Shown: positions 1 through 64,000 of the stretch, one piece after another
How positions within the stretch are numbered: position 1 is the first letter of the stretch
How the letters are laid out: every line of letters starts with the position of its first letter
Source: a phage
Length of the DNA: 64,000 nt
Reading direction: 5' to 3' (one strand)
Sequence record: PX880103.1
The notes under the pieces: model-generated
The model's input: only the letters and a program-made list of their open reading frames with translations
Told to the model about the DNA's origin: nothing
The model's database searches: none
Program-made: the position numbers and the translations under genes

Positions 1-639
1 TAACACACCTTCTGGATGAATCTGGCGAGCTTCAGCAGTCATTTTGATTAATTCTTCCTTAAGAAGATCTAATCCTAGATATTCATTACCAGCTCGTGAT
101 AAAAGACGAACATCATCTAATTCATCACCTCTGACTTCAGCAAAGCACCGAGCCCCATCAGCTTTTAACTGGGCAAAGGCTGGAAATTTGATATTCTTAT
201 TAATGCCTTTTTCATCATAAGAACTTGCAAGCATTTGAGGTTGTTCAGGAATTAAACCTGGCCAAACTTTGTTTGCAATAGATACTGAAGCACCACATTC
301 AAGGTCTCGCATCATCACTCGACGCAAAACTTCAACATCATCTTTTTTACCATCGGTGATGTATCCAGTTAATTCCTCAATTGCCGCATTTCCAGTCAAT
401 TTCCGAGTAGCTAACGTGAATTCAATGAAGTCAAGCATATCGGTAAGAGTCAACATTCCAAAACTCTGGGTAGCAATACCAGGTTTAGGCCATTTCTTGA
501 TATAATACTGCAACCCACGAGAATAAGTCAGACGATATACTCGTTTAAGCAATTCATTATCTTTATTCTTTTCAAGAATTGCTTGCTTCTGCTTAGTTGA
601 ACCAATAGATGCTATTTCGTTCAGAATTTTAAGAATCAT
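1..639 (-). CDS. 30: DNA ligase gp30, N-terminal ~213 codons (remainder lies left of the window)
   Basis: Minus-strand ORF with ATG at 639 after AAGGA RBS, running off the left edge; hand translation MILKILNEIASIGST matches the T4 DNA ligase N-terminus as I recall it. Confidence 0.9.
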   Translation of the reverse strand, partial: MILKILNEIASIGSTKQKQAILEKNKDNELLKRVYRLTYSRGLQYYIKKWPKPGIATQSFGMLTLTDMLDFIEFTLATRKLTGNAAIEELTGYITDGKKDDVEVLRRVMMRDLECGASVSIANKVWPGLIPEQPQMLASSYDEKGINKNIKFPAFAQLKADGARCFAEVRGDELDDVRLLSRAGNEYLGLDLLKEELIKMTAEARQIHPEGVL

Positions 640-905
640 TGTTCATCCTTTAGAGTTTGGTTTACAGCTCTATTATAAATCAATTCATCATTAAGCTCAG
701 TCAAAGACCTATGGTACGTGGTTCTAACTTTATTTCCTTGCATCCAATGCTTGACGTAAATGAAACCTTGCTCTACACATTTTTTAAAAATTCGTTCGTC
801 TTTTTGAGCTCGGAATTCTGGATTGCATCTAAAAAATTGATTTACGTGACCATAATCACGTGTAGTATTACCTTCATTTTCATAAATAGTGTGAACGACA
901 AACAT
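636..905 (-). CDS. hypothetical protein (T4 30.1 position)
   Basis: 89-aa ORF; stop overlaps the gene 30 ATG (ATGA coupling). Confidence 0.55.
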   Translation of the reverse strand: MFVVHTIYENEGNTTRDYGHVNQFFRCNPEFRAQKDERIFKKCVEQGFIYVKHWMQGNKVRTTYHRSLTELNDELIYNRAVNQTLKDEQ

Positions 906-1768
906 TAGAATGCTCCTTGGAAAATATTATCACCACTAGTAATTCTATTAAAATACCCTGCGTCGCCAGGCTTAATATAACTCCACGTATGGAATGGATT
1001 CATATGATATAGATGTGTATAATATGGATTATATGGATGTGTATAATATGGATGATATGGATTTAATCCAGGAGTTCTCCATGTAGTATTTTGGCGAAAA
1101 GAATCGTTTTTAACCATCTTCTCAATTACATCTTTTATAGCTTTTTCACTATCAAAACTTTCTTTATTTTCCTTCGGCGAAAAAAGCTTATTTTCTACAT
1201 CATTCCATGTATAAACTCGCTGAGCAGTTTTTGGAATATTGTCACGCTCTCCTCGAGCCATCCAATAAACTGGAACATTTAATATTTCACTCGCATGATC
1301 GCAGTGGTGAGCGAGATCGTCAATATAACAAATTACGTTATATTTCTCTTTTGCCTTTTTGAACAACTCTTCTTTTGAAGAATCATGACCACACATCATT
1401 ACTTCTGAGAAGGCACCAGGAAAAAGAGCATTCAAATTAAATTGACGATTCAACAGAGCGTCAATAGAATCACCCAATGCTGTAACAGCTACAAAATTAT
1501 AATCTTCTTTTAATTTGTTAATTACACACAGGGCATCTTTATATGGAGACAAGTAACGAATAAAATCCGAACGATTGTATTTTTCAATTAACTTGACGCC
1601 AAGTTCTTCATCACAGTTAAAGAGTTTACCAGGAGAAATAAATTTCTCATCCTGGATCATTTTTAAAATATGTTCTAACGGAAGATTATATTTCTGAGCA
1701 AAATAAGGAAGGCCTGATTGCCAGCTTAAACATACTCCATCAATATCAGTTAAAATAGTAGGCTTCAT
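905..1768 (-). CDS. HAD-like hydrolase-family protein with C-terminal Tyr/His/Pro-rich repeat
   Basis: 287-aa ORF; N-terminal LTDIDGV resembles HAD motif I (DxDGx); C-terminus NPYHPYYTHPYNPYYTHLYHMNPFHTW is encoded by a DNA tandem repeat. Confidence 0.6.
   Translation of the reverse strand: MKPTILTDIDGVCLSWQSGLPYFAQKYNLPLEHILKMIQDEKFISPGKLFNCDEELGVKLIEKYNRSDFIRYLSPYKDALCVINKLKEDYNFVAVTALGDSIDALLNRQFNLNALFPGAFSEVMMCGHDSSKEELFKKAKEKYNVICYIDDLAHHCDHASEILNVPVYWMARGERDNIPKTAQRVYTWNDVENKLFSPKENKESFDSEKAIKDVIEKMVKNDSFRQNTTWRTPGLNPYHPYYTHPYNPYYTHLYHMNPFHTWSYIKPGDAGYFNRITSGDNIFQGAF
990..1075. repeat. in-frame tandem repeat (~18-21 nt unit, atgtgtataatatggatt-like) inside the 905..1768 ORF
   Basis: Read directly: repeated atatggat / atgtgtataatatgg units. 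Confidence 0.6.
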
Positions 1769-2229
1769 AAAGAGTCTCTTAATAGGTTTAACACATCAAT
1801 AAATTCAGCTTCGGTTAGTATTGTATCATCTTTTGTTAGACCACTAGCCATGCTGTGCTTCAAAACTTTTCCTTTCGAGGCTTGTAATGCATCACGAAAG
1901 CCCCTGTTTTGGAACGCTGCTTCAAAATATGCATTTGTGTATAATTCTTTCCACGCCGGGGAGTATCTTGAAAACGGAACTCCAAGCCAGAACAACGTGC
2001 CACGATCCTGAGCTCTAGCATAAGACCTTCCAGCTTGTTGGGCGGCAAGCCCGGATAACCCAAATATACGACGTTGCTGTTCAACATTTTTCACCTTACA
2101 CCCTTGGAGGAATCCTTCGAGACCTCCAAATTGAATGCCATCCATAACGAAAGGCCATTGGGCGAAATTACTTAATGCACATGATGGCCATTTAAAATTG
2201 CTTCTTATCTCTAGCTCAGACATTTTCAA
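1765..2229 (-). CDS. NADAR (YbiA-like) domain protein, putative ADP-ribose processing enzyme
   Basis: 154-aa ORF; motif ALSNFAQWPFVMDGIQF...EGFLQGCKV resembles the FSNF..WP..DG...EHYFQA.KF signature of E. coli YbiA as I recall it; size fits. Confidence 0.5.
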   Translation of the reverse strand: MKMSELEIRSNFKWPSCALSNFAQWPFVMDGIQFGGLEGFLQGCKVKNVEQQRRIFGLSGLAAQQAGRSYARAQDRGTLFWLGVPFSRYSPAWKELYTNAYFEAAFQNRGFRDALQASKGKVLKHSMASGLTKDDTILTEAEFIDVLNLLRDSL

Positions 2230-2422
2230 TACTTATAATTTCAACATCAGCCCAATGACCATAGCAAGGAAGACGAAATTCAACTGGCCAGTTAGGGTCC
2301 TTTTCTAATATAATAGACTGAACTTGTGGCTCTTCATATTCATCGGTATACGGACCTTTATACGTTACTTTATATGTGACCTTAATGTACTTAATTCCAA
2401 AAATCTTATTAATTATATTCAT
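2216..2422 (-). CDS. hypothetical protein
   Basis: 68-aa ORF, overlapping stop/start with neighbours. Confidence 0.5.
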   Translation of the reverse strand: MNIINKIFGIKYIKVTYKVTYKGPYTDEYEEPQVQSIILEKDPNWPVEFRLPCYGHWADVEIISIENV

Positions 2423-2616
2423 ACTAATTCCTTTAATCCGTAAATAGGAGATAATTCATCGCCCATACGAAGGTCTTCATTTCCATCTACCCAGGAAACA
2501 ATATAAGCCTCTTTTATTTGAATACCACTCCATTTAAATGGAGGTAGAACCTTAGAAATTAATCCAGGTATACCAACTCCCTTTAATTCAACAGTTTGAC
2601 CTAAAAAGAATTTCAT
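2419..2616 (-). CDS. hypothetical protein
   Basis: 65-aa ORF in translationally coupled chain. Confidence 0.5.
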   Translation of the reverse strand: MKFFLGQTVELKGVGIPGLISKVLPPFKWSGIQIKEAYIVSWVDGNEDLRMGDELSPIYGLKELV

Positions 2617-2903
2617 TAGAACCTCATCTGAAAGCCATGCGATTTAACATTACCGCCGCCAATATCAGAAATATTAATTTCACGCGCAATTGAAGGGTCA
2701 ATGTCAATTTCACGATTGAGTTTAGTGATAGCTAAAGTATCGCGCCCATTTACAGTACGGAACTCTAAAGGACATACTACATTAACGTAGTTTTTAATCG
2801 ATTCGCTGGTAGGTTGCAAATGAGCAGGAAGGTCTTTAGGCGCCTTAGAGAAAACCACTTCACAGAAATTTTTGCGGGTATCAAAATAAGTAGTCATAAA
2901 CAT
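2616..2903 (-). CDS. hypothetical protein
   Basis: 95-aa ORF. Confidence 0.55.
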   Translation of the reverse strand: MFMTTYFDTRKNFCEVVFSKAPKDLPAHLQPTSESIKNYVNVVCPLEFRTVNGRDTLAITKLNREIDIDPSIAREINISDIGGGNVKSHGFQMRF

Positions 2904-2944
2904 AGTATTTTCCTCAGTAAGGGGCCGAAGCCCCTCATTTTATT

Positions 2945-3310
2945 TTAAATATCAAATTCGTTAAGAACTACATCAAAGATTGCTTCAAGATGCTCAGGTT
3001 TAACTCTGTTACTCAGAATATGACGAATCCAAGTTTTAACCAGAAGCTTGCGATTAACGCCATTCCAGCAAGGATGAGTCCCTAAATCACGTTGACGAAA
3101 ATCATCATCCAAAGCGATTTTGAAGTTGGAACCTTTCATTGTGATTGAAACCGTGATGCCATTTTCAAATCGCATATAAACGTAGTTAGGAGTCATATAC
3201 TGTTCAATTTCGCATACTGATCCATTTTGATGTTTCCAAAGGCAAATAGTATCAATAGAACCTGCAATACCATTAGAAACATATTTACGTTCAAAGTTGA
3301 TGTAGTTCAT
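2945..3310 (-). CDS. hypothetical protein
   Basis: 121-aa ORF. Confidence 0.55.
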   Translation of the reverse strand: MNYINFERKYVSNGIAGSIDTICLWKHQNGSVCEIEQYMTPNYVYMRFENGITVSITMKGSNFKIALDDDFRQRDLGTHPCWNGVNRKLLVKTWIRHILSNRVKPEHLEAIFDVVLNEFDI

Positions 3311-3378
3311 TTTTATTCTCCGAGATGTTTAATTGCGGTACAGGTATATAATATCATATCCTGTACCAAAGTAAACAA

Positions 3379-3711
3379 TTATTTTACTACTTTCCAGTGC
3401 TGCATGTCAAGTTTACCAACTTTTTTCATCTTCTCAATTAAGCGTTCTGCGCGTTGGCGAGCTGTAACATAATGCCATTCACCTAATTCATTTTGTTCAA
3501 TTTTTCCAACGATTACTGTATTCAATTCATAAATCCAACCAGTAAAGAAATTATGAACTTGAATTGTAAAGGTGAAATCTGTTCCCATACCTTCTGTTGT
3601 TTCTACTTCAATAATATCACCTTCAACTGCCATTAAGAACCACATAGTTTCATCATATTTACCGTTGAAGCATTTAGTTTTAACTGCAGCGTTCAGATTA
3701 ATTGTTTTCAT
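3379..3711 (-). CDS. hypothetical protein
   Basis: 110-aa ORF preceded by AAGGAG RBS and an early promoter. Confidence 0.6.
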   Translation of the reverse strand: MKTINLNAAVKTKCFNGKYDETMWFLMAVEGDIIEVETTEGMGTDFTFTIQVHNFFTGWIYELNTVIVGKIEQNELGEWHYVTARQRAERLIEKMKKVGKLDMQHWKVVK

Positions 3712-3734
3712 TTTATTCTCCTTTGTTTGTGTAA

Positions 3735-3770
3735 GATAATACTATCACAAAGGAACTATACTGTAAACAA
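3735..3770 (-). promoter_or_regulatory. sigma70-type early promoter (GTTTAC -35, TAGTAT -10 on minus strand)
   Basis: Plus-strand gtaaac at 3763-3768 with a TAnnnT -10 about 17 bp downstream on the minus strand; same architecture recurs throughout the window. Confidence 0.5.
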
Positions 3771-3785
3771 CTTTGTGCAATCTTT

Positions 3786-3817
3786 GGAAAATAAAAAAGG
3801 ACTCCCGAAGGAGTCCT
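3786..3817 (-). terminator. rho-independent terminator (hairpin ggactccttcgggagtcc + T-run on minus strand)
   Basis: Perfect GC-rich stem with TTCG loop followed by TTTTTTATTTT on the minus strand, just downstream of the 3822..3998 ORF. Confidence 0.55.
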
Positions 3818-3821
3818 CAAC

Positions 3822-3998
3822 TTATGCTTTCTGCTTACCAAAACGAGAAGCATCATCTCGAAGAACCGCACGTGCTCGGCGCATGATCTTCTCAACAGTT
3901 TGATTGATACGAGAGTTCGACCCACGCTTGTAACCAGCGCGTTTAGAATCACCAACTTTCTTTTCAACTGCTTTCTTTGCTTTAGCTTGTTTTGCCAT
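3822..3998 (-). CDS. small lysine/arginine-rich protein (58 aa from internal ATG)
   Basis: Track ORF 3822..4040; internal start MAKQAKAKK preferred; terminator immediately downstream. Confidence 0.45.
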   Translation of the reverse strand: MAKQAKAKKAVEKKVGDSKRAGYKRGSNSRINQTVEKIMRRARAVLRDDASRFGKQKA

Positions 3999-4396
3999 TA
4001 TAAATTCTCTTTTAAATGAAAATGCAGGACTTATTGGCATTGCCTGCGCAAGCCCTCAAGGGGAACATAGGTTTTTGGATATTTAACGACCAGGATAACC
4101 ATAAACCCGTCATCATACCTTATAGCTCTTATCTGTTGCACACCGTTAGCTTAAAGGTTCCGGGTTCGATTTCTCGAGGATAAGATATATACTGATGGAT
4201 ATATAGGCCTTGAGGCGTACTCCCGATTGGCCATCACCTCGGGGTAGCATGCACTTGCCGCTATAAGAATAACATTCAAGAGGTACACCGTAAAACTGCC
4301 GGGGTCTTAAAACTATAATGATTCGCAAATCATTAATCAGACAGTTCGACGGCTCCTCGTTTTAACTTCACACTAAGGCAGTGACTCTCCAATAAA

Positions 4397-4645
4397 TTAC
4401 TTCAGTGTTACCACAAAGTGACGAACTGCTTTTCGTGCAGCAGAAGCCAGAGGCTTAGCATATTTAAGTTCATCTTTTTCCTGAAGCTCAGCAGCTAGTG
4501 CAGTTTGAGCAGGATTCAGATGTTTGAAATAACGCAGGATTTCAAGAGCTTCGGCTTCAACATCAATAGATGCGCCATAGTTTTCGTGACCATTATTCCA
4601 TGCGTTTCGTTGCAGTTCAAGAGCGTGTTGTAATTGTTTAATCAT
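4397..4645 (-). CDS. rIII: RIII lysis-inhibition accessory protein
   Basis: 82 aa, same length as T4 RIII; sequence MIKQLQHALELQRNAWNNGHENYG; position upstream of gene 31 as in T4. Confidence 0.85.
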   Translation of the reverse strand: MIKQLQHALELQRNAWNNGHENYGASIDVEAEALEILRYFKHLNPAQTALAAELQEKDELKYAKPLASAARKAVRHFVVTLK

Positions 4646-4792
4646 TTAAAAATTCTCATTAGAGATTAAAACTCAGTAGTCACGTTCTTCTGAATTTCAC
4701 TTCCTTTCGGCAAGTCTCTCAGTTGTAGACTACCACATAGAATTGTTCGGTTAACTTATTATTCCGACACCCAATTCATATTATTATTTATA

Positions 4793-5128
4793 TCACTTAT
4801 AAAGACACGGAATAGCTTTATAGTGACAGGTAACGAATTTTTGTTTAATTTCTTTTGGCTGCTTAAGACCCAGAGCTACAAAAGGATGCGGAACATTTCG
4901 AATTTGACCAACTGGAAGAGAAGTCAAATCGCCAACTTCGCAGAAACCTTTAGGAACATCAGGACCGACAGAGTGAACTACACACAGTTCAGGAACTTCA
5001 CCTTGGACACGTTTACCAATAATAAGTCCTGATTCTGTAACTTCTTCATCACCGGCTTGTGCAGGTTCAGAAACTAAAATAACATATTCACCGACAGCAC
5101 TAATTGGTAGCTGTTGTACTTCAGACAT
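4793..5128 (-). CDS. 31: gp31 co-chaperonin (GroES-like) for head assembly
   Basis: 111 aa, T4 gp31 length and position; flexible-loop-like region. Confidence 0.88.
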
Positions 5129-5184
5129 CGTTTTTCCTTTTTGTTAACAGATGAATTAATAATAACAAATAATTCTTAAAGCAT

Positions 5185-5493
5185 TTATTTACCAATAAAT
5201 TGGAGTAAATGCTCAACTTTCATACCATTAACGGAAATCAATTTGTCAATAGAAAAACCTCGCCATGCACCAAGCTCAACATCAAATACTGGAATCATGT
5301 CAGTAGATTCTTTCCGAGTAGATTCAGTCAATTTGCCAGTTTGCATGGTTGGCATAAAGTCTGCATCACGAGTACCTTTCATAGTACGAATAGTACCATC
5401 AGACTTTTCAAAAACTACGTTTGAAACACCCATGGACAATTTAGTTTTCAAAATTTCACGAATTGCTACTTTCTGCTCAGTTGTCAGTTTCAT
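5185..5493 (-). CDS. hypothetical protein (31.1 position)
   Basis: 102-aa ORF. Confidence 0.55.
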   Translation of the reverse strand: MKLTTEQKVAIREILKTKLSMGVSNVVFEKSDGTIRTMKGTRDADFMPTMQTGKLTESTRKESTDMIPVFDVELGAWRGFSIDKLISVNGMKVEHLLQFIGK

Positions 5494-5730
5494 TTATTTA
5501 CCTATTACAGTTTTAATATGAGTTGTTCCACGTTCTTTAAGGGTGGAAAGTAATTTTTGGCATTTTTCTAAATCAGATTTCCAACTATATGGTTTATCAA
5601 TACAAACCCAATTTGTCTTATAATACTGTTTCCATTTAGAGAAAAAATATTTCTTATACTCTACAGCAAATGAGATGTTCTCGTTAGAATAAGAACTAAT
5701 TGCTGTGAGCTTTACTAAACGAAATTTCAT
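5494..5730 (-). CDS. hypothetical protein (31.2 position)
   Basis: 78-aa ORF. Confidence 0.5.
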   Translation of the reverse strand: MKFRLVKLTAISSYSNENISFAVEYKKYFFSKWKQYYKTNWVCIDKPYSWKSDLEKCQKLLSTLKERGTTHIKTVIGK

Positions 5731-6311
5731 TATTCACCACAGAATTCGTTGATATTTTCCCAGTTTAACTTATTCAAGTTTTTCTTAGGAACATTAAACA
5801 CTTCAATACCTGCATTTCGCAGAATATCATCCCAGCCAGGTTTATTTTTATCGTATGTTTCGCAATAAACCAGCTTTTTAATACCAGATTGAGCTATCGC
5901 TTTTGCGCAATCTGGACAGGGAGAAAGTGTTACATACATAGTAGCACCTTCAATAGAAGAACCATTTCGTGCAGCAAACAAAATTGCATTTAGTTCAGCA
6001 TGAATTTCATTTTTAGATGACCATTCCGAGTGAGCACTACGATGTTCTTTCGCCAAAACAAAACGATCAGTTGAACCAAATGATACGCATTCAGGCTTAT
6101 GACCTTGAATGATAGTATGTTTAGGCTTATTCAACAACCAACCTTGCTCAGCAGCATAATCACAACAGTTCACACCCCCTGCGGGTGAACCGTTATATCC
6201 AGTAGAAATAATACGTCCATTCTTTTCAATTACTGCTCCTACCTTCCAGGAGCAACATTTTGATTCCTGCGATACTAAATATGCAATTTGAAGTACTGTA
6301 CTCGCTTTCAT
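5730..6311 (-). CDS. cd: dCMP deaminase
   Basis: 193 aa = T4 Cd length; cytidine/dCMP deaminase zinc motifs HAELNA and SPCPDCAKAI. Confidence 0.92.
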   Translation of the reverse strand: MKASTVLQIAYLVSQESKCCSWKVGAVIEKNGRIISTGYNGSPAGGVNCCDYAAEQGWLLNKPKHTIIQGHKPECVSFGSTDRFVLAKEHRSAHSEWSSKNEIHAELNAILFAARNGSSIEGATMYVTLSPCPDCAKAIAQSGIKKLVYCETYDKNKPGWDDILRNAGIEVFNVPKKNLNKLNWENINEFCGE

Positions 6312-6646
6312 TTCATAATCACCAGATAAGCAGATTTAGCAGTTTCAACACGATAAATTTCGTGACGAAGTTTAGTTATACTTTTAATAACAGAACTAAT
6401 TATATTCTGCCCATCTTTAAAGCGGTTTTTCTTATCAATAAAAACCGCGCCAGTCATCTTTTTGTGAAGCTCAACTGGATACTTCGTCACAATAATTGCA
6501 TCATACACAGAAGGATGAATACTATTCACCAGAATATCATTCATTAAAGTTATTCTAATGAACTGTGCTGTTTCAGAATCAAGCGCTCTATGATCGCCAG
6601 TATCATTTTCAAGACAATTATCAATTATATCAGTTAAATTCATCAT
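6308..6646 (-). CDS. hypothetical protein (cd.1 position)
   Basis: 112-aa ORF, ATGA overlap with cd. Confidence 0.55.
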   Translation of the reverse strand: MMNLTDIIDNCLENDTGDHRALDSETAQFIRITLMNDILVNSIHPSVYDAIIVTKYPVELHKKMTGAVFIDKKNRFKDGQNIISSVIKSITKLRHEIYRVETAKSAYLVIMK

Positions 6647-6882
6647 AGTACGCCATACACCCTTTGTGCTTCAACTAATCCATCAAAATCCAGTTTAAGA
6701 TGCGATATTTGATCGCCATCGCCTGGATTCACAATTACTAATACTGAACGAGGAGTTTCGGTAATAACACGAACCGATGTTTCAGGAAATCGTTCAGAAA
6801 CCTTATTTACTAATTCCTGTGCAAATAGTTTAACTTTTTCTTGAAATTCTTTAACAGTAATCGGTTTTTCACTTAGCAGCAT
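6643..6882 (-). CDS. hypothetical protein
   Basis: 79-aa ORF. Confidence 0.55.
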   Translation of the reverse strand: MLLSEKPITVKEFQEKVKLFAQELVNKVSERFPETSVRVITETPRSVLVIVNPGDGDQISHLKLDFDGLVEAQRVYGVL

Positions 6883-6907
6883 TTTGTTTTCCTCATTTGT
6901 TTGGTAG

Positions 6908-6943
6908 AGCTATAATATCACAACTCTACCGTAAAGTAAACTA
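6908..6943 (-). promoter_or_regulatory. sigma70-type early promoter
   Basis: Minus-strand GTTTAC at plus 6936-6941 and TATTAT -10 (plus 6912-6917). Confidence 0.5.
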
Positions 6944-7219
6944 TTAAATTGCTTTGAATTCTGCTGTCTGCGATTCAAAACGAATATCGCCTTTGATGAC
7001 TAGCTCAGCATCAAGACCGAATACAACAATGATATGCGCGGAACCTGGATACAACGTAATGGCAATAGAATCCACCTGGTCTGGAAGCAAAGTGTTCAAT
7101 ACATGAGTCACTTGAGCATGGATTCGAAGCTCAGCTGCGTTATCAAGTTTTTCAAACATATTATTAGCAATAATTTGGCTAAACACTACTTCTACGATTT
7201 TAGAATAAGTCGGAAACAT
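6944..7219 (-). CDS. hypothetical protein
   Basis: 91-aa ORF. Confidence 0.55.
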   Translation of the reverse strand: MFPTYSKIVEVVFSQIIANNMFEKLDNAAELRIHAQVTHVLNTLLPDQVDSIAITLYPGSAHIIVVFGLDAELVIKGDIRFESQTAEFKAI

Positions 7220-7283
7220 ATTTACCTCACATAATTTTCTTCAAGCCAATTAATAATATCCCAAGTTTCATGGTGCAAAGCCA

Positions 7284-8484
<1,201 letters not shown>

Positions 8485-8488
<4 letters not shown>

Positions 8489-8715
8489 TTATTTTTCTCA
8501 ACTAATGATTGAATATAATCATGTAGGTCTTTAGATGCTTTGCCCCACTTATTTTGGTATTCATTTTTAAGATTAGCACGTGATTGAGCTAATAAAACAT
8601 CATTAGTTGGAGGTAAAGATTCTAATCGCTGAATCTGGCGTCCATAAATCATTGCAGCCATCTCGGATTCATAAATCAATCCTTTGAGATGTTCAAATTG
8701 ATGCCATGAAATCAT
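8485..8715 (-). CDS. hypothetical protein
   Basis: 76-aa ORF. Confidence 0.5.
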
Positions 8716-9011
8716 TTACATTTATCCTCTTTTAACTCTTGACGATAATAGCATATCATAGTTTTCTGGTCGTGTACATATCGTTTTACATCATTAAGCC
8801 AAATACGAAATTCCTGGGAATCTTCAAATGGCATACCGACCCAAGCTTTACCATCAATAACTTTAACTTGCCAAGATAGTTTAGCTTCATCATATGACTT
8901 TATTTGCACAGGCCAATTAGGATGAACTGTTTCTTTCTTTACTTCTAGAGGCTTTGTCGAACAACCAACTAGAAGACCAATAGATAATATTACTGCTGAT
9001 AGTTTAATCAT
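8712..9011 (-). CDS. putative lipoprotein
   Basis: 99 aa; N-terminal signal peptide with lipobox LLVGC. Confidence 0.55.
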   Translation of the reverse strand: MIKLSAVILSIGLLVGCSTKPLEVKKETVHPNWPVQIKSYDEAKLSWQVKVIDGKAWVGMPFEDSQEFRIWLNDVKRYVHDQKTMICYYRQELKEDKCK

Positions 9012-9361
9012 TTAGAAAGGTCCTGGATGTCTTCTGCGAACTTGTTGAAGGAGTTGTTGATTTGTTTTTCAACCAATCCTGGCTTATGAGCCACCACATC
9101 CGCCTTCTTTGCGTCTTTGCGCAGTTTTTCATTTTCACGCTCAATAGCAGCAATTGCCTCACGATTTTTATTATTCATCGCATCAATATAATTATACTGA
9201 ATTCGTAAATTATTTAATGCTAAAGCGTTTTCATTGGCTGTTTTTGTAATTTCAGTAACTGATGTTTCTAATCTTTCTACCTTATGTTTTAAAATAATAG
9301 ATGTTCCGCCAAATGCTATTACGAGTAATAGCAAACCTGCTGTTGTATTACTTAATTGCAT
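9008..9361 (-). CDS. membrane-anchored coiled-coil protein
   Basis: 117 aa; N-terminal hydrophobic helix AGLLLLVIAFGG then charged helical region. Confidence 0.55.
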   Translation of the reverse strand: MQLSNTTAGLLLLVIAFGGTSIILKHKVERLETSVTEITKTANENALALNNLRIQYNYIDAMNNKNREAIAAIERENEKLRKDAKKADVVAHKPGLVEKQINNSFNKFAEDIQDLSK

Positions 9362-9855
9362 AAAGTTTTAATAACCTCTACAATATCGTCTTGAGAAAGA
9401 CCGTTAATTAAAATATGATGTTCAGCTGGAGATTTAGAAATTTTAAAGCATGCCTCAACATCTTCTGCCATATCCGATGCACTACGATTTGGATTACTAA
9501 TTCCAAGACGATGCTTTCCAGTCAAAGGATTAACGATGATATAGCATTTACAGCTATTGATATGAACATTAGGTTGAGTCTGATTAATGAACACTTCACA
9601 ATCATACTTAGCGAGTTGATTTTCTAAAAAGACTTTCATCTCTTCAACCGCATCAGGAAGCATATCACGGGCTTGCTCAAGACGACGATTTCGATATTCT
9701 TTAATGGTCGTTTTCCGCTTGACTTGCTTAGCTAAATCTTTCTTAAGATCGGTGATATATCCAACTCGACGATTTCCTTTAAATACAGAAATCCCATCTG
9801 TGGTATCACCATATGCTTCAACGACCATTTCAGTAGTAATAAGTTGTAAATCCAT
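9352..9855 (-). CDS. alc: Alc, inhibitor of host transcription on cytosine-containing DNA
   Basis: 167 aa from MDLQLITTEMVVEAYGD; length and position (pseT side of rnlA) match T4 Alc as recalled. Confidence 0.8.
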   Translation of the reverse strand: MDLQLITTEMVVEAYGDTTDGISVFKGNRRVGYITDLKKDLAKQVKRKTTIKEYRNRRLEQARDMLPDAVEEMKVFLENQLAKYDCEVFINQTQPNVHINSCKCYIIVNPLTGKHRLGISNPNRSASDMAEDVEACFKISKSPAEHHILINGLSQDDIVEVIKTLCN

Positions 9856-9919
9856 CATAAAGTCCTCATGTTATGTCAGTAAGACTACTATAACATAACA
9901 CGAGGGACTTGTAAACAGC

Positions 9920-11507
<1,588 letters not shown>

Positions 11508-11533
11508 AATAAATGGGCCTTGCGGCCCACTCC

Positions 11534-12712
11534 TTAAAAGTATTTTTTAAAACTCATCATAACTTTATCATCAACGTCATTATCAATCTGTGCTACAAGA
11601 TAAGATGACAGTTCTACTTCTTGCGGCGCGGATTGAACATTATCAGAATTAAGATATTCACGAATCCAAGGATATGGATGTTTAACCGGAGCATCGGTAA
11701 TTGGGCATGGAAGACCACACTGTTTCATACGAGATACAGTTAAGTAATCAATAAAGCTCCACATGCTATTTGTATTTAATCCAGGAACATCGCCATCTTT
11801 AAATAAATGAACTGCCCAATCTTTTTCTTGGCGGTTAACTTCCATGAAAATATCAACTGCTTCTTGTTCACACTCTTGAGCAATTTTAACCCATTCATCG
11901 CCATCAGTGCCAAGTTGAAGTTGACGAATAATATATTGAGTGCCTTTAAGGTGAAGCTGCTCATCACGTGCAATGAACTTCATAATCTTGGCATTACCTT
12001 CCATGATTTCCATATTCTTATGGAAGTTAAAAGTGCATGCGAAAGATACATAAAAACGAATAGCTTCTAAGGCATTAATAACGTGCAAACAGAGGTAAAG
12101 AGATTTCATTAAAGCACGTTTAGCTTCGACTTCATGTTTAATAGCTCGGTTTAAACGAAAGTCGGCATCAGGAGATTCTTTAGCTAGTTCTACAAATTCT
12201 TTAGCATTTTCCCATTCACGGGTTTTAATCAGAACATCATCATAATAGCGACCGATAGATTCAGCACGTTTCATAATAGCTTCATCTAATACAATCTCAT
12301 CAAATACCTTCGATGGATCAGTATAAAGATTTCGCATGATATGTGTATATGAACGACTGTGAATAGTTTCACTAAAAGTCCATGTAGCAACCCATGTATC
12401 AAGGCTTGGGTCTGAAATTAATGACATAAGTACAGCAGACGGCGCACGACCCTGAATGCTATCCAAAAGTGATTGATACTTCAAATTGTTAGTAAAAATA
12501 TTTTGCTGATACTGAGGAAGCTTATTAAACTGCGCAGCATCCATCATTAAGTTTACTTCTTCAGGCCGCCAGAAAAATGACAATTGCTTTTCGGTCAAAT
12601 CTTCAAAAACTTTATGGCGTTGAATATCATAACGCGCAATACCAAGACCTGAACCAAAAAACATGGGTTCTTTTAAAACATCAACTGGATTTGTATTAAA
12701 AACTGTGCTCAT
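11534..12712 (-). CDS. nrdB: ribonucleotide reductase small subunit, uninterrupted (no intron)
   Basis: 392-aa continuous ORF with class Ia R2 features; T4 nrdB carries a group I intron, none here. Confidence 0.92.
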   Translation of the reverse strand: MSTVFNTNPVDVLKEPMFFGSGLGIARYDIQRHKVFEDLTEKQLSFFWRPEEVNLMMDAAQFNKLPQYQQNIFTNNLKYQSLLDSIQGRAPSAVLMSLISDPSLDTWVATWTFSETIHSRSYTHIMRNLYTDPSKVFDEIVLDEAIMKRAESIGRYYDDVLIKTREWENAKEFVELAKESPDADFRLNRAIKHEVEAKRALMKSLYLCLHVINALEAIRFYVSFACTFNFHKNMEIMEGNAKIMKFIARDEQLHLKGTQYIIRQLQLGTDGDEWVKIAQECEQEAVDIFMEVNRQEKDWAVHLFKDGDVPGLNTNSMWSFIDYLTVSRMKQCGLPCPITDAPVKHPYPWIREYLNSDNVQSAPQEVELSSYLVAQIDNDVDDKVMMSFKKYF

Positions 12713-12763
12713 AAATTTTCCGCTTAGTTAATAGTTGGTGACTCGTCCATGAGTCAAATTATA

Positions 12764-15028
12764 TCATAATTTACAGGATGAACAATCTTCAGCTTTTGGA
12801 GTTTCTATTTCATAATCATCAGTACCAGAACCATCGCGGGTATTATGGTAATAGAAATTTTTTCCGCCAAAATACCAGAAATACAAAAGGTCATCAATCA
12901 TTATTGACATTGGAACCTTTCCTTTTGGAAAAATCTGCGGGTCATAGTATGTATTTGCTGAAGCTGATTGACATACCCATTTCAGCATAATAGCTACCTG
13001 CGTAAGATAAGGTTTATTACCTTTCTTAGCTAATTTCCACGTATAATCATAAAGGTCTATGTTATGCTCAATATTGGGCACGACTTGATTAAAGGAACCC
13101 TCTTTTGATTCTTTAACAGAGACTGGTCCACGTGGAGGCTCGATACCATTTGTACTGTTAGAAACTTGGGAAGATGACTCACACGGCATAAGTGCTGATA
13201 ATGTGCTATTACGGATGCCAAAAAGCTTAAGGTCTTCCCGCAGCGACGACCAGTCACAAACGTATTTTGGAGCTGCAATTTGGTCAATCTTTTTATTGTA
13301 CCAGTCGATAGGTAATTCGCCTCGAGACCAACGAGTGTCTGAATAATATTCGCAAGGTCCTTTTTCTTTGGCGAGCTTAATGGATGCTTTAATGAGTCCA
13401 TACTGTAATCTCTCAAATAGTTCATGTGTTAAATCGTTAGCATCTTCATAAGAAGCAAAGTTACTTGCCAGCCAAGCTGCATAGTTAGTAACACCTACAC
13501 CGAGGTTACGACGCTTTTTAGCTTTTTCTGCTTCAGGAACTGGATATCCTTGGTAATCCAAAAGATTATCAAGAGCACGAACTTGAACTTCTGCCAATTC
13601 ATTAATTTTATCTTGGTCTTGCCAATCGAAGTTATCCAACACAAATGCAGATAACGTGCACAAGCCAATTTCAGCATCAGGACTATTCACATCATTTGTT
13701 GGAATAGCAATTTCACAGCACAAGTTACTCTGACGGATAGGTGCCTTTTCACGAATAAACGGAGTATAGTTATTCGTATTATCAATGAACTGTACATAAA
13801 TCCTTGCTGTTCCTGAACGTTCAGTCATGAGCAATTCAAATAGTTCACGGGCTTTAATACGCTTTTTACGAATATTAGGGTCTTTTTCTGCTGCTTCGTA
13901 TAATTCACGGAAACGGTCTTGGTCTTTAAAATAAGAATAATAAAGCTCGCCACCCATTTCATGCGGACTGAATAAAGTAATGTAATCGTTCTTTCCAAAA
14001 CGTTCCATCATTAGGTCATTCAGTTGAACGCCATAATCCATATGACGAATACGGTTTTCTTCTACGCCTTTGTTATTTTTCAAAACGAGAAGATTTTCAA
14101 CTTCCAAATGCCAAATAGGATAATAAGCAGTAGCAGCGCCGCCACGAATTCCACCCTGTGAACATGATTTAACTGCAGTCTGAAAATGTTTCCAAAAAGG
14201 AATAACACCAGTATGGCGTACTTCACCCGTGCCAATCTTAGAACCTTCGGCACGAATCATACCAACGTTAATACCAATTCCAGCGCGTTTAGAGATATAT
14301 TCAACAATTGAAGCAGAAGCCTTATTGATAGACTTCAATGAATCTCCTGCCTCAATAACAACACATGAACTAAACTGTCGAGTCGGAGTACGACAACCAG
14401 CCATAATAGGAGTTGGCAGTGAAATTTGTCGAGTAGATACCGCTTCATAAAAACGGATAACATGTTTTAATCTATCAACAGGTTCATCTTGATGCAATGC
14501 CATTCCAATAGCCATAAATGCAAACTGTGGAGTTTCATAAATTTGACCTGTGGTTTTATCTTTAACTAGATATTTTTCTTTTAATTGCATCGCCCCGGAA
14601 TAAGTAAATTCCATATCCCGCTCGTGCTTAATTTTTGATTCTAAAAATGTAATTTCTTCTGCTGAATATTTTGACAATAATTCAGGGTCATATTTACCTT
14701 CATTTACACAGTAAGAAATATGGTCAATAAATGAACGTGGTTCATACTGCCCGTAAACATGCTTACGAAGAGCAAACATTAAACAGCGTGCAGCTACATA
14801 TTGATAATCAGGTTCTTCAACCGAAATAGAATTCGCAGCGGCCTTAATGACAATAGTCTGAATATCGTCAGTTGTCATTCCATCACGGAGATAAGATTTA
14901 ATATTTTCATATAATTCATAAGGATCTACTGATGTTCCTTCAGCTGCCCAAGATAAAACTTTAATAATTTTTTGTGGGTCAAAGCTCTGAGAAACACCAC
15001 TACTTTTGATAACATTAATTAATTGCAT
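12764..15028 (-). CDS. nrdA: ribonucleotide reductase large subunit
   Basis: 754 aa = T4 NrdA length; ATP-cone N-terminus, active-site NLCCEI motif, C-terminal CxxC tail. Confidence 0.95.
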   Translation of the reverse strand: MQLINVIKSSGVSQSFDPQKIIKVLSWAAEGTSVDPYELYENIKSYLRDGMTTDDIQTIVIKAAANSISVEEPDYQYVAARCLMFALRKHVYGQYEPRSFIDHISYCVNEGKYDPELLSKYSAEEITFLESKIKHERDMEFTYSGAMQLKEKYLVKDKTTGQIYETPQFAFMAIGMALHQDEPVDRLKHVIRFYEAVSTRQISLPTPIMAGCRTPTRQFSSCVVIEAGDSLKSINKASASIVEYISKRAGIGINVGMIRAEGSKIGTGEVRHTGVIPFWKHFQTAVKSCSQGGIRGGAATAYYPIWHLEVENLLVLKNNKGVEENRIRHMDYGVQLNDLMMERFGKNDYITLFSPHEMGGELYYSYFKDQDRFRELYEAAEKDPNIRKKRIKARELFELLMTERSGTARIYVQFIDNTNNYTPFIREKAPIRQSNLCCEIAIPTNDVNSPDAEIGLCTLSAFVLDNFDWQDQDKINELAEVQVRALDNLLDYQGYPVPEAEKAKKRRNLGVGVTNYAAWLASNFASYEDANDLTHELFERLQYGLIKASIKLAKEKGPCEYYSDTRWSRGELPIDWYNKKIDQIAAPKYVCDWSSLREDLKLFGIRNSTLSALMPCESSSQVSNSTNGIEPPRGPVSVKESKEGSFNQVVPNIEHNIDLYDYTWKLAKKGNKPYLTQVAIMLKWVCQSASANTYYDPQIFPKGKVPMSIMIDDLLYFWYFGGKNFYYHNTRDGSGTDDYEIETPKAEDCSSCKL

Positions 15029-15345
15029 AAGTCCTCAACTTGAAAATCGTCTTTAAACAATCGGTTAACTATATGAGCTATTATATCACCATGACACGGC
15101 TTTGGTTTACATGTGCATCCTAGCCTCATTCCACGTAAAGGCTCTAAATGTGCTTTAGTTATTTCTCCGGATTTAATTCGACGTATAAAATCTTTTTTGA
15201 ATAATTCAATGGCAGCCTCCCGGCTGCCAGCATCTTTACCGACGTAATTTCCCCAAAATGTACCGCGGTGAATATTAACATCAAAGTCGGATTTGTATTT
15301 ATTCACTACCCGGCATAGACGGCCCGGTTGGTAATAATTCTTCAT
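15019..15345 (-). CDS. hypothetical protein (nrdA.1 position)
   Basis: 108-aa ORF. Confidence 0.55.
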
Positions 15346-15562
15346 ATTGTTTTTCCGTTAAAACAGTAATATCGTAGTAACAGTCAGAAGAAGTTTTAAC
15401 TGTGGAAATTTTATTATCAAAATACTCACGAGTCATTTTATGAGTATAATATTTTTTACCATAAATGATAATAGGCTGTTCTGGTCCTGGAACTTCTAAC
15501 TCGCTTGGGTTAGGAAGTGTAAAAAGAACGGCACCAGAAGTATCTTTAAATCGTAAAATCAT
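15299..15562 (-). CDS. hypothetical protein (nrdA.2 position)
   Basis: 87-aa ORF. Confidence 0.5.
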
Positions 15563-16419
15563 ATTGCCATTTTCCCTTTAATTGCTGGATGCGATTCATA
15601 ATTTTCAAGGATAAAATCTTTCGGTTTCATGTATTCAGTTAACCAGTAAAGCTGTGTTTCGGTGTCACAATTTCCAAACTCTATAGGCCAATCAATTTTA
15701 AGTTCACACAGTTCTTTAGGCTCACGACGTAAAATTTCTTTACATTGCTCAGTATGATTCATATAGATGTGAGTATTACCACCAGAAAATATCAAATCTC
15801 CTGGGATAAGATTACACATCTTAGCCACAATATGCGTCAAGGCAGCATACGAGGCAATGTTGAATGGCAAGCCTAAGAAAACATCTACACTTCTTTGGTA
15901 CCATTGTAAATCAAGATAACCATTACGCACATTAAACTGATAGAACATATGACAGGGCGGTAATGCCATTTGATTGATTTCAGCTGGATTCCATGCTGAA
16001 ACGATTTGACGTCGATCAGTTGGTAATTTTTTAATACGATCAATAGTTTCAACTAATTGATCCACACCACCGAAATCACGCCATTGTTTACCGTATATAG
16101 GACCAAGTTCACCACTATGATATCCTAGGTCTTTAGCCTGGTTTTCATAGTTATCGTCCCAAATAGTTTTACCTTGAATAAGACTACCATGAGTGCGAAG
16201 ACGTAAATCATTAACATTGGTAGAACCGGAAATAAACCATAGAAGCTCAGCAATGCATGCATTCCAAGCGAGCTTCTTAGTTGTTACTGCAGGAAAACCT
16301 TTAGTTAAATCCCAGCGTAATTTAGTACCGAACAAAGCAATTGTTCCTGTGCCTGTTCGGTCATCGGTTTCATAACCATTTTCAAAAATGTCTTTAATTA
16401 AATCTTGGTATTGTTTCAT
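15559..16419 (-). CDS. td: thymidylate synthase, uninterrupted (no intron)
   Basis: 286 aa = T4 Td length; ThyA motifs incl. active-site PPCH; single continuous ORF. Confidence 0.95.
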
Positions 16420-16464
16420 TTAGTACCTTATATAAATTATAATACATTTTATGAAGCTAAATAA

Positions 16465-16812
16465 TCAATACGGTTTAGCATCAAATTTTCTCTCAATTTC
16501 AGGTGTGAAATATAATTCTTTACCACGTTTGGAAAAGCGACCAATAATATGATAATTATTCTCATCAAACGTGATATTACCAATATCCATAGCTTTCAAC
16601 CAAATATCGATATTTCTATCAAGCTTTATGTCAAAATTCCAATACAGAGAACTATTACCGAAAATACTACAAGCGGATTCAGTGAAACAACTGCTATAAA
16701 TCTTGTCTTTAGGAACTACTAATTGATAGACACCTTTAATAAACTGAGGACCCTGCCATTTTGGCTGTTTCACGTCTTTTTCTAATAGAATAGGGTAATA
16801 ATTAAAATTCAT
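16465..16812 (-). CDS. hypothetical protein inserted between frd and td
   Basis: 115-aa ORF with no recognisable motif; occupies an interval that I recall as a direct frd-td overlap in T4. Confidence 0.5.
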   Translation of the reverse strand: MNFNYYPILLEKDVKQPKWQGPQFIKGVYQLVVPKDKIYSSCFTESACSIFGNSSLYWNFDIKLDRNIDIWLKAMDIGNITFDENNYHIIGRFSKRGKELYFTPEIERKFDAKPY

Positions 16813-16831
16813 ATTTCCGCCACGCGTTATT

Positions 16832-17658
<827 letters not shown>

Positions 17659-17668
17659 ATTATTTTCC

Positions 17669-17911
17669 TTAAACAGACTTTTTCACAATTTTCCAATCAG
17701 CTTTAAACTGGTCGACGTCAGAATGGTAAATCCAGAATCCTGCGCTTTCTCCGTCTTCATAAAGAGGACATCCATCGCATTCATCTTCCCATCCCATATC
17801 ACGTAAAAGGTGTTCAGCTTTTTCAACAAGTTCAGAATCTTTACCGATGATATTAAAATACCATTTACCTCTAACTTCTGAATCTTTAATGCTCTGACGC
17901 TGTAATCTCAT
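17669..17911 (-). CDS. hypothetical protein (frd.2 position)
   Basis: 80-aa ORF. Confidence 0.55.
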   Translation of the reverse strand: MRLQRQSIKDSEVRGKWYFNIIGKDSELVEKAEHLLRDMGWEDECDGCPLYEDGESAGFWIYHSDVDQFKADWKIVKKSV

Positions 17912-17924
17912 TTTATTCTCCTCA

Positions 17925-17968
17925 AGTTGATAAGGCTATAGTATCATTACCATAGCCTGTTGTAAACA
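17925..17968 (-). promoter_or_regulatory. sigma70-type early promoter
   Basis: Minus-strand GTTTAC (plus 17962-17967) with TATAGT-like -10. Confidence 0.5.
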
Positions 17969-17969
17969 T

Positions 17970-18197
17970 TTATTTTTGGATTAATCCCATATAAAATTTA
18001 GCATCTTCAGGATACATGCCATCACAATACTCATTGGTCATAAAACTAATAAGGTCTTCAAGAGGACCTTGAACTTCAATTTGAATACTAAAGAATTGGG
18101 TATCTTTAATGTAAGCCATACTCAAAGAAGGATAACGATTGCGGATAACTTCGTAAGTGTATTCAAAATCAACAATATCAATATTAACCTTAGCCAT
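17970..18197 (-). CDS. small acidic protein, paralog A (starts [13 protein letters not shown])
   Basis: Internal ATG preferred over track start; clearly paralogous to 18663..18887. Confidence 0.55.
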
Positions 18198-18219
18198 TTT
18201 ATTTTCCTCATGTAGTTGA

Positions 18220-18258
18220 TAGGGCAATAGTATCACACTACTACCCTTCTGTAAACTA
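18220..18258 (-). promoter_or_regulatory. sigma70-type early promoter
   Basis: Minus-strand GTTTAC (plus 18251-18256) and TAnnnT -10 upstream of paralog A. Confidence 0.5.
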
Positions 18259-18615
18259 CTTTTTGAAAGTTTTTCGCAAAAGTTCAATGATTTCGTCTAC
18301 ATTGTTTTCATCTACAATGCAGTGAATTTTTGTTACGCCAGAAACTAGGTATTCGTCTTCTTCAGAAGTCGGTTCTTTATATTCACGAAAACAATGAAAT
18401 TCGTCTTCACAGACGTTAAAGTAAAAATGCTTTCCATTTGCGCATTCAATGTGTTTTATTACTCTAAATCCATCAACAAAGAAAGCTTCTTTAACTTCAA
18501 ACCATCCGCCATTTTCTTGAATAATTTTAACTATTGCTGAATTAGAACGTGGACGATAATTAATAAATGTATCAATAAGTCTTGGAACAAGTTCATACTT
18601 TTTACCGATATACAT
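18256..18615 (-). CDS. hypothetical protein
   Basis: 119-aa ORF. Confidence 0.5.
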
Positions 18616-18662
18616 TTTCTTTTCCTCATTTTAATAGGGGCTTGATAGCCCCTTGATAATTA

Positions 18663-18887
18663 CTATTCAATAAATCCTGTGTAAAATTCTACATCTTCAG
18701 CATCCATACCGTCGCAGTATTCATTAACCATAAACTGTTTAAGACGATTTAAAGGACCTTCAATAACAACTGAAACATTACAATTAGGATCATTTAGTGC
18801 GCTTATGATACTAAGTTCAGGATAACGATTACGAATAATTTCTTCAATATATTCAAAATCAACAACATCAATATCAATTTTAGCCAT
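18663..18887 (-). CDS. small acidic protein, paralog B (starts [13 protein letters not shown])
   Basis: Internal ATG preferred; shares RNRYP...EGPL...F..NEYCDGM with paralog A. Confidence 0.55.
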
Positions 18888-18917
18888 ATTATTTTCCTCT
18901 TTAATTATCAGCAGTAT

Positions 18918-18960
18918 TGCCGATAGTTGTATAGTACCATAAAGCTTTATGCTTGTAAAC
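18918..18960 (-). promoter_or_regulatory. sigma70-type early promoter
   Basis: Minus-strand GTTTAC (plus 18955-18960) plus -10. Confidence 0.5.
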
Positions 18961-18974
18961 AACTTTGTGAAAAA

Positions 18975-19008
18975 TTTTTAAAATAAAAAGGGGACCTCTA
19001 GGGTCCCC
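18975..19008 (-). terminator. rho-independent terminator downstream of gene 32
   Basis: Hairpin ggggaccctagaggtcccc followed by TTTTTATTTT on the minus strand. Confidence 0.55.
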
Positions 19009-19030
19009 AATTAATTAGTAATATAATCTG

Positions 19031-19939
19031 TTAAAGGTCATTCAAAAGGTCATCCAGGTCCGTGTCATCAGCACTAGATGAACTACCAGAGCTTGAGCTC
19101 ATAAAATCATCTTCAGTTTTTGTATTGAAGTCATCAACATTGAATGCATCCAAATCATCAGCAACTTTATCAGCTTTCTTAGCGGCAGTCGCTGCGGCAC
19201 CACCCATAGCAGCAGTTCCCATAACTTGACTGAACTTAGTGCTCAATTCTTCAAACGATTTGAATTTATCTTTAGAAGTCATTTCAGAAAGGTCAACCAT
19301 TTGTTCGAACAGTTCTTTCTGGAAAGATTCATCATCAATGTTTGGAATCGCAGATTGATTCAGGAATTTAGATTCGTCGTAGTTACTAAAACCAGAAACT
19401 TGTTTAACTTTCAGTACAAAGTTAGCACCTTCCCACGGACAAGTTACATCAACTGGAGTTTCACCCATTTCAACATCAACTGCAATCATTGCATTGATTT
19501 TATCCCAGATTTTCTTACCGAAACGGTATTTAAATACTTTACCTTCATTTTCTGGAGCAGCTGGGTCTTTTACTACAAGAATATTAGCCCAATAAGAAGT
19601 TTTACGTTTAACAAGGCTGTACTCTTTATTGTCAGTGTTGTACAGATCATTTTTACTGATGTATTGACATACTGGGCAAGAATCGTAATCACCGTGGGTA
19701 GATGAACAGTTTTCAATATACCATTTACCATTTTTCTTGAAACCGTGATTTACAAGAATTGCGAATGGTGCTTGTTCATCATTTTTAGACGGAAGAAAAC
19801 GAATTACTGCTTGACCATTACCCGCATTGTCGAGTTTCAGTTTCCACTCGCCTTTATCTTCAGAAGAAAAACCACCTTTGTTTCCAGCCAGTTTAGCCAT
19901 TTGTGCAGCGAGTTCAGCAGTAGATTTACGTTTAAACAT
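19031..19939 (-). CDS. 32: gp32 single-stranded DNA-binding protein
   Basis: 302 aa; [18 protein letters not shown]-terminus, zinc site, acidic Ser/Asp C-terminus as in T4 gp32. Confidence 0.95.
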
Positions 19940-20038
19940 TTTTATTTCCTTTTTAATTTAATTAACAGTTGGTGCTATGACGATGTATGACCTCATAGCT
20001 GGTCAGTGAGGTAATTATAATCTATTTATAATAAGCAA

Positions 20039-20692
20039 TTAATACTTACAAGATTTCACAGTTTCAATGAAAACATTTTTAGCTTTCTGTGAATCAATAT
20101 TTAAAATTTTTCTATAAGCCTTTAACTTTATAGAATAATTATTCCAGACTAAATTATCAGTCTGTTCATCATGTTTATCAATTATATTTAAAAATGAATC
20201 AAGCAAGATAAACGTCTCAAACGAAATTATGTTCGATTGCAGAAGTTTAAAAATATAACTTGACTGAACTTTTGGATTATACTCAAAGATTTCTTTAAAA
20301 GCAGAAACTTCAACTTTTTTACTAAAATAATAAATGTTGCGAATATCTTCTTCAAACTTAAACTTAATTTGCTTTAAGCGTCCGATATATTCACGATAAA
20401 ACACAAGTGCATCAGCGTCAGAGATGTCACCAATCCAAGCATCTTGGTTAGCAACCAAATTGCTTATAAAGATTAAAGCAAGTTCCTTTAATTTATATTT
20501 TTCTGATAACTTCTGGAAAAAATACTTATCCCTTCGCTTTTGATAAGCGGCATCAGACACCCGCATGCACCAATTATACTTAATTACATCATACTTTCCA
20601 TTCATATGTTGTTTTATCATTAAGTATAATTTATAAACTGATTTACCATCAATGTATCTTTCACCACCAGCAGGCATGCGGAGTTTAATCAT
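20039..20692 (-). CDS. 59: gp59 helicase loader
   Basis: 217 aa = T4 gp59 length; position downstream of gene 33. Confidence 0.9.
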   Translation of the reverse strand: MIKLRMPAGGERYIDGKSVYKLYLMIKQHMNGKYDVIKYNWCMRVSDAAYQKRRDKYFFQKLSEKYKLKELALIFISNLVANQDAWIGDISDADALVFYREYIGRLKQIKFKFEEDIRNIYYFSKKVEVSAFKEIFEYNPKVQSSYIFKLLQSNIISFETFILLDSFLNIIDKHDEQTDNLVWNNYSIKLKAYRKILNIDSQKAKNVFIETVKSCKY

Positions 20693-21027
20693 AGCAGAAA
20701 ATCTAATGTATTAGTTTTTTCACAACGAACAACAGAAGGACGTAAAAGATTTTCGTCAATAGCTTCTGACTGAATTTTTTCAATTATACCCGAAGGAATA
20801 AATTTAGCAAATTGAGTTTCAGGAATAGAGTTTTCTTCCAAGAATGCTGTCGTAGCTTCAAGATAACTCATTCCAAACTCTTCTACCATTTTTTCAATAA
20901 TAAATCCATTTTCTTGACGATCAAGAAGCTTTGCTATTTCATCCTTTTCTTTCTTAATTGAAAGTTCTTTTTCTGAAAGACCGGTCTCATCGACCGGACG
21001 AATATCATTTAGAGAAAACTGTGTCAT
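20689..21027 (-). CDS. 33: gp33 late-transcription co-activator
   Basis: 112 aa from MTQFSLNDIRPVD; position between dsbA and 59. Confidence 0.85.
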   Translation of the reverse strand: MTQFSLNDIRPVDETGLSEKELSIKKEKDEIAKLLDRQENGFIIEKMVEEFGMSYLEATTAFLEENSIPETQFAKFIPSGIIEKIQSEAIDENLLRPSVVRCEKTNTLDFLL

Positions 21028-21274
21028 AAAGTTCAACTACCTCTTCAGTTTCAGCTTCAAACACATCACGATTATCTTTATGATACAAAGCTAATAGACG
21101 ATTAAACATCTTACCATCAACGCCAAGTTCATCTTTAGCACGAATTCGAATATCTTTAATCAGTTCATTATAACCGGAAATTTTCAGTTTATGATCAGAT
21201 GCTTCTTTAATAAATTTAGCCAAATCTTCGCCATGGATAGCTTCATCAAATTCAACCATTTCTTTTTTAGCCAT
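21005..21274 (-). CDS. dsbA: DsbA double-stranded DNA-binding protein
   Basis: 89 aa = T4 DsbA length and position. Confidence 0.85.
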   Translation of the reverse strand: MAKKEMVEFDEAIHGEDLAKFIKEASDHKLKISGYNELIKDIRIRAKDELGVDGKMFNRLLALYHKDNRDVFEAETEEVVELYDTVFSK

Positions 21275-21282
21275 TATTCACC

Positions 21283-22200
21283 TCAAAATTCATTAATGCT
21301 ATTAGTTAATTTAGAAAGACCCGCTTTTACAAAATATGAATAAATTTTGCCACGCGGTGGTAATTTATATGAATTATAGTAATTCACAATGTTTGAAGCA
21401 ATATTATCAGGAATATAATCAAAATCAATTAGAACTAAATTTTCTTTATAACGATTATATTCAGATTCTGTGAGAAGCACCTTAGCTTGCTCACGGTCAT
21501 TAGCAATAGCTTCAACGATTGAAGTTTTCATTGAAGGAGTTCGTTCACCTTCAACTCTGGTAAACCAAAAGTCAGATCGTACTTTAACTGAAGCAACGTT
21601 ATCCTTTTTGTCGCCTTTAAGGATTTTAGTCATACAGTCAATTTCAGCAGAACCGCTTTTAATTTTAACCCATTTCTTGTGCATCGGTGACCATTGCTTA
21701 ACATTTGGATATTTGTGAAGTTGAGTAAAGTCACCATCCGACGAAATGATTAAAATCTTGTGTCCTTCTAAAGAGAACTTTTTAACAAGAACAGCAATAT
21801 GGTCATCTGCTTCATACTTATCAATATCCATAACAATGTATGGCATATAAGCTTTCAATTCATCTATAACTTTATGGCTGGATTCAAAATAACCTTCCCA
21901 GTCCCAAGTAGATTCTTCTCGTGCTTTTCCACGGTTTTTCTTATAATAATAAGCAAAATCACGACGCCAATATCCAGATTTCGCGTTATCAATACACAAC
22001 ACGATTTTAGTGTATCCAAGAGTTTTTGCTTTTTTGACATTAAACTTAATTGAGTTCAATATCAAATGACGAACCATTGATAAATTAATTTTTTCTTTAT
22101 CTGGGAAGTTTACCAAAGCAGTTGAAAGCGCAATTTGACTAAAGTCAATAAAGCAAATTCCTTCTTTGTAATCTTCATCCAGCATCATTTCTAAATCCAT
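21283..22200 (-). CDS. rnh: RNase H (5'-3' exonuclease / flap endonuclease)
   Basis: 305 aa from MDLEMMLDEDYKEG; FEN-family acidic residues; T4 Rnh position. Confidence 0.9.
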   Translation of the reverse strand: MDLEMMLDEDYKEGICFIDFSQIALSTALVNFPDKEKINLSMVRHLILNSIKFNVKKAKTLGYTKIVLCIDNAKSGYWRRDFAYYYKKNRGKAREESTWDWEGYFESSHKVIDELKAYMPYIVMDIDKYEADDHIAVLVKKFSLEGHKILIISSDGDFTQLHKYPNVKQWSPMHKKWVKIKSGSAEIDCMTKILKGDKKDNVASVKVRSDFWFTRVEGERTPSMKTSIVEAIANDREQAKVLLTESEYNRYKENLVLIDFDYIPDNIASNIVNYYNSYKLPPRGKIYSYFVKAGLSKLTNSINEF

Positions 22201-22224
22201 ATGAACCTCGTTCAATTAGTGAGA

Positions 22225-22260
22225 TTTCTATTATATACCATCCAAATCTTAAAGTAAACA
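22225..22260 (-). promoter_or_regulatory. sigma70-type early promoter for rnh
   Basis: Minus-strand GTTTAC (plus 22254-22259) and TATAAT-like -10. Confidence 0.45.
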
Positions 22261-22262
22261 AG

Positions 22263-22270
22263 TATAAATA
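22263..22270 (+). promoter_or_regulatory. late promoter TATAAATA for gene 34
   Basis: Exact TATAAATA ~35 nt upstream of the gene 34 ATG. Confidence 0.65.
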
Positions 22271-22304
22271 CTTATTATTGAAAACACAATAGGAGCCCGG
22301 GAGA

Positions 22305-25300
22305 ATGGCCGAGATTAAAAGAAAGTTCAGAGCAGAAGATGGTCTGGACGCAGGTGGTGATAAAATAATCAACGTAGCTTTAGCTGATCGTACCGTAGGA
22401 ACTGACGGTGTTAACGTTGATTACTTAATTCAAGAAAACACAGTTCAACAATATGATCCAACTCGTGGATATTTAAAAGATTTTGTAATCATTTATGATA
22501 ACCGTCTTTGGGCTGCTATAAATGATATTCCAAAACCAGCAGGAGCTTTTAATAGCGGACGCTGGAGAGCATTACGTACCGATGCTAACTGGATTACGGT
22601 TTCATCTGGTTCATATCAATTGAAATCCGGTGAAGCAATTTCGGTTAATACTGCAGCTGGAAATGACATCACGTTTACTTTACCGTCTTCTCCAATTGAT
22701 GGTGATACTATCGTTCTCCAAGATATTGGAGGAAAACCTGGAGTTAACCAAGTTTTAATTGTAGCTTCAGTGCAAAGTATTGTAAACTTTAGAGGTGAAC
22801 AAGTACGTTCAGTACTAATGACTCATCCAAAGTCACAGCTAGTTTTATTTTTTAGTAATCGTCTGTGGCAAATGTATGTTGCTGATTATAGTAGAGAAGC
22901 TATAGTTGTAACACCAGCGAATACCTATCAAGCACAATCCAACGATTTTATCGTACGTAGATTTACTTCCGCTGCACCAATTAATGTTAAACTTCCAAGA
23001 TTTGCTAATCATGGCGATATTATTAATTTCGTCGATTTAGATAAACTAAATCCGCTTTATCATACAATTGTTACTACATACGATGAAACGACTTCAGTAC
23101 AAGAAGTTGGAACTCATTCCATTGAAGGCCGTACAACAATTGACGGTTTCTTGATGTTTGATGATAATGAGAAATTGTGGAGATTGTTTGACGGGGATAG
23201 TAAAGCGCGTTTACGCATTATAACGACTAATTCTAATATTCGTCCAAATGAAGAAGTTATGGTATTTGGTGCGAATAACGGAACAGCTCAGACAATTGAA
23301 CTTCAGCTTCCAACTAATATTTCTGTTGGTGATACTGTTAAAATTTCCATGAATTACATGAGAAAAGGACAAACAGTTAAAATCAAAGCTGCCGGTGAAG
23401 ATAAAATTGCTTCTTCAGTTCAATTGCTGCAATTCCCAAAACGCTCAGAATATCCGCCTGAAGCTGAATGGGTTACAGTCCAAGAATTAGTTTTTAATGG
23501 TGAAACTAATTATGTTCCAGTTTTACAACTTGCTTATATAGAAGATTCTGACGGAAAATACTGGGTTGTACAGCAAAACGTTCCAACTGTAGAAAGAGTT
23601 GATTCTTTAAATGATTCTACCAGAGCAAGATTAGGCGTGATTGCTTTAGCTACACAAGCCCAAGCTAATGTCGATTTAGAAAATTCTCCACAAAAAGAAT
23701 TAGCAATTACTCCAGAAACGTTAGCTAATCGTACTGCTACAGAAACTCGCAGAGGTATTGCAAGAATAGCAACTACTGCTCAAGTGAATCAGAACACCAC
23801 ATTCTCTTTTGCTGATGATATTATCATCACTCCTAAAAAGCTGAATGAAAGAACTGCTACAGAAACTCGTAGAGGTGTCGCAGAAATTGCTACGCAACAG
23901 GAAACTAATGCAGGTACTGATGATACTACAATCATCACTCCTAAAAAGCTTCAAGCTCGTCAGGGTTCTGAATCATTATCTGGTATTGTAACTTTTGTAT
24001 CTACTGCAGGTGCTACTCCAGCTTCTAGCCGTGAATTAAATGGTACGAATGTTTATAATAAAAACACTAATAATTTAGTTGTTTCACCTAAAGCTTTAGA
24101 TCAGTATAAAGCTACTCCAACACAGCAAGGTGCAGTAATTTTAGCAGTTGAAAGTGAAGTAATTGCTGGACAAAGTCAGGAAGGATGGGCAAATGCTGTT
24201 GTAACGCCAGAAACGTTACATAAAAAGACATCAACTGATGGAAGAATTGGTTTAATTGAAATTGCTACGCAAAGTGAAGTTAATACAGGAACTGATTATA
24301 CTCGTGCAGTCACTCCTAAAACTTTAAATGGCCGTAAAGCAACTGAAAGTTTAAGTGGTATAGCTGAAATTGCTACGCAAGTTGAATTCGACGCAGGCGT
24401 CGACGATACTCGTATCTCTACACCATTAAAAATTAAAACTAGATTTAATAGTACTAATCGTACTTCTGTTGTTGCTCTATCTGGATTAGTTGAATCAGGA
24501 ACTCTCTGGGACCATTATACCCTCAATATTCTTGAAGCAAATGAGACACAACGTGGTACACTTCGTGTAGCCACGCAAGTTGAAGCTGCTGCAGGAACAT
24601 TAGATAATGTTTTAATAACTCCTAAAAAGCTTTTAGGTACTAAATCTACCGAATCGCAAGAAGGTGTTATTAAAGTTGCAACTCAGTCTGAAACTGTGAC
24701 TGGAACGTCAGCAAATACTGCTGTATCTCCAAAAAATTTAAAATGGATTGTGCAGAGTGAACCTACTTGGGCAGCTACTACTGCGATAAGAGGTTTTGTT
24801 AAAACTTCATCTGGTTCAATTACATTCGTTGGTAATGATACAGTCGGTTCTACCCAAGATTTAGAACTGTATGAGAAAAATAGCTATGCGGTATCACCAT
24901 ATGAATTAAACCGTGTATTATCAAATTATCTGCCGTTAAAAGCAAAGGCTGTAGATAGTAATTTATTGGATGGTTTAGATTCATCTCAGTTCATTCGTAG
25001 GGATATTGCACAGACGGTTAATGGTTCACTAACCTTAACCCAACAAACGAATCTGAGTGCCCCTCTTGTATCATCTAGTACTGCTACGTTTGGTGGTTCA
25101 GTTTCGGCAAATAGTACATTAACTATTTCTAATACTGGAACGGCAACTCGTTTGATTTTTGAGAAAGGACCTCAAACTGGAACTAACCCAGCACAGACGA
25201 TGACTATCAGAGTTTGGGGAAATCAGTTTGGCGGCGGTTCAGATACAACACGTTCTACTGTATTTGAAGTTGGTGATGAAACATCTAATCACTTTTATTC

Positions 25301-26174
25301 TCAACGTAATAAAGCTGGTAATATTACGTTTAGCATTAATGGTACTGTGATGCCAATAAATGTTAACGCTTCAGGCACGTTGAATGCGAATGGCGTTGCA
25401 ACATTCGGTCGTTCAGTTACAGCCAATGGTGAATTCATTAGCAAGTCTGCAAATGCTTTCAGAGCAATTAGTGGTGATTATGGATTCTTTATCAGGAATG
25501 ATGGCGGTAGCACATATTTTATGCTTACTGCATCTGGTGATCAGACTGGCGGATTTAATGGATTACGTCCTTTGGCTATTAATAATGCATCTGGCCAAGT
25601 AACGATTGGTGAAAGCTTAATCATTGCCAAAGGTGCTACTATAAATTCAGGCGGTTTGACTGTTAACTCGAGAATTCGTTCTCAGGGTACTAAAACATCT
25701 GATTTATATACCCGTGCGCCAACATCTGATACTGTAGGATTCTGGTCAATCGATATTAACGATTCAGCCACTTATAACCAGTTCCCGGGTTATTTTAAAA
25801 TGGTTGAAAAAACTAATGAAGTGACTGGGCTTCCATACTTAGAACGTGGCGAAGAAGTTAAATCTCCTGGTACATTGACTCAGTTTGGTAATACACTTGA
25901 TTCGCTTTACCAAGATTGGATTACTTATCCAACGACTCCAGAAGCACGTACCACTCGCTGGACACGTACATGGCAGAAAACCAAAAACTCTTGGTCAAGT
26001 TTTGTTCAGGTATTTGATGGAGGTAACCCTCCTCAACCATCTGATATCGGTGCTTTACCATCTGATAATGCTATAATGGGGAATCTTACTATTCGTGATT
26101 TCTTGCGAATTGGTAATGTTCGCATTGTTCCTGACCCAGTGAATAAATCTGTTAAATTTGAATGGGTTGAATAA
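22305..26174 (+). CDS. 34: gp34 long tail fibre proximal subunit
   Basis: 1289 aa = T4 gp34 length; first gene of the plus-strand LTF operon; internal ~40-aa repeats. Confidence 0.93.
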   Translation: MAEIKRKFRAEDGLDAGGDKIINVALADRTVGTDGVNVDYLIQENTVQQYDPTRGYLKDFVIIYDNRLWAAINDIPKPAGAFNSGRWRALRTDANWITVSSGSYQLKSGEAISVNTAAGNDITFTLPSSPIDGDTIVLQDIGGKPGVNQVLIVASVQSIVNFRGEQVRSVLMTHPKSQLVLFFSNRLWQMYVADYSREAIVVTPANTYQAQSNDFIVRRFTSAAPINVKLPRFANHGDIINFVDLDKLNPLYHTIVTTYDETTSVQEVGTHSIEGRTTIDGFLMFDDNEKLWRLFDGDSKARLRIITTNSNIRPNEEVMVFGANNGTAQTIELQLPTNISVGDTVKISMNYMRKGQTVKIKAAGEDKIASSVQLLQFPKRSEYPPEAEWVTVQELVFNGETNYVPVLQLAYIEDSDGKYWVVQQNVPTVERVDSLNDSTRARLGVIALATQAQANVDLENSPQKELAITPETLANRTATETRRGIARIATTAQVNQNTTFSFADDIIITPKKLNERTATETRRGVAEIATQQETNAGTDDTTIITPKKLQARQGSESLSGIVTFVSTAGATPASSRELNGTNVYNKNTNNLVVSPKALDQYKATPTQQGAVILAVESEVIAGQSQEGWANAVVTPETLHKKTSTDGRIGLIEIATQSEVNTGTDYTRAVTPKTLNGRKATESLSGIAEIATQVEFDAGVDDTRISTPLKIKTRFNSTNRTSVVALSGLVESGTLWDHYTLNILEANETQRGTLRVATQVEAAAGTLDNVLITPKKLLGTKSTESQEGVIKVATQSETVTGTSANTAVSPKNLKWIVQSEPTWAATTAIRGFVKTSSGSITFVGNDTVGSTQDLELYEKNSYAVSPYELNRVLSNYLPLKAKAVDSNLLDGLDSSQFIRRDIAQTVNGSLTLTQQTNLSAPLVSSSTATFGGSVSANSTLTISNTGTATRLIFEKGPQTGTNPAQTMTIRVWGNQFGGGSDTTRSTVFEVGDETSNHFYSQRNKAGNITFSINGTVMPINVNASGTLNANGVATFGRSVTANGEFISKSANAFRAISGDYGFFIRNDGGSTYFMLTASGDQTGGFNGLRPLAINNASGQVTIGESLIIAKGATINSGGLTVNSRIRSQGTKTSDLYTRAPTSDTVGFWSIDINDSATYNQFPGYFKMVEKTNEVTGLPYLERGEEVKSPGTLTQFGNTLDSLYQDWITYPTTPEARTTRWTRTWQKTKNSWSSFVQVFDGGNPPQPSDIGALPSDNAIMGNLTIRDFLRIGNVRIVPDPVNKSVKFEWVE
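23690..24740 (+). repeat. intragenic repeats in gp34 (ITPKKL/TPETL ... ATESxxG(I/V)xEIATQ units)
   Basis: At least five imperfect copies visible in the translation. Confidence 0.5.
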
Positions 26175-26182
26175 GAGGTATT

Positions 26183-27301
26183 ATGGAAAAATTTATGGCA
26201 GAGTTTGGACAAGGATATGTCCAAACGCCATTTTTATCGGAAAGTAATTCAGTAAGATATAAAATAAGTATAGCGGGTTCTTGCCCGCTTTCTACTGCAA
26301 AAGGACCATACGTTAAATTTCAGGATAATCCTGTCGGAAGTCAAACATTTAGCGCAGGACTTCATTTAAGAGTTTTTGATCCTTCCACCGGAGCATTAGT
26401 TGACAGTAAGTCATATGCTTTTTCGACTTCAAATGATACTACATCAGCTGCTTTTGTTAGTTTCATGAATTCTTTGACGAATAATAGACTTGTTGCTATA
26501 TTAACTAACGGAAAGGTTAATTTTCCTCCTGAAGTAGTATCTTGGCTAAGAGCTGCAGGAACGGCTGCTTTTCCATCTGATTCTATATTGTCAAGATTCG
26601 ACGTATCATATGCTGCTTTTTACACTTCTTCTAAAAGAGCTATTGCATTAGAGCATGTTAAACTAAGTAATAGAAAAAGCACAGATGATTATCAAACTAT
26701 TTTAGACGTTGTATTTGACAGTTTAGAAGATGTTGGAGCTACCGGGTTTCCAAGAAGAACGTATGAAAACGTTAAGCAATTTATGTCAGCTGTCGGTGGA
26801 ACTAATAACGAAATTGCACGTTTTCCAACTTCAGCTGCTATAAGCAAACTCTCTGATTATAATTTAGTTCCTGGTGATGTTCTTTATCTTAAAGCACAGT
26901 TATATGCTGATGCTGATTTACTTGCACTTGGAACTACAAATATATCCATCCGTTTTTATAATGCGTCGAATGGATATATTTCCTCGACACAAGCTGAGTT
27001 TACTGGACAAGCCGGGTCTTGGGAATTAAAAGAAGATTATGTAGTTGTTCCAGAAAACGCGGTGGGATTTACGATATACGCACAAAGAACTGCACAAGCT
27101 GGTCAAGGCGGAATGAGGAATTTAAGTTTTTCTGAAGTGTCAAGAAATGGTAGTATTTCGAAACCCGCTGAATTTGGCGTCAACGGTATTCGAGTTAATT
27201 ATGTCTGTGAATCCGCTTCACCTCCGGATATAATGGTACTTCCTACACAAGCATCGTCTAAAACTGGTAAAGTGTTTGGGCAAGAATTTAGAGAAGTATA
27301 A
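26183..27301 (+). CDS. 35: gp35 long tail fibre hinge connector
   Basis: 372 aa = T4 gp35 length; position. Confidence 0.9.
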   Translation: MEKFMAEFGQGYVQTPFLSESNSVRYKISIAGSCPLSTAKGPYVKFQDNPVGSQTFSAGLHLRVFDPSTGALVDSKSYAFSTSNDTTSAAFVSFMNSLTNNRLVAILTNGKVNFPPEVVSWLRAAGTAAFPSDSILSRFDVSYAAFYTSSKRAIALEHVKLSNRKSTDDYQTILDVVFDSLEDVGATGFPRRTYENVKQFMSAVGGTNNEIARFPTSAAISKLSDYNLVPGDVLYLKAQLYADADLLALGTTNISIRFYNASNGYISSTQAEFTGQAGSWELKEDYVVVPENAVGFTIYAQRTAQAGQGGMRNLSFSEVSRNGSISKPAEFGVNGIRVNYVCESASPPDIMVLPTQASSKTGKVFGQEFREV

Positions 27302-27306
27302 ATTGA

Positions 27307-27333
27307 GGGAGCCTTCGGGTTCCCTTTTTCTTT
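27307..27333 (+). terminator. rho-independent terminator after gene 35
   Basis: Hairpin gggagccttcgggttccc followed by TTTTTCTTT. Confidence 0.6.
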
Positions 27334-27340
27334 ATAAATA
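27333..27340 (+). promoter_or_regulatory. late promoter TATAAATA for gene 36
   Basis: Exact TATAAATA ~24 nt upstream of the gene 36 ATG. Confidence 0.6.
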
Positions 27341-27363
27341 CTATTAAAATAAAGGGGCATACA

Positions 27364-28029
27364 ATGGCTGATTTAAAAGTAGGTTCAACAACTGGAGGCT
27401 CTGTCATTTGGCATCAAGGAAATTTTCCATTGAATCCGGCCGGTGACGATGTACTCTATAAATCATATAAAATATATTCAGAATATAATAAACCGCAAGC
27501 AGCTGATAACGATTTCGTTTCTAAAGCTAATGGCGGTACTTATGCATCAAAAGTAACATTTAACGGCGGCGTCCAAGTCCCGTATGCTGCAAACATCATG
27601 AGCCCATGTGGTATTTATGGAGGTAACGGTGATGCAGCTACTTTTGATACAGCAAATATTGATATTGTTTCGTGGTATGGTATAGGATTTAAATCATCGT
27701 ACGGTTCAGTAGGCCGAACTGTTGTAATTAATACACGTAATGGTGATATTAATACAAAAGGTGTTGTGTCGGCAGTTGGCCAAGTAAGAAGTAATGCAGC
27801 TGCTCCTGTAGCAGTGAATGACCTTACTAGAAAGGACTACGTTGATGGAGCAATAAATACTGTTACAGCAAATGCAAACTCCAGGGTGCTACGGTCAGGT
27901 GATACCATGACAGGTAACTTAACAGCGCCAAACTTTTTCTCACAGAATCCTGCGTCTCAACCTTCACATGTTCCACGATTTGACCAAATCGTAATTAAGG
28001 ATTCTGTTCAAGATTTCGGCTATTATTAA
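27364..28029 (+). CDS. 36: gp36 long tail fibre distal connector
   Basis: 221 aa = T4 gp36 length; position. Confidence 0.9.
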   Translation: MADLKVGSTTGGSVIWHQGNFPLNPAGDDVLYKSYKIYSEYNKPQAADNDFVSKANGGTYASKVTFNGGVQVPYAANIMSPCGIYGGNGDAATFDTANIDIVSWYGIGFKSSYGSVGRTVVINTRNGDINTKGVVSAVGQVRSNAAAPVAVNDLTRKDYVDGAINTVTANANSRVLRSGDTMTGNLTAPNFFSQNPASQPSHVPRFDQIVIKDSVQDFGYY

Positions 28030-28037
28030 GAGGACTT

Positions 28038-31000
28038 ATGGCTACTTTAAAACAAATACAATTTAAAAGAAGCAAAACAGCAGGTGCACGTCCTGCTGCT
28101 TCAGTATTAGCCGAAGGTGAATTGGCTATAAACTTAAAAGATAGAACACTTTTTACTAAAAATGATACAGGTCAAATTATCGACCTTGGCTTCGCTAAAG
28201 GTGGACAAGTCGATGGTGATGTGACTATTAATGGTAAATTAACATTAAATGGTGCGTATGTTCAGACGCTGGCTGGTATTAATACCACGGGTGGTATTAA
28301 TGCTGGAGCCGCTATAAGTGCAACAACTTATTATGCTCGGTCTGGTTCTTATTATGCTCGTGCTCCAGATGCCGATACGAATACACATGTTTGGTTTGAA
28401 AATAGCAATGGTATAGAACGTGGCGTGATTTGGGCTATTCCGAACACTTCAGACCTTGGCCAGGTCAAAATTCGGGCGAAAACCACAGGTGGTGTTTTCG
28501 CCGGCGAGTACAGTTTCCGCTCTGATGGCCGATTTGATGTTCCTGTAGCAGTTAAAATCGGCGGAGCAGCGATGCTAACCAAAGACGGCAACATTACATC
28601 AGGTTCATTGTTTGGTGGTAACCTTAACAACTATTTGACTTCTATTAAAAATGACATTGTTGCTGGTGATAATAAGAAAGTAAGTAAAACCGGTGACACT
28701 ATGTCCGGTAACTTGACTATTAACGCTAACTTAAAAGTCGAAAACTCTAATGGAACGTATGTTGATTTAGGTTCAGAGAACTCTAGTAACTATAGCAGAT
28801 TAACTCTTGCTCGTAAAGTTGGAGATGGCGCTGGTGTAGCAATGCTTAAAGTTACTCCTGAAGGAAACGTGCAATTTGGTTATCAACCTACAGTTGCTAC
28901 TCCATCTCCTACCAAGTATATTCTAATTAAACCTAACGGTCTTGAAGTAGAAGGTGATTTAGTTTTTAAGCAAACTTATCGTGGTATTGAAGAAGCATTT
29001 GATATTACTGATCAGACTATTGACCTTAATAGCCTTATTATTAGAGGATCAGATTTAGGTACTCGTAAGCTGTATAAATGCAGATCATCTGGCGGTGGTT
29101 CTAATATATTGAACAAACCTACATCTGACGGCAACTTTACTCTTGAAGTTCTGTCTTTACGCAAGGTTTCTGATAGCGATTGGTCATGTAAGCAGACCTT
29201 TACTACAAAGAACAATAATGTTGTAGGCGTATATGTTCGCTACGGACAAGGCGGCTCATGGACCGCATGGCAAGAAGTTGTATCTGGTGTTCAGCCAATT
29301 AAATTAGGTGGTACTGGAGCAACTTCTGTAGCTGCTGCCCGTAATAACCTTGGTGTTGGTGAAGGCCAAACTGTAACATTCGGTAATTTAGTTACCAATG
29401 ATTTAACTGCAAACAAACAAGTTAAAATCGGCGGAGTCGGAATAGCTGATGCATTAAGAATTTGGAATGCCGAATACGGTGCTATTTTCCGTCGTTCAGA
29501 AACAGCATTACATATTATCCCGACTCCTAAAGATGCTGGTGAAAATGGTGGAATAAGTAATCTCCGCCCATTAAGTATTGCTCTTAATAATGGTATGGTA
29601 CAAATGCGCCATTCTGTTACGTTAGGCGATGACGGCAGAGGTGGCAATATGATTACCGTAGACAATGATAATAAACTTGTTGCTGTTACTAGTCATAGCC
29701 GCATTTCTCCTAATTACCGTATGCAGTTAGGTCAGGCTGCGTACATTGATGCAGAATGTACTGATGCTGTTCGCCCGGCTGGAGCTGGTTCTTTTGCTTC
29801 ACAGAATAATGAAAACGTCCGTGCTCCGTTCTATATGAATATTGATAGAGCTGATACTGGTACATATGTTCCGATTTTGAAACAACGTTATGTTCAAGGT
29901 AACGGCTGCTATTCATTAGGGACTTTAATTAATAATGGTAATTTCCGAGTTCATTACCATGGAGGCGGAGATAACGGTTCTACAGGTCCACAGACTGCTG
30001 ATTTTGGATGGGAATTTATTAAAAACGGTGATTTTATTTCACCTCGCGATTTAATAGCAGGTAAAGTCAGATTTGATAGAACTGGTAATATTACTGGAGG
30101 TTCAGGAAACTTTGCCAATTTAAATACCACGTTAAACCGTAAAGTTAATGTTGGCGGTTGGGCTGGTAGTTCTGATGGTGGATGGTACAAATTTGCTACG
30201 GTAACAATTCCTCAAGGTACTGGCACAGTAACTTTTAAAATTTCCGGTGGAGCTGGTTTTAATTTTAAAAGCTATAACCAAGCTTCTATTGCTGAGATAG
30301 TTCTTCGCACAGGTAATAATCCTAAAGGCATAAACGCTGTACTATGGAACAGGTCAGACCTGAGTTTTAATCAGATAGCTACTATGAATACATCTGGTGA
30401 TACTTATGATGTATACGTGTTCTGTGACGGTTATACAAATGCATTAGTGGTTGAATATTCTTGTAGTGAAAACTCTTCGGTAACCGTAGTCGGTCTTAAC
30501 GGAGGCATTCAGCCAGTTGTTGATGCATTGCCTGAGGGACATGTTGTAGGTAAAACAGTTCGTCTGTTAAATAATATTGGCGGAACTTTCGCAGCTGGCG
30601 AATCTGACGTTGTTACTCGTGGTGAATACGTTGCTGATAATCAAAAAGGCATGCGTATTAAATCTAACGGTAATAATATCGGTTCTAATGCTGCTATACT
30701 TCGAAATGACGGCGGAAGTTTTTATATTTTAGCTACAGATAAAAATACAGCAGAAAAAGCCGATGCGGCTAATGGTGATTGGAACTCATTGCGTCCTTTT
30801 ACAATAAGCATGACTACCGGTGAAGTATCAATGAATAACGGCATAACTGTTCGTAACTATGCCACATTCTATAATGATATTGTTCTCAAAGATAATGGTT
30901 ATATTCACTTTAATAAGTCTGGCGCTAATCCAAGAAGCATGAGTATATTCCATGCCGGAGATGCCACACGTGGTAACCGTATTGAAATTGCTGATGATTC

Positions 31001-31580
31001 AAGTTATTTGGTTTATTTCCAACGTTTACCGGGCGGCGCTAACCAGTGTACATTTAACTCTGCTGCTCTTTCGGGTATAACACAGACTAACTCTTTTGGT
31101 GTCAATACATCAAACGCACTTGGTGGAAATAGTATAACGTTTGGTGATAATGACACCGGTATTAAGCAAAATGGCGATGGATTATTAGACATATATGCGA
31201 ACAGCGCGCAAGTGTTCCGTTTCCAAAATGGTGATTTGTACTCATACAAAAATATAAATGCTCCAAACGTTTATATTCGTTCTGATATTCGTTTAAAATC
31301 CAACTTCAAACCTATCGAAAATGCACTTGATAAAGTTGAAAAACTTAACGGTGTCATTTACGATAAAGCTGAATACATCGGTGGAGAGGCAATTGAAACT
31401 GAAGCGGGTATTGTGGCTCAAACGTTACAAGACGTTTTACCAGAAGCTGTCCGTGAAACAGAAGACAGCAAGGGTAATAAAATACTCACTGTTTCTTCTC
31501 AAGCCCAGATTGCTCTTCTGGTTGAAGCTGTGAAAACACTTTCTTCTCGCGTAAAAGAACTCGAATCTAAACTTATGTAA
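28038..31580 (+). CDS. 37: gp37 long tail fibre distal subunit with C-terminal intramolecular-chaperone-like domain
   Basis: 1180 aa; conserved N-terminus MATLKQIQFKRSKTAGARP; C-terminal ~110 aa (SDIRLKSNF...coiled coil) resembles auto-processing chaperone domains of T2/S16-type fibres. Confidence 0.92.
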   Translation: MATLKQIQFKRSKTAGARPAASVLAEGELAINLKDRTLFTKNDTGQIIDLGFAKGGQVDGDVTINGKLTLNGAYVQTLAGINTTGGINAGAAISATTYYARSGSYYARAPDADTNTHVWFENSNGIERGVIWAIPNTSDLGQVKIRAKTTGGVFAGEYSFRSDGRFDVPVAVKIGGAAMLTKDGNITSGSLFGGNLNNYLTSIKNDIVAGDNKKVSKTGDTMSGNLTINANLKVENSNGTYVDLGSENSSNYSRLTLARKVGDGAGVAMLKVTPEGNVQFGYQPTVATPSPTKYILIKPNGLEVEGDLVFKQTYRGIEEAFDITDQTIDLNSLIIRGSDLGTRKLYKCRSSGGGSNILNKPTSDGNFTLEVLSLRKVSDSDWSCKQTFTTKNNNVVGVYVRYGQGGSWTAWQEVVSGVQPIKLGGTGATSVAAARNNLGVGEGQTVTFGNLVTNDLTANKQVKIGGVGIADALRIWNAEYGAIFRRSETALHIIPTPKDAGENGGISNLRPLSIALNNGMVQMRHSVTLGDDGRGGNMITVDNDNKLVAVTSHSRISPNYRMQLGQAAYIDAECTDAVRPAGAGSFASQNNENVRAPFYMNIDRADTGTYVPILKQRYVQGNGCYSLGTLINNGNFRVHYHGGGDNGSTGPQTADFGWEFIKNGDFISPRDLIAGKVRFDRTGNITGGSGNFANLNTTLNRKVNVGGWAGSSDGGWYKFATVTIPQGTGTVTFKISGGAGFNFKSYNQASIAEIVLRTGNNPKGINAVLWNRSDLSFNQIATMNTSGDTYDVYVFCDGYTNALVVEYSCSENSSVTVVGLNGGIQPVVDALPEGHVVGKTVRLLNNIGGTFAAGESDVVTRGEYVADNQKGMRIKSNGNNIGSNAAILRNDGGSFYILATDKNTAEKADAANGDWNSLRPFTISMTTGEVSMNNGITVRNYATFYNDIVLKDNGYIHFNKSGANPRSMSIFHAGDATRGNRIEIADDSSYLVYFQRLPGGANQCTFNSAALSGITQTNSFGVNTSNALGGNSITFGDNDTGIKQNGDGLLDIYANSAQVFRFQNGDLYSYKNINAPNVYIRSDIRLKSNFKPIENALDKVEKLNGVIYDKAEYIGGEAIETEAGIVAQTLQDVLPEAVRETEDSKGNKILTVSSQAQIALLVEAVKTLSSRVKELESKLM

Positions 31581-31581
31581 A

Positions 31582-31605
31582 AGAGGGCTTCGGCCCTCTA
31601 AGGAT
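31582..31605 (+). terminator. hairpin (agagggcttcggccctct) after gene 37; weak terminator or RNA stability element
   Basis: GC-rich stem with TTCG loop followed by a T-poor tail. Confidence 0.4.
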
Positions 31606-31610
31606 TTTTA

Positions 31611-32390
31611 ATGGCAATTGTAGGTGTTCCTGGCTGGATTGGTGAATCTGCCGTGAATGAAACTGGACAACGTTGGATGGATGCTGCGATGAGAGCAGTT
31701 CGTGTTTCAGTTCCTGGTTGGATGAGCTCAATGGCTGGACAATCTAAAGAAATTATTCACACGCTTGGAGCAGACCATAACTTCAATGGTCAATGGTTCC
31801 GAGATAGGTGTTTTGAGGCAGGTAGTACACCTATAGTGTTTAATATTACAGGTGATTTAGTATCATATTCTAAAGATGTTCCTTTATTTTTCATGTATGG
31901 AGATACACCGAATGAATATGTTCAGTTGAATATACACGGCGTAACGATGTATGGACGTGGCGGTAATGGCGGTAGCAATAGTCCTGGCTCAGCTGGAGGT
32001 CATTGTATTCAAAACGATATTGGTGGGAGACTAAGAATTAATAATGGTGGAGCTATTGCAGGCGGCGGTGGCGGCGGTGGCGGCGGTAACAGGGGTAGAC
32101 TATCATTTGGTGGTGGCGGTGGTCGCCCATTCGGTGCTGGCGGGTCTTCCTCTCATATGAGTTCCGGTGCAACTGCTGGCACCATTTCCGCTCCGGGTAA
32201 AGGATCTGTTGGTGAGGGGTCTCTTAGTGCATATACAGGCGGTGCTGGCGGTAACGTTGGTGCTGCTGGAGGAAGATGTAATACTCAAGGTACCGGTACA
32301 GAATATAACGGAGGAGCTGCTGGTTATGCCGTCATAGGGTCCGCTCCAACGTGGATAAATGTTGGAGCAATATATGGTCCAAGAGTATAA
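31611..32390 (+). CDS. 38: gp38 receptor-binding adhesin (T2/S16 type, glycine-rich motifs)
   Basis: 259 aa; conserved N-terminus then poly-Gly blocks ([23 protein letters not shown]) separated by variable segments. Confidence 0.85.
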
Positions 32391-32420
32391 TTTGAATAAA
32401 TATCCTTAAAAGGAGGGTCT

Positions 32421-33077
32421 ATGGCAGCACCTAGAATATCATTTTCGCCCTCTGATATTCTGTTTGGTGTTCTAGATCGCTTGTTCAAAGATAACGCTAC
32501 CGGGAAAGTTCTTGCTTCCCGGGTAGCTGTCGTAATTCTTTTGTTTATAATGGCGATTGTTTGGTATAGGGGAGATAGTTTCTTTGAGTACTATAAGCAA
32601 TCAAAGTATGAAACATACAGTGAAATTATTGAAAAGGAAAGAACTGCACGCTTTGAATCTGTCGCCCTGGAACAACTCCAGATAGTTCATATATCATCTG
32701 AGGCAGACTTTAGTGCGGTGTATTCTTTCCGCCCTAAAAACTTAAACTATTTTGTTGATATTATAGCATACGAAGGAAAATTACCTTCAACAATAAGTGA
32801 AAAATCACTTGGAGGATATCCTGTTGATAAAACTATGGATGAATATACAGTTCATTTAAATGGACGTCATTATTATTCCAACTCAAAATTTGCTTTTTTA
32901 CCAACTAAAAAGCCTACTCCCGAAATAAACTACATGTACAGTTGTCCATATTTTAATTTGGATAATATCTATGCTGGAACGATAACCATGTACTGGTATA
33001 GAAATGATCATATAAGTAATGACCGCCTTGAATCAATATGTGCTCAGGCGGCCAGAATATTAGGAAGGGCTAAATAA
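32421..33077 (+). CDS. t: holin T
   Basis: 218 aa = T4 T length; single N-proximal TM segment and large periplasmic domain; position after gene 38. Confidence 0.9.
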   Translation: MAAPRISFSPSDILFGVLDRLFKDNATGKVLASRVAVVILLFIMAIVWYRGDSFFEYYKQSKYETYSEIIEKERTARFESVALEQLQIVHISSEADFSAVYSFRPKNLNYFVDIIAYEGKLPSTISEKSLGGYPVDKTMDEYTVHLNGRHYYSNSKFAFLPTKKPTPEINYMYSCPYFNLDNIYAGTITMYWYRNDHISNDRLESICAQAARILGRAK

Positions 33078-33350
33078 TTATTTGTTCGTATACATCTCTA
33101 GATATCGATATACACCCTCAAAACCCTCGTTGAATTCGTCGATGAGGGTTTTCTTATCTTCTTGGGTTAATTCAGAAACAATTTTACGGAATGAATTCTG
33201 ATTCAACTTTCTACCTTCATGCATTACTCCAATCTCATTTAGAAATGCAATAAAATTAGCACGATTCTCAACAATATCTTCTCTGGAAAATTTAATCAAA
33301 ATAGACGCAACAGTAATAATTTCACGAACTGTATCAATGTTTTTATTCAT
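33078..33350 (-). CDS. asiA: AsiA anti-sigma70 factor
   Basis: 90 aa; MNKNIDTVREIITVASILIKFSREDIVENRANFIAFLNEIGV matches T4 AsiA nearly residue-for-residue as recalled. Confidence 0.95.
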   Translation of the reverse strand: MNKNIDTVREIITVASILIKFSREDIVENRANFIAFLNEIGVMHEGRKLNQNSFRKIVSELTQEDKKTLIDEFNEGFEGVYRYLEMYTNK

Positions 33351-33362
33351 TAACTATACCAC

Positions 33363-33515
33363 TCAATTAGCTGACTTTGTTATAATATCATCAGACGCTT
33401 GATTTGTAAACTGGTCTGTGTTATTTTCTTCAAAAATTTTTTCTACGAATTCCTTGAACGATTCACGTTCCTGAGCTACATTATGCTCGATTACTTTTTC
33501 AAGATTATGACTCAT
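33363..33515 (-). CDS. small ORF (~50 aa) translationally coupled to arn
   Basis: Hand-translated MSHNLEKVIEHNVAQERESFKEF...; ATGA overlap with the arn stop; below track size cut-off. Confidence 0.35.
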   Translation of the reverse strand: MSHNLEKVIEHNVAQERESFKEFVEKIFEENNTDQFTNQASDDIITKSAN

Positions 33516-33790
33516 TCGAAATAATCTTCAATTTCATAATCAAGGACATAAATCATTATAGTTTTTAATACATCATCAATACTTTTTCCTGGAGCTGGAA
33601 TTACGTAAAAATATCCTGCTTTTGAGAGGTCTTTATAAGTTCCAATCAAGAAATCATTATTCTCAAGATGTAGTTCTTCAACTAATTCATTGACAATTGA
33701 ATGGTATAAATTTGGTAGAAACTTATATAGCTTTTCTAGAATATCAATTTTGATTGTGTATTGAACCACGGACTGAGAATCAATAATCAT
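33512..33790 (-). CDS. arn: Arn anti-restriction nuclease (McrBC inhibitor)
   Basis: 92 aa; MIIDSQSVVQYTIKIDILEKLYKFLPNLYHSIVNELVEELHLENNDF matches T4 Arn as recalled. Confidence 0.9.
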   Translation of the reverse strand: MIIDSQSVVQYTIKIDILEKLYKFLPNLYHSIVNELVEELHLENNDFLIGTYKDLSKAGYFYVIPAPGKSIDDVLKTIMIYVLDYEIEDYFE

Positions 33791-33873
33791 AGACCTTCCC
33801 CTTATGTTTCTGTTTGCGATTAGATTCTTTAAACGCTTTCTTCTTATCCTTATGAACAGAAGCTTTATTAAAA

Positions 33874-34092
33874 TTATGTTTTGCGACTAAATTGTTCATA
33901 GTGCTGAATTACCTCTCTTAAACATTTGCATGTGAATGAAAACTTTTTAGCTACACCACATTCAAATATATGTTCTCTTAAATCACGTGTATCGGTATAT
34001 CCCATCTCAACAATAAAATGCCGTATTAGATTTTTATCTTTATCATTGAGAGAATTAAAATAATCAGATTTTGAATTAATTTCCCTGGCCAA
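33874..34092 (-). CDS. hypothetical protein
   Basis: 72-aa ORF with CxxC-like cysteines. Confidence 0.5.
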   Translation of the reverse strand: MAREINSKSDYFNSLNDKDKNLIRHFIVEMGYTDTRDLREHIFECGVAKKFSFTCKCLREVIQHYEQFSRKT

Positions 34093-34372
34093 ATTGAATC
34101 ACCTTCAGTTGACGTTTTAATTCTTTTATCATTTCTTCGTTCATCGCAATATAAAGATCGCGTAAAGCAGGTTTTAGCATTCCATTTACTGGAGAACTAA
34201 ATGGGCACACATAATCTTTTCCTACGAGCTTTTTAGTGAATTCCATATTACAGAACTGAAATGCCGGTTCATTGGCATAAATTCCCCATTTGGTTGACAT
34301 CATTTTATTAGCATATTCCAGCGCCTGGATTTGATTCATAATTCCATCAATTTGAAACTGTTTAATATTCAT
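34076..34372 (-). CDS. hypothetical protein
   Basis: 98-aa ORF. Confidence 0.5.
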   Translation of the reverse strand: MNIKQFQIDGIMNQIQALEYANKMMSTKWGIYANEPAFQFCNMEFTKKLVGKDYVCPFSSPVNGMLKPALRDLYIAMNEEMIKELKRQLKVIQFGQGN

Positions 34373-34833
34373 TAGTAAAGGTCCTCAGAGTAAAGTTCTT
34401 TTTCACTACCACCACGTTCAATACGTACTTGTCCAGCGTAAGTTGCAATAATCATTGCTTCTTCACGTGTCCAATAATTACTATATTGGTCAATAAACCC
34501 TTGGTCATCATCACAAACTTGCTGAGTAACTAATTGAGATTTAACTACATCTAAAACTTCTGCCATATCTTTAGAATAATGACGAGCACCTGGAATAATA
34601 AGAGTTCGTCCATCTTTTAATTTAAAACGGTTGGCTGCACAGACAATTCGTCGTTGATACTTTTGGTTTTCATCCCAGTACGCAGTCTGCCAACAAATTT
34701 CAGGAACTTCATCTAAAACATTTTGTTCTGTATATTCACCACCGTGAGAAGCTAATTTAGCAGCCAGACTTTCCGGAGTCTCACGCGACAAAGCTTTATC
34801 TAACAGAGCTAAACGTTCTTTAAAAGTTTTCAT
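34372..34833 (-). CDS. hypothetical protein
   Basis: 153-aa ORF. Confidence 0.55.
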
Positions 34834-35159
34834 TTAAACCATCCTTTAATACGTTGCCACAAAGTTTTCTGTTGAGCTTTGTTAACACCAATTGAGCGAA
34901 TAACTGGTTGAGATTCCTGGAATTCTTTATAATCAGCAAGGTAAATTTCGTAAGCTGCATCCGTAAAGGAACTTATCGCTGCCATAAAATTATTGCGAAT
35001 ACCTACTGGAGCATCTTTACTTTCACGAATAATCATGTATTTACCAGTCTTAATCTTTACAATAGTTCCAAGATAAGCTCCATGGTACCAAATATCCCAA
35101 CCCTCTTGAGTAGGTTCTGCGCAACGACGAAGTTCATTAACAATTTCTAACTTGTTCAT
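34830..35159 (-). CDS. hypothetical protein
   Basis: 109-aa ORF. Confidence 0.55.
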
Positions 35160-35169
35160 TATTTATTCC

Positions 35170-35805
35170 TCACAGTTCAGATGCTACAGTGATTACAGCT
35201 TCAATGTTTTCTGCCGAGCGTTTAATATCAAGATACACATTACCGTTTTTAGCGATTTTACATGACATTCCGATATCAGTAAATTTCTGAATATGATGTT
35301 CCATCATTTTGTATCCAAAAATTCGCATATTTCCATTATTGTTAATTTCAAAATTACGAATTCCGTGAGTGCGTTTTTCTAAAATAGCAAGATAGTTACT
35401 GCGATAAGTTTCAACCTTTTTAAGAACAAATCCATTTTCATCTAAAAGTTTTAACATGAGGTCTTTATCTTCTTCCATATCGGAAGTAATCTCACGAGCT
35501 TTACGAGTTGCTCGTTTTTTCAGCAGTTCCGGAGCATTTTCCTGTGCATATAAAGTTGCTGCATTTGAAATAATATCTTGAGCTTCACCAGTAATGATTA
35601 ATCCATCACCAGATTTCTCCACTAGGCCTTTTTTAATCAATACCCCAATATTACTATTAACTACCGCGTTACCTAAATCTGGATGCACCTCACGAACTTC
35701 TGCGGCTGTAATGAAATCTTTCTTAGCAATGGTAATTAAAATCGCAGCAGTTTTTTCATTCAGAACATCGTTAGAAGCTTTGATGATGTAAGTTACTTTA
35801 GACAT
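35170..35805 (-). CDS. motA: MotA middle-transcription activator
   Basis: 211 aa = T4 MotA length; MSKVTYIIKASNDVLNEKTAAILITIAKKDFITAAEVREVHPDLG matches T4 MotA as recalled. Confidence 0.92.
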   Translation of the reverse strand: MSKVTYIIKASNDVLNEKTAAILITIAKKDFITAAEVREVHPDLGNAVVNSNIGVLIKKGLVEKSGDGLIITGEAQDIISNAATLYAQENAPELLKKRATRKAREITSDMEEDKDLMLKLLDENGFVLKKVETYRSNYLAILEKRTHGIRNFEINNNGNMRIFGYKMMEHHIQKFTDIGMSCKIAKNGNVYLDIKRSAENIEAVITVASEL

Positions 35806-35837
35806 TTTCTAATCTCCGTAATTCTGTATCAGTAGTT

Positions 35838-35876
35838 GATAGTTGTATAGTACCACAGTATGCTTTGGTTGTAAAC
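35838..35876 (-). promoter_or_regulatory. sigma70-type early promoter for motA
   Basis: Minus-strand GTTTAC (plus 35871-35876) and TAnnnT -10. Confidence 0.5.
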
Positions 35877-35894
35877 CGTTTTGTGAAAAAAAAA

Positions 35895-35930
35895 ATTTTA
35901 AAATAAAAAAGGGAGAGCCTCGGCTCTCCC
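35895..35930 (-). terminator. rho-independent terminator
   Basis: Hairpin gggagagccgaggctctccc followed by TTTTTTATTTT on the minus strand. Confidence 0.55.
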
Positions 35931-35935
35931 TAAAA

Positions 35936-36085
35936 TTACTGCATGACTGTGATAACTGTCATGATAACACGTTGAATTCCAAACGCAAGAAGACCTCCTG
36001 CTACGGCTGGAACAACACCTAACCCTGCCAGTAAAATGCTACCAGATACTAATGCAGCGCTTGTAATACCAATGAATGGACTCAT
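35936..36085 (-). CDS. small hydrophobic membrane peptide (49 aa)
   Basis: Hand-translated MSPFIGITSAALVSGSILLAGLGVVPAVAGGLLAFGIQRVIMTVITVMQ; ATGA overlap with gene 52 stop. Confidence 0.4.
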   Translation of the reverse strand: MSPFIGITSAALVSGSILLAGLGVVPAVAGGLLAFGIQRVIMTVITVMQ

Positions 36086-37410
36086 TTGATTTCCTCTAAA
36101 TCTTTGGTGTATTCAGTAACTACATCAGTAGTTTTCCAATATTCGTTTTCTTCTTTTTTAGCTTTAGCTTCTTCAGCAAGTTTCTTTGCTTCATCGGAAG
36201 TCATATGAAAAATATTCATTCCAACTAGTTTATCAACATAAGAAGAATACATATCGATTTTCGAAAGTTCTTCGGTCAGTTCTTTACGAGTTTTACCCTG
36301 TACAACAATTTCACCTGAAATTACTTTCTTAATGAAATGTGCCTTGGCAAAGGCTAAACGAAAAGCTGACTCAGTTTCTTTAATTTTGTTATCAATTCGT
36401 TTTTGGACATAAGTTTTACGAACTTCAACAAAGTCTTTAATTAAATCAACTACGTTATCGTAAACTTGTAGTTTTCCTTTCTCATTAATAACCGTAATAT
36501 TCTGAGAACGACGCTCAATCAACCCGAAGTCTTTCATAATTTTTGCATGGCGTTCTTCTTCGTTATCGCTCAAAGAGTATTCTTTGCGGAATTTAACTTT
36601 GAAGCCAAAACCATGCTCACCACAAGCATCATCCCATGTAATGAAGCCTTTATCTTCAAGTGGGTCTAAGATTTTACTCACATAAGTTTCACGATCATAC
36701 TTGTACGGAATCTCAGTGATATGCATTTGAGTTCGTGAAGTAAACTTATATGTTCCACGAATTTCATATTGCCCATCAATTTCAACGACTTCACCGCGAA
36801 ATTCTGGGAATTCTACCTTCGGTTTAGTTACTTTCTTTCCTTGAAGAGCTTGCAGTACAGCTTTCTTGACAGAAGAAACACTATGAGGAAGAATGTAAGT
36901 TGCATAACCAGTTGCAATACCGGAAACGCCATTAAGAAGAACAGTAGGAATAATAGGCAAATAGAAAGCAGGCGGAATGTGTTCTTTATCTTGATGTACC
37001 GGAGCATATTCAGTATCTTTATATACGTTATAGAAATTTTTACTTACACGAGCAAAAATATAACGACTTGCTGCTGCTTTTTGAACGGTACGAGAACCAA
37101 AGTTTCCTTGACCATCTAACAGAGGAAAGTTATTATTCCAGGTGTTAGCCATCAAAGCGCCCGCATCTTGTGCAGAGTTTTCGCCATGGTGATATCCAAG
37201 GTCCGCTACACCACCTGCGATAGAAGCGAGTTTGTGAAACTTATCTTTATTTCCTCGCGCCAAATCAAGAGCTCGAGCAATAACAAATCGTTGAACTGGC
37301 TTAAATCCATCAATCATATTTGGAATAGCACGATTTTCAACCGTGTACATAGCATAAGCCAATGCTTCATTATCAATGATACTTTTTAAATCGCGATTAT
37401 TCAGTTGCAT
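36082..37410 (-). CDS. 52: gp52 DNA topoisomerase II medium subunit (GyrA-like)
   Basis: 442 aa = T4 gp52 length; topoisomerase breakage-reunion-type motifs; adjacent to motA. Confidence 0.93.
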   Translation of the reverse strand: MQLNNRDLKSIIDNEALAYAMYTVENRAIPNMIDGFKPVQRFVIARALDLARGNKDKFHKLASIAGGVADLGYHHGENSAQDAGALMANTWNNNFPLLDGQGNFGSRTVQKAAASRYIFARVSKNFYNVYKDTEYAPVHQDKEHIPPAFYLPIIPTVLLNGVSGIATGYATYILPHSVSSVKKAVLQALQGKKVTKPKVEFPEFRGEVVEIDGQYEIRGTYKFTSRTQMHITEIPYKYDRETYVSKILDPLEDKGFITWDDACGEHGFGFKVKFRKEYSLSDNEEERHAKIMKDFGLIERRSQNITVINEKGKLQVYDNVVDLIKDFVEVRKTYVQKRIDNKIKETESAFRLAFAKAHFIKKVISGEIVVQGKTRKELTEELSKIDMYSSYVDKLVGMNIFHMTSDEAKKLAEEAKAKKEENEYWKTTDVVTEYTKDLEEIK

Positions 37411-37414
37411 AAAT

Positions 37415-37555
37415 TTACCATACTAGTGAATGTAGTGCCATAATAACATCAGAAATGAAAAGCACGACTTGAATTAATCCGAACATTACTCCATAATATA
37501 GTGCTACCAATAAAGTAGCAAGGGCTAATGAATAGCCCAAGATTTTCTTAATCAT
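37415..37555 (-). CDS. small hydrophobic membrane peptide (46 aa)
   Basis: Hand-translated MIKKILGYSLALATLLVALYYGVMFGLIQVVLFISDVIMALHSLVW. Confidence 0.4.
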   Translation of the reverse strand: MIKKILGYSLALATLLVALYYGVMFGLIQVVLFISDVIMALHSLVW

Positions 37556-37706
37556 TAGTGGATAACAACACAAATGTTAAATATGCACACATACCCTGGG
37601 CTAAAGCTTGTGAAAACACACTGCTAGCATCGATACAGATAGTTAAAACACATGCTACTATCCAACAAATAAATGAAATAACTCCTAATAATTTTGCGAT
37701 ATTCAT
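37548..37706 (-). CDS. ac: small membrane protein (52 aa), candidate Ac (acridine sensitivity) equivalent
   Basis: Hand-translated MNIAKLLGVISFICWIVACVLTICIDASSVFSQALAQGMCAYLTFVLLSTND; size and position between 52 and stp fit T4 ac (from memory). Confidence 0.4.
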   Translation of the reverse strand: MNIAKLLGVISFICWIVACVLTICIDASSVFSQALAQGMCAYLTFVLLSTND

Positions 37707-37713
37707 ATTTTCC

Positions 37714-37794
37714 TCACTGACGTCCGAATACGCCTTTGGTTTTAAGATTGTTACGATAGAACTGCATCACATGTTCGTTATGGAAATTACTCAT
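37714..37794 (-). CDS. stp: Stp peptide (activator of host PrrC anticodon nuclease)
   Basis: 26-codon [29 protein letters not shown], identical to the T4 Stp peptide as I recall it; TAATG overlap with the ndd stop. Confidence 0.8.
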
Positions 37795-38249
37795 TAATAT
37801 GCCTGTAAAACAAATTTAAAGTTATCAGCCAACATACGATTCATTTCTTCAAGTGTTTGATACTCAGAATGATGATTACGAGTAAACGCCAAAGCTAACT
37901 GACCTTTTCCAAATCCCGTCGTTAGAGGTTTCATCTTAGAAGCAGGCAAATAAAACACTGTGTATGGAACATTGTTATTTGCAATAGTACGCGCAAGTTG
38001 AGACCGGCGTTGACGAATATGACTTAAAACCGCACTGAATCCTTGCTTAGAACGCTGATTACCTACATAAAATCGTGCAGATACGCATGGATTACTAAAT
38101 GGACCACCGAGTTTACTCACTAAAAAGTAAAATCCAGGTTTAGACAAAATGTCTTTGTGCGGAGTTCCCAAAAACCACTCACCACCCTTGATTGTACCAA
38201 TAACAGTAGCGCCTGCATTATTCAGATCAATAACAGTCATATATTTCAT
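37794..38249 (-). CDS. ndd: Ndd nucleoid disruption protein
   Basis: 151 aa from [26 protein letters not shown] (internal ATG; track start is further upstream); matches T4 Ndd as recalled. Confidence 0.88.
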
Positions 38250-38309
38250 ATTAATTTCCTCTAAATTATTTTCTACTCCAAGGCCGCATGAATACACACG
38301 GCCATTAAA

Positions 38310-38525
38310 TTAATCGTCGCAGTCGACGCTCAATTCCCAAAACTCTTCTACAGTATAAGTTTCAGTATCATTTTCAATACAGAAACGTTCATTACTATTG
38401 TTTGCTAAAGTAGCATTAACTGTCATTTTCTCGCTAGTGCTCTTAAGAGGTGAAATACGAATTAACTGATCACCGTTATCTAAACAGAAAATTTCACCAA
38501 CTTTTACATCTTTAAAGATTTTCAT
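38310..38525 (-). CDS. hypothetical protein (ndd.1 position)
   Basis: 71-aa ORF. Confidence 0.5.
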   Translation of the reverse strand: MKIFKDVKVGEIFCLDNGDQLIRISPLKSTSEKMTVNATLANNSNERFCIENDTETYTVEEFWELSVDCDD

Positions 38526-38640
38526 AATTCACCTCAAGGAGTATAAAATCCAAATGCAGTTGTTGACCATCCCATCCAATACGGAAAATTTGCACCGATG
38601 TAAAACACGAGAATATAAAACCAAATACCCAGTAAATTCA

Positions 38641-38838
38641 TCATTTTACACCATTCCAAATTGTTTCAACTACTGATTTTAAACCATTTTGATGAATATC
38701 CATTCCGACTACTGCCATCAAATAGATTCCAACTACAACTGAACCTAGCGCAAAAATCAGCATGAAAATGAATAAAGCCGGAAAAATATTATCGAAAAAC
38801 CATTCCATAAATGTAAAAGCACTGCGTTTACGCTTCAT
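38641..38838 (-). CDS. small membrane protein
   Basis: Track ORF begins with TTG; internal ATG MKRKRSAFTFMEWFF... preferred; hydrophobic core. Confidence 0.45.
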   Translation of the reverse strand: MKRKRSAFTFMEWFFDNIFPALFIFMLIFALGSVVVGIYLMAVVGMDIHQNGLKSVVETIWNGVK

Positions 38839-38845
38839 ATTTTCC

Positions 38846-38959
38846 TCACATAAATCCAAAGTAAACGTTTAACACATCAATCATTAAAACGATTGGGAAT
38901 ATACTCAAAACTATTAGTATTATAACTACATTCCATATAGCTTTAATAATCTTTTTCAT
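38846..38959 (-). CDS. small membrane peptide (37 aa)
   Basis: MKKIIKAIWNVVIILIVLSIFPIVLMIDVLNVYFGFM downstream of an early promoter at ~38965-39010. Confidence 0.4.
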   Translation of the reverse strand: MKKIIKAIWNVVIILIVLSIFPIVLMIDVLNVYFGFM

Positions 38960-38964
38960 TTTCT

Positions 38965-39010
38965 GTTCCTCCGTAGTTGATAGGGTAATAGTACCACGGA
39001 AGAACAGTCT
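38965..39010 (-). promoter_or_regulatory. sigma70-type early promoter
   Basis: Minus-strand GTTTAC and TAnnnT elements (plus: gtagttgatagggtaatagtaccac ... tgtaaacaac). Confidence 0.45.
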
Positions 39011-39308
39011 TGTAAACAACTTTTTTAAAAATATTCGTAATAAATGTGAATACCAACTACTACCGCTGAAACCTGTGCAACCCACCACGCACAAGCAATA
39101 AGTACAGAATTCATAATTTTCATAATAACCTCATTACAAAAGTAAATATTAAACAAATTACTGGAATACTAATTAACCAAACAAAACACCACCACAATGA
39201 ACTCATAGCTCAATCTCAGCGATTTTCATTTCATTCTCCAAATCCGTATCAGTTGATAGTTGTATAGTACCACGGTCCTTGTGGTATGTAAACTGTTTTG
39301 TGAATTTT

Positions 39309-39866
39309 TTAAATGAAAAGATACCATCCATTGTAGTTGCTTTTTCTTACAACCTTACGAAGGTCTTCTCTGTCACCGATGAACTTCGGAGTGTACTGGA
39401 TGACACCTGGATGAATTTCTTTAGTGTTGAATATAATTATACAGTCAGCGACTTGATGATTTAGAATGGGCCCTAGATTTATTCCAGAACCGTATGGATA
39501 CTCTCCGCTGCATCCTGTTGTTACAGAAATCCAACGTGAGTCAGTTTGGTGTGTCTTAACTTCTACACGAAGCCCGCAGTATTTTGGATGTGCTAAAACA
39601 TCCCATGCATATGTGTACGGATCATCGACATCTTCTTGGCCTTTATTGACATACCCGCTTAGCCAATCTGCTACAAAAAATTCTGCGTACACAGCGATAC
39701 GGCATCTTTCGATAACTTCTGCCTTATCCTGATTTGGGTTTTGTTTTAAAGAGTATCTTGCAGTATCAGCAATTTTGGCCTTCATTTCACTAGTCAAGTC
39801 ACTGTTCGATAGGGTAAATGACGGAATCTGAAATAGTCTCTGCAAACCCGGATTCGTTTTCTGCAT
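39309..39866 (-). CDS. denB: endonuclease IV
   Basis: 185 aa = T4 DenB length; position between ndd cluster and rIIB. Confidence 0.85.
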   Translation of the reverse strand: MQKTNPGLQRLFQIPSFTLSNSDLTSEMKAKIADTARYSLKQNPNQDKAEVIERCRIAVYAEFFVADWLSGYVNKGQEDVDDPYTYAWDVLAHPKYCGLRVEVKTHQTDSRWISVTTGCSGEYPYGSGINLGPILNHQVADCIIIFNTKEIHPGVIQYTPKFIGDREDLRKVVRKSNYNGWYLFI

Positions 39867-39953
39867 TTAAACTTTCCTTTTATGTCGGAATCACTGGTAT
39901 TCATATAATAAATCATAATTTCTCTTAAAACAAAAGGGCCGAAGCCCTTTATT

Positions 39954-40148
39954 TTACTTGAATTGTGCAATTCTTTTCTCTAGACATTCAGCATAAGATT
40001 TCATTGAGATAAACTGCGAAAGCAGCAGTTCTTGCTCAACTGCACTAACTGTTAGAAACTTTGCGCTTTCTAAAAATTTACTCAGTGCATTAATTTTGAG
40101 CATTAATTGATCGTATTCTTCTTTTACTCGTGCTTGATAACCTAACAT
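39954..40148 (-). CDS. hypothetical helical protein flanked by near-identical hairpins
   Basis: 64-aa ORF; hairpins aagggccgaagccctt at ~39934-39951 and ~40161-40176. Confidence 0.5.
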   Translation of the reverse strand: MLGYQARVKEEYDQLMLKINALSKFLESAKFLTVSAVEQELLLSQFISMKSYAECLEKRIAQFK

Positions 40149-40176
40149 AATTTTCCTTAGTTAAGGGCCGAAGCCC

Positions 40177-41115
40177 TTATTTAAATTGTTCAGTAACGTC
40201 TTCAACTACTTCATATTGGCAGGTACGCATTTTAGCATCGTTGTAATCAATCGGAATTGATACTACATCGCGAGGATGAACTTTAACTTTTACAACTCGG
40301 CTGGTTGAACTACCAAAGTGACGAATATAAGATTTAGAACACACATGCAGACCACGAGAACAAGTCTGTGTATCATCGTCATTCACACGAGTACGCGGCA
40401 TTTTAACTACTTTACCCGGACTGTTATCAAAGGTATTTGAGTGACAGTCAAAGTAATTGCTACGAACTACTTTCCAAGCATAGAAGTAACCATCTTCTGT
40501 AATTTCAATATCGTTTGCTACCAAGAAATCAAAGAGTCGAGATACCGCTTTTTGGCTTGGGTTTTCCAACAGATTTTCCAAGAACGGAAAATAAAATTCA
40601 AAGTTTTCGCCTTTTTCCATCGAGTCAAGAATACGATCAACCAAACCAGACCGCAATTCAATATTTTGATAGAACAAGCTTCCACCTTCAATTCGAACAT
40701 CGCCGGAAATATATTTTTCAACAGCACGACGAACATTAATTTTTTGTGCCGCTTCTTCCAACTTATCCGCTACAAGCAGATTAAGAATTTCCTGGAAGTT
40801 TGAATGAGTATTAGGAGTTGCGTTATAAGTTACGCCATCAACAGTAATTGAAATGAATTTTTTAGATGCATTCCAAATAATGTCAGATTTAGCAACTGGA
40901 GCAATAACTGCATCGCTATTAACTTTAACTGTAATATCACCGCTAATAGTAACTTTAGGGTGTTTAGCTTCTTCAGCATTTTTCAAAACACGGCGGATTG
41001 TGTCAACCGATACACCTTGCCAATCAGCCAATTCCTGTTGGGTATAATTACCACTTGAATACAGCTTAACAATTTCAGCTTGTTCGTTTTTGGTCAGGCA
41101 TTTAATATTGTACAT
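40177..41115 (-). CDS. rIIB: RIIB
   Basis: 312 aa = T4 RIIB length; directly downstream of rIIA. Confidence 0.92.
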   Translation of the reverse strand: MYNIKCLTKNEQAEIVKLYSSGNYTQQELADWQGVSVDTIRRVLKNAEEAKHPKVTISGDITVKVNSDAVIAPVAKSDIIWNASKKFISITVDGVTYNATPNTHSNFQEILNLLVADKLEEAAQKINVRRAVEKYISGDVRIEGGSLFYQNIELRSGLVDRILDSMEKGENFEFYFPFLENLLENPSQKAVSRLFDFLVANDIEITEDGYFYAWKVVRSNYFDCHSNTFDNSPGKVVKMPRTRVNDDDTQTCSRGLHVCSKSYIRHFGSSTSRVVKVKVHPRDVVSIPIDYNDAKMRTCQYEVVEDVTEQFK

Positions 41116-41126
41116 AATTTTCCTTA

Positions 41127-43304
41127 TTAGGCCGCAAGGGCCTTCATAGTTTTAGCGATTTGGGAAACTTCATCATCACTTAAAGAGTTGCGATAACCGA
41201 TGAAGTCGGAAACAATACGGAATTTCTTGGTAAACTCAGCAACCATTTTATCACTGTTTTTTGAAGCATTATTTGATAATACATCAAAAAGATTAGTTAC
41301 TGTCCAGATGTCATGACCGATGGTATCTTTTCCACCATTGAAATATACGCCACGTAATGAACTAACTATATTAGCGAGTCGTGTATATTCTTCAGAAACT
41401 TCATCTGTACTGAAGTACTTCATCATAAAATCTAGTTCAGGATACTTGATAATTTTATCAATATATCGTTGAGCTGAACTTGAATAACCTACATACTTAT
41501 CATAATCTACATCATCAAAAGCATCTACATATAAATCACGCAGAGTTTCAAAAATACATTGGCACTGACCGAGTTCTTTTACCTTTTTCTGTAAAAGCGG
41601 ACGAATAACATAAAATTCATTAATGCCAATAAGATTAGCCATACGAATCAAAATATTCATAGATGGATGACAAAGAGATGTAGTACCATCCATAGAGAAA
41701 ATATCAGAACGATGCATATACGCTACATAACCAGTAATTTCATCTGCTTCTGATGTGAGCGTAAATAATTCCTCTTTTTCCCAGCGCCCGTCTTTAATTT
41801 CAAACTTAAATGCTGTAGCAGCTTTAGGACGAGGAGCTTTACTTTTAACTACCTTTGGAATATAACTTTTTACTAAAGCTTCAATTTCTGACAAATAATG
41901 AATGTTAACTTCATCACTTTCAAACATCGCCATAATATCAGGAAGTAAATCAATCTGCGATTCTACTTCTGGATTAATAAACAGAAGGCGTTCGTTATGA
42001 TGAATATTCAAAGTGTTATTAAATTCACTATCATCTAACGCTCGTGCTAATCCACGAACAATATTAACACGATTTTTAATATTATCAATAACGATATTAA
42101 TTTTTGTTGTATTAATACCAAACAGACGATAACTTGATGCAACGGCTGAAGTTTCATGACTTTGCTTAATGCGCTTCAGTCGAGGGTCAAGATTTACTTC
42201 ATACACAACTCCTGCATTGCATAACTTACTGTCAGGTTCAAACATGCTCTGCATCTTTTTATATGACAGATTTTTAGTCGTGAATTTGACTGAATTACTA
42301 ATCATATAATCTCGAGCAGAATACCCCATCTTCATCAATTCACGATATGTGTGACGAGGAGATGTAGATTCTTTAAATCGTTTTACATCTTCATTAAATG
42401 CTTTCTCACTAAGTTCTTTAACTCGTTCAATAATATTTTTACGAGTACGATCATCCAGTGAAAGAGCCTCACGAGATGGAGCAATATCAAGTGAACCCAT
42501 TGGAAACTTAATGTAATTCACTTCATTGCGGATGCTTAACCAGTTACGATCTCTAATAACACCATCGATAGGATAAACAATACCGCCATAGATAGCATAT
42601 AATCCACCGCGATCAGGCCAGTATCTTTCTGGATTTACGCCGTAATAATCATCGAAATCCGGAAAATAATCAATTTCGCGGTCAAGACCATTAATGATAG
42701 CCAAATCTTTGAATGGTCGCATGATATAAGAAACTTCATAAGCAAAGTTTCTAAAGTCTTTTTCTTCAACTGGAACTACGATTTCAATACCAGTTTTATC
42801 ATCTGGACCCATTTCTTTTACGAATGTAGGTTTAATCTGTGGACCATCACCATCCATGTAAGCTACATAACCACGAATTTCACCTTTATGATACGAAGTA
42901 ATACTAAATGTATCAGTATAACTAAACGGAGATTTAGAACCTAAACCAAATCCGCCAATGAAATCGTTAGATTCAGCCTTAGATGAACTGAAGTATGAAT
43001 TATACAGTCCAGGAGAATTATCATCACCCTGAATATCAAAATCACTCATACCCGGACCAAAATCTCGACAAACAAATCGTGGATCTAAACGTCCAGGAAC
43101 TTGTATGATAAATTTTTCAGGATTTCCATTGAGAGCATGGGCATCAATCATGTTAGTAATCAATTCACGAACTACTGCGCGAATCTTGTTTGTATACAAA
43201 TCAGATGACAGAATTTTAAATACTTTAGGAGATGCTGTGATGCTAAATGCTTTTGATTTAGAACCATTACCAAGAATTGTTTCTTTTTCAGTGGTGATAA
43301 TCAT
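41127..43304 (-). CDS. rIIA: RIIA
   Basis: 725 aa = T4 RIIA length; GHKL-ATPase-like N-terminal region. Confidence 0.93.
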
Positions 43305-43314
43305 AATTTCCTCA

Positions 43315-43518
43315 TTAATTCATATTACGTTTAATAACTTCGGCAACTTCTAGTAGTTCATCTTTAGTTGCAGTGTCGGATTGAATTTTATCTCTAATAT
43401 CTTTAAAGCGGTTTTTAAATTCTTCGGCTTCTCCCATATCGAAAAAGCGTTGAATGATTCTATATTCTCGATGAACTGCTTTATCAAAAAGCTCTAAATT
43501 TACTTTATATGATTTCAT
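43315..43518 (-). CDS. hypothetical protein (rIIA.1 position)
   Basis: 67-aa ORF. Confidence 0.6.
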
Positions 43519-43534
43519 TTCAATATCCTCATTT

Positions 43535-43575
43535 GCCCAATTAATTATACCACATCCTTGTGGTAAAGTAAACTA
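43535..43575 (-). promoter_or_regulatory. sigma70-type early promoter upstream of rIIA.1/rIIA
   Basis: Minus-strand GTTTAC and TATAAT-like elements (plus: ttaattataccacatccttgtggtaaagtaaac). Confidence 0.45.
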
Positions 43576-45393
43576 CTGGCTCATCCATTCTTTACGAAGG
43601 TCAGCATTATCTCCCATGAGCATTTCAAAAAGCTCTTTCCAGTTCTCAGGAAGTTTAACAACATCATATACTGGGTTTTGAATCATCTCACGATATTCAG
43701 ATTTTTCCAAAGAGCCAAGTCCTTTAATATAACGGATGCTATGTTTAGGTAGAGCATCTTTGGCACTCTCATATTCAGCGACTGTATAAAACCATTCTTG
43801 TTTTTTACCGACCTGAGCGATGATTACAGGAGTTTTGACAAAGCGAATTCTTCCTTGTTCAAACAGTTCTGGCCAATTACTAAAAAATCCGAGCAGAGAA
43901 GGATAAATGCTTCCTAGACCATCATGGTCAGCATCAGTCATAATAGCAATATTATGATAATTCAAGTTTTCAGCTTTTTCACCGAGAACTAATCCAGTGA
44001 TTGCGCAAATATCAAATAGTTCTTTGTTTTTAAGCATATCGGCATATGACATACCCCAGCTATTAAGAACTTTACCGCGTAATGGATAACCACCGTGAAG
44101 TTCTTTATCACGAACATCAATAAGATATCCGATAGCAGAATCACCCTCGGTTAAGAACAATGTAGTGTCAGCATCTTTACCGCAAAGATTCGCTTTAATA
44201 TGTTTATGAACCTTAGCTTTAGAAGCCTTTTTAGCTGCTTTAGTTTCTGCTGCTTTTTCTGCTGCCAATTTACGAGCTAATGCTGCTTCAATAATTGGCA
44301 TTAGAATTGCTTCATTATTTAGAATAGCGCGTGAAATCTTTTTAGCATCAAGTTGAATATGACTACGAATTTCACCAAATGGAGAAGTCAAACGCTCTTT
44401 AGTTTGAGAGTCAAATCGCATGTTTTTCATATCGCGAACAAACATAACGATAGTCAAACATTCTTTAACACGTGCTTTAGTCACATCAATTTTGAACTTA
44501 CGTTTGATTTGTGGAATAAGGTCTTCACAAATATCATCCATAACACAGTCAATGTGATGGCCACCATTCTTAGTATGAATGTTATTGACGTATGTTAATT
44601 GACGAAAACCATCCGGTGAACGACCAACCGCAATAGAACAATTTTCTTGTTCTTGAACGATAGCATGTTCATCATATTGGCGTGCGTATTTCTTAAAATT
44701 ACCCTGAACCTTTTTACCATTAAAGGTAAATTGAATATCAGGATAAACAACAGCAAGTGTTTGGAGACGATCTAGTGTAATGTCAAGATAAACTTGGGAC
44801 AGCTCATTAGTTTCAAATGACATAAAATCAGGAATGAAAGTAACACGGGTTCCTTTCCATTTTCCAGGAATATCTTCCCATGATTTATTTTCCATGCCGT
44901 TTGAACAACGAACTACAATATTATTTTGACCATCGCCAGTTTCACCAACAAACATCACAGAAAAAATGTTTGTCAAACTAGAACCAACACCATTCATACC
45001 GCCAGTGACGCGTTCTTTATCATCACCAAAGTTACCACCTGCTTTTGGAATAGTCCATGCAGCAACAGGACCAGGAATTTCTTCACCGGTAGGTGTTTTA
45101 ACCATTGCCTGCGGAATACCACGACCGTTATCTTCAACTGTTACTTGATTGTTTTTAATAGTAACATTAATTTTATTTGCGAATTTAAACTTAGTACGAA
45201 TACCTTCATCTACTGAGTTATCGATAATTTCATCAATAAGCTTAACAAGACCAGGTACATACTGAACACTTTCCCATTTACCAAACAGAAAGCGCTCATG
45301 CATTTCATTAGCAGAAGAGCCAATGTACATGCCGCTACGCTTTTTGATATGTTCAATATCGCTCAGAATTTTAATTTCATTCTTAATCATCAC
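43573..45393 (-). CDS. 39: gp39 DNA topoisomerase II large subunit (GyrB-like), unsplit
   Basis: 606 aa continuous; GHKL ATPase and TOPRIM motifs; in T4 this protein is split into genes 39 and 60. Confidence 0.9.
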   Translation of the reverse strand: MMIKNEIKILSDIEHIKKRSGMYIGSSANEMHERFLFGKWESVQYVPGLVKLIDEIIDNSVDEGIRTKFKFANKINVTIKNNQVTVEDNGRGIPQAMVKTPTGEEIPGPVAAWTIPKAGGNFGDDKERVTGGMNGVGSSLTNIFSVMFVGETGDGQNNIVVRCSNGMENKSWEDIPGKWKGTRVTFIPDFMSFETNELSQVYLDITLDRLQTLAVVYPDIQFTFNGKKVQGNFKKYARQYDEHAIVQEQENCSIAVGRSPDGFRQLTYVNNIHTKNGGHHIDCVMDDICEDLIPQIKRKFKIDVTKARVKECLTIVMFVRDMKNMRFDSQTKERLTSPFGEIRSHIQLDAKKISRAILNNEAILMPIIEAALARKLAAEKAAETKAAKKASKAKVHKHIKANLCGKDADTTLFLTEGDSAIGYLIDVRDKELHGGYPLRGKVLNSWGMSYADMLKNKELFDICAITGLVLGEKAENLNYHNIAIMTDADHDGLGSIYPSLLGFFSNWPELFEQGRIRFVKTPVIIAQVGKKQEWFYTVAEYESAKDALPKHSIRYIKGLGSLEKSEYREMIQNPVYDVVKLPENWKELFEMLMGDNADLRKEWMSQ

Positions 45394-45459
45394 TTATCCT
45401 CGTTTGGTTTCGGGAATATTATACTCCAGTAATCATAAAGCTAAAGGCCCGAAGGCCTT

Positions 45460-45729
45460 TTATTTAAAACGAATAGTCGAATCCTTGAAGAATAGTCCAG
45501 AACATACTGTTCCTTCTACTTTCTGCCCGGTAGGTCCAATAGCACGAAATCCAGTATGTTGGAAATCATTTTCAGAGCAACCGAACCAGTTATATCCAGT
45601 GATTTCAATATTAGTAAAACCACTTGAAGACAAAACTTTGGTTGCATTATCAGCATCAGTACATCCTACTAAAGACACTACTAATACTAATGCTGCGATA
45701 GAACGATTAATATATTTCATAATTTTCAC
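45460..45729 (-). CDS. putative lipoprotein
   Basis: 89 aa; signal peptide with lipobox SLVGC. Confidence 0.55.
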   Translation of the reverse strand: MKIMKYINRSIAALVLVVSLVGCTDADNATKVLSSSGFTNIEITGYNWFGCSENDFQHTGFRAIGPTGQKVEGTVCSGLFFKDSTIRFK

Positions 45730-46103
45730 TTAAATTTAATGGCTTGAAGAAGACTAATAACTCTCAAGCGGCTTCTTTCATCTTTAACTGTAAAGGAAAG
45801 AGGGTCACCAGATTTCATAGTGATAGTGCATCCAAAATCAAAATTTTCGGGAACTTCTTCGAAGAAGTCAAATTCTTCAGCATAAATTAGAACATTACTC
45901 TGCATACTGTGAAGAATTTTTCCATTATTTCCAGACGCTGTACTAATCATCGTAACATTATGACCTTTCATATCTTCAACGATAAATTCGCTTGTAGATA
46001 TTACAGCATTAATAGAACCATTCCTATAAATAGCAGACATTAGATATTTCTTTTCTTCGCCTTCGCGAATACGATATTTCTTACCGATTTTAAACATAAT
46101 CAC
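45726..46103 (-). CDS. hypothetical protein
   Basis: 125-aa ORF (track start is GTG; ATG two codons in). Confidence 0.5.
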   Translation of the reverse strand: MIMFKIGKKYRIREGEEKKYLMSAIYRNGSINAVISTSEFIVEDMKGHNVTMISTASGNNGKILHSMQSNVLIYAEEFDFFEEVPENFDFGCTITMKSGDPLSFTVKDERSRLRVISLLQAIKFK

Positions 46104-46276
46104 CCTTTAAGTAAGTCGTAAAAACCACCATTCACATGCTTAGGAGCAGAAGGCCGACGAGTAGACAAACGATGACATTTAGGGCAAACATCATTTTCTC
46201 GTTCAGAAATCTTTTTAATTTTTTCATATTCATGCCCGCAATCTTCGGATTGGCATTTATAATCATACATTGGCAT
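46099..46276 (-). CDS. small zinc-ribbon protein (CxxC...CxxC, FmdB-like)
   Basis: Hand-translated MPMYDYKCQSEDCGHEYEKIKKISERENDVCPKCHRL...; ~58 aa, below track cut-off; coordinates +/-2 nt. Confidence 0.4.
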
Positions 46277-46278
46277 AA

Positions 46279-46698
46279 TTATTCCTTAAAGTGAGCTTTC
46301 AACATCTGATACAAGGACCATGCTTGTTCATTATTTTCAATAGTAACTTTCATTACCGGGAATTCTGTGAAATCTTCTATTTGTTCTTGCTCTTCCTGCT
46401 CTTGTTCTTCAGCAGCCTGATATGGATTTTCAACTTCATCAAAGAACCCAGCTTCGTTAGTAGAGAGCCAGATAAAGTTTTCGTCAAGGATATCACCGCC
46501 GGCACAGCGTTTGAGTACACCTATGGATGTCATAATTTTAGTAGGACGCCCAAGATAATCAGCATCTAAAATTTTAAAAGGCTCCATACCTAAACGTCGT
46601 GCATAGATTCCGTTATCAGTATGGTCTTTAATAAAATTTTCTTGAGCTTGTTTATTTTTAAATTGATACCATTTATTAACTTCAAATTTAATAGCCAT
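46279..46698 (-). CDS. hypothetical acidic protein
   Basis: 139-aa ORF with [10 protein letters not shown] acidic stretch. Confidence 0.5.
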
Positions 46699-46913
46699 TA
46701 ATAAATTTCCTTCCAGTAAGTTGTGCCGTCTTCAGTAATTTCACGAAATACACCGTAAATTGGCTGTTTATCACCGACTTTCTCATACACATAAACAGAA
46801 GTCAAGTGAGTAAACTTGCTAGTATGTTCCTTTTGAACTACTACCAAGTCTGGATCGAATAATACATCTTCAAATTCGTCATTAGTGCAGTTTTGAACAA
46901 TTTTACGTTTCAT
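46698..46913 (-). CDS. hypothetical protein
   Basis: 71-aa ORF. Confidence 0.5.
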
Positions 46914-47085
46914 TACAATTTCCTCATTAATTGAACATTGGAGCGATGCGTTTCAGAAGAGTATCAACACCTTTAGCGAATTTTCCATTTTATTCTCCGA
47001 GTTGTTTTCTGTATCAGTAGTTGATATTGATATAGTACCATAATCAACTACTGATGTATATAGTTTTATGAAAAAATTTTAAACT

Positions 47086-47574
47086 TTATGCATAGAGAGC
47101 ATTGCTATAGTGTTTAATCCAACTTTCAGGAATGACTTTGTATGTTCCTAAAAATACCACGTTGTACAACTTAACGCCATCTTCTACCCATTGATCGGTA
47201 ATGTATCCACACATAGCGCGAGTATAAGCAGCCTTTCCATCATCTTTGATAAATTTAAATTCGCAAGGAGCAATGAACTTAATAGCTTGACCGAGTTTCC
47301 ACTTAAAGTCTACACCTACATGCGAAGTATCAATCGTTTCAATTCCTTTAGCGGGAACAGCTTTCAAAAACGCAGATTCAAGAAATTTCGCGCGAACATA
47401 ACCAAACTGGGGTTTAGACTTTCCATCTTTAGGAATGATACGAACTTTTACTTCAGAATCTTCATCTTTAACGCCATGCTTAAGCTGAATGCTTACAATT
47501 TCGACCAATTTTCCTGCTGCTTTAGAACGGGATTTATCAGATACACGAGCAATTTCACCAATATTAATAATCAT
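47086..47574 (-). CDS. motB: MotB-like DNA-binding protein
   Basis: 162 aa = T4 MotB length; position between gene 39 region and dexA. Confidence 0.6.
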   Translation of the reverse strand: MIINIGEIARVSDKSRSKAAGKLVEIVSIQLKHGVKDEDSEVKVRIIPKDGKSKPQFGYVRAKFLESAFLKAVPAKGIETIDTSHVGVDFKWKLGQAIKFIAPCEFKFIKDDGKAAYTRAMCGYITDQWVEDGVKLYNVVFLGTYKVIPESWIKHYSNALYA

Positions 47575-47614
47575 AGTTATCTCTCACTTGTTAAAAAGAT
47601 TTTATACTCCACAG

Positions 47615-47650
47615 GACCATTATACTCTGGTCCCAAGAGTTTGTAAACTA
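47615..47650 (-). promoter_or_regulatory. sigma70-type early promoter for motB
   Basis: Minus-strand GTTTAC (plus 47643-47648) and TATAAT (plus attata 47619-47624). Confidence 0.5.
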
Positions 47651-48190
47651 TTAATTCAAAATAGCTACCACTGCACTACGAGGTACTACGCTAAAATCAC
47701 CCGCATGAACAACGTTCAGAAGTTCAACACCATCTTCAATCCATTGGTCTGTTACCCAACCACAGACCGAAATAAATGGAGTCTTGATAGCTACCGCATG
47801 AGTTAGAAGGTCAGTAGGATCAACTTCTTTGAAGAGGATAAGCTCTGCTTCAAAGACTATAGTTTTAATTACTTCATCATTATCTAAGCGATGTACTCGA
47901 ATCACGTAAGCTTTATTCTTATCATGCCAGTTACTTTTTGAAAAACTTTTAACCACAAACTCGCCTTCACCAAAAGCATTAGTCAATGCTTTATAACCCA
48001 AATTTAGTTCAGTAGTTTTAATTTCAGTTTCAACCAGTTTGTAGGTTTTGCCGATTTCAATAGCGGTAGCCATAGTAGGTTCCTTAATTTCCAGTGGTTT
48101 AACAGGGCATACATAAGTGCTTACAACATCAAAATCAATCAGTTTAGCTACCGGATTTGGTATGTATTCAGGATTATAATTAAATTTCAT
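47651..48190 (-). CDS. MotB paralog (shared C-terminal domain)
   Basis: 179-aa ORF; C-terminus GWVTDQWIEDGVELLNVVHAGDFSVVP parallels MotB GYITDQWVEDGVKLYNVVFLGTYKVIP. Confidence 0.55.
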   Translation of the reverse strand: MKFNYNPEYIPNPVAKLIDFDVVSTYVCPVKPLEIKEPTMATAIEIGKTYKLVETEIKTTELNLGYKALTNAFGEGEFVVKSFSKSNWHDKNKAYVIRVHRLDNDEVIKTIVFEAELILFKEVDPTDLLTHAVAIKTPFISVCGWVTDQWIEDGVELLNVVHAGDFSVVPRSAVVAILN

Positions 48191-48192
48191 AA

Positions 48193-48693
48193 TTATCTCA
48201 TTTCAATAAAATCTACGAGTTCAGCATGCGATTTGCGGAACATTACTTGATGCCCACCAATGATAACTTCATCTTCAGGAACTTCGTATACAGCGAGATA
48301 AAATCCTTTAGAAGATAATTCTTCCCGCTCTTCTCGTGTGAACCATCTCATCATATCATATTCGCTAGCGAAAGCAAAATGATAAAGAGCTATAAACCAT
48401 CCTGGAATATGATATTCTACTCCAACATAATCTTTCTTGAACTTAGTATTAATTACTATATTAGCGTTTTTAACTAATAGTTTATCTTCGTGTGGTAAAG
48501 GAATTCTTTTATTATTATCGCTATGATGCATAAAATTAGGTCTGTCATAACCTACGTGTAATAGCCACTCTTCGCTCCATGAATCTATTATACTCCTGTA
48601 TGGCGTTATTTGAACACAAAGATTTCGACGTATTGTTATAGCATCTTCACAATTAAGAATACTAAACGATGATTCAACACGATAAATTTTCAT
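48193..48693 (-). CDS. hypothetical protein
   Basis: Internal start MKIYRV preferred because an early promoter (48715-48760) overlaps the track start. Confidence 0.5.
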   Translation of the reverse strand: MKIYRVESSFSILNCEDAITIRRNLCVQITPYRSIIDSWSEEWLLHVGYDRPNFMHHSDNNKRIPLPHEDKLLVKNANIVINTKFKKDYVGVEYHIPGWFIALYHFAFASEYDMMRWFTREEREELSSKGFYLAVYEVPEDEVIIGGHQVMFRKSHAELVDFIEMR

Positions 48694-48756
48694 TTTATTA
48701 TCCTCAGTAGCTATGGTGTTATAATACCACAACTAACCGAGGAAGTAAACAACTTT

Positions 48757-49440
48757 TTATCGTTTTGTTGGAAGAGATAGAGGATCGCATTCTTCCTCTG
48801 ATGGAGCATCTTCGAGACCCATAGCATATCGCAAAGCATACTTCATCATCAGAATATCTTTCGCACAGTCATGAATAGAATCATGCGCAACAAATCCATC
48901 TAAGGTTCCTTTTGGAAGAGGGCACGTGGTCATATCACGAACAAGCAGAAGTGCTTCAATTCTGGTACGAATATCACGCTGATTCCAGAATTTACATGGT
49001 TCTAACTTAAATGTGTCAAGCTCATTCTCAGAAACGCCGTTAAGACGTTGAATATCGCGAATGAGATCGACTAAAATTGGAAAATCAAACGACATTCCAC
49101 GGCACCAACCTTGAGATTTCCAAGGATCGATATTATGCGCATTGATGTAATCATTAAATTTTGCAATACCATCGATAGTACTTACATCTTCATCGGATGG
49201 TGCAATATTTTTTCGAGCTTCAGGAGATTGATTTTTCCACCATTCGATAGTGCTTTTAGTAAAAAGACGATGTCCTTTTTGGCTTTTTAAATCAAATTTG
49301 ATTTTAATGCCACGTGAAACTAATTCATCGAATGTTTCAACGACTTCTGGATTAGGGTCAAAAGCAATTACAGCCAAATCAATAACAGCTGCTTTTTCAC
49401 CACTTCCCATTGTTTCAAAATCTATAATAAAATCAAACAT
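48757..49440 (-). CDS. dexA: exonuclease A (DEDDh 3'-5' exonuclease)
   Basis: 227 aa = T4 DexA length; DnaQ-like IIDFETMG motif. Confidence 0.85.
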   Translation of the reverse strand: MFDFIIDFETMGSGEKAAVIDLAVIAFDPNPEVVETFDELVSRGIKIKFDLKSQKGHRLFTKSTIEWWKNQSPEARKNIAPSDEDVSTIDGIAKFNDYINAHNIDPWKSQGWCRGMSFDFPILVDLIRDIQRLNGVSENELDTFKLEPCKFWNQRDIRTRIEALLLVRDMTTCPLPKGTLDGFVAHDSIHDCAKDILMMKYALRYAMGLEDAPSEEECDPLSLPTKR

Positions 49441-49715
49441 TAAACTTTCCTCGCTAAATCGCGAATTTGACCTACAGTATAGTCTTGAATATAAACTTTA
49501 TTAATAGGTTCATCAATAAATTTTGCCATAGATTCAATATCTTTTTGCATCTCTTCAAGACTGTATATTATCTTTAAAGCTTTTTCGCGAATAGTAATAT
49601 TTTCAGGACCAGAATTTTTCTCAATGACAGCTTTAACATTTGTCATAAGAGATTTAAACTGACACCAACTTAATTCAATCATTAATAACCGCCTTATAAA
49701 GATGGCTAATTTCAC
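49440..49715 (-). CDS. hypothetical protein
   Basis: 91-aa ORF. Confidence 0.5.
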   Translation of the reverse strand: MKLAIFIRRLLMIELSWCQFKSLMTNVKAVIEKNSGPENITIREKALKIIYSLEEMQKDIESMAKFIDEPINKVYIQDYTVGQIRDLARKV

Positions 49716-49935
49716 CTAAAACATAATCACTGATTGTAACAGTTTTTACTTCACCACAAAAGAATTCTAACGCAATTAAATCTCGTTCAATTTCTTCTAA
49801 TTGAAGCATTAACTTGCCTGATTCAGTTTTCACGTTTTTGCGATTTTTACTATAAGCTAATTCATAAATTTCATTTACTTTATCTTGAAGAAGATAAAAC
49901 TGATCTTTAGTTATTTCCACGAATAGCTTCCTCAA
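49675..49935 (-). CDS. hypothetical protein
   Basis: 86-aa ORF. Confidence 0.45.
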   Translation of the reverse strand: MRKLFVEITKDQFYLLQDKVNEIYELAYSKNRKNVKTESGKLMLQLEEIERDLIALEFFCGEVKTVTISDYVLGEISHLYKAVIND

Positions 49936-50167
49936 ATTTAATTAGTAATTTACAGACACTTTCATCTAGTGTAATTACCGTATCTGTATTACTGTGATAT
50001 GATTGTTTTTCAATTCGTTTAATTGCTAATATAGTATCACTTATAAGATAAAGCTTATGAAGGAGCTCAGCTCCTGTTACCATAACATCGAGATTATCTT
50101 GCTTATTAGTATGCTTCCTTATACCATCTATTAGACGATTTAAATATTTTGAATTGATGTTAATCAT
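49907..50167 (-). CDS. hypothetical protein
   Basis: 86-aa ORF. Confidence 0.45.
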   Translation of the reverse strand: MININSKYLNRLIDGIRKHTNKQDNLDVMVTGAELLHKLYLISDTILAIKRIEKQSYHSNTDTVITLDESVCKLLIKFEEAIRGNN

Positions 50168-50173
50168 ATAGCC

Positions 50174-51493
50174 TCACACATAAAACACATCATAACGACC
50201 ACGGGTAACACCAACATAAAGAAGTTGTTGAGCTAATTCAGCATCTGCATAATGAATACAAGGCGTATAAATGAAAGCACGGTCTACAGACATACCCTGA
50301 GCTTTATGGAATGTTGATGCAGGAAGTGCTTTCACTTTACTAAACTGTGATTTAGCATCCCAAAAATCACTCCACGGAGCTTTTCCGCCTTTGTTCCAAT
50401 TTTTATAAGTTTCTGCCGTTTTACCTAAAAATAAGTTAAACTTATACAGCTCTTCATCAGATGAAATTATTTTAATCTTTTCACGATAATATTCATCATC
50501 GCCGTAAGTTTCTACTGTTAAATCCCAATGACGAATTAAGTATTCTCCAGAAACACCACGAGCTTTAACAAAGGTTGATGTATACTCTGCTTCTATAATA
50601 CGAACTAATTGTCCGTTATTAAAAATAATTTCTGACACAGGCTTTCCATCAATTTTATATGTTTTAATTAATGGTTCCTGCATTACAATAATTTCACCGA
50701 CAATAAAATCTTTATCAGTTTCAAAAATCTTTTTACGAATAATGCTATTTAACTTATCAACAGATTTATTCGTAAATGCCATTACACGATTTTCAAACAA
50801 ATCATCTAGTGATTTTACGATTGAAAAATAATTTACCATAAAATCACGTAAAGCGGTATCACCAGTAAATCCACGTACTCCATGCCCGTCAACAACTTTA
50901 TCATAAATCCACTTACCGTTGCGAACATCAGTAGCTACATCAATAATAGGAGCATTACTGCGTTTAACTTCAGTGAGTTCACACTGATAAAAATCTTTAT
51001 GTGTAAAGAATGGACTGATATAAGCAGTGTTTTCTCCTGGGTCAACAGGTCTGATTTGCTTATTATCACCTATTCCAATTATAGTACACCACGGCGGGAT
51101 AGTTGAAAGCAGAATTTTAAATAGCTTTCTATCATACATTGACACTTCATCGCAGATTAATACCCTGCATTTAGCTAAATCTGGTACTTCCTTCTGCTCA
51201 AAGAGGACATTTTCTTCATATGTTACCGGGTTAATTTTAAGAATACTATGAATAGTACTTGCTTCTTTCCCTGATAGTTTTGAAAGAATCTTTTTAGCCG
51301 CATGAGTAGGAGCTGCTAAAATAATACCAGTTTCACCCGTAGATATTAAAGCTTCAATGATGAACTTAGTAAGAGTAGTCTTACCAGTACCAGCAGGTCC
51401 ATTAATAGTTACATGATGTTTCTTTTCTTTAATAGCCTTCATAACAATGTTAAAGGCATTTTTCTGGCCTTCGGTCAAATCATCAAATGTCAT
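50174..51493 (-). CDS. dda: Dda DNA helicase (SF1B)
   Basis: 439 aa = T4 Dda length; Walker A GPAGTGKT, DEVSM motif. Confidence 0.93.
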   Translation of the reverse strand: MTFDDLTEGQKNAFNIVMKAIKEKKHHVTINGPAGTGKTTLTKFIIEALISTGETGIILAAPTHAAKKILSKLSGKEASTIHSILKINPVTYEENVLFEQKEVPDLAKCRVLICDEVSMYDRKLFKILLSTIPPWCTIIGIGDNKQIRPVDPGENTAYISPFFTHKDFYQCELTEVKRSNAPIIDVATDVRNGKWIYDKVVDGHGVRGFTGDTALRDFMVNYFSIVKSLDDLFENRVMAFTNKSVDKLNSIIRKKIFETDKDFIVGEIIVMQEPLIKTYKIDGKPVSEIIFNNGQLVRIIEAEYTSTFVKARGVSGEYLIRHWDLTVETYGDDEYYREKIKIISSDEELYKFNLFLGKTAETYKNWNKGGKAPWSDFWDAKSQFSKVKALPASTFHKAQGMSVDRAFIYTPCIHYADAELAQQLLYVGVTRGRYDVFYV

Positions 51494-51801
51494 CGTAAAT
51501 TCCCTGCAATTGGTATACTAACAATACGCCCAGTATCTAAAATTCGCTGATATAATCTTTGTGTGTCTACGTCAGGCTTAACATGTTTAACTTCTATTTT
51601 ATTAAACCAAAACTTGCGTGGAGTCTCAACTAATCTTGGAATTCCCTTACCTAAAGCTAATTGATACTGCTCTTTAAGAGTGGTAAATACTTTATCAGCA
51701 ATCTTCCATTCAAAAAATACAGCAGGACGATGTTCATCAAGCGGAACTGGCGCTGTAAATCCGTCTTTGTCTCGGTAAACTATCGCATATACATAAACCA
51801 T
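51490..51801 (-). CDS. hypothetical protein (dda.1 position)
   Basis: 103-aa ORF. Confidence 0.55.
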   Translation of the reverse strand: MVYVYAIVYRDKDGFTAPVPLDEHRPAVFFEWKIADKVFTTLKEQYQLALGKGIPRLVETPRKFWFNKIEVKHVKPDVDTQRLYQRILDTGRIVSIPIAGNLR

Positions 51802-51802
51802 A

Positions 51803-52549
51803 TTATCCTCGGATAAGTTTAAAAATTGAACAATTTAGCGGGTATCCTCTTTTCAGTTTAAGTTTATCAATAAAAGACAAATTTTGATACCGCTCTACAC
51901 CTTGAATAATTTTATCACACATATCATATTGCATTTCTGCTTCTGACAACTTTTTCACAATTTTCCAATCCGAGCCTTTAAGAAGAACGTTCAATTTAAC
52001 AACTTCAGCACCTTCAGCTATGCGAGAACCATCAATACGTGCTTTAAGTGCTATAATTCTTAGCTTAATGTCAGAGGTCTGTTTTGATTTAGAAAGCTGA
52101 GAAATGTGCTCAATTCGGTTTTCACGTTTTTTCTGTATAGCTTTAATTTGATTATAAGTCTTTTTGATTTTAGCCCATTTCTTTTCATCTAAATTTAGTT
52201 TATGAACTTTTTTCGCAGATGAACGACCAATTCGCAAAGCAAACAAATCACGCTTTTCGATCAACTCTTCTAAAGTATAATCAGAACGAAATGTATTATA
52301 CTTTTTCTTTACTGCAATAACATTCCCTTTAATGTATCCAACGTTATTATCAAAACGTTCTAATGATAATTTCTCTCCTTCAATACGATTATCAAAAGGT
52401 TCTCCTGAATAGGCACAAACTTTTTGATCTAAAATGTTCTTAATGTAATTGAAGTCTAAGTTAAAATCTTTAGAACGTCTTTTTGCAGATGCCTGAGTAT
52501 GCTCTAAACGACGTTTAATTTTACGAATTTGATTATTAGACAGCTTCAT
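51803..52549 (-). CDS. srd: Srd-like protein (similarity-to-rpoD family), tentative
   Basis: 248-aa basic ORF in the dda-modA interval where T4 srd lies; assignment by position and size only. Confidence 0.45.
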   Translation of the reverse strand: MKLSNNQIRKIKRRLEHTQASAKRRSKDFNLDFNYIKNILDQKVCAYSGEPFDNRIEGEKLSLERFDNNVGYIKGNVIAVKKKYNTFRSDYTLEELIEKRDLFALRIGRSSAKKVHKLNLDEKKWAKIKKTYNQIKAIQKKRENRIEHISQLSKSKQTSDIKLRIIALKARIDGSRIAEGAEVVKLNVLLKGSDWKIVKKLSEAEMQYDMCDKIIQGVERYQNLSFIDKLKLKRGYPLNCSIFKLIRG

Positions 52550-52579
52550 ATTTTTCTCACATCTTACGGACGGTTAACT

Positions 52580-52616
52580 ACTTATACTATAACATTTTTA
52601 CTTTAACTTGTAAACA
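52580..52616 (-). promoter_or_regulatory. sigma70-type early promoter
   Basis: Minus-strand GTTTAC (plus 52610-52615) and TATAGTAT -10. Confidence 0.5.
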
Positions 52617-52671
52617 ACTTTATGAAAAATGCTTTAAAACTTTCATGGTATAATGAATCTAAGTCCTTCCA

Positions 52672-53274
52672 TTATAGATTAAATCCTTCAAAATCAAGAG
52701 TATAGATAGTGTATGTTGAATACTTTTTGTACTCATATCTGTCTGCAATTCTAAATACACTTCCAGCTGGTATCATTACTTCTTGTTCATCTGAAACTAA
52801 TTCCATATTACGATAACGATGGCTATCCGGAAACTTAAAGTTTGGATTGTATTCTTTACAGCGTAGAGCTTTTATAGCATACTCCTGGAAATTGAATACC
52901 ATAGGAGCTTTGAATTCAAAAATAACTTGTGTGTTATACTCTAAACCGGAAGCAAAATGTAGAGCTATATTTTTATCATATGAAGCTGATACTACTTTAT
53001 CAAATGTAATAATATCAATTCCTTGATTTAATACTTGTTTAGTCTCAGCTGGAACACCTCTCCAAAGAGGTTTATCGTTTGGAACCAAACGAGATTTGAT
53101 TATTTCATTTAACCAAGAATGATCGTCTGGTTTATTAGTAATACAATGAATTAAAAGTTCAATTTCAGATAAATTAAACCCTTCAGAAAGTAATTCTTCA
53201 CGAATAGAAGCACGCACCGATGCATCCATTGATTTTATTTTAAAATCTTTTAGTTGCATTACTGAGTATTTCAT
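52672..53274 (-). CDS. modA: ModA ADP-ribosyltransferase
   Basis: 200 aa = T4 ModA length; R-S-E ART motifs (LWRG, SAS, EQEVMIP). Confidence 0.85.
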   Translation of the reverse strand: MKYSVMQLKDFKIKSMDASVRASIREELLSEGFNLSEIELLIHCITNKPDDHSWLNEIIKSRLVPNDKPLWRGVPAETKQVLNQGIDIITFDKVVSASYDKNIALHFASGLEYNTQVIFEFKAPMVFNFQEYAIKALRCKEYNPNFKFPDSHRYRNMELVSDEQEVMIPAGSVFRIADRYEYKKYSTYTIYTLDFEGFNL

Positions 53275-53894
53275 TCAACTACCTCAATATCATAAACTTT
53301 AAATGTTCCAAATGAATCGTGTAATTTTTCTTTTGAAATAGAAGTTATTCTATACTTTCCAATTGGAATCATCCATTCTTGTTCACGCACAATCATCATT
53401 AAGTTATCAGTACGCTCTGAATCTAGCCCATCAGTATCTTCATATGTGTACTTAAACTCAGTATTAGGAGAAGAAAGTATAATATCGCTGATATGGTCAG
53501 AATAATTAAAAGCTTTATTAGTTTTTAAGCGAAGTATTATTTTAGTAAAATATTCAGCATAAGAAAAAGAACATGCTGTGAGCAAACTAGTAGTAAATGA
53601 ATCTACTCTATTCGTTGAAAACACTTCTCCAACTTGTAAATCTTTAATAAGTTCTTCTGTTGATTTTGATATACCACGATATAACTGATAAGGCGATTTA
53701 GTTAAATGCTTTTTAATGATTTTATTCAACTGCCTATGAAGAGCTTCATTCTTTTTGGCTTCCATACATTGCCAAAGAATGGATTGTTCAAAGTCGGTAA
53801 ATTTTTCACAGACCTTTTTATACATATCATATTGAAAATCGACGCTTTCAGCTTTTATAGATAACTGTTCAACATCTGTAAGATTAATAATCAT
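53271..53894 (-). CDS. modB: ModB ADP-ribosyltransferase
   Basis: 207 aa = T4 ModB length; R-S-E motifs (LYRG, STN, EQEWMIP); ATGA-coupled to modA. Confidence 0.85.
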   Translation of the reverse strand: MIINLTDVEQLSIKAESVDFQYDMYKKVCEKFTDFEQSILWQCMEAKKNEALHRQLNKIIKKHLTKSPYQLYRGISKSTEELIKDLQVGEVFSTNRVDSFTTSLLTACSFSYAEYFTKIILRLKTNKAFNYSDHISDIILSSPNTEFKYTYEDTDGLDSERTDNLMMIVREQEWMIPIGKYRITSISKEKLHDSFGTFKVYDIEVVE

Positions 53895-53961
53895 GATAGC
53901 CTCCGTATACTTCAGAAGCTATCATATCATCGTTAGAAAGGAAAGTAAACAACTTTTTGAA

Positions 53962-54144
53962 TTATTTTGCCCAGGGAGCCCAGGGCGGAGGGTCAAGATG
54001 GTATGAAGCTAGTTCTTCTAGAAGAGCATCTGGGGCTTCAATTCCATAATTCTGTAATACTATACGGTACTCTTTCTTATAATCACTAGAATCATTCTGG
54101 ATATTCGTAGTATGATTATCTTCTAACATCTCAAATAAATCCAT
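53962..54144 (-). CDS. hypothetical protein
   Basis: 60-aa ORF. Confidence 0.4.
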   Translation of the reverse strand: MDLFEMLEDNHTTNIQNDSSDYKKEYRIVLQNYGIEAPDALLEELASYHLDPPPWAPWAK

Positions 54145-54152
54145 ATTAATTC

Positions 54153-54623
54153 CTAGCGATAAAAACCAAAATGACGATTAGCTTCAATAATCTTTCTTTC
54201 TTCTTCGGACATTCTCCAGCGTAGTCCAACATCAAAATGAGCCCAGACCATCTTAACAAATGCGTGTATGTCTTTAATATCTTCAATAATGAATGTTTTA
54301 CTTTTCGAAGGTTGACTCGCTAATTTAACTTTATCATCTTCAAACAGGTCAAAAAGACCATATTCATGAGCTCTTTTATAGCCTTTAATAATTAAAGCTT
54401 CAGAAGAAGAAAACGGTGAATCAGTATTCTGCAAAATATCTTCAGTATGCTTTATAATTAGAATAACATTTTCTGGATATTTTCTTTCTTTTATATCTTT
54501 AATTAAAATATCCGGATTTTCTGCTAAAGGAATAATTAATGAACAATTTTTATCAAGCGTATTTACTGATTTACCTTCTTTAGACATAAATTCTATTGAA
54601 TAATGTTTTGCTACTTCAATCAT
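54153..54623 (-). CDS. hypothetical protein
   Basis: 156-aa ORF. Confidence 0.55.
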
Positions 54624-54776
54624 GTGATTTCCTTTTGCCTACTAATGGACCGTCAGGAATTTTGTTTTCCTGGATATATTTCTCATTTTCTTCCATCATT
54701 TTACTGCCAATTTTAAGAAGCAAATCCATTGCTTCATTTGCTTTAGCTTTAGCCTCTTCTAACGTCATATCTCTGT

Positions 54777-54980
54777 TCACGATTTATCCCCATAGATGTC
54801 TCTCATTAATTTAAGCGCTGAGCGTTCTAATTTCTTTTCTTTCTCAGCACTAATCATTGATTTCATCCATTCTTCTGATTCGTTCTGCATTTCTTTATTT
54901 GCTTGTTCAATCCAACCATCATCAATATACATTGAGTTTGGTCTATTGAACCATTCAAGAATCTTCTTGAGAGCTTTCAT
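54777..54980 (-). CDS. hypothetical protein
   Basis: 67-aa ORF. Confidence 0.45.
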
Positions 54981-55473
54981 TTGTTTTACCTAAAACGATA
55001 GTATGGACACCGTCAAATTCATGAATTTTTAGCAAATTTGGATTTAAATTATTCCATAAAGAGGTAATAAAATATGATAGCGCACTTTCGTCCGTAATTA
55101 TAAATTTATTTCCTTTATCTATTTTCCAATCATATATTGAATCGTATGAATAGAAGGATAACGGTTTATTATTATAGTATGCTTCAGCAACATCAATATA
55201 GTTAGATTTAGTAAATGCTTGAATTGCCATAAATGGAGAATTTTGTACAGTTTCAATAATTCCGATCTTTTTAAGTTTTATTTCAACATCTTCTGGAACT
55301 GGCATTGAAATAAAATCTTCTACTAGATACATGTCATTGTCATATCTTTTATCAATCATTACTGCTACTGTAATTGGAACATCCTTGACAAACGCCATAC
55401 TAATACTATTGATAGACATTTCAAACAAAATCGCTTCCATAATTTTCCTCAATCGCAAGATGTAGATGAACAA
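54955..55473 (-). CDS. hypothetical protein
   Basis: 172-aa ORF. Confidence 0.55.
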
Positions 55474-55787
55474 CTAGAATCACAAGAACTTCCACATGAA
55501 TCGCCCGTCCATACATGAACAGGAACATTAGTATCATATGAATCAGAACTAGACTGTGTATTCTGCGTATTAGATGATGTAGGTGTTGACCAGCGCCAAG
55601 GATTTTTATAATATTCTTGGGCTTCTTCATAAGTCATAGTAACTGCTTCTACTGTTCCATCTCCCATATAAACATATTCAACTACAGTTAAAGGAAGATA
55701 GTCATTTGAAATAGGAACTACACCTTCCCCAGGAGTCGTAGAGAAAAAATCCGTAAAGAAACTTTTAAACCAATTAAAGATAAACAT
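55449..55787 (-). CDS. hypothetical protein with Ser/Cys-rich C-terminal tail
   Basis: 112 aa; C-terminus [19 protein letters not shown]. Confidence 0.5.
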
Positions 55788-55993
55788 TACAAAAAGCCTC
55801 TTTTGAATTCGACTTGCTTCTCACCATAATCATACCGAATCTCTGCATTAAACTCAACAGAACCATCTGCGTACATCATAAATGAATGCACGACAACTTC
55901 TGTAGACCATGGTTGCAATTCATATTTCTTCATTACATGCCGTGAAATGATAATATCTAAATCTTCATTTGGTTTAATCCAACGATTTAACAT
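55787..55993 (-). CDS. hypothetical protein
   Basis: 68-aa ORF. Confidence 0.5.
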   Translation of the reverse strand: MLNRWIKPNEDLDIIISRHVMKKYELQPWSTEVVVHSFMMYADGSVEFNAEIRYDYGEKQVEFKRGFL

Positions 55994-56054
55994 AGTGCTC
56001 TCCTCTATAAGATAATTCTATTATACCATACTCATTTTGGAAAGTAAACCAGTA

Positions 56055-56084
56055 AAATGAAAAAAGGACTCCCGAAGGAGTCCT
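56055..56084 (-). terminator. rho-independent terminator downstream of soc (same hairpin as at 3798-3817)
   Basis: ggactccttcgggagtcc + TTTTTTCATTTT on the minus strand. Confidence 0.55.
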
Positions 56085-56091
56085 TAAATTA

Positions 56092-56328
56092 TTAACCACC
56101 TATTTCTGTAGGGGTAAACATTGCAGCATTCTTAGTTTTCCAATCAGCTGCATCAGAAACTACGGTAGAATATGCTGCCTTTTCAGAAGGAAAGATCTGA
56201 TAATGAGAATCTGCGATACGATGCTCGTTAGAATAAATTTCAAACGGAACAGAAACTTCCATACCTTTAACTTCTTTGCCTTCACCTGCTGGATGAGTAA
56301 AGGTCTTGATGTTAACGAAACCACCCAT
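56092..56328 (-). CDS. soc: Soc small outer capsid protein
   Basis: 78 aa; GFVNIKTF...HYQIFPSEKAAYSTV resembles T4 Soc as recalled; late promoter upstream. Confidence 0.8.
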   Translation of the reverse strand: MGGFVNIKTFTHPAGEGKEVKGMEVSVPFEIYSNEHRIADSHYQIFPSEKAAYSTVVSDAADWKTKNAAMFTPTEIGG

Positions 56329-56361
56329 AATAAACTCCTTTATTGTTTAATTACAGGTGTA

Positions 56362-56369
56362 TTTATATC
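56362..56369 (-). promoter_or_regulatory. late promoter TATAAATA for soc
   Basis: Plus-strand tatttata = minus-strand TATAAATA ~35 nt upstream of the soc ATG. Confidence 0.5.
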
Positions 56370-56370
56370 A

Positions 56371-56889
56371 TCAATAACCTCGGTCTTGACGAGCGAAGTT
56401 TTCAGCATTTTTCAGATAATAAAGTTTAAAGATTTCTTCAGCCGTAAGACCGAGACCTTGGAACATGTTCAGAACGAAATGAAGAATATCAATCATTTCG
56501 AATTTAATTTCCAACTGGTCTTGTGGAGATAAGTCAGTAATCAGAGTTTCACGACGTTCACCGTGTTGCGACTTCCAAGGCTTCCATACAGCAGATGCAT
56601 CTTTTTCGCCATTGCTCATACCACCAAGAGAAGTCAGAAGTTCGCGGAATTCATCATCAATATAATCTTTCTGATTACGCAGCCAATCAACAACTTCACC
56701 TGCAGTAGCCAAATCATCAGGATGACGGTTATATTCAGGTTTATCTTTAGCTAAACGAACCTGCAGAGATTTCTGCATATCAAGCATAACTTGCAACGGA
56801 TCTTTTTCATCACCGAGAATATCCCAGTATTCATTTTGAGCTTTATCAGCGCCTTCGATCAGTTGACTACATTCGTTGAAATGTGGCAT
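56371..56889 (-). CDS. 56: gp56 dCTPase/dUTPase (MazG-like)
   Basis: 172 aa ~ T4 gp56; MazG-like EMIDILHFVLNMF helix; adjacent to soc. Confidence 0.85.
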   Translation of the reverse strand: MPHFNECSQLIEGADKAQNEYWDILGDEKDPLQVMLDMQKSLQVRLAKDKPEYNRHPDDLATAGEVVDWLRNQKDYIDDEFRELLTSLGGMSNGEKDASAVWKPWKSQHGERRETLITDLSPQDQLEIKFEMIDILHFVLNMFQGLGLTAEEIFKLYYLKNAENFARQDRGY

Positions 56890-56890
56890 G

Positions 56891-57541
56891 TTATTTTTCC
56901 TTTCTTATGAAGTTTTCTATCATATGTCTATAGCAGATATTAGGATAACCTGCCTTGACAGCTATTTTATTAAATTTTGTGCGCTTAGGTCTATTATTAT
57001 AAACCCATAATTCATAAAGCGCATCATAACTATTCCATATTTCTCCTCGCCTAGGATTTGGTAAACCATATCGAGGTGAATTTTTACCGCTAAATCTTCC
57101 TTTTCGGGCTTTACTCATATTAGCCTTGGCTTCATCGGATATAATTTTACCTTTATGAGCTAGACGCATTTTGGCTTTAGTTTCTTCTGGGGTCTTTTTG
57201 CCTTTAATCCATGACGGCTTGCCATATCTAGGATTATTTTCACCCGAGAAAAGAACAGAGTTTTGGATTTTAAGGGTTTCTATTAATCTACTTGTTAATT
57301 TAACACCTTTATTATATCGCATTAAATTTACAGCATAATGCAATCCTCTCACATCTGGATATATTTTAGTTAATAATCTATGAGCTATAAAATGCTCACG
57401 CGCAGTTAACTCAACAAGATTGTTTTTGTCATCTGCTCCTCCTATACATCTAGGAATTATATGATGGCGTTCTTTATATCCGCCAAGATGCCGGCATTTA
57501 GCTTTTGTAATTAAAGCCGAGTAAATTTTTTGGTAATTCAC
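56891..57541 (-). CDS. HNH homing endonuclease with NUMOD3-like DNA-binding repeats
   Basis: 216 aa; HNH core ERHHIIPRCIGGADDKNNLVELTAREHFIAH; repeats TPEETKAKMRLAHKGK and SDEAKANMSKARKGR; starts with GTG. Confidence 0.75.
   Translation of the reverse strand: MNYQKIYSALITKAKCRHLGGYKERHHIIPRCIGGADDKNNLVELTAREHFIAHRLLTKIYPDVRGLHYAVNLMRYNKGVKLTSRLIETLKIQNSVLFSGENNPRYGKPSWIKGKKTPEETKAKMRLAHKGKIISDEAKANMSKARKGRFSGKNSPRYGLPNPRRGEIWNSYDALYELWVYNNRPKRTKFNKIAVKAGYPNICYRHMIENFIRKEK
56891..57541 (-). mobile_element. freestanding homing-endonuclease gene inserted between genes 56 and 61
   Basis: HNH/NUMOD3 architecture typical of T-even mob/seg elements; intergenic position between conserved core genes. 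Confidence 0.5.
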
Positions 57542-57611
57542 ATATATCCTTTCAATTCATGGGTTAGTAGATTAATTATACAATAAATATATAAAGCAAT
57601 AAGGAGGACAT

Positions 57612-57812
57612 ATGGTACAAAAATTAATGGCACTTGTTAATGCCATCAAAGGTAATAAGAAACGTATAGCTTTTACTATTTCTGCTATGGTAGGAATTTT
57701 ACTCTGGAATTTTGTTTTATCGCCAATTGCTATTGCTCATGGCGTTAATATTCCAGTAATTACTCTTGATACATTCGTAGATTTAGCATTTGCTTTAGTT
57801 GGGTTAATTTAA
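57612..57812 (+). CDS. small membrane protein, opposite strand to all neighbours
   Basis: 66 aa with two hydrophobic segments; strong AAGGAGG RBS 4 nt before the ATG; 3' end overlaps the gene 61 stop. Confidence 0.5.
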   Translation: MVQKLMALVNAIKGNKKRIAFTISAMVGILLWNFVLSPIAIAHGVNIPVITLDTFVDLAFALVGLI

Positions 57813-58837
57813 ATCTTAGCATATTTAGATAGCCGCATTTTAGCCATCAACCCTTGAGCAATATTATTTTTCATATATTCCATAATTTGTTCAGGGGTTG
57901 CACCTTCCTTTCTAATCATATCATTAACATCTTTTGATTTCCAGGGAGATTTGTCCCAAAACATAACCCTTTCTCCTGCATCAACTAATTTAGTCATTCG
58001 TTTAATAGTGTCAGGGTGACGAGGTTCATTATCTAAAACCCATACACGTCTATCTTTAAATGGAACAATTTCTAGGTCTAATTGACCACCCGTAATAGCT
58101 ATACCATTTTCAATAAAAAGTGAATCTATAGGTCCTTCTAGAACATATACATCACCATCTTTAACTCGTTCGACTCCATATATTTTTGTTGCCTCAGGAT
58201 AAGCTTTAATGGTGATATATTTTTGGGGAGCATCTTTCTTTAATGCACGTCCTTGAAAAGACTCAGCTTTTCCATTAGCATTATAAATTGGAATAACAAG
58301 ACGAGGCTCAGAAATTTCCTTTTTATATGTTCCCGGTGCTATGCTATTAACCAATTTAGGCCATTCGGTTGTAAACCAAAGATATTTCCATTTATCCTTT
58401 GGAATACAACGAGCTTTTACATATTTTATAATTGGATGGTCTTCCGTCAGTTTATCTAATCTAACACATGACGGAAGAGATTTAATTATTTTCTTCTCAG
58501 GTTGTTTAGGAAGTTCTTTAGGTTTTTCTACTGGACGACTTTTACCTTTTTCTTTTCTTATTTCAAAGATATACTCACGATATAAATCAGGTTCAAACTC
58601 CTTTAAATATATTCCGATTGGTGCATGATAGTTGCAGTTATAACAATGAATATTTCCTTCATTATTATCACCATAATACCATCCACGAGCTTTATTCTGG
58701 TCGGTTTTTGAATCTCCACAAACAGGGCATCTAAACCGTAATTTAAAAGTTGAACTATTATTTACTTGTGTGAATTTAGGTAAATGAGCTAATGCACGAT
58801 ACGCAAACTCATTATCAATCCAAGGTATTGATGACAT
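57809..58837 (-). CDS. 61: gp61 DNA primase
   Basis: 342 aa = T4 gp61 length; zinc ribbon CPVCGD...CYNC and TOPRIM domain. Confidence 0.93.
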   Translation of the reverse strand: MSSIPWIDNEFAYRALAHLPKFTQVNNSSTFKLRFRCPVCGDSKTDQNKARGWYYGDNNEGNIHCYNCNYHAPIGIYLKEFEPDLYREYIFEIRKEKGKSRPVEKPKELPKQPEKKIIKSLPSCVRLDKLTEDHPIIKYVKARCIPKDKWKYLWFTTEWPKLVNSIAPGTYKKEISEPRLVIPIYNANGKAESFQGRALKKDAPQKYITIKAYPEATKIYGVERVKDGDVYVLEGPIDSLFIENGIAITGGQLDLEIVPFKDRRVWVLDNEPRHPDTIKRMTKLVDAGERVMFWDKSPWKSKDVNDMIRKEGATPEQIMEYMKNNIAQGLMAKMRLSKYAKI

Positions 58838-58839
58838 TT

Positions 58840-59004
58840 TTACTCTTCTTTTTCTTTAGATTCCTCTTTTTTCTTTTTAGGAATCTGTTCAGGACCTTTA
58901 TTTACTACAGCGCCTGATGTTGTTCCAGTAGAGATATTTTCAGGATTACCACCTGAATCTCCAGCGACCATATCTTCTTTGATAAATTCTTTATATGTTT
59001 TCAT
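58840..59004 (-). CDS. small lysine-rich ORF (61.1 position)
   Basis: Hand-translated 54 aa MKTYKEFIKEDMVAGDSGG...; below track cut-off. Confidence 0.35.
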   Translation of the reverse strand: MKTYKEFIKEDMVAGDSGGNPENISTGTTSGAVVNKGPEQIPKKKKEESKEKEE

Positions 59005-59005
59005 A

Positions 59006-59632
59006 TTAACCTCTATTCATAAAAGCATTAAAAATTTGGTCATCAATAGAAACATTTACTTTAGACTGTTTTTCTGATGGTAATTCATATCCACATATTA
59101 CAATTTTGTGATCAATATCAAAATACACAGAAGCAATATGATTAATGATGTTTTCAGTAAAGTCTAAATCAACATCAATATCTTTTTGACCACAGCCCAA
59201 AGGATAAATAATGCGAGTAATTCGATTATCTTTAACAAAGATTCCACCGACATACTCTGTGCTGCGTTTAAAGTCTACACGCCGACGAAATGAAAAATAT
59301 TCAGGCTCTTTATGAGCTCGGCTCATAGGGCACAACGAATAACTAGAATAAGAGATGTCAAATCCTACGCCTTCAATATGAACTAAATTGTCATGATTAA
59401 ACCAATTATAATCATATGCCAAGTCCATTAGATTGTCATATGTGAAAGGCACCGGATTAACATCATTGGTCACAAGCATATAATTAGCAACTGCTATAAT
59501 TTCATTATTTTTAACGAATACAAACCGTGATTGATGCGAATGACCTGGACCTGCGTTTTCACGATTAATGATATAACACTGGGCACCTTTATATTTGTAC
59601 GTGTCTTTACACTTGTGCATTTGATAAAGCAT
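59006..59632 (-). CDS. 61.2-position protein, possible AdfA (anti-DarT factor) homolog
   Basis: 208-aa ORF between 61.1 and sp; T4 gene 61.2 at this position is, as I recall, the locus where DarTG escape (adfA) maps. Confidence 0.5.
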   Translation of the reverse strand: MLYQMHKCKDTYKYKGAQCYIINRENAGPGHSHQSRFVFVKNNEIIAVANYMLVTNDVNPVPFTYDNLMDLAYDYNWFNHDNLVHIEGVGFDISYSSYSLCPMSRAHKEPEYFSFRRRVDFKRSTEYVGGIFVKDNRITRIIYPLGCGQKDIDVDLDFTENIINHIASVYFDIDHKIVICGYELPSEKQSKVNVSIDDQIFNAFMNRG

Positions 59633-59925
59633 TATTCACCTACCACTTCAGCGATGATATTTTTATTATTAAAGTTTTTATCGCAATACAGAACATAATT
59701 ATACTGCATTACACCACCAGACTTAAGCTGTTTTTGCACTTCAGCTTTCATTTCAGGACGATCGCGCTCAACGATATTCATAATATCTGCTTCAATTTGG
59801 GTTTCAACTTCAATCTGATCTGCAGACATAGACCATTCACACAAATCTTTATCATAACCTGCCATAGCAGGCTGAGCAGCACAAGAAGCTAAAGCAAAAA
59901 TTGTAGCAAAGATAAATTTTTTCAT
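59632..59925 (-). CDS. sp: Spackle (periplasmic inhibitor of gp5 lysozyme; superinfection exclusion)
   Basis: 97 aa with cleavable signal peptide MKKFIFATIFALASCAAQPAMA; T4 61.3 position and length. Confidence 0.6.
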   Translation of the reverse strand: MKKFIFATIFALASCAAQPAMAGYDKDLCEWSMSADQIEVETQIEADIMNIVERDRPEMKAEVQKQLKSGGVMQYNYVLYCDKNFNNKNIIAEVVGE

Positions 59926-59944
59926 GATAATCTCCTCAGTAGTT

Positions 59945-59985
59945 TATGTTTATATAGTATCTCAATTTCCAACAAAAGTAAACAG
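59945..59985 (-). promoter_or_regulatory. sigma70-type early promoter upstream of sp
   Basis: Minus-strand GTTTAC (plus: caaaagtaaacag) and TATAtAaaC-like -10. Confidence 0.4.
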
Positions 59986-60243
59986 TTATTTTAAAACTTC
60001 TGCGTAATCACATGTTACAAACTGTTTCTCTAGCTTGACGATTTTACGAAAGTATCTTTTGCATTGACGAATCTGTCGCTTCGTAGGGCGAACAGCAAAC
60101 TTAATAAATTCCACTCGACCAAATGGAGGACTTTCTTCTGCTGGAATATCTAGCACCAATTCCCACGTATCTGCAATAAGTGCTTTGAATTGCGTATTTT
60201 TCCTGACGTTATACGGAGTAGGTTTAAATAAAACAATATGCAT
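59986..60243 (-). CDS. basic protein at 61.4 position (possible ToxN-inhibitor TifA equivalent)
   Basis: 86 aa from internal ATG MHIVLFKPTPYNVRK; Lys/Arg-rich; adjacent to dmd. Confidence 0.45.
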   Translation of the reverse strand: MHIVLFKPTPYNVRKNTQFKALIADTWELVLDIPAEESPPFGRVEFIKFAVRPTKRQIRQCKRYFRKIVKLEKQFVTCDYAEVLK

Positions 60244-60244
60244 A

Positions 60245-60427
60245 TTATCCTCGGCAATCCACTTCACACACTTTCTTGTCATCAATGAAAGCTTTAACTA
60301 ATGCTTTATTAACTTCAGCATATTGAGTAGTAGCCCATTGAACGTCATCTTTCATCATTGTGGTTTCTTTAGTAAACATACTTTCATTCTTAAACCACCC
60401 CATAAAAACTACCTTTACCAATTCCAT
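60245..60427 (-). CDS. dmd: Dmd (antitoxin against host RnlA/LsoA)
   Basis: 60 aa MELVKVVFMGWFKNESMFTKETTMMKDDVQWATTQYAEVNKALVKAFIDDKKVCEVDCRG, matching T4 Dmd (61.5) as recalled. Confidence 0.88.
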   Translation of the reverse strand: MELVKVVFMGWFKNESMFTKETTMMKDDVQWATTQYAEVNKALVKAFIDDKKVCEVDCRG

Positions 60428-60485
60428 AACAATCTCCTCATTTAACCAACAAGACTACTATACCATAGTCTTGTCAGCTTGTAAA

Positions 60486-61913
60486 CTAAAATTTTAATTC
60501 ATTTGCCAAAGCATCTAACTGAGCTCGAGCTGATTCGTTTCTTTGATAGCGATTCTGCTCAGCCTGAATCTGCTGTGAACCTGCTACCTCACTCACTTCA
60601 GTTGGAGTAGAATCTTGTTCAATTTCTACCCATTTCTGATTTCCTTTTTGAACACCCATCAAAAACTTATTCCATTTGTTCTTATCGCCATATCGTGATT
60701 TGATTTGCTTAATGAGTTGTTGCTCAGCAGCTGCCAACTCCTCGGTTTCAATGACCGCAAGCATAAAATCGGCTGTTGCTGGAAGACCGGCAGATTCTGC
60801 AATATCGCTCATGTTAACATCAGAAGAGTCCCAAGCTTGCTTACCAACCTGTGCTGCAGTCCAAAGAACAGTTTCGGTTTCAACAGCAAGAGCACGCAAT
60901 TCCTCTGCAATAGCTTTAACAGTTGTGTAACTATTTTCTGAATAAACTCTGATGCGGCAAGATTTACAAATACCTAGATAGTCGACAATAATGATTGTTG
61001 GAACAAAATTCTTTTTGAGCTTCAATTCGTTTAAAAGTGATCGAAATGTATTAGCATCTGCTCCGCCAGTAGGATACTGTTTAACGATTAAACGACCGAG
61101 AGTAGATTTCTCACGCCATTTTTCCATTTTTCCTTTATACTCAGCGTAAGAAATATGCCCATCATCAATGTCATCAAGAGAAACATCAAGCATATTAGCA
61201 TCAATACGTTTAGCACAGACTTCTTCTGCCATTTCCATGGAAATGTAAAGAACATTATGTCCGAGCTGCAAATAATCTGCTGCCAATGAACACAGACCTA
61301 ATGACTTACCAACGTTAACGCCAGCCATTAAAACGTTCAGTGTTCCAGTCTCAGCTCCGCCTTTAGTAATTTTGTTTAGAATTCTGAGTTTAAATGGAAC
61401 CTTACGAGCTTTATTCATATAAGATAGCCAACGTGCTTCGTAGTCATCCATCCAATCATGACCAACGTAGCTATCAAATGAAATAGATAATGCTTGGCGC
61501 ATGATGTCAGGAATAGCACCAACGTCCGGCATTTTCTTATTTCGTTTTTCCGGAGGAAGCTCAGCATTAGTTTGAATTTCGATTATTTTAGACGTAGCAT
61601 TAAACATCGCCCTTTGCTGAACATATTTTTCTGTTTCTTTTATTAACCAGCTGTGGTCTTCCGGAGAATCAGCTAGTTTTGAAATAAGTGTTTTTACACC
61701 AGAATATTCTGTTTCAGTAAATGAACTATTTTCTAATGCAACATTTAACGCATTAATAGATGGAACGCTATGATACTCATTGACATGAGATTTAATTAAT
61801 TTGAATGTATTTTTAGCTGGACCACTTTCAAAATATTCTGAATCCATATATGGCCAAACTTTTGAAAAATAAGCTTGATCAAATATGAGATGAGAAAGAA
61901 TAATTTCTACCAC
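60486..61913 (-). CDS. 41: gp41 replicative DNA helicase (DnaB-like)
   Basis: 475 aa = T4 gp41 length; Walker A GVNVGKS, helicase motifs. Confidence 0.95.
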   Translation of the reverse strand: MVEIILSHLIFDQAYFSKVWPYMDSEYFESGPAKNTFKLIKSHVNEYHSVPSINALNVALENSSFTETEYSGVKTLISKLADSPEDHSWLIKETEKYVQQRAMFNATSKIIEIQTNAELPPEKRNKKMPDVGAIPDIMRQALSISFDSYVGHDWMDDYEARWLSYMNKARKVPFKLRILNKITKGGAETGTLNVLMAGVNVGKSLGLCSLAADYLQLGHNVLYISMEMAEEVCAKRIDANMLDVSLDDIDDGHISYAEYKGKMEKWREKSTLGRLIVKQYPTGGADANTFRSLLNELKLKKNFVPTIIIVDYLGICKSCRIRVYSENSYTTVKAIAEELRALAVETETVLWTAAQVGKQAWDSSDVNMSDIAESAGLPATADFMLAVIETEELAAAEQQLIKQIKSRYGDKNKWNKFLMGVQKGNQKWVEIEQDSTPTEVSEVAGSQQIQAEQNRYQRNESARAQLDALANELKF

Positions 61914-61922
61914 ACTTACTCC

Positions 61923-62285
61923 TTAAAAGAATTTAAATTTTTTCTTTGACCTTTTATTAAATGCATCTTGCAGTTGCATTGTAATACATTTTTCTACATG
62001 AGGAGCTAACTCAGCTTTTCTTTCTTGGTCAAGAACAGCAAAGTCCATTACAACCTTTCCATCAACCCAATCCAGTTTAGTTACATACACTATATGTGTA
62101 GAACCATCTTCTAGTTTAATGACAATCTCCTGGATAACATTTTCCATAGCGGATTTAATTATCTTAAGAGACTCATTAAAAAGACGTTCTTTTCTTTCTT
62201 CTTCCCCCTCCGAAGAGGGGGATTCATCGATAATTTCTAGATCTAAATCTAAATCATCTTTATTCATTAAATTCTTCCATATCAC
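61923..62285 (-). CDS. 40: gp40 head vertex assembly chaperone
   Basis: 120-aa ORF between 41 and uvsX as in T4. Confidence 0.65.
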   Translation of the reverse strand: MIWKNLMNKDDLDLDLEIIDESPSSEGEEERKERLFNESLKIIKSAMENVIQEIVIKLEDGSTHIVYVTKLDWVDGKVVMDFAVLDQERKAELAPHVEKCITMQLQDAFNKRSKKKFKFF

Positions 62286-63441
62286 TTAACTGTTCGAGGT
62301 CAGTTTCTAAATCAGCTGCTGATTTACTTTTACTTTCTGGAGATTTAAATTTTTCAACCTTTGAGTTAATCAATTCATCAACTTCAGCTTCAACAATTTC
62401 ATTACTATCAATAGCACCTAACTGATAAGCACGTTTAATAGCATCTCGGAATGGTTGATGTTTAAATAAAGGACCCCAGAATGTAGTGCAGTTGGTATCT
62501 TTTGCACGCCAAGATTTTTCTTCACGAATCATCTCGCCGGTTTCTTCATCAAGAAATTCACGAGCATACCAACCGTTCTTAGGTTTTACCACAAATCCTA
62601 ATTCTAGAGCCATATCTAACAATCCAGAATAAGGATCGATACCACCGTCAAATTTAACATCAATAAAGAATTTACTTTTTTCTTTAACGGTACGAGATTT
62701 TTCTACATTTAGAACAAATTGATACCCTTGAAGATCGGAACCATCTTTAATCTGGCGCTTACCGATAATGAATACAGTATCAGCCGAATACATTACGCCT
62801 GTACCACCTGTCATCACGGTTTTACTAAACATTTCAATTGTTTCAATTGTATGGTTAACCGCAACACATGGAATATTTTTAATGCTAAAATAAGGAGTAA
62901 CAATACGGAATAATGACTTCAGTGATTTAGCACGAGTCATATCTGCCACAGATTTTTCATTCAAGGCATCTTCCGTTTCTTTCTTAGAAGCCATATTACC
63001 GATTGAGTCGATGAATACAATAACCTTTTCACCACGCTCAATAGCTTCAAGCTGGTTCACCATATCAATTTTCAGCTGTTCAACTGACTGGATTGGCGTA
63101 TGAATTACTCGTTCCGGGTCAACTCCCATGGATCGCAAATAAGCTGGAGTAATACCAAATTCGCTATCATAGAATAGACAAACCGCGTCAGGATATTTGT
63201 TCAAATATGCCGCAACCATAGTCAAAGACATATTTGATTTAAAGTGTTTAGAAGGTCCTGCGAAAATAGTTAAACCAGACTGCATACCGCCATCAATCGC
63301 GCCAGAAATAGCGATATTAAGCATTGGGATTTTTGTACGGATTACATCCTTTTCATTAAAGAATTTAGACGTAGTCAGTTCAGCAGTCATTTTAGAAGTG
63401 GAAGCTTTAATCAAACGGGATTTTAAATCTGCAATAGACAT
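62260..63441 (-). CDS. uvsX: UvsX recombinase (RecA-like)
   Basis: 393 aa; N-terminus SIADLKSRLIKASTSK, Walker A GPSKHFKSN, acidic C-terminus as in T4 UvsX. Confidence 0.93.
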   Translation of the reverse strand: MSIADLKSRLIKASTSKMTAELTTSKFFNEKDVIRTKIPMLNIAISGAIDGGMQSGLTIFAGPSKHFKSNMSLTMVAAYLNKYPDAVCLFYDSEFGITPAYLRSMGVDPERVIHTPIQSVEQLKIDMVNQLEAIERGEKVIVFIDSIGNMASKKETEDALNEKSVADMTRAKSLKSLFRIVTPYFSIKNIPCVAVNHTIETIEMFSKTVMTGGTGVMYSADTVFIIGKRQIKDGSDLQGYQFVLNVEKSRTVKEKSKFFIDVKFDGGIDPYSGLLDMALELGFVVKPKNGWYAREFLDEETGEMIREEKSWRAKDTNCTTFWGPLFKHQPFRDAIKRAYQLGAIDSNEIVEAEVDELINSKVEKFKSPESKSKSAADLETDLEQLSDMEEFNE

Positions 63442-63518
63442 TCATTTTTTCCATAGGCATCATTATATTTTCCTCACTGGTTAAAGATAGAGTAATTATA
63501 ACACAATAAATTTAGGCA

Positions 63519-64000
63519 TTAATCAACTGCTATTGGATGAATAGCATTAAACTTATGAAATGCTTCTGATTTTTCTTTACGCGAAACACACATGCGAAGA
63601 ACCTTTAGTGGTTCATCTTCTTCACCCAACGATTTTCGTTTTTCAATATTCGATGTTTTCCAACGAGCTTGCTCTGGAAACTCTCTATTGATTTGCTCAA
63701 GCGCTCTATTATGTTTAGAATTACTACGAATTGAACTGCACCCGCCAGGAGCTTGTGCTTTTCCAGATACAACCAGATATTTGAACAAGGCCAAATGCGG
63801 ATAACCTTGATTAATTAAATTGAGAAATGCATACATATCTTCGCATAAATCAATTTTTCCATACCCAATTTGTTCTGTCGTAAGTTTTCCGAGGTCATAC
63901 CATGTATTCGTGAATCCATATGAATTTTCACGATAATTACCCCAAGATGAAGTAATTTTAAAAATTGGTAAACGAGCATGACCATGATAATACCCGCAAT
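63519..64000 (-). CDS. C-terminal part of an ORF continuing beyond the right edge (T4 beta-gt locus equivalent), unassigned
   Basis: Minus-strand frame open from 63998 to stop at 63519 (track shows only the last 105 aa); does not match T4 beta-gt or gp42 as I recall them. Confidence 0.55.
   Translation of the reverse strand, partial: CGYYHGHARLPIFKITSSWGNYRENSYGFTNTWYDLGKLTTEQIGYGKIDLCEDMYAFLNLINQGYPHLALFKYLVVSGKAQAPGGCSSIRSNSKHNRALEQINREFPEQARWKTSNIEKRKSLGEEDEPLKVLRMCVSRKEKSEAFHKFNAIHPIAVD

Follow-up and report, generated by a model that had tools for sequence, protein, structure and literature searches.

Gene 30.2 of a T4-like phage encodes a predicted HAD-type phosphatase with a disordered tail and a length-variable 24-bp coding repeat

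In mammals, the 5'(3')-deoxyribonucleotidases of the cytosol (cdN/NT5C) and of mitochondria (mdN/NT5M) combine a HAD fold, a C1 cap made of helices, the motif DxDGV, and HAD motifs II–IV, as does the cdN-like bacterial protein 3bwv. HAD phosphatases have a motif I of the form DxDx(T/V), a Ser/Thr in motif II, a Lys/Arg in motif III, and an acidic pair in motif IV, and they transfer phosphoryl groups with Mg2+ by way of an aspartyl-phosphate intermediate. The second Asp of motif I separates phosphotransferases from dehalogenases within the HAD superfamily. The fold, the cap, and the motifs are all predicted in gp30.2, the product of a gene in the 64,000-nt stretch of phage record PX880103.1 analysed here (the window). 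The core of gp30.2 is similar in size to cdN and mdN, i.e., about 195 aa, and an aromatic residue is found 8 positions past the nucleophile in both cdN (Phe) and gp30.2 (W16). In contrast, whole-domain identity to cdN and mdN is only about 15–20%, gp30.2 is confined to T4-like phages, and it carries a C-terminal extension of ~90 residues, predicted to comprise a helix and a disordered repeat tail, which cdN and mdN lack. Another described HAD, the 3'-phosphatase domain of T4 Pnkp, is capless and acts on polynucleotide ends, whereas gp30.2 has a large predicted cap, resembles the small-molecule phosphatases, and has no kinase domain. The phage HADs named 5' nucleotidase in BFVD and GenBank have a predicted fold like that of gp30.2 and are also accessory genes of large phages. 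They differ from it in sequence (13–24% identity) and in lacking the tail, and their labels have been transferred by similarity. Some 30.2 records are already labelled 5' nucleotidase.

The reading frame at 905..1768 (-) is a genuine ORF and is orthologous to gene 30.2 of T4. It matches phrog_420 (E value 4e-89), the gene carries the label 30.2 in the records of T2 and RB32, and a database search with the locus matched 681 T4-like phage records. The gene order ligase (30)-30.1-30.2-30.3 is conserved at this locus; the features discussed below are collected in Table 1. Gene 30.2 is an accessory gene, specific to T4-like phages and non-essential, for an enzyme whose activity is predicted. Among 185,579 bacterial species genomes just 9 matches to gp30.2 were obtained, mostly on contigs of 90–180 kb, with two on much shorter contigs and one on a contig of 723 kb. 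Many of these bacterial matches look like co-binned T4-like phages, and their operon context is uninformative. A literature search for gp30.2 or 30.2 returned page numbers and table values and no study of the protein, and biochemical data for its homologs were likewise not found. The HAD label itself is not new, since the databases already have a HAD annotation for this protein.

Table 1. Features of gene 30.2 and its immediate neighbours, in coordinates of the window
Feature	Position	Strand	Basis
Gene 30.2 ortholog, CDS	905..1768	(-)	287 aa + stop, ORF list
Neighbour gene 30.3 = AdfN, NADAR DNA ADP-ribosylglycohydrolase	1765..2229	(-)	Pfam PF08010, E=3e-69
Neighbour gene 30.1 (DUF3045)	636..905	(-)	Pfam PF11243, E=3e-64
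ATGA overlap, 30.3 (adfN) stop / 30.2 start	1765..1768	(-)	Read from sequence
30.2 stop / 30.1 start TAATG overlap (903..907) and 30.1 Shine-Dalgarno	903..918	(-)	Sequence
HAD catalytic core and C1 cap (predicted), residues 1-195	1184..1768	(-)	
HAD motif I, D8-I-D10-G-V12 (D8 predicted nucleophile, D10 predicted acid/base)	1733..1747	(-)	Alignment
Helical C1 cap (predicted), residues 16-86, conserved aromatics W16, F43, Y64	1511..1723	(-)	AF2, alignment
HAD motif II threonine T96	1481..1483	(-)	At least 90% of homologs
HAD motif III lysine K132	1373..1375	(-)	Invariant in alignment
HAD motif IV D150-D151 (predicted Mg2+ ligands)	1316..1321	(-)	At least 90% of homologs
Predicted linker helix, residues 207-223, joins core and tail	1100..1150	(-)	AF2 secondary structure
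Predicted disordered Tyr/His/Pro/Asn-rich tail, residues 225-287	908..1096	(-)	pLDDT <50
24-bp tandem repeat, 2.5 copies, octapeptide PY(N/H)PYYTH, indel hot spot	1004..1062	.	TRF

The AF2 model of gp30.2 contains a confident HAD core (pLDDT >90) with the Rossmannoid alpha/beta fold of the superfamily and a helical C1 cap. Motif I with its second Asp and the residues of motifs II–IV are all present. The residues D8, D10, G11, and K132 are invariant across 47 homologs, whose identity ranges down to 34%, while T96, D150, and D151 are conserved in at least 90% of them. In the model, the residues of motifs II, III, and IV each fall at a predicted beta-strand end or helix start. Fold searches with this model matched HAD enzymes exclusively, and no other fold; the BFVD matches were phage HADs, either uncharacterised or named by similarity, at target TM-scores of 0.6–0.8. 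Purifying selection on the core is very strong (pN/pS 0.023). The first-pass annotation had suggested a HAD phosphatase or nucleotidase from the N-terminal motif, and the suggestion is supported by the conserved catalytic aspartates and motifs II–IV, by the predicted fold, and by NT5C as the nearest family. From sequence and model, gp30.2 is thus predicted to be a HAD-type phosphatase, most like the deoxyribonucleotidases.

The relation to these enzymes emerged from profile and fold methods. Searches of Pfam, NCBIfam (E ≤1), and PDB sequences with the single protein gave no usable match, and the window protein stays below the gathering score that Pfam sets for NT5C (PF06941). Among the homologs, NT5C was the Pfam family most often matched (12 of 47; best E value 1.2e-4), always below threshold. 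When the gp30.2 family profile was compared with all PDB sequences, the sole sensible alignment was to mouse cdN (PDB: 2jao; E value 0.037), the other chain listed being an amidase (E value 0.85). Alignment by hhalign to the N-terminal half of mouse cdN (residues 4–104) gave a probability of 90.6%, an E value of 1.3e-6, and 31% identity. In this alignment W16, F43, and Y64 of gp30.2 correspond to a Phe, a Phe, and a Tyr of cdN, which we take to be the aromatic residues that sandwich the base in the structure papers on cdN and mdN. In the NT5C family such residues are borne by a four-helix C1 cap. Foldseek also matched cdN and mdN, at target TM-scores of 0.64–0.71. By sequence, therefore, the NT5C 5'(3')-deoxyribonucleotidases appear to be the closest family to gp30.2, below the Pfam threshold.

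Residues 1–195 would thus form a Mg2+-dependent HAD phosphomonoesterase in which the nucleophile would be Asp8, the acid/base Asp10, the phosphate-binding residues Thr96 and Lys132, and the metal ligands Asp150 and Asp151. The helical C1 cap is predicted to shut over the active site, and because the site is capped a small phosphoester would be the most likely substrate. Most plausibly this would be a (deoxy)nucleoside monophosphate, as it is for cdN and mdN.

After the core, the chain is predicted to continue through the linker helix into a disordered tail that is rich in aromatic residues and proline (Y 14%, P 11%, H 8%) and some 63 residues long. The tail holds a 30-aa stretch with at least 50% Y/H/P/W/F, unmatched elsewhere in the window in any frame. 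At the protein level, the motifs W-x-T-P-G and G-x-G-I-E-Y-L-x-N-R/Q-P-T are conserved within it in phages of Escherichia, Klebsiella, and Citrobacter. We also considered the tail as a mobile module common to other proteins and rejected this, since searching 5.8 billion clusters with the tail alone recovered just two gp30.2 fragments. The tail might tether the protein flexibly or serve for docking.

Tandem Repeats Finder located the repeat in this tail with a period of 24, 2.5 copies, 91% matches, and a score of 104. A second repeat search found two copies of 24 nt that are 92% identical and contain nested sub-repeats of 9 and 15 nt. On the coding strand the two full units, CCATATTATACACATCCATATAAT and CCATATTATACACATCTATATCAT, are identical at 22 of 24 bases, encode PYYTHPYN and PYYTHLYH, and are preceded by a partial unit. 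The resulting peptide, NPYHPYYTHPYNPYYTHLY, comprises residues 236–254 and is encoded at 1007..1063. Only one other array in the whole window, a 27-nt GGC repeat, reached a Tandem Repeats Finder score of at least 50, and that of 30.2 is the strongest tandem repeat present; the 24-bp repeat exceeds chance. The first-pass annotation had described a repeat-encoded tail occupying the last ~30 residues. The repeat stands, but its placement does not, as it lies 34–52 residues from the C-terminus within the ~63-residue disordered tail. Its two units and degenerate third are set between the W-x-T-P-G motif and the C-terminal motif.

Two other readings of the repeat DNA were set aside. An antisense ORF at 994..1086 (+), with 30 aa and 'DVYNMD' repeats, is a mere reverse complement of the repeat. 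A promoter driving 30.1 or ligase was considered because of the TATAAT-like words in the repeat, and was rejected. Sigma-70-like sites in 500..2500 showed no excess over shuffles (12 compared with 8.8 +/- 3.0), the tail contains only one weak site (9/12), and a scan for terminators found none.

Related phages differ in the number of PY(N/H)PYYTH units within 30.2 genes that are otherwise collinear: T2 and UFV06 carry a single unit, AV121 carries two, as does the window, and BYEP01 carries three. The T4 tail allele is a degenerate single unit. The 246-nt form with two units occurs in about 50 records and the 270-nt form in one, and length classes of +24 and -24 nt are present in the database spans. 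A spread sample contained nine length classes, from 219 to 274 nt, and 40 of 41 differences were multiples of 3; further in-frame indels occur at the repeat site in natural isolates. The tail frame is disrupted in KMB42, by a 55-nt duplication, and in AV119/AV120. The earlier expectation that the in-frame repeat could expand or contract is therefore borne out, because natural isolates differ in units. Repeat number varies and the catalytic aspartates align, so neither of the findings named beforehand as speaking against the first-pass annotation, an invariant repeat and missing aspartates, was obtained.

Coding VNTRs, such as those of bacterial contingency loci and repeat-variable surface proteins, are head-to-tail arrays with a unit length that is a multiple of three. 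The array in 30.2 resembles them in both respects, as well as in the whole-unit differences between close isolates and in the position of the repeat within a disordered segment, so that length changes would leave the protein folded. Unlike contingency loci, it has a very low copy number and no on/off switching was seen; its two out-of-frame records arose by events other than unit change. Moreover gp30.2 is a predicted cytoplasmic phage enzyme and not a surface antigen. The allele patterns suggest slippage at the 24-bp repeat; whole units would be gained or lost by replication slippage or by unequal recombination between direct repeats. Length variants would be tolerated provided that the reading frame is kept, which implies a weakly constrained spacer length and something downstream worth keeping, either the C-terminal motif or termination beside the 30.1 start. 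The repeat polymorphism appears to be undescribed in the searchable literature. Taken as a whole, the reading of this gene as a 30.2 ortholog encoding a HAD phosphomonoesterase, with a disordered tail that carries a slippage-variable repeat, is in our judgement probable.

It is less easy to say what the tail is for. About half of the gp30.2 family lacks it and its frame is disrupted in some records, so the tail may be functionless, i.e., a neutral, repeat-prone segment in which the frame is kept only for termination beside the 30.1 start and hence for efficient translation of 30.1. The predicted disorder, the natural truncations, and the result of the tail-only search, in which the tail was common to no other protein family, are consistent with this. 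So is the organisation of the 30.2/30.1 junction, where the final 30.2 codons contain both the TAATG overlap and the Shine-Dalgarno of 30.1 (AAGGAG, 913..918) and synonymous divergence is depressed over the last 10 codons (pS 0.055). On the other hand, the short tail motifs are conserved across genera and residues 196–232 have a pN/pS of 0.21. The 30.1 gene also has a strong Shine-Dalgarno of its own, so translational coupling to 30.2 would not be obligatory. We regard a functionless tail as unlikely.

Alternatively, the repeat could be an adaptive, contingency-like hypervariable region, diversified by selection through contact with a host or defence protein. The many length classes and mosaic alleles among very close relatives would fit such a role, as would an extremely conserved core beside a tail that is not, and tail peptide repeats of independent origin in three genera. 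However, no phenotype is tied to any allele, just 1–3 units have been seen with the 3-unit form in a single record, and disordered tails commonly drift through indels without selection. The truncation of the tail in two records and its absence from half of the family also argue against this, as does the lack of an effect of T4 30.2 in the reference, DarTG1, and LB versus M9 sheets of the HIDEN-SEQ data described below. Diversifying selection on the tail is accordingly a decidedly doubtful explanation.

A more speculative reading combines enzyme and tail. In it, gp30.2 would act in counter-defence or in sanitising the nucleotide pool, as a nucleotidase removing a toxic or signalling NMP made by the host, perhaps by analogy with the clearing of nucleotide analogues by cdN and mdN, and the fast-evolving, repeat-prone aromatic tail would be an arms-race docking interface. 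The docking target might be the phage replication/dNTP-synthesis complex or a host target, and slippage of the 24-bp unit would tune the reach of the tail. This would explain strong purifying selection without a laboratory phenotype, as well as the independent tail repeats in three phage genera; we consider it improbable.

The position of 30.2 next to ligase raises the question of whether gp30.2 might act as a 3'-phosphatase on DNA ends and ready nicks for sealing by the neighbouring DNA ligase, a heal-and-seal pair comparable to RNA ligase and T4 Pnkp with its HAD phosphatase domain. DNA ligase lies within 4 kb at 77 of 83 30.2-homolog loci (not de-replicated), and this proximity extends from Escherichia to Shewanella, Acinetobacter, and Aeromonas-size phages. 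In four of five distant contexts that were inspected individually, ligase follows 30.2 immediately or is separated from it by one small gene; in the fifth it lies upstream, with two small genes intervening. A weak PHROG match to polynucleotide kinase (E value 0.0011) points the same way. Gene order in T4-like phages is largely inherited, though, so adjacency to ligase is weak evidence for a common function. Moreover, gp30.2 is predicted to have a ~70-residue helical C1 cap homologous to that of cdN, while to our knowledge the HADs acting on polymers (Pnkp, CTD phosphatases, MDP-1) have no cap. T4 already encodes Pnkp, and ligase is essential whereas 30.2 is fully dispensable. A role in nick preparation is thus very unlikely.

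The dispensability of 30.2 is documented by HIDEN-SEQ transposon data, which were obtained in T4 rather than in the window phage and comprise sheets for reference essentiality, DarTG1, and LB versus M9. In the reference, 30.2 received insertions at 72 of 72 TA sites, and insertions were neutral in LB and M9 (bioRxiv 10.1101/2025.11.20.689424). Under DarTG1, 30.2 had a log2FC of -0.12 (p=0.61, q=1, 71 TA sites), while insertions in 30.3 were lost (log2FC -7.25, q=0) (bioRxiv 10.1101/2025.11.20.689424). The DarTG1 sheet was recognised from the sheet order and this 30.3 signal. The 30.3 product is AdfN, a characterised anti-DarTG1 ADP-ribosylglycohydrolase that is fully effective only during T-even infection, for which an extra T-even protein has been suggested as needed (PMC11825919). 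The first-pass annotation noted an ATGA coupling of the two genes, which is indeed present, and suggested that 30.2 and the NADAR-like gene may form a functional pair. A NADAR ORF was found within 4 kb at only 38 of the 83 loci (not de-replicated), so that more than half of those sampled have none nearby. In Klebsiella, Shewanella, and other T4-like phages, 30.2 sits beside ligase without 30.3. Gene 30.2 therefore shows neither the requirement under DarTG1 nor the consistent NADAR co-occurrence expected of an AdfN anti-DarTG1 module. That gp30.2 is a functional partner of AdfN, for example by processing ADP-ribose-derived products or as the missing T-even factor, is hence extremely improbable and for DarTG1 already largely refuted, despite the adjacency of 30.2 and 30.3 in Tequatrovirus, RB69-like, and Acinetobacter phages, the suggested extra protein, and the Alt ADP-ribosyltransferase that is also in the neighbourhood; start/stop overlaps are the norm throughout this block of genes, where 30.2 also overlaps 30.1, and the ATGA overlap is typical of tight T4 gene packing.

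Gene 30.2 is part of the 'dark matter' of genes still uncharacterised in the best-studied phage. A very broad array of T4-like phages keeps it beside DNA ligase, yet it has no phenotype in the three T4 sheets. As gp30.2 is not AdfN's missing cofactor, one obvious candidate is removed from the open DarTG question. For biochemistry, the starting points are a capped, cdN-like predicted HAD phosphatase that is not an AdfN cofactor and a natural spacer of variable length. The view of phage biology is unchanged unless the substrate of gp30.2 or a partner of its tail proves to be defence-related, and the repeat polymorphism is a neat detail of an otherwise ordinary accessory gene. The repeat could nonetheless be of some small use in typing Tequatrovirus isolates, and it is also a spot where short-read assemblies may err.

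gp30.2, the product of the 30.2 ortholog, is most likely a capped phosphatase of the HAD type, both dispensable and strongly conserved, with a small, nucleotide-like substrate. Attached to it, in the most likely picture, is a disordered tail rich in aromatic residues, whose 24-bp coding minisatellite ranges from one to three units to little effect. The protein is an uncharacterised addition to a known kind of enzyme, and its structural polymorphism is neat but minor. The window is a segment of a T4-like (Tequatrovirus) genome, and 681 phage records match the 1.7-kb stretch around 30.2, the best being Escherichia phage AV121 (97.9%). The gene belongs to a conserved gene block that runs from DNA ligase (30) through 30.1, 30.2, and 30.3 to 30.4, and the ATGA coupling to the NADAR-like gene (30.3) recorded in the first-pass annotation is indeed present. 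Inside 30.3, in a different frame, there is also a 75-aa ATG ORF (1860..2087, minus strand), annotated in T4 and T2 as 30.3', 'internal translation in a different reading frame within gene 30.3'.

Features of the 30.2 locus, in window coordinates
Feature	Position	Strand	Remarks
30.2 ORF	905..1768	-	287 aa; T2 and RB32 records label it 30.2
Upstream ORF (30.3)	1765..2229	-	Pfam Phage_30_3, E=3e-69
Downstream ORF (30.1)	636..905	-	Pfam DUF3045, E=3e-64
ATGA stop/start overlap, 30.3/30.2	1765..1768	-	read straight off the sequence
TAATG overlap, 30.2/30.1	903..907	-	read straight off the sequence
30.1 Shine-Dalgarno AAGGAG	913..918	-	within the final 30.2 codons
Tandem repeat	1004..1062		Tandem Repeats Finder (TRF): period 24, 2.5 copies, 91% matches, score 104

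Used singly as a query, the 30.2 protein had zero matches in Pfam, NCBIfam or PDB sequences, and it matches phrog_420 ('unknown function'; E value 4e-89). The database search returned 100 homologs of 176-347 aa, all from T4-like phages or metagenomes, which have in common a conserved core of ~195 residues and a C-terminal extension that is highly variable or missing. Motif conservation was scored on 47 aligned homologs with identities as low as 34%; D8, D10, G11, and K132 are invariant and T96, D150, and D151 are conserved in at least 90%. D8/D10/G11, T96, K132, and D150/D151 make up HAD motifs I-IV. The second aspartate of motif I is a mark of HAD phosphotransferases, as opposed to dehalogenases, and the retention of the catalytic aspartates supports the initial reading of the protein as a HAD phosphatase or nucleotidase. 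The fold assignment has precedents, since gp30.2 already goes under 'HAD-like hydrolase' or '5' nucleotidase' in some database records.

The best-supported neighbours of the family within the HAD proteins are the 5'(3')-deoxyribonucleotidases. Fold comparison retrieved the structures of the mammalian cytosolic (cdN) and mitochondrial (mdN) enzymes with target TM-scores of 0.64-0.71, and the family profile, when searched against all PDB sequences, found mouse cdN (E value 0.037), the sole other chain listed being an amidase (E value 0.85) whose alignment is without meaning. The Pfam family matching most members is NT5C (12 of the 47 homologs), with hits that stay below threshold (best E value 1.2e-4). 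With hhalign, the family aligns to cdN residues 4-104, a stretch that takes in both motif I and motif II as well as the cap (90.6% probability, 31% identity), and the conserved W16, F43, and Y64 align with cdN aromatic residues, which in the cdN and mdN structures are described as stacking on the base. The pN/pS of the core among 15 Tequatrovirus alleles is 0.023; this is clearly a functional protein.

Occurrence outside phages is essentially nil, with nine matches in 185,579 species genomes, mostly on phage-sized contigs. These 'bacterial' matches (L107, on a 178-kb contig from an assembly of Flagellimonas marina, and loci L108-L115) come from assemblies and MAGs, most of them on contigs of 90-180 kb, two on much shorter ones, and one on a contig of 723 kb. 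Many have the look of T4-like phage genomes that were assembled or binned together with bacteria. In one homolog from a Logan contig (P0013, 302 aa), a gp30.1 (DUF3045) domain is joined in frame to a tail-less 30.2 core whose motif I reads DIDDV in place of DIDGV; the fusion may be genuine or may stem from a sequencing error. The 90% identity cluster of gp30.2 (P0001) also takes in 152-aa gp30.3/AdfN sequences, presumably joined via a read-through gene call over the ATGA overlap; this clustering artefact can distort member counts.

A helix is predicted at residues 207-223; beyond it, pLDDT values fall below 50 over residues 225-287, a segment rich in Y (14%), P (11%), N (10%), and H (8%), with charged residues scarce. 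Family lengths are bimodal (~200-220 aa tail-less, ~260-300 aa tailed), and in the enterobacterial-type phages the tails are rich in proline and aromatic residues. Sub-groups have in common the motifs W-x-T-P-G, G-x-G-I-E-Y-(L/W)-x-N-(R/Q)-P-T, LRAYY, and LLNKVxNDS. At residues 227-229 (1081..1089, minus strand), just ahead of W-x-T-P-G, glutamine replaces a conserved tryptophan in the window phage and AV121 (FRQNTTW), the remaining sampled Tequatrovirus alleles reading F(R/P)WNTTW. Two tails contain internal peptide repeats of their own, MTPCDP(P/V)YP twice in Erwinia phage Cronus and PHFFDP twice in Citrobacter phage CkP1, and these independent repeats indicate that repeat formation in the tail is recurrent across genera. 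A search with the tail alone recovered only gp30.2 fragments, which rules out a module borne by other proteins. The pN/pS of residues 196-232 is 0.21, and the last ten codons diverge little at synonymous sites (pS 0.055), which fits the embedded ribosome-binding site of 30.1. The tail may be kept in frame for the sake of a useful C-terminal motif or of termination beside the 30.1 start.

The repeat in the window is real and unusual there. Two 24-nt copies (92% identity), with 9/15-nt sub-repeats nested inside, form the coding-strand units CCATATTATACACATCCATATAAT and CCATATTATACACATCTATATCAT, encoding PYYTHPYN and PYYTHLYH. The repeat region is the sole stretch in any frame of the window with at least 50% Y/H/P/W/F over 30 residues, and only one other array, much weaker, has a TRF score of at least 50 (GGCGGCGGT three times at 32061..32087, score 54). 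The first-pass annotation was right as to the coordinates, the peptide, and the in-frame nature of the array, but not in placing it within the last ~30 residues, since it sits inside a longer tail, 34-52 residues before the C-terminus. Promoter or terminator signals in the repeat were not above chance.

For the tail alignment, the locus was taken from viral contigs and another 12 phage records. The octapeptide PY(N/H)PYYTH is present three times in BYEP01 (295 aa), twice in the window and AV121 (287 aa), and once in T2 and UFV06 (280 aa), while T4 has a shorter degenerate version, NPYNPYHPYQTHPFQTW (278 aa). Copy number thus varies among related phages, and these whole-unit differences support the proposal of a slippage-prone in-frame repeat; judging by the pattern of alleles, units would be gained or lost by slippage or by unequal recombination between direct repeats. 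Deletions and duplications via direct repeats are classically known in T4. Nearby in-frame indels include a 6-nt duplication at a short direct repeat (SG versus SGSG), 6 nt inserted at the ATCCATTCC direct repeat in T-01, and 3-nt differences, and the repeat flanks are mosaics, with differing combinations of segments (WSYIKPGDAGYFNR... versus WNYIKPGGIEYLYNRPT...). Among 482 matching records (the 'spread' sample), the 246-nt tail segment falls into nine length classes of 219-274 nt, and 40 of 41 length differences over the full span are multiples of three. With BYEP01 as query, the 246-nt (two-unit) form was found in ~50 records and the 270-nt form in BYEP01 alone. Frame breaks also occur: a 55-nt tandem duplication in Escherichia phage KMB42 yields a 253-aa product, and AV120 has deletions of ~14 and ~10 nt in the array, together one 24-nt unit, with a TAA between, annotated as a 241-aa ORF and a 32-aa remnant; AV119, of equal span, likewise has two deletions that sum to one unit with a stop in between (241 aa). 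These may be real variants or assembly errors, the AV120 array being a likely spot for short-read mis-assembly. No description of this polymorphism turned up in the searchable literature.

The gene 30.3 product is AdfN, a NADAR DNA ADP-ribosylglycohydrolase by which T-even phages overcome DarTG1; its full action is seen only in T-even infection, suggesting an additional T-even protein, and the RB69 allele is frameshifted (PMC11825919). The copy in the window looks full length. This suggested need made gp30.2 an attractive candidate for the helper, and a functional pair had been proposed from the coupling. The results from T4 transposon sequencing (HIDEN-SEQ) argue against both: under DarTG1, in a data sheet recognised by sheet order and the 30.3 signal, insertions in 30.3 are depleted (log2FC -7.25, q=0) while those in 30.2 are neutral (log2FC -0.12, p=0.61, q=1), and 30.2 is non-essential (insertions at 72 of 72 TA sites) and without effect in LB versus M9 (log2FC -0.10, q=1; bioRxiv 10.1101/2025.11.20.689424). 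Co-occurrence agrees, as within 4 kb of 83 loci with a 30.2 homolog (not de-replicated) a NADAR ORF is found at only 38, gp30.1 at 29, and DNA ligase at 77. The ligase is the constant neighbour in distant T4-like phages (Klebsiella, Shewanella, Acinetobacter, and others), and because T4-like gene order is mostly inherited, we take this adjacency to mean that 30.2 is an ancient accessory gene close to the core set, not that the two genes share a function. A counter-defence role for the enzyme and its fast-evolving tail is quite improbable. T4 30.4, just upstream of adfN, shows moderate depletion of insertions under DarTG1 (log2FC -1.79, q=0.014; bioRxiv 10.1101/2025.11.20.689424), which probably reflects polarity on adfN and not a role of 30.4.

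Follow-up and report, generated by a model that had tools for sequence, protein, structure and literature searches.

The minus-strand gene described here, which lies in a 64,000-nucleotide stretch of phage DNA (sequence record PX880103.1; hereafter the window), is very probably the orthologue of T4 gene 30.3, now called adfN, and as such would encode a single-domain NADAR protein that counters the bacterial DarTG1 system. The window comes from a phage of the T4 type (Tequatrovirus), with 761 phage records matching its first 4 kb at a best identity of 97-98%, and the gene layout obtained by tblastn with T4 proteins (Table 1) follows the T4 order of ligase 30, 30.1, 30.2, 30.3 and 30.4. Nucleotide identity to T4 amounts to 98% across 30.3, including both of its junctions, and the window protein is identical to T4 gp30.3 at 148 of its 152 residues (97%), with no gaps. 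It also matches the Pfam family PF08010 (Phage_30_3) over the entire model, from profile position 1 to 138 of 138, with a score of 231.5 bits (cut-off 36; E=3.1e-69), and both comparisons, being far beyond chance, confirm that the ORF is real. Orthology, synteny, fold and conservation of key residues were all demonstrated here, and nothing encountered contradicts the AdfN reading of its gene.

The original prediction had this ORF running from 1765 to 2229 with a NADAR-like signature, and most of that description holds. The ORF does span 1765..2229 on the minus strand, and the quoted motif is found inside it (L17-S-N-F-AQ-WP-FVM-DG-IQFGGL-E-G-F-L-Q-GC-K43); the stop codon is likewise correct, and it is only the start that has to be moved. 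Position 2229 is the beginning of a TTG codon situated two codons upstream of an ATG at 2223..2221, and the latter is the likelier start, because it yields a product of 152 aa, exactly the annotated length of T4 gp30.3, because the published catalytic residues then number E36 and K43, and because this ATG overlaps the TGA stop of the preceding gene 30.4 (ATGTCTGA). A second overlap, of the ATGA type, joins the 30.3 stop to the start of 30.2, and the two junctions together suggest translational coupling within one operon. From where might such an operon be transcribed? A promoter scan of positions 1..5200 returned 22 promoter-like sites, where 16.5±4.6 would be expected, and no minus-strand site directly precedes 30.3; the gene is probably reached by read-through from promoters located farther upstream, with no firm conclusion to be drawn on this point. 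Terminator-like hairpins in the same interval did not exceed in total what is seen in shuffled sequence, and among them are two GC-rich hairpins followed by a T run, one at 3797..3818 (-), on the coding strand, separating 30.9 from 30.8, and one at 2920..2935 (+), on the opposite strand, separating 30.7 from 30.6. The G+C content of 30.3 (~0.42, calculated over 1801..2250) stands above that of the flanking 30.2 and 30.4-30.5 (0.33-0.35), which would fit, and does not prove, the cellular origin that has been proposed for phage NADARs.

Table 1. Coordinates of adfN (30.3), of its sequence features and of the neighbouring and related genes in the window
Feature	Position	Strand	Remarks
Ligase gp30, N-terminal part	1..639		ligase start at 639; tblastn with T4 protein
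30.1	636..905		tblastn with T4 protein
30.2	905..1768	-	tblastn with T4 protein
adfN (gene 30.3) CDS	1765..2223	-	152 aa + stop; very probable phage-clade NADAR DNA ADP-ribosylglycohydrolase; tblastn with T4 protein
30.4	2216..2422		tblastn with T4 protein
Start/stop overlap of 30.3 with upstream 30.4 (ATGTCTGA)	2216..2223	-	sequence
ATGA overlap of 30.3 stop with downstream 30.2 start	1765..1768	-	sequence
S18-N19-F20 codons ('SNF', N-terminal NADAR motif)	2164..2172	-	invariant n=63; aligned by profile with YbiA S30-N31-F32
E36..K43 codons (E-G-F-L-Q-G-C-K), catalytic Glu/Lys motif	2095..2118	-	E36, G37, F38, Q40 and K43 invariant n=63; aligned by profile with YbiA E48..K55; E36 codon GAA at 2118..2116, K43 codon AAG at 2097..2095
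H123 codon CAC	1855..1857	-	invariant n=63; just past last predicted strand (120-122)
Codons 138-152, C-terminal helix	1768..1812	-	helix 138-151 in model; identical to T4
30.3'	1860..2087	-	+1 frame inside 30.3; 75 aa, 89% identical to T4
ModA	52675..53274		tblastn with T4 protein
ModB	53274..53894		tblastn with T4 protein
gp61.2 (AdfA) homologue	59009..59632	-	98.6% identical to T4 protein

The NADAR/YbiA-like assignment, originally made from the motif, is borne out by family profiles and a predicted structure. Taken alone, the window protein does not match the Pfam NADAR model PF08719 at E<=1, a phmmer search of PDB sequences with this single sequence retrieved no NADAR chain (the best match, E=0.76, was spurious), an NCBIfam search gave nothing relevant, and the PADLOC defence models matched neither gp30.3 nor gp30.2. 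A database search, on the other hand, yielded 97 homologues, all carrying PF08010; several of those from JGI bear the name 'YbiA (DUF1768 family)' and one (P0073) contains both PF08010 and PF08719. When 63 full-length members with identities as low as 35% were aligned, nine of them proved to match PF08719 directly (best E=1.5e-7). Since the window protein has no such match of its own and some members of its family do, its sequence link to NADAR is transitive. A profile built from the 63 members found E. coli YbiA (2b3w; E=0.005) as its sole match in the PDB, with the two conserved motifs falling on their YbiA counterparts (Table 1). The AlphaFold2 model computed from the family alignment (pLDDT 94.1, pTM 0.89) likewise has YbiA as its best Foldseek match (E=1.5e-4), so that profiles and predicted structure together support a NADAR/YbiA fold for the 30.3 protein.

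Does the window allele also retain what the enzyme needs in order to work? Positions invariant throughout the 63-member alignment include S18, N19, F20, E36, G37, F38, Q40, K43 and H123, and the alignment thus brought no loss of catalytic residues, E36, Q40, K43 and H123 all being present in every member. In T4 AdfN, the E36A and K43A substitutions impair the protein (PMC11825919). The residue of the last strand is known to distinguish groups of NADARs, being His in those of phages, Glu in the YbiA family and Asp in DarG1 (PMC11125620, PMC11543638). The C-terminal end matters as well: phage RB69 carries a frameshift in 30.3 that removes the last 15 residues, i.e. the C-terminal helix, and is DarTG1-sensitive for that reason, and shortening T4 AdfN at its C-terminus reduces its activity (PMC11825919). 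The window protein ends ...LNLLRDSL, as in T4, and is of full length, unlike the RB69 allele. It departs from T4 gp30.3 by only four conservative substitutions (R11K, I104F, K107R and I125M), none of which falls in an invariant column and which should therefore leave its function unchanged. Because E36, K43, H123 and a C-terminal helix identical to that of T4 are all in place, and the substitutions avoid the invariant columns, we infer with high confidence that the window allele encodes a functional AdfN.

Published work on the T4 protein has established both its enzymatic activity and its counter-defence phenotype. T4 gp30.3 (NP_049816.1) is AdfN, the 'anti-DarT factor NADAR' (Johannesman et al., Nat Commun 2025, PMC11825919): phage crosses mapped DarTG1 resistance to gene 30.3, which was renamed adfN, its deletion rendered T4 DarTG1-sensitive, AdfN(T4) supplied to RB69 restored plaquing, and the purified protein strips ADP-ribose from DarT1-modified DNA (PMC11825919). 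For the alleles of T4 and of T2 alike, deletions, complementation and crosses between phages have demonstrated resistance to DarTG1 during infection. NADARs had been recognized before as the antitoxins of DarTG1 systems, in which they hydrolyse guanine-ADPr (Schuller et al. 2023, PMC11543638), and in vitro T4 gp30.3 hydrolyses guanosine-ADPr and not thymidine-ADPr (Toxins 2024, PMC11125620); cytidine-ADPr is not removed by the T4 NADAR either (2026, PMC12945103). The counter-defence against a DarT-type toxin that had been proposed for the window gene has thus been verified on a protein 97% identical to its product (PMC11825919, PMC11125620, PMC12945103). As regards the substrate, for which guanine or thymine had been suggested, the literature on the T4 protein upholds the former (guanine-ADPr; DarT1/DarTG1) and speaks against the latter (thymine-ADPr; DarT2/DarTG2); given this specificity for guanine only, a thymine assay and DarTG2-carrying hosts would be expected to give negative results. 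One detail of the Toxins study deserves a comment. Its Methods section 4.2 describes the construct as 'gp30.3; residues 1-208', though gp30.3 has 152 aa. A length of 208 aa is, by coincidence, that of gp61.2/AdfA; the worry that this other protein was the one assayed is answered by the supplement, which gives the accession NP_049816.1, i.e. T4 30.3, and the stated length is probably a typographical error (PMC11125620). AdfA has been published, alongside AdfN, as the second anti-DarT1 factor, and the window thereby contains both known DarTG1 counter-defence genes (Table 1); T4 from which adfA alone has been deleted shows no DarTG1 sensitivity.

The mechanism that we favour for the window gene would operate as follows. 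The DarT1 toxin of a host DarTG1 system would ADP-ribosylate guanine in the phage DNA and block its replication, and AdfN would cut the guanine–ADP-ribose bond to regenerate unmodified DNA, thereby acting as a phage-borne 'orphan antitoxin'. The active site would be formed by two residues of the E-x3-Q-x2-K motif, E36 and K43, with the motif contacting the ADP-ribose; H123 would probably also belong to it, taking the place of the Glu/Asp of cellular NADARs such as Glu125 in the P. nicotianae NADAR and Asp171 in that of E. coli C7, and the C-terminal helix would be needed for full activity.

How does this scheme accommodate the finding that T4 AdfN is fully effective only in T-even infection, giving weak help to non-T-even phages? 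An explanation that we consider rather unlikely would make gp30.3 dependent on a partner or a substrate context found only in T-even infection (another early gene product, or the replication/recombination machinery), or else would give it a second physiological substrate tied to Alt, ModA or ModB. In the strongest version of the latter idea, which in our judgement is very improbable, the enzyme would deal primarily with ADP-ribosylation brought about by the phage's own Alt, ModA and ModB, for instance with their off-target marks on nucleic acids, and its anti-DarT1 action would be secondary. Besides the restriction to T-even infection, such a role would agree with the location of Alt, just past the ligase in T4 and in a T-even-like relative (L008), and with the occurrence of ModA and ModB in the window. 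The original prediction invoked these two transferases, and they are indeed present; as support for the function of 30.3 they do not serve, being ~50 kb away with no link found. Neither the AdfN papers cited here nor the present analysis offers a connection to Alt, ModA or ModB, distant genes of the gp30.3 family have no Alt-like neighbour within 5 kb, and T4 requires 30.3 for DarTG1 resistance, with a phenotype that follows the allele, as illustrated by the truncated version in the sensitive RB69. The gp30.2 protein was also considered as a conserved AdfN partner that would explain the T-even dependence; this candidate was rejected, since no gp30.2 lies within ~5 kb of the 30.3-family member in any of three distinct contexts outside the T-even group.

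The window protein could be a metabolic N-glycosidase resembling E. coli YbiA, which acts on reactive intermediates of the riboflavin pathway, rather than a DNA de-ADP-ribosylase, a reading to which we attach next to no probability. It draws on YbiA being both the top Foldseek match and the sole PDB match of the family profile, and on the fact that YbiA was first characterized in riboflavin metabolism (PMC11543638). However, the last-strand Glu that defines YbiA is replaced in the 30.3 family by an invariant His, guanine-ADPr is hydrolysed in vitro by YbiA as well (PMC11125620), and for the T4 protein DNA guanine-ADPr hydrolase activity and DarTG1 counter-defence have both been demonstrated. 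Just as implausible is the suggestion that the functional product, instead of or besides gp30.3, is the overlapping +1-frame ORF 30.3', for although its 75-codon frame is open in T4 and in the window and T4 annotates an internal translation product, all profile and fold evidence comes from the 30.3 frame, and the overlap differs between T4 and the window at 10 nucleotides, seven of them third positions of 30.3 codons; together these 10 changes alter two amino acids in gp30.3 and eight in 30.3', a pattern of purifying selection on 30.3 only, on the basis of which 30.3' was rejected. The corresponding +1 frame of the relative L008 is open over a stretch of 126 codons.

Reading the window gene as adfN also clarifies how it relates to the NADARs already described. 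With T4 gp30.3 (NP_049816.1), it shares the flanking genes, the start/stop overlaps, the catalytic residues and the intact C-terminal helix. DarG1 antitoxins, such as the Geobacter lovleyi NADAR (PDB 8BAT) or that of E. coli C7, are by contrast paired with darT1, whereas no DarT1 toxin gene accompanies 30.3 in its operon; its neighbours are 30.4 and 30.2, and it is an orphan gene in a lytic phage. DarG1 furthermore possesses an N-terminal extension, which forms a DNA channel, and a last-strand Asp; the window protein has neither, carries His123 instead, and comprises the core domain only (152 aa compared with 219 aa in DarG1 8BAT), as reported for the phage NADAR (PMC12945103). E. coli is not protected from DarT1 by T4 gp30.3 (PMC11125620), and T4 AdfN cannot replace DarG1 as antitoxin in uninfected cells. 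E. coli YbiA (PDB 2B3W), the founder of the YbiA/NADAR fold, is only ~18-20% identical to the window protein and has Glu instead of His in the last strand; it is a host enzyme, encoded in a LexA-controlled operon and with a riboflavin-related N-glycosidase role, as opposed to a phage enzyme. AdfN(Bas32) and AdfN(Bas60) of T5-like and Vequintavirinae phages are likewise orphan phage NADARs; they act against DarTG1, with guanine-ADPr as their specific substrate. They belong to other NADAR clades, were probably acquired independently, and neutralize DarT1 without infection, which AdfN of the T4 type does not.

Is there anything in the neighbourhood of 30.3 that travels with it? The gene had been described as lying beside the DNA ligase gene; it is indeed near, and not directly adjacent, since two small genes, 30.1 and 30.2, intervene. 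In T-even-like relatives, too, the ligase is found two genes from 30.3 (L008 5001..7994), and in a distant phage contig (L005/L006; 1..1186, 5001..5456) it lies ~4 kb from a gp30.3-family gene, together with a CHAP/PG_binding endolysin. No ligase occurs within ~5 kb of the family gene in L003, L004 and L007, and the proximity of the two genes may merely reflect a coincidence of early-gene clusters. The situation with gp30.2 is comparable: it adjoins 30.3 in the T-even-like relative L008/L009 (58% identical) and, in the three distinct contexts surveyed outside the T-even group (L003-L007), is not found within ~5 kb of the gp30.3-family genes, so that T-even synteny alone accounts for its occurrence together with gp30.3. 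The window gp30.2 is a protein of 287 aa that begins with a HAD-like motif (MKPTILTDIDGV) and has no sequence match in Pfam or the PDB; its weak PHROGs match is to polynucleotide kinase (HAD/polynucleotide-kinase-like). It is 90% identical to its T4 counterpart and differs from it mainly in a Pro/Tyr/His-rich C-terminal tail (NPYHPYYTHPYNPYYTHLYHMNPF), where it also has 10 extra residues.

What is the significance of recognizing adfN in yet another genome? The function of 30.3/AdfN is already known in detail from bioinformatics (2012, 2023), biochemistry (2024, 2026) and genetics (2025), and no new biology is added here to the 2023-2026 papers; the value lies in annotation, and the gene clearly illustrates how a phage-borne 'orphan antitoxin' can reverse a host defence that modifies DNA. 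In most of the phage records that match best, 30.3 is still labelled 'hypothetical protein' and could be relabelled as adfN. Such labels would be of practical use in choosing or engineering therapeutic T4-like phages, because an intact adfN predicts DarTG1 resistance and a truncated or deleted one predicts sensitivity. By analogy with RB69, phages with disrupted 30.3 alleles may be sensitive, and such alleles are found in many T4-like phage and metagenome records (P0004-P0007, P0013-P0018, P0020, P0046, P0090), even if some of these could be artefacts of assembly or gene calling. In some of them, a deletion has joined the C-terminal part of gp30.3 to an N-terminus from 30.7, 30.8 or 30.4; in others, a frameshift leads from one of the two frames (30.3 and 30.3') into the other, or the call begins at M27 or later. 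Examples of phages with a disrupted 30.3 are SV76, vB_Eco_NR1, UGJNEcP4 and vB_EcoM-RPN226.

Follow-up and report, generated by a model that had tools for sequence, protein, structure and literature searches.

A structured RNA between rIII and gene 30.9

The spacer between rIII and gene 30.9 of this phage contains, on the minus strand, a member of an undescribed family of structured RNAs of ~150 nt that occurs in T4-like phages of enterobacteria. The RNA domain occupies 149 nt (4119-4267, minus strand; 5'-CUUAUAGCGGCAAGUGCAUGC...CAACAGAUAAGAGCUAUAAG-3') of the window, i.e. the whole 64-kb stretch of DNA that was analyzed, and is exactly the segment that is missing from T4-type relatives. It assumes a fold with a four-way junction, seven helices and a kissing-loop contact of 6-7 bp, and a covariance model of the family (R1) assigns it a score of 183 bits over 4120-4267, the only copy in the 64-kb window. 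Judging from the comparison of related sequences, the existence of the RNA, its strand and its fold are all highly probable. A full-text search of the literature recovered no description of this RNA; subscription journals lay outside its coverage and an earlier report is possible. The original prediction for this region had included a structured small RNA among its interpretations. That reading was right in substance, given the very strong covariation described below, and was wrong in the strand and in the resemblance to tRNAs that it proposed.

The window derives from a T4-like (Tequatrovirus) genome: a 1.1-kb BLAST query around the RNA matches 970 phage records, with a top identity of 98.9%. 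The local gene order on the minus strand is gene 31, rIII, 30.9 and 30.8. The rIII gene (4397-4645, minus strand) is located upstream of the RNA in the same transcript, and gene 30.9 (3822-3998, minus strand), coding for a basic protein of 58 aa (phrog_1427), is located downstream. Comparison with homologues places the true start of 30.9 at the ATG at 3998 (MAKQ...) and not at 4040; hence, the gene-free spacer is 3999-4396, slightly larger than the interval 4041-4396 that had been noted. The noted interval is indeed gene-free, with the structured domain accounting only for its central 149 nt. It had also been described as free of credible ORFs, which is borne out in that only short ORFs overlap the spacer and no frame on either strand stays open across 20 homologous sequences. 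The reported enrichment in G+C is likewise real: 4041-4396 has a fraction of 0.441, which rises to 0.466 in the central 148 nt, versus a mean of 0.357 for the window (standard deviation 0.036 for windows of 356 nt), and only 1.3-1.6% of equal-sized windows reach the values of the spacer and the core.

An exact T4 late promoter motif, TATAAATA (4785-4792, minus strand), is found upstream of rIII, and an intrinsic terminator (3797-3818, minus strand) after 30.9 closes the transcription unit comprising rIII, the RNA and 30.9. Scans of the gene strand of the spacer for sigma-70 promoters, intrinsic terminators and late promoters detected neither a promoter nor a terminator belonging to the spacer itself.

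Comparative evidence for the fold and strand

The fold was evaluated on an alignment of 17 distinct sequences made with MAFFT and not fitted to any structure model. RNAalifold applied to this alignment gives a multi-helix fold with 11 covarying pairs, in which the same helices are found independently, and which is close to the minimum-energy fold of the single minus-strand sequence. When the structure including the loop-loop contact is imposed on the 17 sequences, pairing holds in 96.7% of the cells and both sides have changed at 16 pairs; control structures with the partners slid by 1-3 columns have 26-39% of cells paired and 3-5 double-change pairs, and none of 500 shuffles matched the observed values. 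Extending the comparison to 20 distinct sequences from two subfamilies (alignment A6) gives 97.9% of pair cells paired and compensatory changes at 31 of 42 pairs, as opposed to 27-44% and 4-8 compensatory pairs in the slid controls, values to be read with the knowledge that this alignment was fitted to the model and so favors the structure, a bias absent from the 17-sequence MAFFT test, and that cell counts overstate the independent events as the sequences come from few clades. The folding energy of the region is not unusual relative to shuffled sequences (z = 0.04 for the plus strand and -0.88 for the minus strand); hence, the evidence for the structure comes from the comparison between phages and not from thermodynamics.

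The strand can be assigned from the wobble pairs. The internal helices read on the minus strand display 10 G.U pairs versus no A.C pairs, and G.U pairs are absent from the plus-strand reading; since they occur only on the minus strand, this is the strand of the RNA. That the element is read as RNA in this direction is reinforced by the loops of helix P6, GAAA, GUAA and GGAA, which conform to the GNRA pattern. A plus-strand RNA, the first guess based on a stem with G.U pairs, was discarded: the stem is broken in Klebsiella phage MY02 and in Serratia phages, and all covarying helices show G.U pairs only on the minus strand. The several potential stems that had been noticed in the spacer do exist, with the meaningful ones lying on the minus strand, opposite to the strand for which they were noted. 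A GGCA/UGCU hairpin and a GCC/GGC mini-hairpin, both part of the first model, are broken by divergent members and were likewise abandoned; when all pairs of columns were scanned without bias, P3 proved to extend by covarying pairs, which replace the dropped hairpins.

Architecture of the RNA

All elements of the domain are given here on the minus strand. The closing helix P1 is formed by its 5' strand CUUAUAGC (4260-4267) pairing with the 3' strand GCUAUAAG (4119-4126). It is variable in sequence, and all seven pairs modelled in A6 covary, with combinations such as AGC/GCU, AAC/GUU, UAC/GUA and UAG/CUA. Directly abutting P1 are P2, P4 and P5. P2 combines GGC (4257-4259) with GCC (4206-4208) and is invariant and 100% paired in 20/20 sequences without covariation; as it never varies, we infer this pairing, which would yield a four-way junction without unpaired linker bases. 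Between P2 and P3 is an invariant internal loop with AAGNGCAU opposite CUNANG. In the window copy, one strand of this loop is AAGUGCAU (4249-4256), which is invariant in the alignments save for one U/G position and is a candidate for the functional core, and the opposite strand is CUCAAG (4209-4214), conserved as CU-A-G.

P3 is made up of GCUACCCCGA (4239-4248) and UCGGGAGUACGC (4215-4226), with 10 bp and two bulged residues (A4221 and C4217); nine of its ten pairs covary and 100% of the cells are paired. It is capped by loop L3, GGUGAUGGCCAA (4227-4238), in which UGAUGG (4231-4236) kisses the loop L4 of the P4 hairpin. The latter (4186-4205) has the form UAUAUA-UCCAUCAG-UAUAUA, with covariation at 4/6 stem pairs and 100% pairing, and presents the complementary CCAUCA (4193-4198) in its loop. 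The contact between L3 and L4 involves 6-7 Watson-Crick pairs in 20/20 members and is realized by six different sequence pairs, namely UGAUGG/CCAUCA, CGAUGG/CCAUCG, CUAUGG/CCAUAG, CAAUGA/UCAUUG, UGCAUU/AAUGCA and UUGUAUU/AAUACAA; mismatched combinations of L3 and L4 loops achieve a mean of 3.6 pairs.

The remaining arm begins with P5, in which UCUUAUC (4179-4185) pairs with GAUAAGA (4127-4133) and 5/7 pairs covary, and branches into P6 and P7. P6 (4166-4177) is a UCGA-GAAA-UCGA hairpin in which all four pairs covary, and its seven G.U pairs fix the strand. The loop of P6 is of the GNRA type (GAAA, GUAA, GGAA) in all members from the rIII locus with the exception of Serratia phage PS2 (UAAU); in the subfamily from the uvsY locus it is longer and not GNRA. 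P7 (4140-4165) pairs ACCCG with CGG-U-GU around a 15-nt loop, GAACCUUUAAGCUAA. Two of its five pairs covary, by an A-U to U-A change in Erwinia phage Cronus and a C-G to U-A change in the Pseudotevenvirus sequences, and the others are invariant. The arm is completed by the invariant junction strand GCAACA (4134-4139), which is part of the most conserved block, GCUAACGGUGUGCAACAG. Altogether ~45 nucleotides are invariant, in the internal loop and in the junction of P5, P6 and P7. The features that define the family under R1, i.e. the four-way junction and the L3/L4 kissing contact of 6-7 bp, are all present in the window copy, as are the invariant blocks GGCAAG-GCAUG, ACCYGGA-CC and GCUAACRGUG-GCAAC.

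Phyletic distribution and conservation

BLAST searches with the whole spacer split it into parts with different histories. While 180 records carry the entire spacer, T4 and most Tequatroviruses are without a central block of ~155 nt, and T4-like phages of Klebsiella, Enterobacter, Citrobacter, Edwardsiella and Serratia match the central block only, at 84-96% identity. In six of the six records fetched from those five host genera the block is situated between rIII and 30.9. Used alone as a BLAST query, the block recovers 411 records, and 396 of these matches cover 80% or more of it; records with the RNA at the rIII locus number ~410. The Dhakavirus JS98 has an RNA of 100% identity and a RIII protein of 89% identity, and in Klebsiella and Enterobacter phages with RIII proteins of 70-77% identity the RNA is 91-96% identical. 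A BLASTN comparison had been suggested as a means of refuting the RNA, should the region prove to be ordinary intergenic sequence in relatives; the outcome was the opposite, with the core 84-100% identical across genera in which the RIII proteins are 57-89% identical.

The covariance model R1 was used to search rIII-anchored loci from IMG/VR. Among the divergent members under this model are an IMG/VR contig (130 bits), Escherichia phage EcS1 (100 bits) and Erwinia phage Cronus (138 bits). A second subfamily, scoring 70-78 bits, is composed of Yersinia phage JC221 and Pseudotevenvirus-type phages (GAP161, Olmo and K41P2) and amounts to ~20 records, in which the RNA is located after the uvsY operon. 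The RNA is present in one copy per genome. A degenerate two-block scan of IMG/VR recovered 20 loci, all from clades already sampled, and a scan of metagenomes returned 14 near-identical T4-like contigs and one chance hit within a gene. No host homologue was detected in 5,426 E. coli genomes, and an 18-mer from the invariant block had no exact match in 185,579 bacterial and archaeal species represented by one genome each.

Mobility and alternative genomic contexts

A single site, between ...CUCUUGAAUGU and GUAUGAUGACG..., is found in three allelic states: empty, occupied by the RNA, or occupied by an unrelated insert of ~52 nt. The empty allele is characteristic of T4-type phages and includes contigs whose RIII is 100% identical to that of the window, and the ~52-nt insert is seen in Mosigvirus-like contigs. 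The spacer has a second conserved hairpin, and the order of the two elements is also variable: the RNA lies downstream of this hairpin in the present phage, Citrobacter phage CF1 and Enterobacter phage PG7, and upstream of it in Klebsiella, Serratia and Edwardsiella phages. At the alternative locus of the Pseudotevenvirus/JC221 type, the RNA comes after uvsY, uvsY.-2 and a small ORF, which all share its strand; a bidirectional terminator is placed ~145 nt past the RNA, uvsW.1 is convergent, and there is no downstream gene on the strand of the RNA. Given that identical RIII proteins are accompanied by any of the three alleles, the RNA behaves as an autonomous module that is portable between sites. 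Empty, RNA-bearing and alternatively occupied sites beside identical neighboring genes constitute natural isogenic controls, which make the function of the RNA directly testable.

Coding potential and relationship to known RNA families

In database records the RNA region is either blank or covered by short calls of hypothetical proteins, examples being JB75_0063A, CDS0050 of Klebsiella phage phi1_146043, JC221_170 and Olmo_16/17. Examination of 20 members uncovered no conserved ORF, with every frame interrupted by 1-5 stops in at least 19 of the 20, and the longest ORF of the spacer, annotated as a hypothetical protein in the vB_EcoM_JB75 record, matched no PHROG family. The hypothetical protein calls over the RNA are probably spurious. 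Nor is the region a decayed gene, as had been considered: it has no conserved frame and its sequence is better conserved than the flanking genes. T4-like phages are among the most thoroughly annotated viruses, and those of Klebsiella, Enterobacter and E. coli are in therapeutic use; a complex RNA in several hundred of their deposited genomes has nonetheless been left unannotated or mislabelled as small hypothetical proteins. At a minimum, a corrected annotation and a covariance model ready for use in phage genome pipelines are gained.

The tRNA-like fragment that had been pointed out, GGTTCGATT, exists at 4163-4171, and ARAGORN finds no tRNA or tmRNA gene in the whole 64-kb window. The string belongs to the strand that does not carry the RNA, where it is complementary to the GNRA hairpin P6, and becomes GTCCGA or GTCTGA in relatives, i.e. 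it is not conserved. A tRNA T-loop (GTTCRANY with a 5-bp stem) can thus be rejected, the string being antisense to the RNA and variable in relatives. The window and one Pseudotevenvirus homologue were also scanned against the 4227 models of Rfam 15 in E-value mode. On neither strand did any model, including those for riboswitches, ribozymes, introns, RNase P and phage motifs, match the interior of the RNA at E <= 10, so that the covariance-model scan of the spacer that had been called for yields no known family. A single hit touches the RNA, with 11.8 bits and an overlap of only its last 9 nt; the remaining hits are terminator-like chance matches outside the domain, and the weak ones in the window correspond to the terminator hairpin at 3797-3818. 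Group I introns have a P3-P7 core and a guanosine-binding site, measure at least ~200 nt and are located inside genes. The element under consideration lies between genes, its empty-site allele joins non-coding sequence, no Rfam intron model matches it, and at 149 nt it was judged too small for this class; the suggestion of an intron was accordingly dropped.

The T-even phages are known to encode other small non-coding RNAs on the gene strand, namely, in the tRNA cluster of T4, rnaC (species 1, 139 nt) and rnaD (species 2, 119 nt), which are comparable in size to the new RNA and are annotated in the T4 record only as 'small, stable RNA', without a function. Both are co-transcribed with their neighbors and not from promoters of their own. 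They differ from the new RNA in sharing no sequence or structural similarity with it and in their locus; T4 itself is without the new RNA, which in turn has no evident tRNA-like 3' end. An unfiltered R1 search of the T4 region 69.0-74.0 kb, which contains the tRNAs, rnaC and rnaD, yielded nothing above 3.3 bits (E = 2). Among conserved non-coding modules with a patchy presence in phage genomes, GOLLD and ROOL are several-fold larger and are included in Rfam, which gives no match here. The 'promoter-early stem-loop' cassettes of T4-type phages are mobile elements appearing at different places, in which short stem-loops are coupled to an early promoter, in contrast to the complex fold of the new RNA, which has no promoter. 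The RNase P RNA of E. coli (rnpB) shares with the new RNA the 10-mer GUGCAACAGA, from its most conserved block, and the 8-mer GAACCCGG; kinship was rejected as 9% of shuffles score as high, the strings are not collinear and there is no Rfam hit, all of which indicates coincidence. A suspected resemblance to tmRNA left nothing upon comparison.

Functional implications

In the absence of a promoter or terminator of its own, we infer that the RNA is made as part of the rIII-30.9 message. Transcription would proceed from the late promoter at 4792 and from promoters further upstream and would end at the terminator at 3797-3818; in the uvsY subfamily the RNA would be co-transcribed with uvsY. The compact domain closed by P1 might then persist or be trimmed from its AU-rich flanks, in a manner comparable to the T4 tRNAs, rnaC and rnaD, which have been described as products of longer transcripts. 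Its invariant core, i.e. the internal loop and junction, could recognize a conserved partner, be it a small ligand or a protein of the host or the phage, and thereby serve a dispensable accessory function of infection, as opposed to regulating an adjacent gene. A trans-acting RNA is favored over a leader because one subfamily has nothing downstream, because close relatives do without the RNA, and because no expression platform adjoins P1. The more specific proposal, that the RNA is a self-contained and probably processed accessory module acting in trans as a discrete species of 150 nt, seems to us to fall a little short of an even chance. Taken as a whole, a structured RNA family serving as a trans-acting module is the best explanation of the data, for which we see confidence and doubt as evenly balanced.

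On a more tentative note, the RNA might constitute a novel functional class with a biochemistry of its own, for instance a ligand or protein 'sponge' or a ribozyme, carried as a portable accessory module by T4-like phages of Escherichia, Klebsiella, Enterobacter, Serratia, Erwinia and Yersinia. Were this the case, it could, for example, neutralize a host defense or take over a host RNA pathway, a role that would explain the ultra-conservation, the gain and loss between near-identical phages and the relocation between loci. If the RNA is catalytic or binds a ligand or host factor, the conflict between phage and host would gain an RNA-based tool. The covariation supporting the fold is comparable to that of many riboswitch and ribozyme classes when they were first reported. 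With a closing helix that varies, peripheral contacts that covary and a junction that does not change, the pattern of conservation would suit a riboswitch aptamer or a ribozyme just as well.

Several other roles can be envisaged for a domain of this kind. A self-cleaving or otherwise catalytic RNA, with an active site made of the internal loop and junction and held in place by the kissing loops, would process by cleavage the message in which it lies, that of rIII-30.9 or, in the second subfamily, that of uvsY. The compact four-way junction, the covarying peripheral tertiary contact and the ~45 invariant nucleotides in unpaired regions are in keeping with such an activity, as are the patchy presence and the unrelated gene contexts without a consistent downstream gene, which are reminiscent of small ribozymes. 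However, no Rfam ribozyme family matches, no catalytic motif is recognizable (a plus-strand CUGAUGG string is not conserved), and most self-cleaving ribozyme classes are smaller than the ~150 nt of this RNA, making catalysis unlikely in our estimation. The hairpin ribozyme, which docks two adjacent arms of a four-way junction via internal loops, offers a possible analogy in that a perfectly paired four-way junction might similarly set adjacent arms of the new RNA side by side for a tertiary contact; this contact is a Watson-Crick kissing of terminal loops instead of internal-loop docking, and the hairpin ribozyme gives no Rfam hit. The purine and lysine riboswitches, multi-helix junction aptamers with kissing loops, also resemble the new RNA in design, with a variable closing helix, an invariant junction or internal loop and two arms clamped by a loop-loop contact of ~6 bp. 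On a riboswitch-like reading, the domain would be a ligand-sensing aptamer that acts in cis in the leader of 30.9 and controls its translation or the fate of its mRNA. Beyond the aptamer-like conservation of a structured domain, with its variable closing helix and invariant core, this is suggested by the location of the RNA, which in all of the examined members from the rIII locus shares the strand of 30.9 and lies 100-290 nt upstream of this gene, and by the ribosome-binding site of 30.9, apparently hidden in a hairpin in several genera. Such a role is nevertheless quite unlikely: no gene whatsoever follows the RNA in the uvsY-locus subfamily, leaving the family without a consistent leader position, in T4 and many close relatives 30.9 is expressed although the domain is missing, the sequence from the domain to 30.9 differs between lineages, and the domain may begin only 5 nt past the rIII stop codon. 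Moreover, neither a terminator nor an alternative pairing against P1 is seen beside P1, i.e. no expression platform was found, and no Rfam riboswitch matches.

The constant placement of the RNA downstream of a coding region on the same strand, at the 3' end of the operon in the second subfamily, along with its compact and closed fold, could alternatively point to a passive element that blocks 3'-to-5' exonucleases or otherwise shields the rIII or uvsY message. A stable hairpin would suffice for this purpose, leaving the invariant single-stranded blocks, the kissing contact and the 91-100% identity across genera unexplained; in addition, the predicted stability is ordinary and both transcription units already finish in a normal terminator hairpin, so that we view a purely stabilizing role as very unlikely. 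Still more improbable, to the point of being nearly negligible, is that the conservation reflects the DNA itself, as an origin, a recombination hotspot or a site of protein binding, or that the region is what remains of a tRNA, a gene or an intron. The site is a hotspot of insertion and deletion, the literal GGTTCGATT is present, and the record of one relative annotates an 'ori type 2 repeat' in its spacer, though ~100 bp away. Set against this, the strand asymmetry of G.U pairs (10 versus 0) and the GNRA loops indicate RNA, the loop-loop covariation has no rationale in DNA, the ARAGORN and Rfam searches were negative, and there is no conserved frame, with the high conservation opposing decay.

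Some additional features of individual loci deserve mention. At the rIII locus the RNA precedes 30.9 within the same transcript in every member examined, which would allow for a role in cis at this location. Direct reading of the sequence suggests that the ribosome-binding site of 30.9 is buried in a hairpin in several genera. The 'ori type 2 repeat' mentioned above is annotated beside the start of 30.9, ~100 bp off the RNA. Finally, Yersinia phage JC221 alone displays a late-promoter-like sequence, CATAAATA, just upstream of the RNA, likewise read directly from the sequence.

Insertion site of the RNA and the rIII-proximal spacer

Comparison of the spacers of related phages reveals that the site of the structured RNA is a three-allele hotspot. 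In the Mosigvirus-like contigs L031 and L036, the place corresponding to window 4117-4270 is filled by an unrelated insert of ~52 nt, AUUUUGUACUAUCACGUGUCAGAAAAAGGUUAUCUGUCUAAGCCGUGGUUG. This is exactly the position occupied by the RNA in the window phage, and T4 has nothing there. The part of the spacer that directly follows the rIII stop codon (4268-4396, minus strand) is common to the T4-type and Mosigvirus-like relatives and is not shared with the remaining aligned genera. It contains two hairpins on the minus strand, namely AAUGAUU-UGCG-AAUCAUU (4317-4334) and CACU..AGUG (near 4371-4385). Deposited records show small genes for "hypothetical proteins" that overlie the RNA in one orientation or the other, in the loci L001 (1947-2141), L003 of a Klebsiella phage (1521-1625), L082 of Yersinia phage JC221 (1560-1736) and L085 (1455-1728); none of these calls matches any family-wide conserved frame.

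Conserved hairpins and gene 30.9

The spacer contains a second conserved module, a hairpin at window 4070-4100 on the minus strand (GGUUAUCCUGGUCGUUAAAUAUCCAAAAACC), which is also carried by T4. Its stem varies by lineage (GGUU/AACC in the window, UUGUGAG/CUCACAA in Citrobacter phage CF1 and AAGGUU/AAUCUU in contig L039), and its loop of ~23 nt with CGUUAAAUAU is retained despite these changes. The order of this hairpin relative to the RNA differs among genera, being upstream in the Klebsiella phage locus L003 and downstream in L005 (Citrobacter phage) and L006. A stretch resembling the module comes after the RNA in Yersinia phage JC221. Further along the minus strand, upstream of 30.9, lies a small hairpin followed by CUUGCG (4046-4063, CCCCUUGAGGGCUUGCG), which is kept at this place in nearly all aligned genera, including T4. 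In Cronobacter phage GAP161, where the RNA lies at the uvsY locus, a similar hairpin, CCCCUUGUGGGG, occurs on its downstream side (L083, ~1703-1722).

The product of 30.9 is a very basic protein of 58 residues (phrog_1427) with no Pfam family. Several public records set its start 14 codons too early (window region 3822-4040, minus strand), and the label "1,4-alpha-glucan branching enzyme" given in some records is an evident annotation error. In Klebsiella and Citrobacter phages the spacer directly upstream of 30.9 (L003 1380-1490; L005 1112-1200) has a long GGGAGC...GCUCCC stem, after which the ribosome-binding site GGAAGA appears to be paired, in a small hairpin, with UCUCC upstream of it. 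This apparent pairing, together with the long stem preceding it, suggests translational control of 30.9 in these genera.

Transcription signals

Weak Rfam matches at window 3783-3866 on the minus strand, to Phe_leader and to Atu_C8 (which at E = 0.0004 falls short of the gathering score), correspond simply to the terminator hairpin GGACUCCUUCGGGAGUCC and U-run 3' of 30.9. JC221 alone displays a late-promoter-like sequence, CATAAATA (L082 ~1660-1640, minus strand), from which the predicted transcript would begin approximately where the closing helix of the RNA does, at its first base. This placement hints that the JC221 copy may have a promoter of its own.

Follow-up and report, generated by a model that had tools for sequence, protein, structure and literature searches.

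The 64,000-nucleotide stretch of DNA analysed here (the window) derives from a Tequatrovirus, a T4-like phage with a genome of approximately 168 kb and many accessory genes. In its gene 32-frd interval, where all genes lie on the − strand, two open reading frames specify homologs of the T4 protein Frd.3. The features of this interval, from gene 59 towards frd, are as follows:

20039..20692, − strand: gp59
19031..19939, − strand: gp32
18990..19008, − strand: predicted intrinsic terminator 3' of gene 32, GGGGACC-loop-GGTCCCC followed by a T-run; also marked as a terminator in the record of phage JB75
18888..18962, − strand: cassette P1, upstream of slot-A frd.3
18663..18887, − strand: slot-A frd.3, the gene-32-proximal copy, 74 aa (PF05798)
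18636..18653, − strand: hairpin AGGGGCU-AUCA-AGCCCCU between slot-A frd.3 and frd.2 (−12.9 kcal/mol, z −2.2)
18256..18615, − strand: frd.2 homolog, 119 aa (PF03197, E 3e-32), between the two frd.3 paralogs
18198..18258, − strand: cassette P2, a hybrid, upstream of copy C
17970..18197, − strand: copy C, the inserted frd.3, 75 aa (PF05798)
17925..18204, − strand: minimum donor-derived tract, 280 bp, comprising a Shine-Dalgarno (SD) sequence, copy C and the −35, stem and −10 of P3
17912..17969, − strand: cassette P3, a hybrid, upstream of frd.1
17669..17911, − strand: frd.1 homolog, 80 aa, DUF5417 (PF17438, E 2.5e-33), 96% identical to JB75 at the nucleotide level
17413..17658, − strand: unnamed ORF, 81 aa
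16832..17413, − strand: frd (dihydrofolate reductase)

The terminator 3' of gene 32 is predicted to separate the frd.3 transcription unit from that gene. An Rfam scan of positions 16700..20100 gave no real match, the only hit (Yar_1, E 0.089) falling well under its gathering score.

Both frd.3 ORFs are found at the coordinates given in the earlier note, stop codons included, and lie on the − strand. They sit between gp32 and frd in the same orientation, some 690 bp apart, and are homologous over their full length: BLASTP aligns the two proteins without gaps at 38 of 74 identical residues (51%; E = 1e-28), so that the similarity is one of the proteins themselves and extends beyond the promoter and ribosome-binding region. 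The products are small and acidic, as had been noted, copy C having 75 residues (8.9 kDa, pI 4.27) and slot A 74 (8.6 kDa, pI 4.05). The description of the genes as tandem paralogs is right as to paralogy; they are not strictly tandem, since the 119-aa frd.2 homolog lies between them. Both proteins belong to the T4 Frd.3 family (PF05798, Phage_FRD3; model length 75 positions, gathering cutoff 28.1 bits), copy C matching positions 1-75 (E 5e-36, 123.4 bits) and slot A positions 1-74 (E 1e-31, 109.6 bits). Slot A and copy C are 69% and 68% identical, respectively, to T4 Frd.3 itself, the [quoted passage not shown], which both resemble in size, acidity, position and early-promoter context. Slot A ends one codon before the proteins of JB75 and of two contigs discussed below (L007 and L008), Q75 being replaced by a stop.

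The family is narrow and restricted to T4-like phages. An exhaustive search of 1.84 billion representatives returned eight matches at E ≤ 0.001, two of which, both long, are spurious. Both ORFs also match PHROG 1764 (function unknown), a profile of 391 positions to which Frd.3 aligns over the last 75 only. The length of this profile hinted at fused relatives of Frd.3; the long matches concerned, P0018 and P0023, proved to be repeat proteins aligned over short segments, and the candidates were discarded as spurious. Synteny around frd.3 is conserved across the Straboviridae and beyond.

An AlphaFold2 model of copy C (pLDDT 93.8, pTM 0.81) has the topology β1-α1-β2-β3-α2-α3, a predicted small ferredoxin-like α+β domain. 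On this model the invariant motifs DFEY, IRNRYP, GPL and EYCDGM..ED..FY map to β1/α1 and α2/α3, and the 18 variable residues 26-43 form the β2-β3 hairpin, of which slot A and copy C carry different types. Comparison with BFVD models, likewise predicted structures, of Frd.3 proteins from phages of Shigella, Serratia, Erwinia and Klebsiella gives TM-scores of 0.78-0.94, and an A-type allele superposes on the copy-C model with a TM-score of 0.94. In the Serratia, Erwinia and Klebsiella phages the predicted fold is kept down to 16-26% identity.

Three sites on the − strand, at 18959..18931, 18255..18227 and 17966..17938, conform to the pattern TTTACA-17 nt-TACTAT with an extended-10 TG. The 64-kb window holds six exact matches to this pattern, where 100 shuffles give an expectation of zero, and three of the six fall within this 1 kb. 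Each of the three is followed 3' by GAGGA(A/G)AATAA(A/T)ATG, that is, by an SD sequence and the start codon of a small ORF. The claim that each frd.3 copy has its own early-type promoter and ribosome-binding site is thus borne out by consensus sites upstream of both; that these regions are near-identical is not, as they are 61% identical overall and differ in spacers, stems and 5'-UTR lengths, with only the consensus elements in common. The cassettes upstream of copy C and of frd.1 are 77% identical.

Cassette P1 consists of an AT-rich upstream segment, a −35 box TTTACA (18959..18954), the palindrome CATAAAGCTTTATG, a TG-extended −10 box TACTAT (18936..18931), a 5'-UTR hairpin and the SD sequence GAGGAAAATAA, which is found upstream of each frd.3 copy. 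It is nearly identical to the upstream region of T4 frd.3. In P2 a resident (T4/JB75-type) −35 box TTTACA (18255..18250) and a stem GGGTAGTAGT/ACTATTGCCC overlapping the −10 box TACTAT (18232..18227) are joined to a 3' part with the donor-type SD sequence GAGGAAAATAAA (also given as GAGGAAAAT). P3 has a donor-type −35 box (17966..17961) and a stem AGGCTATGGTA/TACTATAGCCT overlapping the −10 box (17943..17938), lacks an "AC" dinucleotide, as does JS98, and continues with the frd.1 SD sequence GAGGAGAATAAA and, from codon 2 on, resident frd.1 sequence. The stem-loops of the three cassettes have folding energies of −14.7 to −20.5 kcal/mol and z-scores against shuffled controls of −3.2 (P1), −4.9 (P2) and −3.5 (P3), and the stem is maintained in the different cassettes by different sequences.

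Given the consensus and established T4 biology, host sigma-70 RNA polymerase would transcribe each frd.3 copy independently and immediately after infection, and the stem-loops would attenuate read-through; that the cassettes act as promoters and terminators is predicted solely from their consensus elements and folding. No early-type promoter (TTTACA-17-TACTAT with TG) precedes frd.2. A consensus scan gave one weak match near this gene (9/12; 18685..18656, with AATTAT as −10 and no TG), the scan total not being clearly above shuffle expectation. Since only the hairpin at 18636..18653, which has no T-run, lies ahead of frd.2, this gene is probably co-transcribed with slot-A frd.3.

Of 50,697 phage records searched with tblastn, 730 contain Frd.3, at 734 places in all; at most four of the 730 can therefore have two Frd.3-like places, and two copies per genome are rare. 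T4 and nearly all of its relatives have one frd.3, whereas the present phage has two, of different allele classes. Slot A is 99% identical (73/74 aa) to JB75 Frd3, the single copy of that Tequatrovirus. Copy C has a 100% identical counterpart in phage VEc74; its next closest relatives, at 85-92% identity, are the single-copy Frd.3 proteins of Gaprivervirus (VR7, VR25, VR26) and Dhakavirus (JS98, JS10, IME08) members. At the nucleotide level the tract containing copy C is 97.9-99.3% identical among two-copy Tequatroviruses, 91-92.5% identical to the Gapriverviruses over all 280 bp, P3 included, 88-89% identical to Dhakavirus JS98, and 70-76% identical to any slot-A allele. It is absent from JB75 and T4, in which frd.1 directly follows frd.2. 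JS98 and VR7 share the gene order 32, frd.2(a/b), an ORF, frd.3 and frd.1, so that frd.3 lies directly upstream of frd.1, as copy C does.

These comparisons show slot A, on sequence grounds, to be the resident Tequatrovirus allele. Because both its closest relatives and the imported promoter are of the Dhakavirus/Gaprivervirus type, copy C is a laterally acquired allele of that type and no in-situ duplicate. The best match to a donor among the sampled genomes is 92.5% at the nucleotide level, so the actual donor is not among them and the transfer would either be old or have come from an unsampled lineage.

The junctions can be placed by comparison with the one-copy phage JB75, which matches the window at 96% on both sides of the insert. 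Its frd.2-frd.1 intergenic promoter of about 60 bp matches the window twice, at 18255..18195 and at 17967..17909. As P2 combines a resident stem with a donor SD sequence, and P3 a donor stem with resident frd.1, the left crossover falls between 18212 and 18204 (in P2) and the right one between 17924 and 17907 (in P3). Both junctions occupy equivalent places in their cassettes, between ...CTATCAACT and the SD/ATG. A unit of about 280-300 bp, consisting of one gene and one promoter cassette, entered between frd.2 and frd.1. With the junctions lying inside the cassettes, the former frd.1 promoter would as a result drive copy C, and the imported P3 promoter would drive frd.1. Entry would have been by homologous recombination during co-infection, either through a double crossover with a donor genome or through integration of a one-gene mini-circle of the type described for promoter-early stem-loop (PeSL) cassettes; the two routes would yield the same product, and the sequence fits either. 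We put the probability of import by cassette recombination, as the overall explanation of the locus, at roughly 0.8.

The two-copy arrangement is found in many genomes. At least 24 contigs (38 index blocks), among them the isolate VEc74, encode the exact copy-C protein; they come from metagenomes, assemblies of sequencing runs and NCBI assemblies. The order gp32-FRD3-FRD2-FRD3-DUF5417 was present in 8/8 places examined. Beside the invariant copy C stand at least three slot-A allele types and one mosaic, showing that the two-copy state is stable enough to exist in many genomes with differing slot-A alleles. Averaged over all pairs, the nucleotide sequences are 99.2% identical in copy C, 97.2% in gp32 and 87.2% in slot A. 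Synonymous diversity (pS) is lower in copy C (0.045) than in gp32, frd.1 and the 81-aa ORF (ORF E), where it is 0.105-0.136; the comparison is biased by the retrieval of eight of the loci (L005-L012) through exact protein identity, is based on about 41 synonymous sites, and is compatible with a recent spread of the cassette.

The alternative that survives best is an ancient duplication, in which an ancestor of the Tevenvirinae had two frd.3 genes that were differentially lost: Tequatroviruses would mostly have lost the frd.1-proximal copy, Dhakavirus and Gaprivervirus the gene-32-proximal one, and the present lineage would have kept both. The two slots are indeed positions found in different genera, and the T4-type slot-A allele shows much the same identity to slot A of the window (69%) as to JS98 (71%), so that position and sequence define no clean orthologous groups. 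However, in the distant outgroup phage Marfa, which has the order 32, frd.3, frd.1, frd and lacks frd.2, the only frd.3 adjoins both gene 32 and frd.1; a single ancestral frd.3 would therefore have touched both neighbours, the "slots" arising from different placements of frd.2. At most 4 of 730 records have two Frd.3-like places. Such a history would also require many independent and precise losses, and it has to accommodate both a synonymous diversity of copy C below that of its flanks and an insert flanked by sequence 96% identical to a one-copy phage with boundaries exactly in hybrid promoter cassettes. We regard an ancient duplication as unlikely.

The import of copy C could also have been that of a selfish passenger, an ORF without function of its own carried by mobile promoter cassettes. 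Such cassettes have been reported to carry ORFans (PMC2839356), and Frd.3 is a family without known function, confined to T4-like phages, whose T4 member is dispensable in the laboratory. Its coding sequence, on the other hand, is conserved: copy C of the window differs from that of VEc74 at five synonymous and no non-synonymous positions, and dN/dS against JS98 is 0.125. Overall, by these values, Frd.3 is under purifying selection. Together with the confidently predicted fold, kept down to 16-26% identity, and the synteny kept across the Straboviridae and beyond, this makes a functionless passenger improbable.

Less probable still, and at odds with the data, is the reading of the earlier note, a recent in-situ tandem duplication of frd.3 retained for dosage or diverging under diversifying selection. 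It would account for the full-length homology, the common orientation, the short distance between the genes and the early promoter in front of each. The two genes, however, share 65% nucleotide identity with a dS of about 0.98 (saturated), are separated by frd.2 and are not each other's closest relatives: copy C is 85-92% identical to Dhakavirus/Gaprivervirus alleles as against 51% to its neighbour, and slot A matches the allele of one-copy phages. P3, the promoter 3' of copy C, is moreover of donor type and no copy of P1 or P2, which a local event would not bring about. Dosage is an unlikely motive at 51% identity with a completely different hairpin, and a streamlined phage genome, the setting in which the note had placed the pair, is a poor description of a T4-like phage of this size with many accessory genes. 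Least probable of all is an assembly chimera, in which a Tequatrovirus co-assembled with a Dhakavirus/Gaprivervirus-like phage to give an artificial second copy, for although sewage samples commonly contain T4-like phages in mixture, and promoter cassettes are repeats of short length, the same layout recurs in VEc74, a complete isolate genome, and on the independent contigs, from different projects and assemblers, and the insert is 88-92.5% identical to sampled Dhakavirus/Gaprivervirus genomes but 98-99% identical among two-copy Tequatroviruses.

The two paralogs themselves also act as direct repeats, recombination between them yielding a chimeric frd.3 and deleting frd.2. One contig, L027, has this structure: a chimeric frd.3 lies directly between gp32 and frd.1, and frd.2 is missing. 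Its DNA follows a T4-type slot-A allele up to ...CGCTTTATG and, after the crossover, copy C from ACCAATGAG on, with zero mismatches to copy C 3' of this point, through P3 and into frd.1. Near the junction the parents share no identical stretch longer than 19 nt, which, with the Logan assembly presumably made at k=31, renders a misjoin unlikely. Judged by its sequence, L027 represents the expected product of recombination between the paralogs of a two-copy genome.

The family is modular: the 17 distinct Frd.3 proteins compared comprise two N-terminal, four hairpin and three C-terminal types, which reassort, and the mosaics break at the conserved IEGPL motif. The dN/dS of the hairpin is always above that of the flanks, reaching 1.4-3.5 for some between-class pairs as against 0.02-0.13 within a class, values that derive from about 10 synonymous sites and are not significant. 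The diversifying selection suggested in the earlier note thus finds an echo in those pairs that exceed 1 without being established; as proof of positive selection these ratios were set aside, and they are kept as a hint. An exposed hairpin under relaxed constraint would look the same.

Frd.3 can be described as an acidic protein of about 8.8 kDa in which the conserved helices would serve as scaffold for a hairpin occurring in discrete, reassorting types. Database searches added little: a PDB sequence search and NCBIfam gave no matches, a Pfam search with E up to 10 revealed no family besides PF05798, a structure search with the Frd.3 model returned no informative fold match, and PADLOC gave chance-level matches only (PD-T4-6, E 0.035; Cas8b, E 0.0055, on a neighbouring ORF). 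One homolog (GenBank OM386655) is labelled a "putative peptidase inhibitor"; no resemblance to any known family of inhibitors was detected in sequence or fold, and the label is considered unsupported. In T4, frd.3 scored "Not Fit" in CRISPRi-ART, knock-down having no fitness effect in laboratory E. coli, and frd.2 scored "Fit" (PMC11879866 supplement). The T4 frd.3 mRNA is reported to rank with the most abundant NAD-capped RNAs of the phage (bioRxiv 10.1101/2024.04.04.588121), and frd.3 falls among the "cloud genes" when the identity threshold is set at 80%; apart from these two mentions the literature on frd.3 yielded no functional data.

The role that we infer as most likely, at low confidence, is that Frd.3 binds a variable host or host-defence component, the two alleles representing two specificities and not a double dose. 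That it is a specificity module in the strict sense, the helices docking a conserved partner and the four or more hairpin types picking the host or defence variant bound or evaded, is a tentative and rather doubtful proposal. If true, two hairpin types with their own early promoters would widen the range of hosts or defences handled, and recombination between the paralogs would be a built-in source of new combinations of hairpin and C-terminus. As an early, uncharacterized and widely conserved protein whose alleles differ in a hypervariable hairpin, Frd.3 is a candidate host-interaction determinant.

Neither the family nor the mechanism of shuffling is new, and the exact copy-C protein has already been deposited (VEc74); the locus adds a new case, unusually complete, to those of a known process and is no new kind of system. 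Its interest is that of a compact, traceable case of accessory-gene reshuffling in a T4-like phage in three stages: the import of a gene-plus-promoter unit from another genus by recombination within promoter cassettes, the persistence of the two-allele state in many natural genomes, and later a chimeric allele with deletion of the intervening gene. Modular shuffling through PeSL cassettes has been described in T4-type phages (Arbiol et al. 2010, PMC2839356; Comeau et al. 2014, PMC4122927). The cassettes of the window resemble them in having an AT-rich region, sigma-70-like −35 and −10 boxes, a stem-loop between or overlapping these boxes, and an SD sequence with the start of a small ORF; the indel boundaries, moreover, are located within the cassettes, and the insert, made up of a single ORF and a single cassette, matches a mini-circle in size. 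They differ in that PeSLs were described in RB49/phi1, T4/PST and KVP40/nt-1, in that the cargo is a paralog of a resident gene and no unrelated ORFan, and in that the stems have none of the polyG/polyC tracts often mentioned for the PeSLs of RB49.

A second parallel is offered by the internal-protein (ip) region of the T-even phages, a polymorphic, multi-allelic accessory locus exchanged by recombination between co-infecting phages. The ip proteins are packaged in the virion, and IPI* has an anti-restriction role. At both loci a conserved position is occupied by discrete classes of strongly diverged alleles, but the ip proteins have no sequence or structural relationship to Frd.3. Closer to hand, the frd.2a/frd.2b genes of JS98 (Dhakavirus) are likewise small accessory paralogs stacked in the hyperplastic gene 32-frd interval; they differ in belonging to the PF03197 family and in being directly adjacent.

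A natural frd.3 chimera is carried by L027, a Logan contig (SRR29999948), the N-terminus and hairpin being those of slot A, the resident gp32-proximal copy, and the C-terminus that of copy C, the imported Dhakavirus/Gaprivervirus-type copy.

L027:3001-3249, chimeric frd.3, counterpart of window 18663..18887 (slot A) and 17970..18197 (copy C)

The chimeric gene adjoins gp32 and frd.1 directly, frd.2 being deleted, and is the product expected from recombination between the slot A and copy C paralogues. The window slot A protein ends in ...GFIE-stop (18663..18668; codons GAA TAG TAA), versus ...GFIEQ-stop in the one-copy reference JB75 and the two-copy loci L007 and L008, its last codon having been lost through one single-base change.

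The frd.2 gene (window 18256..18615), of unknown function, is absent from phage Marfa as well as from L027, although CRISPRi-ART scored its T4 homologue as a fitness gene (0.83, p 0.027; PMC11879866). Among two-copy genomes its product has 119, 121 or 126 amino acids. In Dhakavirus JS98 two frd.2 paralogues, annotated frd.2a and frd.2b, lie side by side in the same interval (L004:417-1175), a further example of a small accessory gene with stacked paralogues.

The whole interval is an insertion/deletion hotspot. The gp59-gp32 gap of the window measures only 99 bp (19940..20038) and lacks segG, the homing endonuclease gene located there in T4; at this position L007, L010 and L011 possess a 210-amino-acid ORF with no counterpart in the window. 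In related loci L005, L006, L009 and L010, td is interrupted by I-TevI. Between the frd.2-frd.1 promoter and frd.1, T4 (L003:2220-2288) has approximately 80 bases additional to the window, which hold a 22-codon ORF, unannotated and preceded by a good SD, that specifies the hydrophobic peptide MFAPYIMAAVMLVCLYLLIKAC (taken from the alignment). Between frd.1 and frd lies a further small ORF:

17413..17658, minus strand, acidic 81-amino-acid ORF (pI 4.05; PHROG 3183)

No Pfam domain was found in this ORF, the stop of which overlaps the start of frd. JB75 and VEc74, an isolate with the exact copy C protein, both have the ORF; T4 lacks it, with 71 bp separating its frd.1 from its frd. Some related loci (L007, L027) contain a DUF7247 gene between frd.1 and this ORF.

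The early-promoter pattern TTTACA-N14-TGNTACTAT has three more exact matches elsewhere in the window, which may be signs of other early accessory-gene cassettes:

35847..35875, minus strand, exact early-promoter pattern match
38988..39016, minus strand, exact early-promoter pattern match
39264..39292, minus strand, exact early-promoter pattern match

Follow-up and report, generated by a model that had tools for sequence, protein, structure and literature searches.

A Peptidase_S74 intramolecular chaperone domain at the C-terminus of gp37, the distal long-tail-fibre subunit of a T2-type phage, with predicted autocleavage followed by predicted gp38 capping

The gp37 protein of phage T4 depends on separate chaperones (the T4 gp37 / gp38 / gp57A system). 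For T2 and T6, gp37 is reported to be proteolysed at its C-terminus before gp38 caps it (PMC3157838, relaying Drexler, Riede & Henning 1986, J Mol Biol 191:267), and a 'lock and key' relation has been described, in which gp37 C-terminal subtypes pair with gp38 N-terminal subtypes (PMC3157838). For Salmonella phage S16, the findings of Dunne et al. (2018), as relayed in PMC7917993, are that an intramolecular chaperone (IMC) at the C-terminus is autocleaved after trimerisation, between the serines of DLNVS^SDRRIKK, baring the surface on which gp38 docks; a cleavage at DVYIR^SDGRLKI is predicted for the Yersinia fPS phages (PMC7917993). In pb1 of T5, it is the Thr1263-Ser1264 bond that is cut: Lys1269 activates Ser1264, which departs with the chaperone (PMC4690869). 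The IMCs of T5 pb1 and of the K1F endosialidase both terminate in a triple-helical coiled coil (PMC4690869).

The DNA analysed here (the window, a single stretch of 64,000 nucleotides) comes from a T2-type Tequatrovirus, a T-even-type myovirus, and its first 25 kb share 96% DNA identity with many Escherichia phages. Its long-tail-fibre cluster comprises gp34 (22305..26174), gp35 (26183..27301), gp36 (27364..28029), gene 37, encoding the precursor of the distal subunit (28038..31580, + strand, 1180 aa, 125.9 kDa), gene 38, encoding a receptor-binding adhesin of the T2/S16 type (31611..32390, + strand, 259 aa), and the holin gene t (32421..33077). This order, 34-35-36-37-38-t, matches that of both T2 and T4. 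The gp37 product belongs to the PHROG family 'long tail fiber protein distal subunit' (E 2.9e-184). Within the phage collection, the gp37-gp38 pair most similar to this one is that of Escherichia phage FL12, with 92.9% nucleotide identity along the entire 4.35 kb, the two gp37 proteins being 91.8% identical in amino acid sequence. Scans of the whole 64-kb window (1..64000) with Rfam, at the gathering threshold, and for tRNAs yielded no family and no tRNA gene.

We conclude that gp37 ends in a standard Peptidase_S74 / IMC domain. Its C-terminus reads ...NVYIR SDIRLKSNFKPIENALDKVEKLNGVIYDK...SRVKELESKLM, and Pfam assigns residues 1082-1139 to Peptidase_S74 (PF13884, 'Chaperone of endosialidase') with an E value of 3.4e-15 and a score of 56.5 bits, the curated gathering cut-off of this family being 22 bits. 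The match spans the full model, positions 1-58 of 58, and its first residue is S1082; for the last 109 aa taken by themselves, the E value is 9.3e-17. The complete chaperone corresponds to aa 1082-1180 (31281..31577, + strand), that is 99 aa and 10.8 kDa, and is predicted to be released after trimerisation. It occupies the extreme C-terminus of the distal long-tail-fibre subunit and ends at the stop codon. The best match to a PDB sequence was the gp37 tip of Salmonella phage S16 (6f45_A, E 1.8e-12), followed by the MyRF ICA (7dc3, E 1e-3).

The domain opens on the catalytic motif S1082-D-I-R-L-K1087 (31281..31298, + strand), in which the Ser is the nucleophile and the Lys, five residues downstream, the base. 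In an alignment of 15 sequences from database homologues, the Lys is invariant, while the Ser and the Asp are found in at least 90%, and the sole sequence without them (P0004) begins after that position. Aligned with the S16 sequence, S1082 and K1087 fall on the Ser and the Lys of SDRRIK; in the MyRF ICA crystal construct 7dc3, their counterparts are the Ser-to-Ala position and the Lys of (Ser-to-Ala)DLRAK. The spacing between Ser and Lys is the same as that between Ser1264 and Lys1269 of T5 pb1.

An AlphaFold2 model of the domain, computed as a monomer from the 15-homologue alignment, has a pLDDT of 82-93 over most of its length, with lower values in one loop and in the first residues, and values below 50 for the 30 residues that precede it. 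The chain is folded as a helix, a beta-hairpin, a second helix, a second beta-hairpin and a long C-terminal helix. When the model was compared to the PDB with Foldseek, the only significant matches were S74/IMC structures: the MyRF ICA (7dc3, E 1.8e-6, TM 0.63-0.67), the IMC of the K1F endosialidase (3gw6, E 5e-4) and that of phage GA-1 (3gud, E 1e-2), the next match being at E 0.26. T5 pb1 with its IMC was not among these PDB matches, and 6f45 gave no IMC fold match either, as expected if S16 autocleavage had removed the domain before crystallisation; we did not hold this absence against the family assignment. The terminal helix, of 26 residues, is amphipathic and covers model residues 103-128, i.e. 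about aa 1154-1179 (31497..31574, + strand), with a pLDDT of 85-93. It displays a pattern of 3-4 heptads, in which I1158, L1161, V1165, L1168, V1172, L1175 and L1179 occupy seven consecutive a/d positions, all aliphatic. By analogy with the T5 and K1F chaperones, a trimeric coiled coil of the three terminal helices is predicted at the centre of the chaperone.

The first-pass annotation of this DNA had likened the end of gp37 to auto-cleaving chaperone domains, and placed it in the last ~110 residues, starting at 31250 and ending in a coiled coil. The resemblance is borne out at the level of the family (PF13884, well above its cut-off), of the Ser/Lys dyad and of the modelled fold (7dc3, 3gw6, 3gud), and the coiled coil finds support in the confident terminal helix of the monomer model, with its seven a/d positions. 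The sequence quoted there is indeed that of the end of gp37, and the steps it foresaw, with proteolytic removal after trimerisation and gp38 on the new tip, are those described for S16 (PMC7917993) and for T2/T6 (PMC3157838). The domain is thus present, but its limits had to be moved: it measures 99 aa, counted from S1082 at nt 31281, and position 31250 misses the reading frame by one base, codon 1072 beginning at 31251.

With the 99-aa domain as a query, tblastn detected relatives in 1465 of the 50,697 phage records; in 1458 of these, 80% or more of the query is covered. They include T6, Ox2, the L-shaped fibre genes of T5-like phages, and T4-like phages of Aeromonas, Vibrio and Synechococcus; at least one of the related records carries the annotation 'chaperone of endosialidase'. 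All 99 residues are identical in FL12 and in Shigella phage ESh26, and more than 30 PHROG tail-fibre families terminate in an S74 domain. The resemblance to S74 proteins might still be thought a matter of chance or composition, of the kind that any helix-rich C-terminus could produce. Weak PDB matches to haemagglutinin HA2 (E 0.03-0.7) do show that coiled-coil-like sequence draws spurious matches. These HA2 matches, which received no support from the fold search, were rejected as chance; they span query residues 12-65, which correspond to gp37 1043-1096 and lie for the most part in the fibre tip, upstream of the chaperone. For the S74 match itself, the probability of such an origin is practically nil, as it is refuted by the Pfam E value over the full model, by the independent agreement of the fold with three solved structures of S74 domains, by the conservation of the catalytic motif, and by the number of phage records in which at least 80% of the domain is covered.

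The cut in gp37 is predicted to fall between R1081 and S1082 (codons CGT TCT, 31278..31283, + strand), because NVYIR^SDIRLKS is of the fPS-phage DVYIR^SDGRLKI type; homology to S16 and T5 pb1 and the start of the Pfam model point to the same bond. The NVYIR segment of gp37 corresponds to DVYIR in the fPS phages and to DLNVS in S16, in each case just before the cleavage site, meaning that the residue preceding the cut is a Ser in S16 and an Arg here. On this placement, the distal tip of the mature protein would be formed by aa 1032-1081 (...GDNDTGIKQNGDG...NVYIR; 31131..31280, + strand), a segment that aligns to the S16 tip 6f45_A, and with the chaperone gone, the residues at its end are predicted to present the face for gp38 docking. 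In K1F and T5, an upstream Arg/Asp 'folding sensor' of the neighbouring subunit builds the oxyanion hole. Candidate sensor residues upstream of the cut in gp37 are R1061, D1066, K1071 and R1081, in a part of the tip that was modelled, as a monomer, with a pLDDT below 50.

Taken with what is known of the family, these data make it very probable that gp37 is an S74-chaperoned precursor, which trimerises, autocleaves and is then capped by gp38 on its new tip. Nothing in the data speaks against this reading. The domain family, the motif, the fold, the near-identity to T2 and the pairing with a T2-type gp38 are shown by the analysis itself; the cleavage, its precise site and the sequence of steps we infer by homology. 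The protein would be made as a precursor of 1180 aa, of which S1082 to M1180 constitute the Peptidase_S74 intramolecular chaperone. As in other members of the family, the terminal helices of three C-terminal domains would come together in a coiled coil, and the chaperone trimer would nucleate the folding of the trimeric, beta-structured fibre tip, and set its register, from the C-terminal end. Correct folding of the tip would then let K1087 activate S1082 in each of the three chains, with a cut at the R1081-S1082 bond as the result. The trimer of 10.8-kDa chaperones would then dissociate, leaving a mature gp37 of 1081 aa and about 115 kDa, and the N-terminal domain of gp38 would dock on the bared NVYIR face, as S16 and T2 suggest.

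Among the known systems close to this C-terminus is that of T2, whose gp37 (1341 aa) gives the same Pfam S74 match, at residues 1243-1300, and has its domain at residues 1243-1341. The two IMCs are identical at 98 of 99 amino acids, the sole difference being S1170A, and at 292 of 297 nucleotides; over the last 167 residues of our gp37 (aa 1014-1180), identity is 95%. The two phages share the 99-aa domain, the SDIRLK motif, the tip sequence that precedes it, and, as detailed below, the attachment domain of gp38. The shaft, in contrast, is a mosaic compared to T2, with 41% identity over aa 1-188, 73.5% over aa 416-938, and unaligned segments between, and the total length differs as well (1180 aa here, 1341 aa in T2). 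Only the tip and IMC cassette is T2-like, and the shaft, 41-73% identical to that of T2 or unaligned, is FL12-like.

Since S74 domains can in principle degenerate, the domain could remain uncleaved in this phage, as a permanent trimerisation knob on the mature fibre, with gp38 bound elsewhere or not at all. We regard this as very improbable: the Ser/Lys dyad is intact, the domain is at 98 of 99 positions that of T2, which is reported to be processed, and the docking face of S16 gp38 is precisely the surface bared by removal of the IMC, while the gp38 attachment domain found here is almost that of T2. The reading of gp37 as a cleaved precursor is the one we retain.

In T2-type long tail fibres, such an S74 domain on gp37 is already textbook knowledge. 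The T2-type tip, IMC and gp38-attachment cassette may perhaps be transferred as a single unit of recombination to gp37 shafts that are unrelated, and the compact 99-aa IMC, which largely lacks the long tentacle hairpins of K1F and T5, may represent the chaperone in a minimal form, and could mark the lower size limit of a functional S74 unit; we put this forward as a tentative proposal, and consider it rather doubtful. If true, cassette transfer and a minimal IMC would extend the known mosaicism and the known variation of the family, and bring no new biology.

The partner encoded directly downstream of gp37 is a gp38 in two parts, an attachment domain at the N-terminus and a specificity domain rich in polyglycine. 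It matches Pfam families GP38 (PF05268, E 3.9e-71) and Gp38_N (PF21721, E 2.5e-18), and among PDB sequences 9v85 (E 8e-77) and the gp38 of S16 (6f45_D, E 1e-51). Residues 1-48 are identical to those of T2 gp38 at 47 of 48 positions, including the conserved W9, W22 and W37. Over its whole length the protein is 60% identical to T2 gp38 and 96% to FL12 gp38, and its specificity domain has diverged from that of T2. Residues 39-160 are close to the gp38 of PDB 9v85, but the loops between the glycine-rich motifs differ. The receptor is likely not that of T2, because the specificity domain is so strongly diverged. The 'lock and key' pairing fits the situation at this locus, as the tip and IMC (95%) and the first 48 residues of gp38 go together with T2, and the rest of both proteins has diverged.

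Gene 38 occupies the position at which T4 encodes a chaperone of the same name, and one could suppose on this ground that gp38 is here a non-virion assembly chaperone in the T4 manner, and that gp37 itself binds the receptor. This supposition is extremely improbable in view of the adhesin families found in gp38 and of its match to the S16 adhesin 6f45_D. According to the T4 record, T4 gp38 is an assembly factor, and the 'gp38' of the T2 subfamily is an adhesin unrelated to it. The T4 gp37 C-terminus is also of another kind: in Pfam it contains no S74 domain, and Collar and Phage_fiber motifs are found instead. We therefore keep to gp38 as the adhesin that would cap the cleaved gp37. What our phage has in common with T4 is the gene order and the role of gp37 as the distal half-fibre. 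The length of gp37, 1180 aa against 1026 aa for T4, had also been pointed out in the first-pass annotation. Both figures are right, but they give no evidence for an added IMC; the comparison is uninformative because T4 gp37 carries no S74 domain, and the right comparator for length is the 1341-aa gp37 of T2.

Compared to the S16 gp37-gp38 complex (PDB 6f45), our gp37 has a homologous tip and IMC, with an SD+R+K motif that reads SDIRLK here and SDRRIK in S16, and a homologous gp38. For S16, an IMC of 113 residues is reported, against 99 here, and its tip has insertions. Similarity extends to the IMCs of the K1F endosialidase, of T5 pb1 and of GA-1 gp12, which belong to the same Pfam family, have the same Ser...Lys(+5) dyad, adopt a mixed alpha/beta fold with a long end helix, and are located at the C-terminus of a trimeric fibre or spike. 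Unlike those of K1F and T5, however, the domain of gp37 is short (the T5 IMC counts 134 aa), and the long beta-hairpin 'tentacles' of the T5 IMC are largely missing from it (Foldseek TM 0.48-0.50 relative to the query). The K1F, T5 pb1 and GA-1 proteins differ in another respect, as they bind their receptor directly after cleavage instead of being capped by a separate adhesin. The best structural match, the MyRF ICA (7dc3), is a eukaryotic S74 homologue with 26-28% identity and aligned catalytic positions; unlike the domain of gp37, it occupies a central position in a membrane-bound transcription factor, and what its cleavage frees is a transcription factor and not a fibre.

For annotation, this means that the mature fibre should be described as gp37 residues 1-1081 plus the tip protein gp38, and not as the 1180-aa reading frame. 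For recombinant expression, be it of receptor-binding reagents or for host-range swaps, the IMC should be retained for folding and its later loss expected. Host range is expected to map to the variable loops of gp38. The analysis raises no new question, as the processing of T2 was reported in 1986 and the mechanism explained by the S16 structure in 2018.

Three minor observations concern gene 37 and its surroundings. Two bases past its stop codon, a GC-rich hairpin whose 7-bp stem encloses a TTCG loop (AGAGGGC-TTCG-GCCCTCT; window 31582..31599, + strand) has a predicted energy of -13.4 kcal/mol and a z score of -1.7. It is followed by AAGGATTTTT, and then by the start codon of gp38 at 31611. 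In the T2 record X04442, the equivalent is labelled as a potential transcription terminator; the one found here could modulate the gp37:gp38 ratio, or stabilise an mRNA 3' end.

Wholly within the IMC coding region, an alternative frame contains an ATG open reading frame of 70 aa (31321..31533, + strand). Its translation is Lys/Leu-rich and of low complexity, which suggests that it is a mechanical ORF.

Further upstream, in the shaft, aa 854-923 of gp37 (window 30597..30806) match the Pfam family Gp34_trimer (PF21446, E 4.2e-9), over profile positions 59-116 of the C-terminal trimerisation domain of gp34. The same match is present in the gp37 of T2 and FL12, and falls below threshold in that of T4. 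This segment is a fibre module common to the proximal and distal half-fibres.
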